From contig NC_003272.1 of the NCBI RefSeq assembly GCF_000009705.1, forward strand, positions 3,690,001-3,722,000: a stretch of 32,000 nt of DNA. The letters are read 5' to 3'. The translations under genes and the position numbers were made by a program. The DNA comes from Nostoc sp. PCC 7120 = FACHB-418. Lineage in GTDB: Bacteria > Cyanobacteriota > Cyanobacteriia > Cyanobacteriales > Nostocaceae. Position 1 is the stretch's first letter. Every line of letters starts with the position of its first letter. Shown here in pieces: positions 1 through 32,000 of this stretch. The notes below the pieces were generated by a model that had not been told where the DNA came from, did no database searches, and saw only the letters and a list, made by a program, of their open reading frames with translations.

Positions 1-667
1 GCATGGTTTGATATACCATTGTGTTCCAACCTTTCTCTTTCAAATAGTCTAACCCTTGCCCTACATCAGGAGAAGCCAAATCGTGAAATAAAATTAAAGC
101 ATCCGGTTCTGCAAGTTGTTCACAAATAATTGCATCATTAAGTGGGGCTGGTGCTTCATGATGACCATCTATAAAAATCAACGACCATTTACGTTGAAAT
201 TGATTTGCTATCTCTGCTACTTTTTGGGGGCTGTATCCTGGTATGAGATTTACTGATTCCTTTACCCCTGCTGACTTCAGTGATTCTGTAACGCTTTCAT
301 TAAACAATTGTTCAGCAAGCATAGGATCAATGACATCAAGCTCTACTCCTCCTAGAGCTAAATGACAAGCTGACCAACCCATCCAACAACCTATTTCTAA
401 AGCTTTTTTCCCCTTAAATTTTAAAGCTGTATTGTATAAAATGTGAGCCTCATCTCTGCTAACAAATCCCACCTCTTGACGGCGCTGATCAACATAAAAG
501 TTATGAGCAATATCTCGCCGGAGATAAAACCAAAAAGAATCATATCTGTTGCCCAAAATCATATTGGGAAAACATGAGTCTGGTTGAATAGTAGAAAAAC
601 CGGACGAAACATAATCTCCGGTTGGAAATGACTCATTTTTTATTACTTTTACTGTGTTTTCTTTCAT
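1..667 (-). CDS. class I SAM-dependent methyltransferase (Methyltransf_24/CmcI-like fold), C-terminal end runs off the window
   Basis: Absent from the supplied ORF track because it is open at the window edge. My minus-strand translation from the ATG at 667..665 reads MKENTVKVIKNESFPTGDYV...KALEIGCWMGWSACHLALGG...WSLIFIDGHHEAPAPLND...ILFHDLASPDV, with no stop down to position 1. It has a Gly-rich motif-I-like EIGCWMGWS and an FIDGHH motif. Confidence 0.55.
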   Translation of the reverse strand, partial: MKENTVKVIKNESFPTGDYVSSGFSTIQPDSCFPNMILGNRYDSFWFYLRRDIAHNFYVDQRRQEVGFVSRDEAHILYNTALKFKGKKALEIGCWMGWSACHLALGGVELDVIDPMLAEQLFNESVTESLKSAGVKESVNLIPGYSPQKVAEIANQFQRKWSLIFIDGHHEAPAPLNDAIICEQLAEPDALILFHDLASPDVGQGLDYLKEKGWNTMVYQTM

Positions 668-924
668 AGATAATTGTCTGAGTATTGGATCAACCAAAAT
701 TTAGCCACAATATATAGAGGCGATTTTGATCATAGGTAATGGGTAATTGGTAAATTTTGTTCCTATTACCGAAAACTCCACCCACAAAGGGATGGAGTCT
801 TTCATGTCATCGAACTCACCTTGTATCAATCCCCGTCAGGAATTGAAATAGATTTTAACCAAATAACTGATTGATCAATGGGAAATTTAGCTTAAAACAA
901 GAATTCCCTACCCAGCACAGTTTA

Positions 925-1578
925 TTAGCGATGAACAAGCCCATCAGGCATAATCGCACCACTTAAGTTTGCGCCTATCAACTTTACCAGTAGGCGATCG
1001 CCTGAACGAATCCGCGCTCCTGTCAGGTCTGCACCCCGCAAGTCAGCACCACTGAGATCAGCACCAATTAAATTAGCAGAGCGCAAATTCGCTTCTCTTA
1101 AGTCAGCTAAGAGTAAATTGGCTCTAAACAAGTTGGCCTCTGACAAATCCGCACCTCTGAGAATCACTTTGTGCATAAAAGTGTCACTGAGATTAGCACC
1201 GCTCAGGTTAGCATAGCTGAGGTTTCTGCCAGATAAATCTTTGTTACTCAAATTTGCCCGACTAAAATCTTTGCCACTCAAGTCTGAGTTCTGTTTTTGT
1301 GGCTGATGGGTTTCTTGGTATGATTTTTGGGGTTCCGGTGGGCGATGGTGATAAACATGATGAGCCTTACCATTGCCATTTAACGAGCGCAATTTGTCAC
1401 GAGCTTCGTTAATGGCCTTGAGTTTGTCTTGTGCTTTTTGTTGCAAGCGGACATTATCTTTGGGTAGGCGATCGGGATGCCACACAAACACCAAATCCTT
1501 ATAAGCTTGGTTAACTTCCTCAAGGGTAGCCCCTACTTCCAATTCCAATACCCTATAATACCGCTCCAGCTCGCTCAT
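925..1578 (-). CDS. J-domain (DnaJ-like) protein fused to pentapeptide repeats
   Basis: The N-terminal J domain has the HPD tripeptide ([14 protein letters not shown]). The C-terminal ~110 aa are A(D/N)LxX pentapeptide repeats ([57 protein letters not shown]). Confidence 0.85.
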
Positions 1579-1852
1579 AAGATGTTTTAGTGGCGAATCA
1601 ACTTAATTATGAGAGATATAGCCCTCCATATTTATCAATAGGGACTGGGCAGTTCCGTAGTCACTTTTACATAGTTTAGATGCTACGGTAAAACATTAGT
1701 ACTCAGACATTATATAAGCCTATCGCAGCAAACTCAGTCTATCAATAACTTTTTTCCCTGCCAGTCCGGAGATAGGAATTCAGAAATCAGAATCGAGTGT
1801 GGAAATCCAAATTTACTTGTTGCTCTATTCTAGATTCTGAAGGCTTCAGCAA

Positions 1853-2347
1853 TTATCTTTCGGCTTGCCTATTTCTCCATCTAGTGATAGCTCGAAAATA
1901 TGCGGCTACGGGAATTTGATAAACTTCTATAAAAATCCAAATAATAATTGATAAATGCGACAAAAAAGTTAATATTGTCCAAATATACGGCAGCCAAGTC
2001 AGAGGATCATGCACTGTCGGTGGAAAATAATAAGCGACAATGCCAATTAAAGTTGTAGGCAGTAAGACAAAAATAGTGGCAGCTAACCCATAACCCCAAC
2101 CTAATTCTACACCTTCTAACTGAGCTTCTGCCCAATTAAAGCCATTCCAGCGCCAAATTAAAGGAGGTTGACGAGAAGGCATCTTAATTTGCTGCTGTTC
2201 TATATTGACAGTAAAAATCTCGTGGCAGAAATCACAACCCATCGCCTCCATCAACGGTATGTGAGAAATTTTCCCTACTCGACAAACCGGACAGGGATAA
2301 ACATCATGAGTATCGAAAGGTTTGGTAAAGAGTTTAGACCTGGACAT
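1853..2347 (-). CDS. conserved hypothetical Zn-ribbon membrane protein
   Basis: Two CxxC pairs (CPVCRVGK ... CDFCHEIF) are followed by two hydrophobic helices. The track start at 2353 is a TTG; the first ATG is at 2347 (MSRSKLF). Confidence 0.55.
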   Translation of the reverse strand: MSRSKLFTKPFDTHDVYPCPVCRVGKISHIPLMEAMGCDFCHEIFTVNIEQQQIKMPSRQPPLIWRWNGFNWAEAQLEGVELGWGYGLAATIFVLLPTTLIGIVAYYFPPTVHDPLTWLPYIWTILTFLSHLSIIIWIFIEVYQIPVAAYFRAITRWRNRQAER

Positions 2348-2636
2348 AATCAAACTGTCTTGAAAATAGCAATTAGGGACTGGTGAGCCAACAGGGTATT
2401 CGGAGTTTTCCTCATAAAGCTGATAATTGTGTGTAAAAAATACCTCTGTAGGCTCATGTTATGGTTTGATTTACTGATAATTATGCTCATCGATTACTCA
2501 TTACCTAACCAATAAGATTGATCTAAATTGAGAACGGTCTATTAATAATAAACATCCTGCTATATATCTACCAGGAAAAGGCTTTGAGTCTCAGATTTGT
2601 ACTGAGTTTATCGTTTTTCCAGAAGTTTTGCTGGTC

Positions 2637-2665
2637 TTGACGCTACCAAATTCTTCTGTTATCTT
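2637..2665 (+). promoter_or_regulatory. candidate sigma70-type promoter for the aroF leader (TTGACG-17 nt-TATCTT)
   Basis: TTGACG at 2637-2642, a 17-nt spacer, then TATCTT (TAnnnT) at 2660-2665. This lies ~36 nt upstream of the first leader ORF. It is a sequence match only, and other -10-like hexamers (TAAGAT at 2671) are nearby. Confidence 0.25.
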
Positions 2666-2707
2666 TGTTTTAAGATAACGTAATACGTATACTTTTCGCT
2701 TACTATT

Positions 2708-2770
2708 GTGCATACACTCAGCAGCAGTTGTTATTTTTATTTTTGGCGTAAGGCGGTTCACGGGGTGTGA
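2708..2770 (+). CDS. candidate leader peptide 1, 20 codons: (M)HTLSSSCYFYFWRKAVHGV
   Basis: GTG start, no upstream in-frame ATG (TAA at 2681), no obvious SD. It has five consecutive aromatic codons, TAT TTT TAT TTT TGG, at 2732-2746. Codons 16-18 (GCG GTT CAC, 2753-2761) form the antiterminator arm. Stop TGA is at 2768-2770. Confidence 0.4.
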   Translation: MHTLSSSCYFYFWRKAVHGV

Positions 2771-2806
2771 ATTAAGTTTCCCAATGGAAACCGCCCAGTG
2801 AACCGC
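2753..2806 (+). promoter_or_regulatory. antiterminator pairing of attenuator module 1
   Basis: GCGGTTCAC (2753-2761) is perfectly complementary to GTGAACCGC (2798-2806). The latter overlaps the 5' arm of terminator 1 (2801-2810), so the two structures are mutually exclusive. An alternative 7-bp pairing GGCGGTT (2752-2758)/AACCGCC (2789-2795) also exists. Confidence 0.45.
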
Positions 2807-2834
2807 AGAGCGAACTCTGCGGTTTTTGTTTTTT
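2801..2834 (+). terminator. intrinsic terminator T1 in the aroF leader
   Basis: Perfect 10-bp stem AACCGCAGAG/CTCTGCGGTT with loop CGAA, running into TTTTTGTTTTTT. No upstream + strand CDS exists for it to terminate. Confidence 0.7.
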
Positions 2835-2855
2835 CAGGAGTAAAATTTTATCGTG

Positions 2856-2918
2856 ATGACCTATTTTATTAGCTGGTTTTATAGCTTTTACTTTTGGCCC
2901 AAACCAAGTTCCGGGTAA
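2856..2918 (+). CDS. candidate leader peptide 2, 20 codons: MTYFISWFYSFYFWPKPSSG
   Basis: ATG at 2856 (in-frame GTG at 2853), preceded by AGGAG at 2836-2840. Nine of 20 codons are aromatic (3 Tyr, 4 Phe, 2 Trp). Codons 18-20 (AGT TCC GGG) overlap the antiterminator arm. Stop TAA is at 2916-2918. Confidence 0.55.
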   Translation: MTYFISWFYSFYFWPKPSSG

Positions 2919-2954
2919 ATAGCGTCATGCCGATAAATCATACGCGCCCGGAAC
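2908..2954 (+). promoter_or_regulatory. antiterminator pairing of attenuator module 2
   Basis: GTTCCGGG (2908-2915, inside the end of leader ORF 2) is complementary to CCCGGAAC (2947-2954), which is the 5' arm of terminator 2. Confidence 0.45.
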
Positions 2955-2980
2955 CCCAAGGTTCTGGGCTTTTTTGTTTT
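2946..2980 (+). terminator. intrinsic terminator T2 in the aroF leader
   Basis: 10-bp stem GCCCGGAACC/GGTTCTGGGC (one G-U pair), loop CCAA, followed by TTTTTTGTTTT. Confidence 0.7.
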
Positions 2981-2999
2981 CAAAAGTTTAGGGAGTCAT

Positions 3000-3045
3000 C
3001 AATTCAAAATACCCTACGGGAAGCTAAAGCTACAAAATTCAAAAT
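3000..3045. repeat. left copy of a 46-bp perfect inverted repeat bracketing aroF
   Basis: CAATTCAAAATACCCTACGGGAAGCTAAAGCTACAAAATTCAAAAT is the exact reverse complement of 4068-4113. Confidence 0.95.
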
Positions 3046-3063
3046 TCAAAATTGATAATAACT

Positions 3064-3093
3064 CCCCAGTCCCCAGTCCCCAATCCCCAACCC
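3064..3093. repeat. STRR heptamer array (CCCCAGT/CCCCAAT)
   Basis: CCCCAGTCCCCAGTCCCCAATCCCCAACCC lies between terminator T2 and the aroF RBS. This is the classic Nostocales short tandemly repeated repetitive sequence. Confidence 0.85.
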
Positions 3094-3110
3094 TTTAGGA
3101 GAATCCAACC

Positions 3111-3983
3111 ATGATTAACGCTAAACTCGTTGCCCAATCTCACCCTAATCACCAGACAATTGTTCAAATCTCAGAAACAGTTGCTTTTGGTGGGAAAGAA
3201 TTAGTAATTATCGGTGGCCCTTGTACAGTGGAAAGCTTAGAGCAAATGGAGACGGTCGCTCAACATTTAGAAGGCTCGTCTGTACAGGCGTTGCGGGGTG
3301 GTGTTTACAAACCTCGTACATCACCCTACGCTTTCCAGGGTATGGGAGAGGCTGGATTAGATGTTTTAGCTCAGGTGCGATCGCATTACAATATGCCTGT
3401 TGTGACTGAAGTGATGTCAATTGCTCAAATTGAGGCAATCGCCACCCATGTTGATATGTTGCAGGTGGGTAGCCGCAATATGCAGAACTTCGATTTACTC
3501 AAAGCCTTAGGACAAGCGGGTAAGCCCATACTTCTCAAGCGTGGTTTAGCCGCGACAATAGAAGAATTTGTGATGGCGGCTGAATACGTCGTCAGTCATG
3601 GTAATCCTGATGTGGTGCTGTGTGAACGGGGTATCCGTAGCTTCGATAATTACACCCGCAACGTTTTAGATTTAGCAGCAGTAGTAGCACTCAAGCAAAT
3701 TACTCATTTACCTGTGATTGTCGATCCTTCCCATGCTGTGGGTAAACGGGAACTAGTTGCACCTTTAGCTAAGGCGGCTGTGGCTTGTGGTGCAGATGGT
3801 TTAATTATTGAGTGTCATCCAGAACCAGAAAAATCTGTGTCTGATGCCCGTCAGGCTTTATCTTTAGAAGATATGGTGAGTTTGGTTGATAGTTTAAAGC
3901 CTGTAGCCTTAGCTGTTGGACGGACTATATCAGAAATAAAAGGGGTGGGTTTCAAGCCTACCCCTATTTGTTGTGTGGCTTAA
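3111..3983 (+). CDS. aroF: 3-deoxy-7-phosphoheptulonate (DAHP) synthase, type I-beta
   Basis: AGGAG lies 9 nt upstream of the ATG. Motifs are [35 protein letters not shown] and [14 protein letters not shown], typical of the KDO8PS-like DAHPS subfamily. At 290 aa it is essentially the catalytic barrel only. Confidence 0.9.
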
Positions 3984-4067
3984 ATTTTTCCTGGGAGTGG
4001 GGAGCGATTATTCATTTTGAATTGATTCCTCCCCTGTTTCTTCTCCTCCCTCATCCCATCCGGTTTT

Positions 4068-4113
4068 ATTTTGAATTTTGTAGCTTTAGCTTCCCGTAGG
4101 GTATTTTGAATTG
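4068..4113. repeat. right copy of the 46-bp perfect inverted repeat bracketing aroF
   Basis: Exact reverse complement of 3000-3045. It abuts the doxX stop codon (4114-4116). A further partial copy, ATTTTGAATTGAT at 4014-4026, matches the reverse complement of 2998-3010. Confidence 0.95.
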
Positions 4114-4524
4114 TTATTCCTCTGGCTGTGAGACATAAGAAGAGCGATCGCTTGCTTCTAAACTAAGAGTGCCAGAACCATAAGCGAGGATGAGTAACAG
4201 TCCGCCAATAATAGACAAATTCTTGAAAAAATTATTGAATTGACTAGGATCAGCGAAGGGATTGTGAAACACGATGGTAGCAGGAATGAGGAAAATGATG
4301 AGTAAAATCGCGCCAATCTCTGCTTTATAGCCCAGAATAATAGACAATCCACCTAATATCTGAAATGCAATAGTAAAAATTAGTAGTACTCCTACTATAG
4401 GTAGTCCGGCTTTAGCCATAGATTCACTAGTCTGGGCAAAGTTAAAGACTTTGTTCACGCCAGCGTAAATAAAAATCACAGCCAGAAAAGAACGAGCGAC
4501 CAAAGGAATGTATTTTTTTAACAT
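4114..4524 (-). CDS. DoxX family membrane protein
   Basis: MLKKYIPLVARSFLAVIFIYAGVNK... with four hydrophobic helices typical of DoxX. I prefer the internal ATG at 4524 over the track start at 4578, which would overlap the divergent gene. Confidence 0.75.
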   Translation of the reverse strand: MLKKYIPLVARSFLAVIFIYAGVNKVFNFAQTSESMAKAGLPIVGVLLIFTIAFQILGGLSIILGYKAEIGAILLIIFLIPATIVFHNPFADPSQFNNFFKNLSIIGGLLLILAYGSGTLSLEASDRSSYVSQPEE

Positions 4525-4572
4525 GGTAGATAGCTCCAGATTCAGATAGTGAAATTGGGTTACGGGTGCAAA

Positions 4573-5355
4573 ATGCAAAGATACTTGAAAGTACTAAAAC
4601 TATTTTGGGGTGCAGCGATCGCTGCTGAGATAGAATATCGTATCAACTTCTTCATCGCTACCCTCAGTAGTATAGGCAATTTAGCAGGCAGCCTGTTTGG
4701 ACTATTCTTGTTTTACCGGAATGGCTATACTTTTAGTGGCTGGTCATGGGAAGCAGCTTTAGTTGTGTTGGGAATTTTTACTTTACTGCAAGGCTTTTCT
4801 GCTACTTTTCTCGCTCCCAATCTCAACCGTATTGTTCGCCATGTCCAAGAAGGGACTTTAGATTTTGTTCTGCTCAAACCCATACGTAGTCAGTTTTGGC
4901 TTTCCACTCACACCATATCCCCGTGGGGAGTACCAGATTTAATTTTTGGTGGAGTGATTATTGGTTATGCAGGTAAACGCCTGGGCTTGGGAATTACTAA
5001 CTACCTACCAAGCATCATTCCGTTGTTGTGTGGTGTGATAATTCTTTATAGTCTTTGGTTTATACTAGGTGCAACTAGCATTTGGTTTGTAAAAATCTAT
5101 AACGCCACTGAGGTGTTACGGGGGTTATTAGAGGCGGGTAGATATCCGATGGTAGCTTACCCTGCCGCTTATCGCTTTTTCTTCACTTTTATAGTTCCAG
5201 TAACATTTTTAACTACCGTTCCAGCCGAAGTTATATTAGGTAGAGTGGAAATTCCTTGGTTAATAGGCGGATTAGTCTTGGCTGTGGTGCTTTTTTGGGC
5301 TTCTAGCAAGTTTTGGAGCTTTGCTTTGCGATTTTATACTAGCGCTTCGAGTTAG
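4573..5355 (+). CDS. ABC-2 family transporter permease (ABC2_membrane_6/DUF990-like)
   Basis: MQRYLKVLKLFWGAAIAAEIEYRINFF..., multi-pass membrane protein. The track start at 4549 is a GTG; the first ATG is at 4573. No cognate ATPase is adjacent. Confidence 0.6.
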   Translation: MQRYLKVLKLFWGAAIAAEIEYRINFFIATLSSIGNLAGSLFGLFLFYRNGYTFSGWSWEAALVVLGIFTLLQGFSATFLAPNLNRIVRHVQEGTLDFVLLKPIRSQFWLSTHTISPWGVPDLIFGGVIIGYAGKRLGLGITNYLPSIIPLLCGVIILYSLWFILGATSIWFVKIYNATEVLRGLLEAGRYPMVAYPAAYRFFFTFIVPVTFLTTVPAEVILGRVEIPWLIGGLVLAVVLFWASSKFWSFALRFYTSASS

Positions 5356-5473
5356 TGAAAGCTAATTTTTTGCTGGTAGATTACGATATTTTCACACAAT
5401 ATTCAAAGTTATTACTGAACTGAAAATATACAAATATAAATGAAGCTAGAAGGAGTGAGTTTGTTGTGCATTT

Positions 5474-5770
5474 ATGAAATTGAACCAAATACTCAAACTA
5501 GCGATAATTCCTTCTCTGACAGTATTTATCGTTTTGGGGACATCAAGTCTAGCACTAGCTGACTACCTCAGCAGTCAGGGAGTGGGAGGTAAGTATCGTT
5601 ACGAATTATGGTCTAGTGATGATAACAAAAGTTACTATCTAAAAATTTGGTTACGTGACGCAAGTCACGACAGTAGCCCCTACCGCACAACTAGAGCATT
5701 TACCTCTACAAGGGATGCTCTAATTTATTTTGATTGCAATTATGCTGAGAAAAATTTACCAGAATGTTAG
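5474..5770 (+). CDS. small secreted hypothetical protein (98 aa)
   Basis: The N-terminal signal-like segment is KLAIIPSLTVFIVLGTSSLALA. No family recognised. Confidence 0.45.
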   Translation: MKLNQILKLAIIPSLTVFIVLGTSSLALADYLSSQGVGGKYRYELWSSDDNKSYYLKIWLRDASHDSSPYRTTRAFTSTRDALIYFDCNYAEKNLPEC

Positions 5771-5794
5771 GAACTTCTGGATAAAAAATATCCA

Positions 5795-5859
5795 GTAGGG
5801 TGCGTCAGTGCGATATCACCTAACTATACTCAGACATTATTCATACTGACGCACCCTAC
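5795..5859. repeat. 15-bp perfect inverted repeat hairpin (GTAGGGTGCGTCAGT ... ACTGACGCACCCTAC), dispersed-repeat-like
   Basis: The arms are at 5795-5809 and 5845-5859 with a 35-nt spacer. It is preceded by a separate 7-bp hairpin, CTGGATA-AAAAA-TATCCAG, at 5777-5795. No T-run follows. Confidence 0.75.
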
Positions 5860-6060
5860 CAAACCATCAATTTCGGATAATTTATTTGGCTCTTCAGTTC
5901 CTTTTATGGAGTCGAATAAGAAATAAAATCTAATCAGAGCCTATATTCCTTAGTAGGACTGGAGTTGAAGTTCTTAAGCCTTGCTATAAAACGGCTATTT
6001 CAATGCCACACCATAAAACCAACGCAAGAGCCATTTATTTTTTGGTGTTCCCTAGTAGTA

Positions 6061-6106
6061 GGTAATTGATAATTGACCAGAAGTTCCAATTACCAATTAC
6101 CAAAAC
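6061..6106. repeat. inverted heptamer repeats (GGTAATT / CCAATTA type)
   Basis: GGTAATTGATAATTG opposes CCAATTACCAATTACC, 20-65 nt downstream of the stop of the minus-strand 1038-aa gene. Similar GGTAATG/GGTAATT/GGTAAAT units occur at 735-755. Confidence 0.6.
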
Positions 6107-6126
6107 TAGATAACTGCATCGCTGTT

Positions 6127-9100
6127 TTAGCTTTCCGAAGTTTCTTGAACAAACTTCTTACGGATGGTTTTTCTTTGTTCCCCACTATTGACAGTGATCA
6201 GATAATCTAGCAAGTCTTCCGAGAAGGGGACGCGCAGGTGAAAAGTTCCGTCAGATTTGAGTGTGATTGGTTTGCCGGCAATATTGACTGTTGCACCTGG
6301 ATCTGTGGCTCCGTGGATAATTAACTCAGTATCTGCTAAAAACCAAAAATCTCCTTGGGGACTACTAAAGACACGAACAGTGTCGGAACTGGCAATAGTT
6401 ACCCATTCATCGTCTGGGGTAGCGTAGCCAACTTCTGTCATATAGTCACGATCGCTCTGGGGAATTGACACATAGCGATCGCAGGTGATTTCATCAAATT
6501 CATATTGCTGCACCAATTGGGGACGCTGGTAACTCTGGTCAATATTGGTGGCATCATAAAGCCGTAATGCTAGTTGGGAAATCCCTGCATCCTTGAGTAA
6601 TTGCTGATGAGTTGCGGAAATGTCCCAACTTACATAAGCCCACTTGGAAGTACGAGGGTGGAAGACAACACTACTGGCTTCGTCTATTGCTGGTAAATTT
6701 TGGGATAGAGAGTCTATATGTGGGCGATCAAAGATGCGGACGCTATGAGAACGGGCAATAGTAGTCCAGTTTTCACCGCCGCTTAGATAGCCAATTTCGA
6801 TTATATAATCGCGATCGCTTGCCGGAATGGGTACATAGCGATCGCTTGTTCCTGGCTCACATTCATACTGCTGTGCCTGGTGGGGATTTTGGTAACTCAG
6901 ATCAACACCAGTAATGTCATAAAGTCGCAATGCTAATTCTGAGGAACCTTGAGCTTGGAACTTTTGCTGATCACTAGGTGAAATATACCAAGAAACATAA
7001 GCCCATTCAGGGTTACGGGGTCTGATGACAATATTACTGTCTTCTTCCTCGTCTGCTAACTCCTCGGTTGTGGCTAAATTCTCTTCAGGAGTATTAGGTG
7101 ATGGTAATACTGTGGATGTGTCACTTTCCTCAACATCATTTTTACCAACCCAGGTTTCTACCCCTACACCTGCTAAGACTGCACCACCGGCTAAAACCCC
7201 TAAACTGGATGGAGTGAGATATTCTGGATCTTCCAGTGTGCTACTCTCATGAACTTCGGCTGCATCGGCTACCAAATTGAGTGCATCTTCGGGAATATCG
7301 GCAAATTTTGGCAGTGAAGCTGTTACTTCCGCCGTTGTTTCTTGTTGGGGTAATTCAGTCGAGGCGATCGCTGCTATGGTTTCCTCAACTTGTTCATCCA
7401 CAGATGAGATATTTGTCTGTTCTATAATTGGGGCTGTCCAATTGTTAGCGACTTCGCTATTTTCTTCTGGTTCATCGGCAAAAATCGCCTCAAAGTCTGG
7501 CAAGTCTGGCAGTGAGTCCACTATCTCAGATGTATCTTCGCTGACTGGATAGGTTGCTAATTCGGGTTCTTGGTTATCTTCTGGCTCCCCATAAGTTTGA
7601 TCTGGTAAATTTGCTGGCGGCTGGGGTTGTTCCTCTGTGATTGGGTGATGATTATCCCCATTCGATGAGATTTCGGGGATTTCTGGGGCGATATTTGCTG
7701 TTTGTGTTTCTGTATTAGTGGGCGCTTTCCCGACTTCGATCATTTGGGGATAGGAAGTGTTAACCACAGATGCTGGTGCTTCCATATCCCAAGGTGATTG
7801 CTCCAATTCAGGCGGGATTGTTACTTGATAATTACTAGTGTAATTGGTGTTCTTCGGCTCTTGATCAGCTACAGCCGTGGTATTTGTGGTGGGGGATGCT
7901 ACTGCACTTGTCCCTGCGACTGCGGTCACAGTATTGCCATCACTTACGGTGGGATGTAGCCCATTGCGGATTTCTACTAATGGTTCAGTGGTAGGTGTTT
8001 CCGTCTCGCCAGAAATGGGTTCTGTGGTGCTTTCTAATACTTTATTTGTGGATGGACGTTTAACAAACCACAATAATAGTCCAGCTATAGCCCCTACTGG
8101 CAACAACAACCACCATAGCAAAGAGCGATCCAATCTAGGTGTTTCTGGGGGAGCCACTACAGCAGGCTGATTCACATTAGTGCTGGTACTGGCAGCATTA
8201 GGAAAAGTGTTAGCTGTGGGTGTGGTTTCCAGAATGGGAGAGGAATTGATTGCTGGTGTGGTTTCTGCTGTGGGGGAAGAATTGGCTGCTGGTGTAGCCA
8301 GAGAATTGGCGGTTGTAAAGGATGCTTGTTGAACTGCATCTTTGGCGATCGCTTCTGCTTCAGCTGCTCTTGCCGTTTCTATTGCCTTTTGCCCTGGTGA
8401 TGCTAAAGCAAAACCGAGAAAAGCGGCGATCGCTGGACTAGGATTCTTTTTATAAACGTAAACTAGCGGCTGAGAAAAAGGATATTTAGGGTCATCTGGT
8501 GAGGTGTCGTGTAATTTAAGTACTCGCACACCAGGCAATTTGGATATTTGATTAGCTCTGGCGTAGCTGATTCCGTCTTTACCCAGTTGTTTGACAATTT
8601 CGGTGGTGTTGTCTTCTGTTATCTGAGTCGCAGTCGAGCCTGTGGCAAATTTAGCAGCCTTGAAGACTGGATAGTTATTTAATGCTTCGCGGGTATCGCT
8701 GGTGCTAGGGCGATCAATCACCCGAATCCTCGCTGATGGCGCTCCTAGTTGTGACCAATTAGTAATGCGTCCGCGAAAAATTCTGGCAAATTGCCGATCT
8801 GTCAAGCTGCCTTTAAAGGGATTTTCTTCCCCAACAATAATAGCTATCTTTTCCCGATGTAACCTGACCTGTTCTAAACCTTGGGCTTTTTCTTCCGGGG
8901 TCAAACCACGACCAATAGCTGCCACATCAATACTTCCATCTAATACAGATTTGAGGGCAGCTTCTGTACCATTAATAGCCACATCTACTCTTGTACCAGT
9001 GAACTGTTGCTCAAAACCCTGTTTTAGGCTTTGATTCACTGCTATCAAGGTACTTGAGCCATCAATCCGCACTGTCGTGCCGTTTTCCACAGTTTGCGGT

Positions 9101-9243
9101 AGCGCGAAATTGGGTGTGTCAGTCTCCGATTGTGCCAGCATGGGGGCTGACAATAACAGATTTGCTGCGATGGGGGTGGTTGTTAAGGCAAACAATAATG
9201 CCAGATTCACTATGCCACTATCTTGTTTATTTTTTTGCCACAT
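6127..9243 (-). CDS. 1038-aa membrane protein: signal/anchor, PstS-like periplasmic binding domain, TM helix, long acidic low-complexity region, two DUF4912-like repeats
   Basis: PBP_like_2-type motifs occur at aa ~55-290 (DGSSTLIAVNQSLKQGF...VAINGTEAALKSVLDGSIDVAAIGRGLTPEEK). A hydrophobic helix LLWWLLLPVGAIAGLLLWFV is at aa 375-394. Aa 400-736 are Glu/Pro/Thr-rich. Two ~100-aa repeats (aa 737-838 and 858-959) both carry P-R-x-x-x-W-A-Y-V-S-W, LALRLYD, DRYV-IP-SDRDY. Confidence 0.85.
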   Translation of the reverse strand: MWQKNKQDSGIVNLALLFALTTTPIAANLLLSAPMLAQSETDTPNFALPQTVENGTTVRIDGSSTLIAVNQSLKQGFEQQFTGTRVDVAINGTEAALKSVLDGSIDVAAIGRGLTPEEKAQGLEQVRLHREKIAIIVGEENPFKGSLTDRQFARIFRGRITNWSQLGAPSARIRVIDRPSTSDTREALNNYPVFKAAKFATGSTATQITEDNTTEIVKQLGKDGISYARANQISKLPGVRVLKLHDTSPDDPKYPFSQPLVYVYKKNPSPAIAAFLGFALASPGQKAIETARAAEAEAIAKDAVQQASFTTANSLATPAANSSPTAETTPAINSSPILETTPTANTFPNAASTSTNVNQPAVVAPPETPRLDRSLLWWLLLPVGAIAGLLLWFVKRPSTNKVLESTTEPISGETETPTTEPLVEIRNGLHPTVSDGNTVTAVAGTSAVASPTTNTTAVADQEPKNTNYTSNYQVTIPPELEQSPWDMEAPASVVNTSYPQMIEVGKAPTNTETQTANIAPEIPEISSNGDNHHPITEEQPQPPANLPDQTYGEPEDNQEPELATYPVSEDTSEIVDSLPDLPDFEAIFADEPEENSEVANNWTAPIIEQTNISSVDEQVEETIAAIASTELPQQETTAEVTASLPKFADIPEDALNLVADAAEVHESSTLEDPEYLTPSSLGVLAGGAVLAGVGVETWVGKNDVEESDTSTVLPSPNTPEENLATTEELADEEEDSNIVIRPRNPEWAYVSWYISPSDQQKFQAQGSSELALRLYDITGVDLSYQNPHQAQQYECEPGTSDRYVPIPASDRDYIIEIGYLSGGENWTTIARSHSVRIFDRPHIDSLSQNLPAIDEASSVVFHPRTSKWAYVSWDISATHQQLLKDAGISQLALRLYDATNIDQSYQRPQLVQQYEFDEITCDRYVSIPQSDRDYMTEVGYATPDDEWVTIASSDTVRVFSSPQGDFWFLADTELIIHGATDPGATVNIAGKPITLKSDGTFHLRVPFSEDLLDYLITVNSGEQRKTIRKKFVQETSES

Positions 9244-9534
9244 AATGCTCCTATTCAGGTACAGGGAACAGAAAACGAATAAGGTTTAAATTTATCTTGT
9301 TATACAGGAATAAACTGGCTAATTATACATCTGGTGTCAATATTTATTCTCACATTGTTAATTTACTTAGTATGATTAAATACTTTAATTTTAATTAATC
9401 TCTAAAATTTAGCGGAAACAGGTCAAGAAGAGGAAAAGGGGCAGCTTTGCTGGGAGACGGCGAGAAAGTTTCCCCCTGCTCCCTGCCCCCTGCCTCTTGT
9501 TGAATGCTGTACCAAAAGTTATAAACTATAGTTT

Positions 9535-11226
9535 ATGGCATCTACTATTCAAGCTTTACCTCAAGAAGTCGTGTACCTCATTACAGCAGGGGAGGTAATC
9601 GACTCATTTGCTGCTGTGGTGCGGGAATTGGTAGAAAATTCCTTGGATGCAGGTGCAAACAGAATTGTAGTTTATTTATGGCCGCAGCAATGGCGGGTTC
9701 GTGTGGCAGATAATGGTTGCGGCATGAACTTAGATGATTTGCAACAAGCCGCCTCAGCCCACAGCACCAGTAAAATTCGTTCTAGTGCAGATTTGTGGAA
9801 AATTCATAGTCTGGGATTTCGGGGTGAAGCACTACATAGTTTAACGACACTAGCAGATGTAGAAATTATCAGTCGCGCCCCCGAAAATGTGGGGTGGCGA
9901 GTAGTTTATGGTGATAGTGGGAAAGCAGTTCACGTTGAAGCGACAGCGATCGCTCCTGGTACAGTAGTCACAGTCTCGAATTTATTCGCCAGTTGTGCGG
10001 CTCGTCGTCAAGGCTTACCCACAACAGCACAGCAAATGAAAGCTGTGCAAGCCACAATTCAACAAATCGCTCTTTGTCATCCCCAAACCACCTGGCAAGT
10101 TTGGCAAAATGACCGGATTTGGTTCACCATCTCCCCCGCCGCCACAGCCGGACAACTCATACCCCAATTCCTCCCCCAACTACGCCCAAGTGACTTACAA
10201 GAAATCAAGTTAGAGATACCCAACCCAGAAAACCCACAACTCAGCACCAACAACAAGCCAAACGCCTCAGCACTTGCCCTAGTTGTAGGATTACCAGACC
10301 GTTGTCACCGCCATCGTCCAGATTGGGTGCGGGTAGCAATTAACGGACGGATGATTAAGTTGCCAGAATTAGAACAAACAATTTTGGCAGCATTCCACAG
10401 AACATTACCACGCGATCGCTACCCTCTTTGTTTTGTTCATCTTCTGATTTCCCCCGACCAAATCAACTGGAACCGCAACCCCGCAAAAACAGAAATTTAC
10501 CTCCACGATTTGAGTTATTGGCAAGAACAAGTGACTCAAGCCATTAACCAAGCACTACGGATTAGTGCTGCCAATATTCCAGAGTCTGTCCAGACAACGC
10601 GAGTTAGTCAACTACTCAAAGCCGCCGAAGAGAAAGGGAATTATAACTTTAATCCTCGAAACGCAAATCCAGCAGACAACACTCAGAACTACCTAAAAGC
10701 AGTAGCCCAAGTCAGTAACACTTATATAGTCGCAGAACATCCTGGGGGAATGTGGCTAGTAGAACAGCACATCGCCCATGAGCGAGTTTTATACGAACAA
10801 TTGTGTGATAATTGGCGACTCATTCCCGTTGAACCACCAATTATTCTTTATCAACTATCCCCAGCCCAAGTTGCCCAATTGCAACGCATCGGTTTAGATA
10901 TTGACATCTTTGGCGAACAACTTTGGGCAGTCCGTAACTTGCCGGCAATGTTACAACAACGTGAAGACTGTGCCGAAGCCATTTTAGAACTCAGTTGGGG
11001 AGGGGATTTACAAACAGCCCAAGTAGCCGTAGCCTGTCGCAGTGCTATTCGCAACGGTACTCCCATGAGTCTGCCAGAAATGCAGAAATTACTAGACGAT
11101 TGGCAACGTACTCGCAACCCCCGCACCTGTCCCCACGGTCGGCCGATTTATTTGTCATTAGATGAATCTTCCTTATCTCGGTTTTTCCGTCGTCATTGGG
11201 TGATTGGTAAAAGTCACGGTATATAA
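9535..11226 (+). CDS. mutL: DNA mismatch repair endonuclease MutL
   Basis: The N-terminal GHKL ATPase motifs are IAAGEVI-like LITAGEVIDSFAAVVRELVENSLDAGA, DNGCGM and GFRGEAL. The C-terminal endonuclease motif is EQHIAHERVLYE (10762-10797, a variant of DQHAxxExxxxE), with CPHGRP near the C-terminus. Confidence 0.95.
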   Translation: MASTIQALPQEVVYLITAGEVIDSFAAVVRELVENSLDAGANRIVVYLWPQQWRVRVADNGCGMNLDDLQQAASAHSTSKIRSSADLWKIHSLGFRGEALHSLTTLADVEIISRAPENVGWRVVYGDSGKAVHVEATAIAPGTVVTVSNLFASCAARRQGLPTTAQQMKAVQATIQQIALCHPQTTWQVWQNDRIWFTISPAATAGQLIPQFLPQLRPSDLQEIKLEIPNPENPQLSTNNKPNASALALVVGLPDRCHRHRPDWVRVAINGRMIKLPELEQTILAAFHRTLPRDRYPLCFVHLLISPDQINWNRNPAKTEIYLHDLSYWQEQVTQAINQALRISAANIPESVQTTRVSQLLKAAEEKGNYNFNPRNANPADNTQNYLKAVAQVSNTYIVAEHPGGMWLVEQHIAHERVLYEQLCDNWRLIPVEPPIILYQLSPAQVAQLQRIGLDIDIFGEQLWAVRNLPAMLQQREDCAEAILELSWGGDLQTAQVAVACRSAIRNGTPMSLPEMQKLLDDWQRTRNPRTCPHGRPIYLSLDESSLSRFFRRHWVIGKSHGI

Positions 11227-11241
11227 ATCAATTCAAAATAA

Positions 11242-11297
11242 GTCAACAGTCAACAGTCAACAGCCAACAGTCAACAGTCAACAGTCAACAGTCAACA
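11242..11297. repeat. STRR heptamer array, 8 x (G)TCAACA(G/C) = CAACAGT family
   Basis: GTCAACAGTCAACAGTCAACAGCCAACAGTCAACAGTCAACAGTCAACAGTCAACA lies between mutL and hisD. Confidence 0.95.
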
Positions 11298-11405
11298 TTA
11301 AAATCATCAGATTGAGTCAGCCTTTGACTTCCACTCAGGGTTAATATCGCTCTACACTAAATATTGTCCTTACTGCAAACCGGCATTAGCCCAGAGATAC
11401 TGTCC

Positions 11406-12701
11406 ATGCTAGTCTTGAAAACAACCGACAAAGAATTTTCTCCCAGATTCCAAAGCTTGGTGAGCGATCGCCGAGAAGCAACGGTTGATGTTAGTGGTAC
11501 AGTACGCGATATACTCGCTCATGTAAAAGCGCGTGGTGATGCCGCAGTCCAGGAATATACCAGTCGTTTTGATCACTATAGACCCCATTCTCATCATTTA
11601 AGTGCGGCTTTCATTGCCGAACAAGCAGCGAAATGTTCAGATGAGGTAAAAGCAGCCTTAGAACTAGCGGCTGAACGTATTAGTTCTTTTCATCAAAAAC
11701 AATTACCCCAAGATATTGGTTACACCGATACCGCAGGCGTAAAACTGGGCTTAAATTGGGTAGCTTTATCGCAAGTGGGAATTTATGTCCCTGGCGGACG
11801 CGCCAGTTACCCCAGTTCGGTCTTGATGAATGCCCTACCCGCCAAAATTGCAGGTGTAGAACGCATCGTTATGACTGTGCCTATGCCTCATGGGGAAATC
11901 AATCCCGCCGTTCTGGCTGCTGCCCAAGTCGCCGGCGTAACAGAAATATATAGTATAGGTGGAGCGCAAGCAGTCGGGGCGTTAGCCTACGGTACAGAAA
12001 CTATCACCCCCGTAGATAAAATTGTCGGGCCTGGTAATGCCTACGTTGCTGAAGCCAAACGCCAAGTATTTGGGACTGTGGGTATTGACAGCATCGCCGG
12101 GCCTTCGGAAATTTTAGTTGTCGCCGATCGCCAAAACAATCCAGAATGGATCGCCTGGGATTTATTATCCCAAGCTGAACACGATCCCAGCGCTCAATCA
12201 ATTTTAATTACTGACTCTGAATCCTTTGCCCAACAAGTGATTGCGGCGGTAGAGCAAATCCTCACTACCTTACCCAGTCAAAAAGTAGCCAGTAGTAGTT
12301 GGCAAAATCATGGGGCAGTGATTATTGTTAGGGATTTAGCCGAAAGTATCCCTTTACTCAATCAACTAGCTCCAGAACACGTAGAACTGTGTGTAGATAA
12401 CCCTCAATTGCTAGCTAGTCAAATTAAGTGTGCTGGTAGTTTATTTTTAGGTCGTTATACTCCAGAGGCGATCGGTGATTATTTAGGTGGCCCCAATCAC
12501 GTATTACCTACTTCCCGTTCTGCCCGCTTTGCTTCCGGCTTAAGTGTCTACGATTTTCTCAAGCGCATTACCTATTTAGAATGCAATCAAGCGGCATTGC
12601 AGAAAATAGGCCAGTCCGCCGTCACTCTTGCAGAAACTGAGGGTTTACCAGCTCATGCAGGTAGTGTAGCGGTGCGTTTGCAAGGGCTGAAAGATATGTA
12701 G
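11406..12701 (+). CDS. hisD: histidinol dehydrogenase
   Basis: Motifs are YVPGGRASYPSSVLM, IGGAQAVGALAYGT, VGPGNAYVAEAKR, SQAEHD and GGPNHVLPT. The track start at 11364 is a TTG; the first ATG is at 11406 (MLVLKTTD). Confidence 0.93.
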   Translation: MLVLKTTDKEFSPRFQSLVSDRREATVDVSGTVRDILAHVKARGDAAVQEYTSRFDHYRPHSHHLSAAFIAEQAAKCSDEVKAALELAAERISSFHQKQLPQDIGYTDTAGVKLGLNWVALSQVGIYVPGGRASYPSSVLMNALPAKIAGVERIVMTVPMPHGEINPAVLAAAQVAGVTEIYSIGGAQAVGALAYGTETITPVDKIVGPGNAYVAEAKRQVFGTVGIDSIAGPSEILVVADRQNNPEWIAWDLLSQAEHDPSAQSILITDSESFAQQVIAAVEQILTTLPSQKVASSSWQNHGAVIIVRDLAESIPLLNQLAPEHVELCVDNPQLLASQIKCAGSLFLGRYTPEAIGDYLGGPNHVLPTSRSARFASGLSVYDFLKRITYLECNQAALQKIGQSAVTLAETEGLPAHAGSVAVRLQGLKDM

Positions 12702-12736
12702 GGGTGTTGGGGTATAGGGGTTTAGGGGTATAGGGG
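12701..12736. repeat. five GGGG tracts with 4-nt spacers (8-nt period)
   Basis: GGGGTGTTGGGGTATAGGGGTTTAGGGGTATAGGGG begins within the hisD stop codon. Confidence 0.85.
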
Positions 12737-12769
12737 TTCAAATATATTTAAAGAATGAAATGTACTAAT

Positions 12770-12801
12770 CCCCAATCCCCAGTCCCCAATCCCCAATCCC
12801 C
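12770..12801. repeat. STRR heptamer array (CCCCAAT/CCCCAGT), five CCCC tracts
   Basis: CCCCAATCCCCAGTCCCCAATCCCCAATCCCC. It is in inverted orientation relative to the G-tract array 34 nt upstream. Confidence 0.9.
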
Positions 12802-12848
12802 ACACTGGCAACCCCAAACAACCTACTATATCTATTTATCTATTAATC

Positions 12849-12965
12849 GATGCTGAATACCAAGTTACTCGATTTAGAGGCAGCGATCGCATTGTCTCCC
12901 TTGCTTTCCCGGAATTGAATTTAACCGCCGAGCAGATTTTTCAAGCCACTAGTCTCACATCATGA
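12849..12965 (+). pseudogene. C-terminal remnant of a Uma2-family (DUF820) endonuclease gene
   Basis: The frame ending at TGA 12963-12965 reads DAEYQVTRFRGSDRIVSLAFPELNLTAEQIFQATSLTS. This matches my recollection of the typical Uma2 C-terminus (...G-D-I-S---FPEL-LTAEQIF). There is no start codon or N-terminal nuclease domain, and the frame runs back into the STRR array. Confidence 0.45.
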
Positions 12966-13377
12966 GAATAAAACGACTACTGATTGAAGGTTCCTGAAGA
13001 TATTGGGTCGCAAAATAAATCTTAGGCGATCGCTGGGGCAGTCTTAATAGAAAAAGCAAAGTACAAGCAACTACAAAAGACAATAAGCCTGTTTCCGCAC
13101 AAATACACAAATTAGATGAAGCTATGATGAAGTTGATTTAAATTAATGAAATTAAATTCTATGTTGCGTAAGTGCTTTACAAGTGTATATACTCTCTACA
13201 ATGTAAAGTTTTTGCAAAGAGGGGAATGATACAGTGACTTTTAAACCTAGAGATACTACCATATACCTGTGTGTTCTTATGTAAAGTAGTTATAAAATTT
13301 ACAACTATTTTGCAGTATCTTCCCTATTGACTTAATTGCAAACTTGCGGGGTGATGATATCGCCTAGGGTGTGAGTA

Positions 13378-14592
13378 ATGCGTAAACCAGTTCTAACCAT
13401 CTTTTACCAGTTCAATCCCTGGCAAACTTCTATTGGAGGAATTCAGACATTAATCAACACGTTTATCAAGTATGCTCCTAGTGATTTTGAAGTGCGGCTG
13501 GTGGGAACAGCTAGCGATTCTAGTCAGTCCCTTGGTAAATGGCAAGATGCAGAATTTGCAGGTAGAGAGGTTAGCTTTTTACCTATTCTCAAGTTAGAAG
13601 ACGATAACGTTAGAGGTTTAATCCCAACTACAGTCAGATATACGGCTGCATTGTTAGGCCGTTCCCTGTCATCAGATTTTATGCACTTTCATCGGCTTGA
13701 GCCTAGCTTGGCAGCCATGAACTGGCAGGGAGAAAAAACGATATTTATTCACAATGATATTCACACACAGATGGCAACTGTGGCCGACCGCAAAGCCATA
13801 CTGTGGCGCAGATTTCCAGCAGCCTACTTTGCTCTTGAGAGTATATTAATCCGCCAGTTTAGTCAGATATTGTCTTGTAACACTGATGCTGCACAGTTTT
13901 ACCGCCAGCGTTATCCCCAATTACAAGACCGTGTGGCATTCGTAAAAAACTCCTTTGATAACGAGGTTTTCTATTCTGGGAGTCAGCCGCAAAGGGAAGC
14001 TAATCGGCGCGAATTAGCATTGCAGATGGGACTAGACCCAGCAACACGTTTTATTCTGTTTGCTGGAAGACTGCATCCCCAAAAAGATCCAGTGTTGTTA
14101 GTACGTGCTTTCGCCGCTTTAAATCAACCCCACACTCACCTATTGATAGCAGGCGATGGAGAATTAGCTACTCCAGTACGTCAGGAAATTGAACAGTTAG
14201 GCTTATCTAGTCAGGTAACAATGCTGGGAGCATTGAAACAAAAAGAATTGGCTAGATTGCATCGCTTGAGTAGTGCTTTTGTTCTCAGCAGCGCTTATGA
14301 AGGTTTACCCTTAGTTGTCTTAGAAGCCTTGGCTAGTGGAACGCCGGTGGTAACAACTAAATGCGGTGAAACTCCTAAATTACTTCATTGCGATAGTGGT
14401 ATTGTCTGTGAGCAAAGAACACCGGATTCTATAGCCGATGCTTTACGGCGGATATTATTAAAGCCACAAGATTATCCCGTTGAGGCTTGTGTCCGCACGG
14501 CACAACCTTATGCTGCGCGTACTGTTGTGAGAGATGTTTATGGCGATATGTTAAATCGCTGGGAATTAAAAGAATTCTCGGTAATTAGCTGA
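13378..14592 (+). CDS. glycosyltransferase family 4 (GT-B)
   Basis: C-terminal retaining GT-B signature SSAYEGLPLVVLEALASGTPVVTT (E-x7-E). Confidence 0.85.
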   Translation: MRKPVLTIFYQFNPWQTSIGGIQTLINTFIKYAPSDFEVRLVGTASDSSQSLGKWQDAEFAGREVSFLPILKLEDDNVRGLIPTTVRYTAALLGRSLSSDFMHFHRLEPSLAAMNWQGEKTIFIHNDIHTQMATVADRKAILWRRFPAAYFALESILIRQFSQILSCNTDAAQFYRQRYPQLQDRVAFVKNSFDNEVFYSGSQPQREANRRELALQMGLDPATRFILFAGRLHPQKDPVLLVRAFAALNQPHTHLLIAGDGELATPVRQEIEQLGLSSQVTMLGALKQKELARLHRLSSAFVLSSAYEGLPLVVLEALASGTPVVTTKCGETPKLLHCDSGIVCEQRTPDSIADALRRILLKPQDYPVEACVRTAQPYAARTVVRDVYGDMLNRWELKEFSVIS

Positions 14593-14657
14593 CAAACAGA
14601 CAGTTTTCCCAACTGTCTTTAATTTTAGTGTGTTCCCTCATCAAAGAATTCAACATC

Positions 14658-15854
14658 ATGACTATGAAAATTGCTGTAATTGGTGCAAAAGGTCTTCCTC
14701 CTAAACAGGGTGGCATTGAGCATTACTGTGCAGAAGTATATCCTCGGATAGTTGCACAAGGTCATAGCGTGGATTTATTTGCTCGTTCTTCATATACAGA
14801 CACTGCTTGGCTGGGAAATTATGATTTTCAAGGTGTGCGAGTCATTTCCTTACCTGGGATAGATGCCAGAGGCGCAGACGCATTCGTCACCTCTGCGTTA
14901 GGAGCGATCGCTGCAACCGCAGAGAGATATGATATTGTCCATTTCCATGCTCTTGGCCCAGCTCTGTTCACTTTCCTACCCAGAATTGCCAACTCAGCGA
15001 AAATTGTAGTTACTTGTCAAGGTTTAGATTGGCAACGCGCCAAGTGGGGTAGCTTCTCGACTCGGCTAATTCAAGGGGGAGAACAGGCAGCAGTTCGTTT
15101 TGCTCACGGTATGGTTGTTGTCTCTGATGCTCTTAAAACCTACTTCGCGGAAACCTATGGACGGGACACAGTTTATATCCCCAACGCTCCCGCAAGCTAT
15201 GGTGAATCAGACCTCAGTTTTACCTATGGTAAAAAACTGGGTTTAGAGTCAGGGCGTTACATGATCTTTGTGGGCAGAATCGTTCCCGAAAAGCGTCCTG
15301 ATTTACTGATTGAAGCCTTTTCTAAATTACAAGCACCAGGATGGAAACTAGTATTAGCGGGAGGTGTCAGCGATACTCAATCTTATACCTCTCAATTATT
15401 AGAAAAGGTCGCTAATAATCCCAATATTATTTTTGCAGGTGAATTGCGAGGCCCTCGTTTATGGGAAATTGTTCGCGGTGCAGGAATGTTTGTTTTACCC
15501 TCTGATTTAGAGGGATTACCTTTAGCAATGCTGGAAGCTATGCAGGAAGGTATACCAGTAGTCGCCAGCGATATTTTGCCTCACCAACAATTGATTAATG
15601 GAGGCATGGGAACCCTCTTTATGGCTGGTAATACAGACTCTTTAGTGAGTTCCTTAGATTGGGCAATTCGTCATCCCCAACAAGTAGCAGCAATGGCTAA
15701 AAATGCCCAAAGAAATATTCAATTAAATTATAGTTGGGAGCATATAACTGCGGAAAATCTCAAACTATACAAAACACTGTTAAATTCACCTCAACCGGTA
15801 GGTGCATCGAAGTCTAGAGAAGTTCGTCTAGCCAGAGTTGGTAGTAAAGAATAA
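14658..15854 (+). CDS. glycosyltransferase family 4/1 (GT-B)
   Basis: MTMKIAVIGAKGLPPKQGGIEHY... and PSDLEGLPLAMLEAMQEGIPVVASD. The track start at 14628 is a GTG; the first ATG is at 14658. Confidence 0.85.
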   Translation: MTMKIAVIGAKGLPPKQGGIEHYCAEVYPRIVAQGHSVDLFARSSYTDTAWLGNYDFQGVRVISLPGIDARGADAFVTSALGAIAATAERYDIVHFHALGPALFTFLPRIANSAKIVVTCQGLDWQRAKWGSFSTRLIQGGEQAAVRFAHGMVVVSDALKTYFAETYGRDTVYIPNAPASYGESDLSFTYGKKLGLESGRYMIFVGRIVPEKRPDLLIEAFSKLQAPGWKLVLAGGVSDTQSYTSQLLEKVANNPNIIFAGELRGPRLWEIVRGAGMFVLPSDLEGLPLAMLEAMQEGIPVVASDILPHQQLINGGMGTLFMAGNTDSLVSSLDWAIRHPQQVAAMAKNAQRNIQLNYSWEHITAENLKLYKTLLNSPQPVGASKSREVRLARVGSKE

Positions 15855-15959
15855 TTGCACACATCCAGAAGTCAGAATCAAGAATCTTCTCATTTCTGGC
15901 TTCTTCATCACACAGGTGCAAGCCTTCTCGTAGAGTATTGTGAATTACGGGTATATGTA

Positions 15960-18143
15960 ATGGGAAAAGGCATTTCAACCTTACTAGGAGTCTTGGGACG
16001 CAGAGGCTTTCCGGCTGTGACTGTGTTTGCAGCTGTCATCGGAGCATCATTTGCTTACTTGGCGGTGACACCACGTTTGTATGAAACATCAGCACGATTG
16101 ATGTTGGATGATAAAAAGGCGAGTGTGTCTGAATTGGGTCGTGACTTGACACAGATAACGCCTACAGGTGTTGGACGTAATCCCTTAGCAGATCAGGCAG
16201 AGTTACTGAAGTCACAAACAGTCTTACAACTGGCTATTTCTAAACTCAATCCGCCAATAAAAGATAGTTCCACACAAAAACCACTAACACCTTCAGATAT
16301 TCGCTCAAATTTGAAAGTGATTATAGTCCCAGCGACTAACATTTTAGATTTGAGGTATCAAAGTCCCGAACCAAATCAAGCAGCTCAGGTTCTCAATGCT
16401 GTATCTCAGGCGATGGTGGAGGAAAATATCAAAACCATCAGTTCTGAGGCTACTAAGGTCAGGGAATTTTTGGCCGAAAAAGTACCCATAGCGCGTCAAC
16501 GACTACTACAAGCAGAACTAGCGGAAACTAAATACAGACAACAAAGCGGCGTTGTCGCCACAGATGATCAGACCAGGAGTCTGGTGGGTAGTTTAGCGGA
16601 ACTGGAAAATCAAGAACGTACCTTGGCGGTACAACTTCAAGAAACGCGATCGCGCGACGCATCTTTACGCCAAGTGACAGATGCGAAAAATATCAATACC
16701 GCTTACGCCTCTGTCAGAGAAGGACAAGACGAACAACTCAAGGTATTACGCACCAAGTTAACTGATATAGAAACCAAGCTAATAGAAGCACGTACCAAAT
16801 ATCAAGAAGCCCATCCCACAGTTTTGGATCTAGTCGAACAAAGGAATGAAATCCGCGCTTTGTATGGACAGCAGATGGCTAGGGTATCTTCTAGTGGACA
16901 AACAGATAATTTTCAGGATTTAGCCAACGACCAAATTAGTCAAACCCTCATTTCTGATTTAATCACCAATGATATTACGCGTTTAGCCGTAGAAAATAAG
17001 CTGAATGCTATCCAGAAAATGAGAGCTAATATTCAAAGTCGTTTGGCACTCATCCCTATTCAACAGCAACCGTTGACCGTCCTCACTCGTCAACGGGAAG
17101 AAGCCGCCGAATCACTCAAGTTTCTCCAAAGCAAACTAGAAGAAGCACAGATTGCTGAGGCGCAGAAAGTTAGCAACATCCGCATTATTGAGACGGCTGT
17201 AGCCCCAGAGTTACCCACATCCCCGAAACGTACAGTAGTACTTGTGATTGCTGGGTTCTTTGGCAGCATCTTAGCTGTGGGACTGGTATTGCTACTGGAA
17301 CTCATGGATAACACTCTGCGCGATGCGACAGAAGCCGAAGAGTTACTGCAATTACCATTGTTGGGAGTTTTACCCCGTCTTCCTGCTACCAAACTCAGTC
17401 TGGAACCAGCCGAACAATTTCTTGATGACTTGGGTTTGGTGGAACCTTACCGGATGCTGCTGAAGAATCTGGAGTTTCGCAATGTGGACAATTTGCAGGT
17501 GATAGTTGTCAGCAGTCCCCTTTCTGGAGAAGGTAAGTCAGTTATTGTCTCCCATCTGGCTGCGGTCGCTGCCATGTTATCTCGGCGGACATTAATTATT
17601 GATGCAGATTTGCGTAAACCCTCACAACATACCCTATTTAACTTACCGCCCAGACCAGGAATTACAGATGTAATTGATGGGACTAGACCTTTACTGAGTG
17701 CTGTGCAGTCAACAACCATAGAAAATCTTTCGGTGTTGACTTGCGGCGAATTGCGAGGAAGACCTTCCCAGATCCTAGAGTCAGCCGCGATGAAGTCTTT
17801 GGTGGCAGAAGCAGCCCAACGCTACGATTTAGTAATTATTGATACCCCACCCTTGAGCGCCTGCGCTGATGCTTCCACCTTGAGTCAGATGAGTGATGGA
17901 GTCATCCTCACCACACGCCCCGGTTTTACCTTGAAGGAGGTATTACAACGAGCCGTGTCAGAACTCAACCAAAATCGCATTCCCGTTTTGGGGGTAGTGG
18001 TCAATGGTATGGCAACTGACATAGAAAAATACTACCGTTACCCATCGGAGGAATATCCCTCGATATTATCTAGACCGTTGAGACGTTTAACATCTCTGGG
18101 TAGTAGCGCCAGAAATTCATCCAACGATTCTAGGTCGAACTGA
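15960..18143 (+). CDS. polysaccharide co-polymerase / tyrosine autokinase (Wzc/GumC-like, PCP-2a)
   Basis: N-terminal TM, then a long coiled-coil periplasmic region, a GNVR-like SNIRIIETAVAPELPTSPKR and a second TM. The kinase has Walker A SGEGKS, A' LIIDADLRKP and B DLVIIDTPP, plus a Tyr cluster YYRYPSEEY. The track start at 15855 is a TTG directly after the upstream stop; the ATG at 15960 (MGKGIST) is preferred. Confidence 0.85.
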   Translation: MGKGISTLLGVLGRRGFPAVTVFAAVIGASFAYLAVTPRLYETSARLMLDDKKASVSELGRDLTQITPTGVGRNPLADQAELLKSQTVLQLAISKLNPPIKDSSTQKPLTPSDIRSNLKVIIVPATNILDLRYQSPEPNQAAQVLNAVSQAMVEENIKTISSEATKVREFLAEKVPIARQRLLQAELAETKYRQQSGVVATDDQTRSLVGSLAELENQERTLAVQLQETRSRDASLRQVTDAKNINTAYASVREGQDEQLKVLRTKLTDIETKLIEARTKYQEAHPTVLDLVEQRNEIRALYGQQMARVSSSGQTDNFQDLANDQISQTLISDLITNDITRLAVENKLNAIQKMRANIQSRLALIPIQQQPLTVLTRQREEAAESLKFLQSKLEEAQIAEAQKVSNIRIIETAVAPELPTSPKRTVVLVIAGFFGSILAVGLVLLLELMDNTLRDATEAEELLQLPLLGVLPRLPATKLSLEPAEQFLDDLGLVEPYRMLLKNLEFRNVDNLQVIVVSSPLSGEGKSVIVSHLAAVAAMLSRRTLIIDADLRKPSQHTLFNLPPRPGITDVIDGTRPLLSAVQSTTIENLSVLTCGELRGRPSQILESAAMKSLVAEAAQRYDLVIIDTPPLSACADASTLSQMSDGVILTTRPGFTLKEVLQRAVSELNQNRIPVLGVVVNGMATDIEKYYRYPSEEYPSILSRPLRRLTSLGSSARNSSNDSRSN

Positions 18144-18145
18144 AG

Positions 18146-19555
18146 ATGAGGAATTATCAGCGCTCAATTAACTTTTCTGCTCTAGCCATCTGGTTAGGAG
18201 TGATAATTATCGGTTTGATTGCCGGGTTTGCTGCTGGTGCTAGTCCAGTTTTACCTGGTTTAGCGGTAGTTTCATTAGTAGTACTGGGTTTCTTTTTTAG
18301 AAATCTAGAACAAGCCGTATTGAGCGCTTTGATTATTCGCAGTGCCATAGATGGTATTGTTTCTCCGCCCTTACCCTCTGCGTTTGCGATCGCTATCGAC
18401 ATCCTCACCTTACTATATGTAGTCGTTCTGTTGTTTCAAAAGCGCACTGTACACACCGATTGCTTTTTGTGGTTCTTCGTTGCTTGGGTAATTTTCCAAG
18501 CGATGTGGTTAGTGCTTTTACCTATAGGTGGACTAGGACTGGATGGCGCAGTTTTTGCTACTAGTTTACGAGAATGGGTTCGCTTGTTCTCTTGGCTGAT
18601 GGTTTATTTACTAGTCATGCAGCTAAAGGAGAAGACTCACCCCCAAACCGTGATCAATCTCCTGTTTTGGGCTTTAGTCATACCTCTGGCGATCGCATTT
18701 TTGCAAATGTTCGTGCCTGGGCTTTTGCCATCCCAGTTTGCACCTTTGTCTGGGGGGGTTTTGTCTGAAGGTTCTCGCATTAGAGGTAGTATTGGGCATC
18801 CTAACAGTTTTGCTACCTTCTTATTATTATTTATTGGTCTGACTACCTGGAAGCTAACTATTACTAAAGTACGCTGGCCTTGGTTGCTGTTGCTGGGCTT
18901 ACTGGCTTTCTTTTATGTCAGTACAAAAGCATTGTTTAGCTTGATGATGTTGGCTGTATTCATGCTGGTGTTAATTGCTCCCAGATTAAGTTTATTGAAA
19001 CTTATCGGTGCAGTGTTTTTCTTCGGCTTAGTAATATTTCTGTTCGGTAGTACAGAGTTTGGACAACAACGGCTGGGATCAATAGCACAAACACCATTGC
19101 TCAACCCAGATATAGATATATGGCGAGCAATTCTCTTATCTTATAGCGACAATAACAGCTTCAACTGGCGAATTGCTCAATGGCACGAATTACTCGAAGC
19201 CTGGAAACAGTACCCACTGTTCGGTTACGGGTTGGGCGTGACTACACATATTGCTAGTAACGGTTTATATGCCCATAACGATTACGTCCGGGCATTAACA
19301 GAAGGTGGAATTGTTGGTTTAGTCAGCTTTATAGCCTTCTTTGGTGTACAGATTGGGCGAATTGTGCAGTTAATGAGGCGATCGCTATTCAATAAAACAC
19401 AGAATAGTCTTTGCTTGGTTTTATTAGCACTTATTTTAACAATGCCTGTGGGAATGATTACTGAAAATGTTTGGAGTCATACCATGTTGTTCTTTTATTG
19501 GTTTACTTTGCTGGCGGTAGCCGGTTGGGATTGGAACGCCAAGCCCACAACGTAA
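18146..19555 (+). CDS. O-antigen ligase/polymerase family protein (Wzy_C domain)
   Basis: About 11 predicted TM helices. The motif HAHNDYVRALTEGGIVGL is typical of the Wzy_C/O-antigen ligase family. The start lies 2 nt after the wzc-like stop. Confidence 0.8.
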   Translation: MRNYQRSINFSALAIWLGVIIIGLIAGFAAGASPVLPGLAVVSLVVLGFFFRNLEQAVLSALIIRSAIDGIVSPPLPSAFAIAIDILTLLYVVVLLFQKRTVHTDCFLWFFVAWVIFQAMWLVLLPIGGLGLDGAVFATSLREWVRLFSWLMVYLLVMQLKEKTHPQTVINLLFWALVIPLAIAFLQMFVPGLLPSQFAPLSGGVLSEGSRIRGSIGHPNSFATFLLLFIGLTTWKLTITKVRWPWLLLLGLLAFFYVSTKALFSLMMLAVFMLVLIAPRLSLLKLIGAVFFFGLVIFLFGSTEFGQQRLGSIAQTPLLNPDIDIWRAILLSYSDNNSFNWRIAQWHELLEAWKQYPLFGYGLGVTTHIASNGLYAHNDYVRALTEGGIVGLVSFIAFFGVQIGRIVQLMRRSLFNKTQNSLCLVLLALILTMPVGMITENVWSHTMLFFYWFTLLAVAGWDWNAKPTT

Positions 19556-19623
19556 TACAATTCAAAATTCAAAATAAACATTCTTAAATTCCATATTACA
19601 CAGATTAATAATAAGGAAGCATC

Positions 19624-20703
19624 ATGGCTGATAATTCTCAAACTAAGAAAAAACTTTATACTATCCAAGTATTGCGGGGGTTAGCAGCAGTGCTGGTAGT
19701 ACTCGCACATGGAGACTTAATTTTTAATCAAAACTTTGGTCAAGATTTTTGGTTTAAAATATTTAATTTTGGCGGCTCTGGTGTAGACTTTTTCTTTGTC
19801 TTGAGTGGATTTATTATTTTGTATGTCCACAAAAAGGATATTGCCAATAAAAGTAAAACATTTACATTTTTATTTAAAAGATTTCTGCGGATCTACCCTA
19901 TATACTGGGTTTTTCTTAGTCTAAAACTGTTAGCTTCTTTTACATTTTCTTATAATCCCAGTAGCACCGAAAGAAGCTTAATTGAGACGCTGAAAGCATT
20001 TACCTTGTTTCCCCAGCAGCAAGAAATTCTTTCGAGTAGTTTCTTGGGTGTCAGTTGGACTTTAAGCTATGAAATTTTATTCTATATAATTTTTGCTATA
20101 TTAATCGGCTTACCAACTAGAATTTCGTTCCCCATAGTTGGTGTTTGGCTATTAGGTGTATTAGGTAATTTTTGGGGATTACTGAATTTACCCCCAGATA
20201 GCGTATTTCTTCGGTTCATTTTTAGTCATTATAATCTGGAATTTGCCTTGGGTTGCTTGGCAGCATATTTATTTGCTAGATCCAAAATTAAATGGGGAAT
20301 GGTTTTAATCTCTGTTGGCGCTTTTCTTTACACGCTGTCGGCAATTAATTATTACCATCAAATTGTCAATTTGTCGCAAGTCATTACCTTTGGTATTCCT
20401 TCCATGTTGCTTGTACTAGGTTGTGTTTCTCTAGAGAACACAAAAAATATTCAGGTTCCTCCCTTACTTGTATATTTAGGTGATGCTTCTTACTCTATTT
20501 ACTTGGCGCATGGATTTGCGATTAATAATATTAGCAAAATCATCCAAAAGATTTATCCCAGTATGACCGAAAATATTTTTGTTTTAAATAGTATTGGTCT
20601 TGTAATTGCTGTAATGTCTATTGTGTTTGGCTGCATAGTTCATTCGTTCATTGAAAAACCATTGATCTTTGCTTTTCAACCTAGAAAAACAGCCAATGCT
20701 TAG
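19624..20703 (+). CDS. acyltransferase family 3 (membrane O-acyl/acetyltransferase)
   Basis: IQVLRGLAAVLVVLAHG..., GVDFFFVLSGF, multi-pass membrane protein. Confidence 0.85.
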   Translation: MADNSQTKKKLYTIQVLRGLAAVLVVLAHGDLIFNQNFGQDFWFKIFNFGGSGVDFFFVLSGFIILYVHKKDIANKSKTFTFLFKRFLRIYPIYWVFLSLKLLASFTFSYNPSSTERSLIETLKAFTLFPQQQEILSSSFLGVSWTLSYEILFYIIFAILIGLPTRISFPIVGVWLLGVLGNFWGLLNLPPDSVFLRFIFSHYNLEFALGCLAAYLFARSKIKWGMVLISVGAFLYTLSAINYYHQIVNLSQVITFGIPSMLLVLGCVSLENTKNIQVPPLLVYLGDASYSIYLAHGFAINNISKIIQKIYPSMTENIFVLNSIGLVIAVMSIVFGCIVHSFIEKPLIFAFQPRKTANA

Positions 20704-20769
20704 ATAGTTTAAAACATTAATTTCTAATCGGATTTTTACGGTTCTCATTATTAAGAAAAAAGCTAATAT

Positions 20770-21735
20770 ATGCCAAAAGTATCTGTAGTAATTCCAGCTT
20801 ATAATGCGATGCCTTATTTACCAGAGACACTTGAAAGTGTTCTCAGGCAAACTTATCACGATTTTGAAGTGGTAGTTGTGAATGATGGCAGTTCTGATAA
20901 TACTGAGGAATGGGTATCTCAAATTTTAGATCCAAGATTAAAATTGATTTCTCAAGCAAATCAAGGATTAGCGGGAGCAAGAAATACTGGTATTGTTAAT
21001 GCTTCAGGTGAATATATTGCATTTCTGGATGCTGATGATATTTGGGAGCCAACTAAACTAGCAAAACAAGTTAGTGTTTTAGATGAAAATCCAACAGTCG
21101 GGTTGGTTTATACCTGGGTTGCTTATATTGATGAGCAGGGTAAATCAACAGGAAAAATATTTAAAAATCAGGTAGAAGGTTATGTATGGCCACAGTTGAC
21201 TGAACATAATATTGTTGAGTGTGGTAGTGTGGCGCTTGTACGTCGAGTGTGTTTTGAAAAAATGGGTCTATTTGACCGCAATTTAGGCTCTTATGTAGAA
21301 GATTGGGATATGTGGCTACGCATTGCCACAAGTTATGATTTTAAAGTTGTTAAAGAAGCTTTAGTCTACTACAGACAACGCTCAAATAGTGCTTCTAAAA
21401 ATTGGGAAGCAATGGCACACAGTTTTGCTATAGTCATTGAAAAAGCTTTTGCGACTGCATCACAAGATTTACAGGTTTTAAAAAATAAAAGTTATGGTTT
21501 TACTTACCTTTGCCTAGCTTGGAAACCACTACAAAGTTTTCAAAAAGATTATCAAAAATCTCGTGAGTTTTGTCAGCAAGCTGTGGCTTATTATCCCAGT
21601 TTACGCTTTTCCCAAGAGTATATCCGCTTGAGTATAGCTATTAATCTCATGCGATGGTTTGGGGCTGACGGCTATAGTAAATTGCTGCCATTATTTCACA
21701 CTATGCGGCGGGTCAAGTTAGCTTTACAAAAGTAA
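20770..21735 (+). CDS. glycosyltransferase family 2, subfamily A of this cluster (HpsE-like)
   Basis: MPKVSVVIPAYNA...VNDGSSDNT...GLAGARNTGI...FLDADDIW (DxD), plus a ~100-aa C-terminal helical extension. Confidence 0.85.
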   Translation: MPKVSVVIPAYNAMPYLPETLESVLRQTYHDFEVVVVNDGSSDNTEEWVSQILDPRLKLISQANQGLAGARNTGIVNASGEYIAFLDADDIWEPTKLAKQVSVLDENPTVGLVYTWVAYIDEQGKSTGKIFKNQVEGYVWPQLTEHNIVECGSVALVRRVCFEKMGLFDRNLGSYVEDWDMWLRIATSYDFKVVKEALVYYRQRSNSASKNWEAMAHSFAIVIEKAFATASQDLQVLKNKSYGFTYLCLAWKPLQSFQKDYQKSREFCQQAVAYYPSLRFSQEYIRLSIAINLMRWFGADGYSKLLPLFHTMRRVKLALQK

Positions 21736-21778
21736 TGAGAGTAATCAAGACCAAAGCTAGTTATTTTCGGTGAAAGAT

Positions 21779-22762
21779 ATGGCATTAATTTCTGTGATCA
21801 TACCTGCTTACAATGCAGTATTGACTATTAAAGAAACAATCGAATCTGTACAAAAGCAGACTTTTACTGACTGGGAAATCATTGTTATTAATGATGGTTC
21901 TACAGATGGAACTCCAGAAATTATCCAAAGTATCAAAGATGAGCGGTTAAAAATTTTTAACTATAAAAATGGTGGATTACCAGTAGCTCGTAATCGTGGT
22001 ATTCTTCATGCAAGTGGAGAATTTATTGCTTTTCTTGATGCAGATGATTTATGGGCTGTTGATAAACTGGAAATGCAATTAAAAGCTTTGCAACAGCACC
22101 CAGAAGCCGGAGTTGCCTACAGTTGGACTTGTTTTATGGATGTAAATGAACAAGGAGAACCTGTAGCATATTTGCCATCATCTCAATATTCTTTTACCGG
22201 AAATGTTTATCAAAATCTATTAGTCAGTGATTTTATTCACAGTGGTTCCAATACGTTAATACGTAAGGAGGCAATTAATTCAGTAGGCGAATTTGATCCA
22301 ATGCTCAAATCCTGTGAAGATTGGGATTATTGGCTGCGCCTAGCAACTCATTGGGATTTTATTGTAGTCCCTGAATACCAAATATTTTATCGTCGGACTC
22401 CTGGGGCGATGTCATCTAAAGTTGAAGTGATGAAAGAAGCCTGTCTCATAGCAATGGAAAAGGCTTATCAAGCAGCACCACCAGAACTACAATATTTGAA
22501 AAAATATACTATGAGTAGCTTTCATGTCTACTGCTCAAGTTTGTATATTCAACATCGTGATGACAAATTTGCAGTTAGTCAAGCGCAAGAACATTTGTTG
22601 GCAGCTATTAGATTAAATCAAAAGATTTTATTAGAGAAAACAACTCAAAAGTTATTAATCAAGTTTCTCTTGAAAAAGATTTTTCCCCCACAGGTGACTA
22701 ATTATGTTTTGCAGTTAACAAAACAACGTATTTCTCTGAGTGTTCCGAGGTTAGAAGCATGA
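21779..22762 (+). CDS. glycosyltransferase family 2, subfamily B of this cluster
   Basis: ISVIIPAYNA...INDGSTDGT...NGGLPVARNRGI...FLDADDLW...EAGVAYSWT. The track start at 21770 is a GTG; the ATG is at 21779. Confidence 0.85.
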   Translation: MALISVIIPAYNAVLTIKETIESVQKQTFTDWEIIVINDGSTDGTPEIIQSIKDERLKIFNYKNGGLPVARNRGILHASGEFIAFLDADDLWAVDKLEMQLKALQQHPEAGVAYSWTCFMDVNEQGEPVAYLPSSQYSFTGNVYQNLLVSDFIHSGSNTLIRKEAINSVGEFDPMLKSCEDWDYWLRLATHWDFIVVPEYQIFYRRTPGAMSSKVEVMKEACLIAMEKAYQAAPPELQYLKKYTMSSFHVYCSSLYIQHRDDKFAVSQAQEHLLAAIRLNQKILLEKTTQKLLIKFLLKKIFPPQVTNYVLQLTKQRISLSVPRLEA

Positions 22763-24171
22763 AAAATATTCTCAATCAAGAACTTGCAGAGCCACAAAAT
22801 ACAGATACAAAAGAATTACAAATTCCAGAACCAACGATCGCCTTACTCCACTGTTACGATTTGATCGACGACTTCTTAGATAGCATTAATATTTCTTTCG
22901 AGACTTTCTGTAAAGAGTTCGTCGGTAGCTGGATGTTTGGCTATATCAACGCTCTCAAGGAAGTCGGTGTGCGGACGGTATTATTTTGTATTTCCGCCCG
23001 TGTTGAGCGTCCATCACGCTTTACTCATATACCCACCAATACCCAAATTTGCGTTTTACCTCCATCCCCAACGTATCGTCCTTACCGTGCTGTGCGGCGT
23101 AAATCGCTGAATGTTTATGGCGCTAGTGCAGCTCAATCTTTTAAGGAGATTCAAGATAGCAATCCCATTCGCCGTTCTCTGCTGACACCAGTGAAAGACT
23201 TGGCGAAAAGTGTGGGAACCTACCTCTGTACACCCCTGGGATCATTAGCTGAGGAACTAAAGCGCGAAAACTGTCAAGCAATTTTGTGTCAAGAATATGA
23301 GTATGCCCGCTTCGATAGTTGTACACTCCTGGGAAAAATGACTGGTATTCCCGTGTTCGCTACCTTCCAAGGAGGCGATCGCACTCAGAGTTGGCTAGAA
23401 GTTCCCTGGCGACACTTATCTTTTCGCAACTGCGCGGGTGTTATTGTCGCTACCCAAACCGAAATTAAACGTATCCAATCTGCTTACGGGATTGGCGCTA
23501 GCAAAATCGGGCAAATTTTCAACCCTGTAGACATAACAACTTGGCAAGGAAGCGATCGCCTCCAAGCACGAAAAGAACTAGATATTCCCCTGGATGCAAG
23601 GGTAGTCGTCTGGCATGGCAGAGTAGAGATAGAGCGCAAAGGGCTAGATATATTACTAGAAGCTTGGCAGCAAATCTGCAATCAGCGTCCAGATATTAAC
23701 CTGCGATTATTAATTGTGGGTACAGGTAGCGATGCCGAGCAATTGCACCAGCGTATTGCCAGTATGCAGCTAAAAGGGGTGTTATGGCTAAATGAATTTG
23801 TGAGCGATCGCGCTATTATGCAACGTTATCTCTCGGCTGCTGACGTTTATACCCTCCCCTCTCGTCAAGAAGGTTTTCCCGTTGCACCCTTGGAAGCAAT
23901 GGCTTGTAGTCTACCAGTCGTAGCGGCTGACGCTCCTGGTGTACCGGACATTTTTGCAGGTGGAGACATTTCTGGCGGCCTAGTCGTACCGCGAGAAGAT
24001 GCGACAGCATTAGCACAAGCACTCACACAAGTTCTCGACAACGAAGCCTGGGGACGGGAGTTAGGTAAACGTGCGCGACAGCGTGTAGAGAGTTACTTTG
24101 CACCGCAAATAGTTGGCAAACAACTACGAGACTTTATTTTAGGTCAGAACTCACATCATGCTCATCAGTAA
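22759..24171 (+). CDS. glycosyltransferase family 4-like (GT-B), 470 aa
   Basis: The start overlaps the upstream stop (ATGA). The C-terminal signature is PSRQEGFPVAPLEAMACSLPVVAADAPGVPDI. The N-terminal half is not recognisably typical. Confidence 0.8.
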   Translation: MKNILNQELAEPQNTDTKELQIPEPTIALLHCYDLIDDFLDSINISFETFCKEFVGSWMFGYINALKEVGVRTVLFCISARVERPSRFTHIPTNTQICVLPPSPTYRPYRAVRRKSLNVYGASAAQSFKEIQDSNPIRRSLLTPVKDLAKSVGTYLCTPLGSLAEELKRENCQAILCQEYEYARFDSCTLLGKMTGIPVFATFQGGDRTQSWLEVPWRHLSFRNCAGVIVATQTEIKRIQSAYGIGASKIGQIFNPVDITTWQGSDRLQARKELDIPLDARVVVWHGRVEIERKGLDILLEAWQQICNQRPDINLRLLIVGTGSDAEQLHQRIASMQLKGVLWLNEFVSDRAIMQRYLSAADVYTLPSRQEGFPVAPLEAMACSLPVVAADAPGVPDIFAGGDISGGLVVPREDATALAQALTQVLDNEAWGRELGKRARQRVESYFAPQIVGKQLRDFILGQNSHHAHQ

Positions 24172-25423
24172 GTTTAAACAGTCACTATCAAACAAATTTA
24201 TTCGCAATGCTGGCGCACTAGGAGCCGCAGAATTAGCCAATCGCATCTTCCGCCTGGGAACAACCATCACTCTAGCGCGGATGTTCAGCCCCCAAGACTA
24301 TGGATTAATGGCGGTTGTTTATACGGTGTTTGATTTTGCCACTGTTTTCACCTTCAGAGGGGGAATTGGCGCAAAGATTGTTCAAGCTGATGAGCAGGAT
24401 GTGAAAACTATCTGTGACACATCTTACTGGTTGAACTGGATTTTGTGCATAGCAATTTTTTTGCTCCAGTGCATTGCTGCTTTTCCTATTGCTCAGTTTT
24501 ATAAAAATCAACAGTTGGTTTTGCCAATCTGTACAGTTGGTTTAGTCTATTTAATGTTTCCTTTGTTTTTGGTTAACTCCGCTATCATTGAACGAGAAAA
24601 TCGACTCAAAATTACAGCATTATGTAATGTTACTCAATCATTATTAAGCAATATCATTATTGTGGTTTTCGCCCTTATGGGTATGGGTGTATGGGCTATA
24701 GTTTGGTCTATGGTGTTGACAACCCCAGTCTGGATTATCATCACTTGGAGAAATCATTCTTGGCGACCACCTAAATTATTTAAATTAGACAAATATAAAG
24801 AAGTTATTAGCTTTGGAGCCGATTTACTAGCGATTGAACTACTAGGTAAATTAAGAGGGAATATAGACTATCTAATTATTGGTGGTTTTTTAAGTATTGA
24901 AGCATTAGGTATTTATTATTTTGCTTTTAATGCTGGCTTAGGTATTAGCATGAGCATCATTAATACATTTAGTTCAGCATTATTTCCTTACCTGTGCGAA
25001 GTTCGCAGTAATTTAAGCCAACTCAAAGAAAGATACTTTAGTAGCTTGAAAAAAGCTTACTTTGTAATCACACCTTTAATTCTCTTGCAAACCTGTTTAG
25101 CTCCTATTTATGTTCCAATTATTTTTGGGCAGAAATGGTCATCCGCTATTCCCGTACTGATGCTAATTTGTCTATCTGCTTTAAGCCTGCAATTTGGTAG
25201 AGCTACGTTTCTTTTACTTAACGCAATGGGCAAAACTCGCTTAACTCTCTATTGGAATTTAATCTATACAATACTATTTTCTACTGCCCTATTAATATCA
25301 GTACATGGAGGAATTATTTATGTAGCGATCGCAGTTGTTATCTGTCAACTATTCATAGCCCCCATGTTTAACATTTGGGTTGTTAACCGCACTTTTTACA
25401 AAAAACAATTCATTACTCCTTAG
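24158..25423 (+). CDS. polysaccharide flippase (Wzx, MOP/PST family)
   Basis: 12-TM-type protein whose N-terminus, FIRNAGALGAAELANRIFRLGTTITLARMFSPQDYG, is typical of the Polysacc_synt families. It overlaps the upstream gene by 14 nt. Confidence 0.8.
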   Translation: MLISKFKQSLSNKFIRNAGALGAAELANRIFRLGTTITLARMFSPQDYGLMAVVYTVFDFATVFTFRGGIGAKIVQADEQDVKTICDTSYWLNWILCIAIFLLQCIAAFPIAQFYKNQQLVLPICTVGLVYLMFPLFLVNSAIIERENRLKITALCNVTQSLLSNIIIVVFALMGMGVWAIVWSMVLTTPVWIIITWRNHSWRPPKLFKLDKYKEVISFGADLLAIELLGKLRGNIDYLIIGGFLSIEALGIYYFAFNAGLGISMSIINTFSSALFPYLCEVRSNLSQLKERYFSSLKKAYFVITPLILLQTCLAPIYVPIIFGQKWSSAIPVLMLICLSALSLQFGRATFLLLNAMGKTRLTLYWNLIYTILFSTALLISVHGGIIYVAIAVVICQLFIAPMFNIWVVNRTFYKKQFITP

Positions 25424-25433
25424 GTCATAACAC

Positions 25434-26564
25434 ATGATACAAGTCCTTAATCTCACAACACCGGAAACTATTAAACAATACTTACAAGAAGCTTTAGGCA
25501 AAATAGAGCCTTTTGAACAATGTATTCTCCTAGATTATCCTGACTATGCGAACATTGGTGACAGCTTAATTTGGCTCGGAGAATTGCTTTATTTACAACA
25601 AATTCGTCAAGCCAAAATTACCTATAGTGCTAGTGTTGAAAGTTTCTCAGCCCAAGAAATGAGTAACTACAAATCCTCACCTGAAATTCCTATTTTTTTA
25701 AGTGGCGGAGGGAATCTAGGCGATTTATGGCTAAAGTTTCAGAATTTTAGAGAGCATATTATATCTGAATACAAAGAAAACCCAATTATCATTTTCCCCC
25801 AAAGTATTTATTTCCAAGAAGAAAATAATTTAGTTAAGGCTGCTCGTATCTTTAATTCCCATCCCAATTTAACTATATTTGTTCGGGATAACTACAGTTA
25901 CCAGTTAGCAACAAATTATTTCTACAATTGTCGGATTATTAAATCGCCTGATGCAGCATTTCAATTAGTTAACACTCCAGGGATAGCTGCTTCATATCAA
26001 AATAAAAGTTCTATTCTTTATCATTTTAGAAACGATAAGGAATTAAATTTAAATCAAGCTAGTTCTCCTAATAACCTTGACTTGCCTAATTTAATAGTAG
26101 AAGATTGGGCTTCTTATAAATATGAAAGTGACTCTTACAAAAAATTACCTAATAATGCCTTAATTCAAAGTTTCGCCAGAATATTCGACGGTTGGGAACA
26201 AGGCAAATTATTTCCTGATGAATGGATTACTCGTCAAATCTGGAAATACTTCCATCCCTACACTACCGCTTTTTCTCAAGCTTATAACCCTGAATCACAT
26301 CGAAAAGCTTGGAGTTATATGTATCAGGGAGTTTACCAATTCAAACAATATCGGTTAATTATTACAAATAGGCTACATGGTCATATTCTCTCTACTTTGA
26401 TGGGAATTCCCCATATTTTTCTCCCTAACTCCTACCACAAAAATGAAGCTTTTTATGAAGCTTGGACACATCAAATTCCCTTTTGTCGTTTTGTCAAAGA
26501 TCCTGAAAAAATAGCCGATACAGTTCGGGAATTGATTGAGATGTCTGAAATTGCTAAAAACTAA
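25434..26564 (+). CDS. polysaccharide pyruvyl transferase family protein
   Basis: DYANIGDSLIWLGELLYL near the N-terminus and ITNRLHGHILSTLMGIPHIFL near the C-terminus, both characteristic of PS_pyruv_trans. Confidence 0.8.
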   Translation: MIQVLNLTTPETIKQYLQEALGKIEPFEQCILLDYPDYANIGDSLIWLGELLYLQQIRQAKITYSASVESFSAQEMSNYKSSPEIPIFLSGGGNLGDLWLKFQNFREHIISEYKENPIIIFPQSIYFQEENNLVKAARIFNSHPNLTIFVRDNYSYQLATNYFYNCRIIKSPDAAFQLVNTPGIAASYQNKSSILYHFRNDKELNLNQASSPNNLDLPNLIVEDWASYKYESDSYKKLPNNALIQSFARIFDGWEQGKLFPDEWITRQIWKYFHPYTTAFSQAYNPESHRKAWSYMYQGVYQFKQYRLIITNRLHGHILSTLMGIPHIFLPNSYHKNEAFYEAWTHQIPFCRFVKDPEKIADTVRELIEMSEIAKN

Positions 26565-26607
26565 TTAACCCAGTGTAGATGTGGCAATATTAGGGAGGCT
26601 AAATTTT

Positions 26608-27552
26608 GTGCCAATAATTTCTGTAATCATTCCTGTATATAATGGTGAAAAAACAATTATTGAAACCATTGCTTCTGTTCAGCACCAAACCTTTTTAGAT
26701 ATTGAAATCATTGTGATCAATGATGGTTCAACAGATAATACTTTTGAACTTGTGAGAAATATTCAGGATAATCGCTTGAAAATATTCTCTTATGAAAATG
26801 GTGGTTTACCCGTAGCTCGTAATCGCGGTATTACCCACGCTGTAGGTCAATTTATTGCCTTCATTGATGCTGATGATCTCTGGACAACAGACAAGCTAGA
26901 GCTTCAGTTTGCTGCATTACAAGAATATCCAGAAGCAGGACTAGCTTACAGTTGGACTTATTACAAATTTGCTAATGAAGCAGATTCTTATGCTGATGAA
27001 TCTAATTCATTTGCAGGTGATGTTTATGCTGAATTGCTAATCAAGAATTTTTTGCAGAACGGTTCCAACCCTCTAATTCGGCGAGCCGCTATTGACTCTG
27101 TGGGACTTTTTGATCCTACACTGAAATCTTGCGAAGATTGGGATTTTTACCTGCGGTTAGCGGCTAAATGGCAATTTGCTTTAGTTAAAAAAGCACAAAT
27201 TATCTATCGTCAGTCCCCAACTGCGATGACATCGAAATTAGATGTTATGGAAAAATATAGTTCTATTGTCATAGAGAGAGCTTTTAATGCAGCTCCTCCA
27301 CAATTACAACATTTAAAAAAACAAAGTCTAGCATGGGTTTACAAATTTACTGCTCAACAATGTTTGAAATATAACAGCCATAAACTCGCAGATATTAAAT
27401 TAGCCGCTAAAAGATTAAAAATGGCTATTACTCTCTATCCAAAAAACCTTTTAGAAGACTACACTCATGGTCTCATAAGAAAACTTATTAAAAGTTGGAT
27501 ATTATTACAGTTTCACATGGTTTATATTCCTGAAAAATCTCACAATATTTAA
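26608..27552 (+). CDS. glycosyltransferase family 2, subfamily B
   Basis: (V)PIISVIIPVYNG...INDGSTDNT...NGGLPVARNRGI...FIDADDLW. GGGAGG at 26594-26599 lies 8 nt upstream of the GTG at 26608. The track start, GTG at 26581, is the alternative. Confidence 0.8.
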   Translation: MPIISVIIPVYNGEKTIIETIASVQHQTFLDIEIIVINDGSTDNTFELVRNIQDNRLKIFSYENGGLPVARNRGITHAVGQFIAFIDADDLWTTDKLELQFAALQEYPEAGLAYSWTYYKFANEADSYADESNSFAGDVYAELLIKNFLQNGSNPLIRRAAIDSVGLFDPTLKSCEDWDFYLRLAAKWQFALVKKAQIIYRQSPTAMTSKLDVMEKYSSIVIERAFNAAPPQLQHLKKQSLAWVYKFTAQQCLKYNSHKLADIKLAAKRLKMAITLYPKNLLEDYTHGLIRKLIKSWILLQFHMVYIPEKSHNI

Positions 27553-27601
27553 TGAGTATTTATTAAGGGAACATCAAAAAATAAATTATCCGAAAATACT
27601 T

Positions 27602-28552
27602 ATGCCTACTATATCTGTAATTATTCCTGCCTATAATGCTGAACGTACTATTTTAGAGACAATATCTTCTGTTCAGCAACAGACATTCTCAGATTTTGAT
27701 TTGATTATTATTAATGATGGTTCCACTGACCGCACTCTAGAGTTGATTCAGAATATTCGAGATGAGCGTTTGAAGATATTCTCTTATGAAAATGGTGGAC
27801 TTTGTACAGCACGTAATCGAGGAATTTCTCATGCAAGTGGGGAATTTATTGCTTTCCTTGATGCCGATGATTTGTGGACACACGATAAATTAGAATTGCA
27901 ACTAACAGCATTACAACAACATCCAGAGGCGGGAGTTGCTTATAGTTGGACTTATTTTATGGATGAGCAAGGAAAATCTTCCATCCCTGGTGTTTCCCTA
28001 TTCTTTGAGGGTGATGTCCAAGCTCATTTATTAGTTAATAATTTTCTCGCTAGTGGTTCCAATCCTCTAATTCGCAAGCAAGCCATTGAATCTGTAGGAG
28101 AGTTTGATTCTAACTGTATGGGTTGTGCCGATTGGGATTATTGGTTACGTTTATCAGCTACTTGGAATTTTGTTGTAGTTCGCAAACATCAAATTTTTTA
28201 TCGCCAGTCTGCCACTTCAATGTCATCTACTAAAGTTAAAAATATGGAAGATGATGGCCTATTTGTAGTTGAAAAAACTTTTCAGTCTGTCAAACCAGAA
28301 TTGCAATATTTAAAAAATCAAAGTTTAGCCTGGATTTATCAATATTCCACACAACAATATCTTAAGCAGAATGTCAACAATATTGATGCAGTCCGTCATG
28401 CTAGAGAAAAATTATGGCAAGCAATTTGCTTGCACCCGCCAATTTTATTGGCACCTTATGCTCAGGATTTAATTATCTGGTTGATAAAAAAATGGATATT
28501 AACTAAAATATATATCCTAAGAAAGAAAAATAATCCACTGATGATTAAATAA
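27602..28552 (+). CDS. glycosyltransferase family 2, subfamily B
   Basis: MPTISVIIPAYNA...INDGSTDRT...NGGLCTARNRGI...FLDADDLW...EAGVAYSWT. Confidence 0.85.
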   Translation: MPTISVIIPAYNAERTILETISSVQQQTFSDFDLIIINDGSTDRTLELIQNIRDERLKIFSYENGGLCTARNRGISHASGEFIAFLDADDLWTHDKLELQLTALQQHPEAGVAYSWTYFMDEQGKSSIPGVSLFFEGDVQAHLLVNNFLASGSNPLIRKQAIESVGEFDSNCMGCADWDYWLRLSATWNFVVVRKHQIFYRQSATSMSSTKVKNMEDDGLFVVEKTFQSVKPELQYLKNQSLAWIYQYSTQQYLKQNVNNIDAVRHAREKLWQAICLHPPILLAPYAQDLIIWLIKKWILTKIYILRKKNNPLMIK

Positions 28553-28781
28553 TCAAGAAAAATATCTTCCTTTTGGAGGTATAAGGCTTTTTAGTATTTG
28601 GATAAAATGGCTTTGGCCGTGATGTTTTAAAACCCATGCCGTGATTCAAGACGCGGACAGAAATTACTAATGATATCATCATCCATCCTCCTTTAGTAAT
28701 TTATGCCGACGGCAATATAGGCGACAGTAAGTCATCGCACAACATTCACGCCAACTGCACATCCATGAACGCAGCTAAAAA

Positions 28782-29963
28782 ATGACACAACAAGTAATTA
28801 ACTCTACAAGCAAAAATCATCTATCACCATTAGAAAACCAAAAGCGTTACCGAGTTGTATTAGTACATCCTAGTGCGGGAGTAAATTGGAGTGGTGGCTC
28901 AGAAATTTTTGCCATAGAGTTAGCAAGACATCTTAATTCATACTTCGATTTAGAACTTTTGAGCGGTGCTGACTGTGGCTCTTTTTCCCTTCCATCTGGT
29001 GGTATTTCACGCACTCAAGCCTTTAACATCGTTCGCCATCCGCTTATTTCTAAACTGCTGTCTAGGTTTGCTAGCCATCCTGAAATAGTGATTGAACACC
29101 TCAGTAATTTTTTTCCCTGTGCTATTCACTTATTAACTAAATCTGCCGATTTGATATTTCCTTGTAATGACTATGGCGGCATGGCAATGGCAGCTTTTGT
29201 GAGAGCTATCAGAGGTACGCCAATACTTTTTACCGAACACGTCGGCTTATTGGGAGAAGGTAAATCATTAACACGTAATTTGCGGTTTCATCCTAATCAA
29301 TTAGTCGTTTTTTCTGAAGCAATGGCTGCATTTGTGCGTAGTGTACAACCTCAGCAAAATGTGAGCATTATTCCTAATGGTGTAGATATAAATAGATTTA
29401 CTCCAGTAGGAAAGCACATCGATTTTTGTTTGCCAAAACCTATTGTTCTTTGTGTTGCGTCTCTCAAACGTCATAGCCATAAGCGCATTAGATTAGCTAT
29501 GGAAGCAGTAGCACGTTTACCCCAAGCCAGTCTATTATTATGCGGCGATGGTATTGACCGTGATTACTTTCAAGCTAAGGGTGATGAGTTATTAGGGAAA
29601 GAGCGTTTTAAGATTCAAAGTTTTCCCTATGAGCAAATGCCGGCAGTTTATCGCAGTGCTGATGTATTTACCCTACCTTCCATTGATGAGCCATTTGGAA
29701 TGGCTTATGTGGAAGCAATGGCGAGTGGTTTACCTGTAGTTGCTACCGATGACGAAATGCGTCGTCAGATTGTCGGTAATGCTGGTAGCTTATGTGATGT
29801 GAAGAATCCAGATATTTATGCTGCGGCTATGGGAGAGATTTTAACTCAAGATTGGCAAGTAAGAGCGCGTCAAAATGCTCTGCGTTTCAGTTGGGAAAAC
29901 ATAGCTTTAAGGTACCGTGACTTGATTTTAAAAACTATTCAAGGTCATCAACAAAATCATTAA
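28782..29963 (+). CDS. glycosyltransferase family 4 (GT-B)
   Basis: PSIDEPFGMAYVEAMASGLPVVATDD signature. It is preceded by an unusually long 229-nt gap. Confidence 0.8.
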   Translation: MTQQVINSTSKNHLSPLENQKRYRVVLVHPSAGVNWSGGSEIFAIELARHLNSYFDLELLSGADCGSFSLPSGGISRTQAFNIVRHPLISKLLSRFASHPEIVIEHLSNFFPCAIHLLTKSADLIFPCNDYGGMAMAAFVRAIRGTPILFTEHVGLLGEGKSLTRNLRFHPNQLVVFSEAMAAFVRSVQPQQNVSIIPNGVDINRFTPVGKHIDFCLPKPIVLCVASLKRHSHKRIRLAMEAVARLPQASLLLCGDGIDRDYFQAKGDELLGKERFKIQSFPYEQMPAVYRSADVFTLPSIDEPFGMAYVEAMASGLPVVATDDEMRRQIVGNAGSLCDVKNPDIYAAAMGEILTQDWQVRARQNALRFSWENIALRYRDLILKTIQGHQQNH

Positions 29964-29985
29964 TTACATTCCAAAACCAAACATT

Positions 29986-30942
29986 ATGCCCAAAGTTTCT
30001 GTAGTGATTCCAGCTTATAATTCTATGGCTTATCTACCAACAACGCTGGAAACTGTTTTTGCTCAGACGTTCACCGATTTTGAAGTATTAATAATTAATG
30101 ACGGTAGTTCTGACAATATTGTTAATTGGGTTTCTAGTCTCGCCGATGCTAGAATCCGCCTCATCACCCAAGAAAACCAAGGTTTAACAGGCGCACACAA
30201 TACAGGTGTGATGCAAGCACAAGGTGAATACATAGCATTTTTGGATGCGGATGATCTTTGGGAACCAAGCAAACTAGAAAAGCAAGTATCTTGCCTAGAT
30301 AAAAATCCAGAAGTTGGCTTAGTAGATACTTGGGTAATGTTAATTGATGAAACAGGGAAATCTACAGGGACTGTACTGAAAACTAATGCCGAAGGTAATG
30401 TTTGGAAACAAATTATTCAATGTCCTACTGTTGTCTGTGGTAGTTCTCCTCTAGTCAGGAACGCTTGTTTTCAAGAGGTAGGTTTATTTGACCCAGAAAT
30501 GGGTGGCTCATCCGATTGGGATATGTGGATTCGGATTGCGTCTCGATATAGTTTTGGCCTAATTAAAGAACCATTAACCCTTTATAGACAACATCGTAGC
30601 AGTATGTCAAAAAACTGCGAAAGAGTTTTTAGAGAAAATCAATCTGTCATCGAAAAAACCTTTAAATCTGTACCACCAGAACTGCAAAACTTAAAACAAC
30701 GTGCCTATGCTTTAGTTTATTTATATCTCGCTTGGAGAGCTTTAGATAATAGAAATTACGAACAAGCTATTTATTATCGTCAACAAGCTTACACCAGCGA
30801 CCCTCAAGTTATTTATTCTAAATCTGGTTTGTCTCAAAAATTCGCCATACTGGTAACTCGTTTCTTTGGTGCTTCTGGCTTGGATGGAGTTAGAAATATC
30901 AGTCGAGCTTTGCGAAGAAACATCTTAGCATTAATACCTTAA
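29986..30942 (+). CDS. glycosyltransferase family 2, subfamily A (HpsE-like)
   Basis: MPKVSVVIPAYNS...INDGSSDNI...GLTGAHNTGV...FLDADDLWEPSKLEKQV. Confidence 0.85.
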   Translation: MPKVSVVIPAYNSMAYLPTTLETVFAQTFTDFEVLIINDGSSDNIVNWVSSLADARIRLITQENQGLTGAHNTGVMQAQGEYIAFLDADDLWEPSKLEKQVSCLDKNPEVGLVDTWVMLIDETGKSTGTVLKTNAEGNVWKQIIQCPTVVCGSSPLVRNACFQEVGLFDPEMGGSSDWDMWIRIASRYSFGLIKEPLTLYRQHRSSMSKNCERVFRENQSVIEKTFKSVPPELQNLKQRAYALVYLYLAWRALDNRNYEQAIYYRQQAYTSDPQVIYSKSGLSQKFAILVTRFFGASGLDGVRNISRALRRNILALIP

Positions 30943-30981
30943 AATCCTGCATAATTCCGCATTGAAATTACCTCCAAACTT

Positions 30982-31938
30982 ATGCCAAAAGTATCCGTCG
31001 TTATTCCCGCTTATAATGCAATGAAATACCTCCCCGCTACAGTGGAGAGTGTCTTACAACAAAGCTTTACCGATATAGAAATTTTAATTATTAATGATGG
31101 TAGTTCAGACAATATTATTGCCTGGACTGCACAAATCACTGACCCACGAGTGCAAGTGATTTCCCAACAAAATCAAGGCTTATCAGGAGCGCGCAACACG
31201 GGAATTCACCACGCATCGGGAGAATATATAGCCTTTATTGATGCTGATGATTTATGGCTACCAACTAAATTAGAAAAGCAAGTGAAATGTTTAGATAATT
31301 CTCCACAAGCTGGTTTAGTTTATACTTGGACAGCTTGGACTGATGAAACTGGTAAACCTACTGGTGTGATAGTCGCTTCTCATGTCGAAGGGTATGTTTG
31401 GGAACAAATGGTTGTCAATGACAAAATATCTAACGGTAGTTCGGCGATGGTGCGTCGTATTTGTTTTGACAAAGTAGGCTTATTTGACACAGAATTGACC
31501 AGTTCAGAAGACCGTGATATGTGGATTAGGCTGGCGGCTCATTATCACTTTGCGGTTGTCAAGGAACCCCTCACACTCTACCGCCGACATTCACAAAGTA
31601 TGAGCAAAAATCGTCCGAAGATGCTCAAAAATATCCGTCGAGTTTTTGAAAAAACTTTTGCAACAGTTCCAACAGAGCTACTATACTTGCGAAACCGGAG
31701 CTATGGGTGGATAAATTTGTATACAGCTTGGACTTGTATGGATGAAAAGAATTACCAGGAAGCAATCAAATATCGTCGCCAAGCTCTTTTACATTACCCG
31801 CAGATTTTTTTCACAGCCTATTTCTTACGCTTGAGTGTAGCTATTGTGATTATGCAGTTATTAGGCTCTCAAGGCTATGATAACCTGCGATCGCTCATTC
31901 GTAACTTGCGTAGATTGGTTTTAGGTGCTGCAACCTAA
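30982..31938 (+). CDS. glycosyltransferase family 2, subfamily A (HpsE-like)
   Basis: MPKVSVVIPAYNA...INDGSSDNI...GLSGARNTGI...FIDADDLWLPTKLEKQV. Confidence 0.85.
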   Translation: MPKVSVVIPAYNAMKYLPATVESVLQQSFTDIEILIINDGSSDNIIAWTAQITDPRVQVISQQNQGLSGARNTGIHHASGEYIAFIDADDLWLPTKLEKQVKCLDNSPQAGLVYTWTAWTDETGKPTGVIVASHVEGYVWEQMVVNDKISNGSSAMVRRICFDKVGLFDTELTSSEDRDMWIRLAAHYHFAVVKEPLTLYRRHSQSMSKNRPKMLKNIRRVFEKTFATVPTELLYLRNRSYGWINLYTAWTCMDEKNYQEAIKYRRQALLHYPQIFFTAYFLRLSVAIVIMQLLGSQGYDNLRSLIRNLRRLVLGAAT

Positions 31939-32000
31939 TCTTGCTATTTGTTTATGTATTTATTTCACCTGCTAATATCAACTGGCTGCTCATGTTAATT

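Follow-up and report, generated by a model that had tools for sequence, protein, structure and literature searches.

The pathway to Tyr, Phe and Trp begins with DAHP synthase, and the question of how its gene is controlled in a cyanobacterium finds little to build on. Control of amino acid biosynthesis at the gene level is poorly understood in this group, and a comparative study of 2016 stated that reliable data for attenuation in cyanobacteria were lacking (PMC4833913). The question is raised here by a window of 32,000 nts of the Nostoc sp. PCC 7120 chromosome (3,690,001-3,722,000), in which two short ORFs rich in aromatic codons, each followed by an intrinsic terminator, precede aroF. A sequence-only reading had interpreted this layout as leader-peptide attenuation. 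The comparative tests described below were all in favour of this interpretation, and we estimate at roughly 80% the probability that the element is a leader-peptide attenuator of transcription, ribosome-mediated and built in tandem, which answers to Tyr, Phe and Trp and controls DAHP synthase. Positions are those of the window and, if not stated otherwise, of its forward (+) strand.

Promoter and target gene

A promoter scan places the -35 box of the leader promoter, TTGACG, at 2637-2642 and its extended -10 box, TGTTATCTT, at 2657-2665, with transcription starting at 2672. The TTGAC motif and the extended -10 box are conserved across aroF loci, and almost all of them keep a TTGAC(A/G) -35 box with the 17-nt spacing.

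The downstream gene (3111-3983), which has an AGGAG at 3097-3101, had been called a DAHP synthase, and NCBIfam and Pfam confirm this and assign it to class I-beta. Its product scores 401 bits against NCBIfam PRK08673 (profile positions 69-336 of 338), matches Pfam DAHP_synth_1 and is 100% identical to the PCC 7120-type protein. Judging from the coverage of the NCBIfam profile, the enzyme comprises the catalytic barrel only, and the missing N-terminal regulatory domain is counted in favour of the attenuator reading. The gap between the second terminator (T2) and the aroF ATG has a median of 42 nts and a minimum of 12 nts across loci, too little in most species to accommodate a promoter of aroF's own; in the PCC 7120 window it measures 130 nts and contains repeats. 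A weak antisense start site at 2999(-) is on record (PMC4734099) and is weighed against the attenuator reading. Elsewhere in the window, no His-codon leader was found before hisD.

Two modules with different helices

The two ORFs were borne out at the coordinates originally proposed, with 20 codons each and 14 aromatic codons among the 40. T1 and T2 are the two best terminator-like sites within 2300-4200. ORF1 (2708-2770) encodes MHTLSSSCYFYFWRKAVHGV and ends with TGA; five of its 20 codons are aromatic and form the regulatory run Tyr-Phe-Tyr-Phe-Trp at 2732-2746. In PCC 7120 it begins with GTG and has no Shine-Dalgarno sequence, a caveat raised at the outset that holds for this window, but the GTG is peculiar to the PCC 7120 clade and gives way to ATG in other species. 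The last sense codons of ORF1 (2753-2765) constitute the 5' strand of antiterminator 1. They can pair with its 3' strand at 2794-2806, which shares 2800-2806 with the 5' arm of T1. The core of this complementarity (2753-2761 with 2798-2806, 9 bp) and its counterpart in the second module (2908-2915 with 2947-2954, 8 bp) had already been noticed and can be read directly from the sequence. Terminator T1 occupies 2800-2834; its stem covers 2800-2825 and its T-run reaches 2834. Its presence was anticipated, but the stem begins at 2800 and not at 2801, and the distance from the ORF1 stop to the stem has to be corrected from 31 to 29 nts (2771-2799). T1 is 95.4% paired across 77 sequences, with compensatory changes. 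In antiterminator 1, 91.9% of the cells are paired and four pairs show compensatory changes, including A-U to G-C in 15 sequences and G-C to C-G in 15.

Additional helices decorate the first module. The RNAalifold consensus contains a local hairpin at 2756-2773, GGTTCAC-N5-GTGAAT(T), which has the invariant TGA stop inside it and a median energy of -6 kcal/mol across loci; it possibly serves as a protector or pause hairpin. A second, inner hairpin (GTTTCC-CAAT-GGAAAC, 2776-2791, 78% paired) sits in the loop of antiterminator 1, and its position is taken by a different hairpin in other clades. A pairing of 2695-2701 in the 5'-UTR with 2808-2814, seen when the window was folded, has no visible counterpart in other species and was for this reason left out of the element.

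ORF2 (2856-2918) starts with ATG and encodes MTYFISWFYSFYFWPKPSSG. Nine of its 20 codons are aromatic, in the arrangement YF..WFY.FYFW (2862-2867 and 2874-2897). The AGGAG reported upstream of it is present at 2836-2840, but its spacing of 15 nts to the ATG is somewhat long for a Shine-Dalgarno element. The start codon is covered by the 5' strand of a closing helix (2850-2866), which pairs with the spacer past the stop codon (2917-2934). This duplex has a median energy of -16.9 kcal/mol and a median z of -4.2, with z < -2 in 84% of loci; clades differ in its sequence while the pairing is kept, 72.6% being paired in a fixed register. A further segment (region 1), GCCCA(A/G)A at 2897-2903, can pair with 2910-2916 and may tentatively be considered a decoy: it is 78.9% paired at a median of -6.7 kcal/mol, with a z of only -1.7 and little covariation.

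Antiterminator 2 is formed by the Ser-Ser-Gly codons of ORF2 (2907-2915), whose sequence equals the consensus 3' arm of T2, AGTTCCGGG, and which pair with 2947-2955. It is 93.3% paired across 78 sequences and nearly invariant, so that essentially no covariation is visible. T2 itself spans 2946-2980 (stem 2946-2969, T-run to 2980) and is 95.4% paired in 77-78 sequences, with compensatory changes at three pairs; its stem lies 27 nts past the ORF2 stop (2919-2945) rather than 28. In module 1, no helix joins the start region to the spacer (z about 0), and the two modules are thus not simple copies of each other. Since they share only the aromatic codons and differ in their helices, the description of the attenuator as duplicated is not warranted.

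Folding with masked segments, suggested earlier as a check, was only partly in agreement with a switch. Module 1 folds into the antiterminator when no ribosome is present or when it stalls early, and into the terminator when the ribosome occupies the stop codon, whereas in module 2 every masked state has T2 in its minimum-energy fold. Antitermination in the second module would therefore have to be kinetic.

Conservation of the leader

Eighty orthologous aroF loci were compared, 78 of which, from Nostocales, Microcoleus, Coleofasciculus, Floridaenema and Leptolyngbyaceae, have enough upstream DNA to be checked. In a protein search with the DAHP synthase, the best 120 matches listed are all at least 84% identical. 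None of the 78 checkable loci, which span several cyanobacterial orders, lacks either leader ORF, either terminator or either antiterminator pairing. A pattern scan of metagenomes adds about 70 further copies of the leader, located 130-250 nts ahead of an aroF homolog on every contig long enough to show it; metagenome matches without a terminator have no aroF.

The alignment of these leaders combines aromatic codons conserved through synonymous and within-class change with a conserved ORF length and compensating stems. Orthologs of ORF1 (consensus M-x4-S-YFYFW-(F/Y)-R-V-V-H-R-E) and of ORF2 (consensus MTYFSSWFYGFYFWPRxSSG) are found in 78/78 loci, and both ORFs are conserved in start position, stop position and length (for ORF1, an ATG at -6 and a TGA at +12 in 70-75 of 76 sequences). 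Aromatic positions are aromatic in 378/380 cases for ORF1 and 535/539 for ORF2, that is 99% conserved as a class. Within this class, 30 exchanges occur, Phe and Tyr being freely swapped, and TAT/TAC counts at Tyr positions amount to 25/50, 44/29 and 32/45; the N-terminal codons vary. The substitution pattern of the leader ORFs is thus of the coding type.

A proposed mechanism for tandem attenuation

The leader comprises what is expected of an attenuator: a predicted short leader ORF, codons for the end products, an intrinsic terminator and an alternative antiterminator. From these features we infer that the ORFs are translated, that ribosomes stall on them and that the position of the ribosome determines termination, with auxiliary roles for the other helices. 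Transcription would begin at 2672, from the conserved sigma-70-type promoter, and a ribosome would translate ORF1. As long as charged tRNA-Tyr, -Phe and -Trp are plentiful, it should reach the UGA stop and cover 2753-2765; the 5' arm of T1 would then be free, the T1 hairpin would form and an RNA of about 150 nts would be released. If any one of the three tRNAs runs short, the ribosome would stall on YFYFW (2732-2746), leaving the ORF1 3' end to pair with 2794-2806; T1 would lose its base and RNA polymerase could read on. The same choice is predicted to recur in module 2. A ribosome halted at the nine aromatic codons of ORF2 would free AGUUCCGGG (2907-2915) for pairing with the 5' arm of T2 (2947-2955), while a ribosome on the ORF2 stop codon would mask 2907-2915 and allow T2 to form. 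The closing helix probably keeps an untranslated module 2 off or restricts initiation to one ribosome. In each module, it would be enough for any of the three amino acids to be in short supply. Both terminators precede aroF and both must be passed, so that the read-through probabilities would multiply.

Some considerations about stalled ribosomes count against this model. The last aromatic codons of ORF1 are Trp13 and, in other species, Phe/Tyr14; a ribosome stalled there would partly cover the antiterminator strand, a difficulty pointed out from the beginning that still stands. A stall at late codons of ORF2, for its part, would leave the 5' strand of the closing helix uncovered.

The leader RNA and its earlier cataloguing

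Published data already document a transcript of the leader. The start site expected near 2672 is found in dRNA-seq of Nostoc PCC 7120 as 3692672f, which corresponds to window position 2672 (PMC4734099 Table S3), and a premature 3' end at T1, also anticipated, is provided by a 150-nt RNA confirmed in a Northern blot (PMC4734099). The published primers for the Northern probe match 2373-2392 and 2915-2934 of the window, which confirms the mapping of 3692672f. Brenes-Alvarez et al. (2016, PMC4734099) catalogued this RNA as a predicted sRNA, without an attenuator interpretation; ORF1, ORF2, T2 and the antiterminators are not part of the description. The terms "attenuation" and "leader" and aro-prefixed terms such as aroF are absent from the text of that paper, and DAHP, aroF and aroG from its supplements. 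Literature searches retrieved no paper describing the aroF leader as an attenuator. This agrees with the sequence-only reading, which knew of no such leader for cyanobacterial aroF, although the RNA as such had already been listed as a putative sRNA. ncl0160, a conserved peptide-coding sRNA of the same 2016 study, was considered as a possible identity of the leader and rejected, as the primers of its probe match neither the window nor any of the loci, even when up to 5 mismatches are allowed.

The cataloguing raises the possibility that the element consists of one or two trans-acting sRNAs, the 150-nt RNA being functional by pairing with other mRNAs and the ORFs and the position before aroF being incidental. 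The RNA has its own start site and terminator and appears as a discrete transcript in the Northern blot. It is abundant (2268 dRNA-seq reads) and increases about 5-fold on nitrogen step-down, its reads going from 285 to 1402 at 8 h (PMC4734099); such a T1-terminated RNA could alternatively point to an sRNA function. Attenuator-derived RNAs acting in trans are moreover known, such as rnTrpL in Sinorhizobium (PMC7298713). We nevertheless regard this explanation as improbable. Wherever the downstream sequence suffices, aroF follows the unit in the same orientation and at a short, constant spacing. The aromatic codons show substitutions of the coding type, a covarying pairing between ORF end and terminator arm would be purposeless in a purely trans-acting RNA, and the conserved segments are already explained by codons and intra-leader helices. 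A function in trans could be added to attenuation but would not replace it.

Peptide, RNA structure or chance

Conservation of the ORFs could also reflect selection on the peptides themselves, either as functional aromatic-rich micropeptides or as arrest peptides of the TnaC kind, which would detect free aromatic amino acids in the ribosome tunnel; the codons would then not act as sensors of charged tRNA. The ORF2 peptide is indeed strongly conserved (WFYGFYFWPRxSSG), including its non-aromatic Gly, Pro, Arg, Ser and Gly residues, and a ribosome arrested at the stop codon would hide the antiterminator strand and so lead to end-product repression, which has the right sign for a biosynthetic gene. 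However, at the conserved non-aromatic positions the nucleotides are fixed as well, and these codons sit in predicted helices, which speaks against selection at the peptide level: despite three synonymous alternatives, the Gly codon is GGG in 72/73 glycine codons at its position, and Pro is CCC in 58/77. In ORF1, the C-terminal residues change from VHRE to VRPE alongside compensatory changes in the partner strand, indicating that the RNA pairing and not the peptide is constrained there. In addition, the N-termini vary, and neither NCBIfam nor Pfam has, at E <= 10, a family for ORF1, ORF2 or the consensus peptides. A role of the peptides instead of the codons is therefore given very little credence. 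The same low probability is attached to a combined scheme in which the ORF2 peptide (...FYFWPRxSSG-stop), and perhaps that of ORF1, would also act as an arrest peptide, delaying release at the stop codon once free Tyr, Phe or Trp is bound in the exit tunnel. If this were true, the parked ribosome would cover the antiterminator strand and enforce termination, and free amino acids would be sensed besides tRNA charging, in a TnaC-like but repressing manner.

Equally doubtful is a control based on translation or mRNA stability, through sequestration of the start, reinitiation or ribosome-dependent RNase cleavage, with the terminators acting as constitutive partial stops. The ORF2 start codon buried in the closing helix and the constant presence of T2 in the minimum-energy fold of module 2 would fit such a scheme. 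It does not account for two strong, conserved terminators with 5' arms complementary to the ORF ends, the terminated RNA is seen in vivo (PMC4734099), and no leader segment pairs with the Shine-Dalgarno sequence or the start of aroF in the folds. Finally, the concern that T-rich intergenic DNA produced the pattern by chance is refuted and keeps a negligible probability: runs of at least five aromatic codons are by themselves not rare (six across all six frames of the window, where block shuffles give 0.63), but chance is ruled out by conservation in 78/78 loci and some 70 metagenome contigs, together with a uniform ORF length, substitutions that stay within the aromatic class, and covariation.

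Relation to known leaders

Tandem attenuation, the reading retained here, places the aroF leader next to the enterobacterial attenuators. As in trpL-trpE, pheL-pheA and hisL, a short leader ORF rich in end-product codons is followed by a terminator, the 5' arm of which can alternatively pair upstream; here too, the position of the ribosome would decide on the structure, and a good supply would lead to termination. There is no sequence or Rfam relationship between them. At gathering scores no Rfam family (Trp_leader, Phe_leader, His_leader, T-box and riboswitches included) matches the window, and at E <= 10 the region 2300-3200 yields only STnc310 and IS102, both at chance level. The aroF leader further departs from the enterobacterial attenuators in that its regulatory codons are found in a U-rich region free of pairing, the antiterminator strand is supplied by the final sense codons of the ORF, two full modules follow one another, each leader would address three amino acids, and the target is DAHP synthase. 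In E. coli, control of DAHP synthase lies with the repressors TyrR and TrpR.

Codons for several amino acids within one leader peptide are familiar from ilvL (ilvGMEDA; Leu/Val/Ile) and thrL (Thr/Ile), in which shortage of any one of the amino acids de-represses the shared pathway. These leaders concern other amino acids, consist of a single module, belong to proteobacterial hosts and have no sequence relationship to the aroF leader. Serial sensing also has precedents. The mgtCBR leader of Salmonella contains two ORFs, mgtM and mgtP, that read different signals, and tandem riboswitches and tandem T-boxes sense without translation. Like these systems, the aroF leader would have two sensing units in series, giving a combined or sharper response, but both of its units would read the same three amino acids by means of translation.

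A parallel with the same target gene is uORFC-13-1 of Acholeplasma, a candidate Phe-codon uORF before an intrinsic terminator upstream of aroF, with the same proposed logic (Brewer et al. 2021, PMC8632094). It is a computational candidate only, likened to the Nostoc leader by description, and differs in belonging to the Mollicutes, in having a single uORF and in a U-run that codes for at least one Phe, without the mix of Tyr and Trp (PMC8632094). 3692672f, with its start at 2672 and its end at T1, is physically the same RNA as the aroF leader, and only its listing as a putative regulatory sRNA differs from the attenuator reading (PMC4734099).

Significance

For cyanobacteria, the element would be a classical attenuator with good support, placed where the shikimate pathway has its committed step, and its design is unusual, with two serial three-amino-acid attenuators before an enzyme that has no allosteric domain. 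To our knowledge, the cyanobacterial phylum lacks Rho, and the leader would bear on the coupling of translation and termination in a Rho-less bacterium. It may also be of relevance for engineering cyanobacteria for aromatic products, and it illustrates that catalogued "sRNAs" can turn out to be attenuator leaders. With a genetically tractable model strain, a published start site and a published Northern probe, the proposal is immediately testable. Given the leaders and terminators in PCC 7120 and at the 78 loci, entry into aromatic amino acid synthesis in these cyanobacteria is very probably tuned by ribosomes that sense three amino acids.

The aroF leader and its transcript

The region upstream of aroF is best read as a tandem leader-peptide attenuator built around two putative leader ORFs, an interpretation to which we assign a probability of about 0.8. 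Proposed in a sequence-only reading of the window, it is supported by conservation, covariation, masked folds of module 1 and a published transcription start site (TSS) and RNA. Each module combines a leader ORF, an antiterminator and an intrinsic terminator. Module 1 contains ORF1 (2708-2770, +; GTG start, MHTLSSSCYFYFWRKAVHGV) and T1 (stem 2800-2825, +, followed by TTTTTGTTTTTT); module 2 contains ORF2 (2856-2918, +; ATG start, MTYFISWFYSFYFWPKPSSG) and T2 (stem 2946-2969, +, followed by TTTTTTGTTTT). Both ORFs picked out by the earlier reading are recovered in the ORF list, a terminator scan scores both of its terminators as strong sites, and the complementarity it claimed between 2753-2761 and 2798-2806 and between 2908-2915 and 2947-2954 is visible directly in the sequence. 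The last ORF2 codons, AGT TCC GGG, match the consensus 3' arm of T2, AGTTCCGGG; the window's own arm is GGTTCTGGG. Rfam gave no family match in the leader region or the whole window, and Pfam and NCBIfam gave none for the leader peptides.

The leader promoter comprises a -35 box TTGAC(A/G) (2637-2642, +), a 17-nt spacer and an extended -10 element TGnTAnnnT (2657-2665, +), all conserved across almost every locus. Most loci also share a ATAGGTAT(A)-like element 12-15 nt past the -10 box (window about 2677-2690, and orthologs), which falls within the first nucleotides of the transcript. A predicted sRNA of Nostoc PCC 7120, "3692672f", has its TSS at 3692672 and its end at 3692822 (150 nt, 27 homologs; Brenes-Alvarez et al. 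2016, PMC4734099 Table S3). With an offset of 3,690,000, this TSS is window position 2672, 7 nt past the -10 box, and the predicted end lies inside T1. Table S3 records the RNA as "validated by Northern blot", and according to the paper all 14 cases tested gave RNAs of the predicted size (PMC4734099); the probe primers of Table S1 have exact matches in the window, at 2373-2392 (+) and 2915-2934 (-). The start near 2672 and the premature 3' end at T1 that the attenuator would entail thus both have published counterparts, from dRNA-seq and Northern blotting respectively (PMC4734099), in a text that contains neither "attenuation" nor "leader" nor any aro-prefixed term. Across the other species, T2 is followed by the aroF ATG after a median of 42 nt (minimum 12 nt). 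A separate promoter would not fit into such a gap in most species, so aroF would have to be transcribed through both terminators.

The dRNA-seq reads of 3692672f were 285 at 0 h and 1402 after 8 h without nitrogen in the wild type, and 209 and 372, respectively, in hetR (PMC4734099). This rise of the T1-terminated leader (2672-2822) on nitrogen step-down, smaller in hetR, could reflect either promoter induction or changed termination. The T1-terminated RNA is abundant and may have a trans function as well. Also in that catalogue is a predicted sRNA in antisense orientation, 3692999r, with a length of 196 nt, 118 reads and the flag 'putative peptide according to RNAcode' (PMC4734099 Table S3). 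Running from window 2999 to 2803 (-), with its TSS at the edge of a repeat element, it would cross T2 and then ORF2 before ending at the T1 hairpin; the flag could be due to nothing more than the coding signal of ORF2.

Conservation of the tandem leader

Could the aromatic codons be there by chance? Runs of at least five occur 6 times in the six frames of the window, against 0.63 in block shuffles; such runs are not rare by themselves, and it is the comparative evidence that is decisive against chance. One genome per species was scanned, yielding 80 aroF loci, two of them with less than 110 nt of upstream sequence. ORF1 and ORF2 are both present in all 78 loci with enough upstream sequence, each followed by its own terminator, and the two cores are 136-164 nt apart in most loci. 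The consensus is M-x4-S-YFYFW-(F/Y)-R-V-V-H-R-E for ORF1 and MTYFSSWFYGFYFWPRxSSG for ORF2. Genera with the tandem leader include Nostoc, Anabaena, Calothrix, Tolypothrix, Scytonema, Fischerella, Chlorogloeopsis and Mastigocoleus, as well as Coleofasciculus, Microcoleus, Potamolinea, Floridaenema, Aerosakkonema, Stenomitos and other Leptolyngbyaceae. The sequence-only reading had suggested a comparison of orthologous upstream regions; the alignments show conserved aromatic codons and ORF lengths and compensatory changes in the stems.

That reading had itself cautioned that T-rich DNA favours TTT and TAT by chance, a concern answered by codon tables anchored on the aligned cores. Aromatic residues fill 378 of 380 cells at five positions of the ORF1 core and 535 of 539 at the seven aromatic positions of the ORF2 core; 30 cells exchange one aromatic residue for another (Phe to Tyr, Trp to Tyr), and 6 have lost the aromatic residue. 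Codons upstream of the aromatic core are variable, and Tyr codons are free to vary (TAC/TAT 50/25 at the first Tyr of ORF1; TAT/TAC 44/29 and TAC/TAT 45/32 in ORF2). ORF1 has ATG at -6 in 70 of 76 sequences and TGA at +12 in 75 of 76; its GTG start, common to the window and Nostoc parmelioides (L001), is a clade peculiarity and not the rule. ORF2 begins with ATG or GTG at -6 or -7 and stops at +14 in 72 of 77. Unlike the freely alternating Tyr codons, the leader Phe codons (window 2732-2746 and 2862-2897, and orthologs) are TTT in 74/76, 74/77 and 71/77 sequences, which may represent a preference for the wobble-read codon.

A scan of metagenome contigs with a degenerate ORF2-core pattern gave 109 matches. 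About 70 have the ...SSG end and a CCCGGAA-type terminator, with an aroF homolog (67-88 % identity) 130-250 nt downstream wherever the contig is long enough. The remainder are in-frame chance matches with neither terminator nor aroF. Divergent lineages retain both modules in altered form: ORF1 reads MPTSSNYFWFWFREVHRE in locus L093 and MTYLALAFFYWFCGVCLM in L164 (about 560-800), where module 1 is strongly diverged and has a different terminator. In L116 (3180-3520), a rearranged Microcoleus-like metagenome contig, module 1 is lost, and T2 and a start-less ORF2 are kept. The departures in L116 and L164 indicate that the tandem arrangement can be remodelled.

RNA structures and ribosome geometry

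Pairing was assessed in alignments of 77 sequences for module 1 and 78 for module 2. The outer helix of antiterminator 1 (2753-2765 with 2794-2806) is 91.9 % paired, with four compensatory pairs. In 15 Microcoleus sequences GTTCACCGGG/CCCGGTGAAC is replaced by GTTCGCCCGG/CCGGGCGAAC, turning the peptide end from VHRE into VRPE; such a compensated change argues that RNA pairing, and not the peptide, is selected at the 3' end of ORF1. T1 is 95.4 % paired, and an A-to-G change in its 5' arm (5 sequences) is compensated in the 3' arm while a U-G pair is still formed in the antiterminator. Antiterminator 2 (2907-2915 with 2947-2955) is 93.3 % paired, and its covariation is uninformative because the pairing is nearly invariant. 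T2, like T1, is 95.4 % paired, and three of its pairs are compensatory. Where the Gly position of ORF2 encodes glycine (73 codons), GGG is used in 72.

A ribosome was mimicked by masking about 28 nt around the A site before refolding. In module 1 the full antiterminator forms without T1 when there is no ribosome or when it stalls at Tyr11 (2738); a stall at Trp13 gives a partial antiterminator and a 9-bp T1, and a ribosome on the stop codon leaves T1 alone. It follows that the effective codons would be the early aromatic ones, and the Trp13 fold agrees with the earlier caveat that a late stall in ORF1 would partly cover the antiterminator arm. The masked folds thus reproduce the expected switch in module 1 but not in module 2, which keeps T2 in every full-length state. 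Only until the 3' arm is transcribed does its antiterminator have the lowest energy, and module 2, as modelled, must work kinetically, as many attenuators do. The last ORF2 Trp codon lies 9 nt from the antiterminator strand, and about 9 nt is roughly the 3' reach of a stalled ribosome.

The attenuator had been described as duplicated. Two modules do stand in series, but they are not copies, and their auxiliary helices differ. In module 2 the start-codon region of ORF2 (2850-2866) and the post-stop spacer (2917-2934) form a conserved long-range closing helix (+), with a median duplex energy of -16.9 kcal/mol and a median z of -4.2 against shuffled spacers (z < -2 in 84 % of loci). The pairing is the same while the sequences differ by clade (72.6 % of cells paired in a fixed register). 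Module 1 has no equivalent start-region/spacer helix (z about 0); its local hairpin, GGTTCAC-N5-GTGAAT, includes the invariant TGA stop. The weaker local hairpin of module 2, GCCCAGA-N6-TCCGGGT, would explain the nucleotide-level conservation of the ORF2 Pro-Arg codons. These helices may act as protectors in the manner of the 1:2 pairing of trp, so that an untranslated ORF leads to termination, or they may be pause hairpins or limit initiation to a single ribosome.

Other features of the window

A perfect 46-nt inverted repeat (3000-3045 and 4068-4113) brackets aroF, with weaker nested arms (2991-3073 / 3993-4127), and resembles a small repeated element present twice, in opposite orientations. 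Lengthened by the upstream copy, the distance from T2 to the aroF ATG is 130 nt in the window, against the median of 42 nt elsewhere. Downstream of the leader, a run of CCCCAGT/CCCCAAT heptamers (3064-3092) precedes the ribosome-binding site of aroF; short tandem heptamer repeats are typical of Nostocales. Directly after mutL comes hisD (11364-12701), with no His-codon leader ORF upstream (11227-11500), so not every amino acid gene of the window has the attenuator design. A long one-strand polysaccharide-synthesis cluster (13378-31938, +) takes up the remainder of the window and includes a Wzc-like tyrosine kinase and several GT4 glycosyltransferases. In a 1038-residue ORF (6127-9243, -), the first ~290 residues resemble a PstS-family phosphate-binding protein at a score below the family cut-off, and the rest has no match.

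Novelty and implications for aromatic amino acid synthesis

The aroF leader shares its working principle with trpL, pheL and hisL, although the Rfam leader families show no sequence kinship to it, and its multivalency is like that of ilvL or thrL. The nearest precedent by target gene is the candidate uORFC-13-1 before aroF in Acholeplasma (PMC8632094). For attenuation in cyanobacteria a 2016 study noted no reliable data (PMC4833913), and for Sml0012, upstream of aroQ in Synechocystis, a role as attenuator peptide has only been speculated (2026 preprint). We found no description of the aroF leader as an attenuator in the full-text literature outside subscription-only sources. The leader RNA itself is already catalogued as a putative sRNA; the novelty is its reading as a tandem attenuator for three amino acids, in cyanobacteria, on DAHP synthase.

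Within one module, shortage of any of the three amino acids would stall the ribosome; between modules, the read-through probabilities would multiply and give a sharper, deeper response. The enzyme that would be so controlled, AroF (3111-3983, +), belongs to the class I-beta 3-deoxy-7-phosphoheptulonate (DAHP) synthases (NCBIfam PRK08673, 401 bits; Pfam DAHP_synth_1); its C-terminal tail is about 25 residues long, the last four being CCVA. It aligns only to positions 69-336 of the 338 of PRK08673, as a bare catalytic barrel, and since the alignment starts at 69 it lacks the N-terminal regulatory domain. Core-only I-beta DAHP synthases, for instance the Pyrococcus enzyme, are not known to undergo feedback inhibition. 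For an AroF without an allosteric domain, attenuation may therefore be the main feedback.
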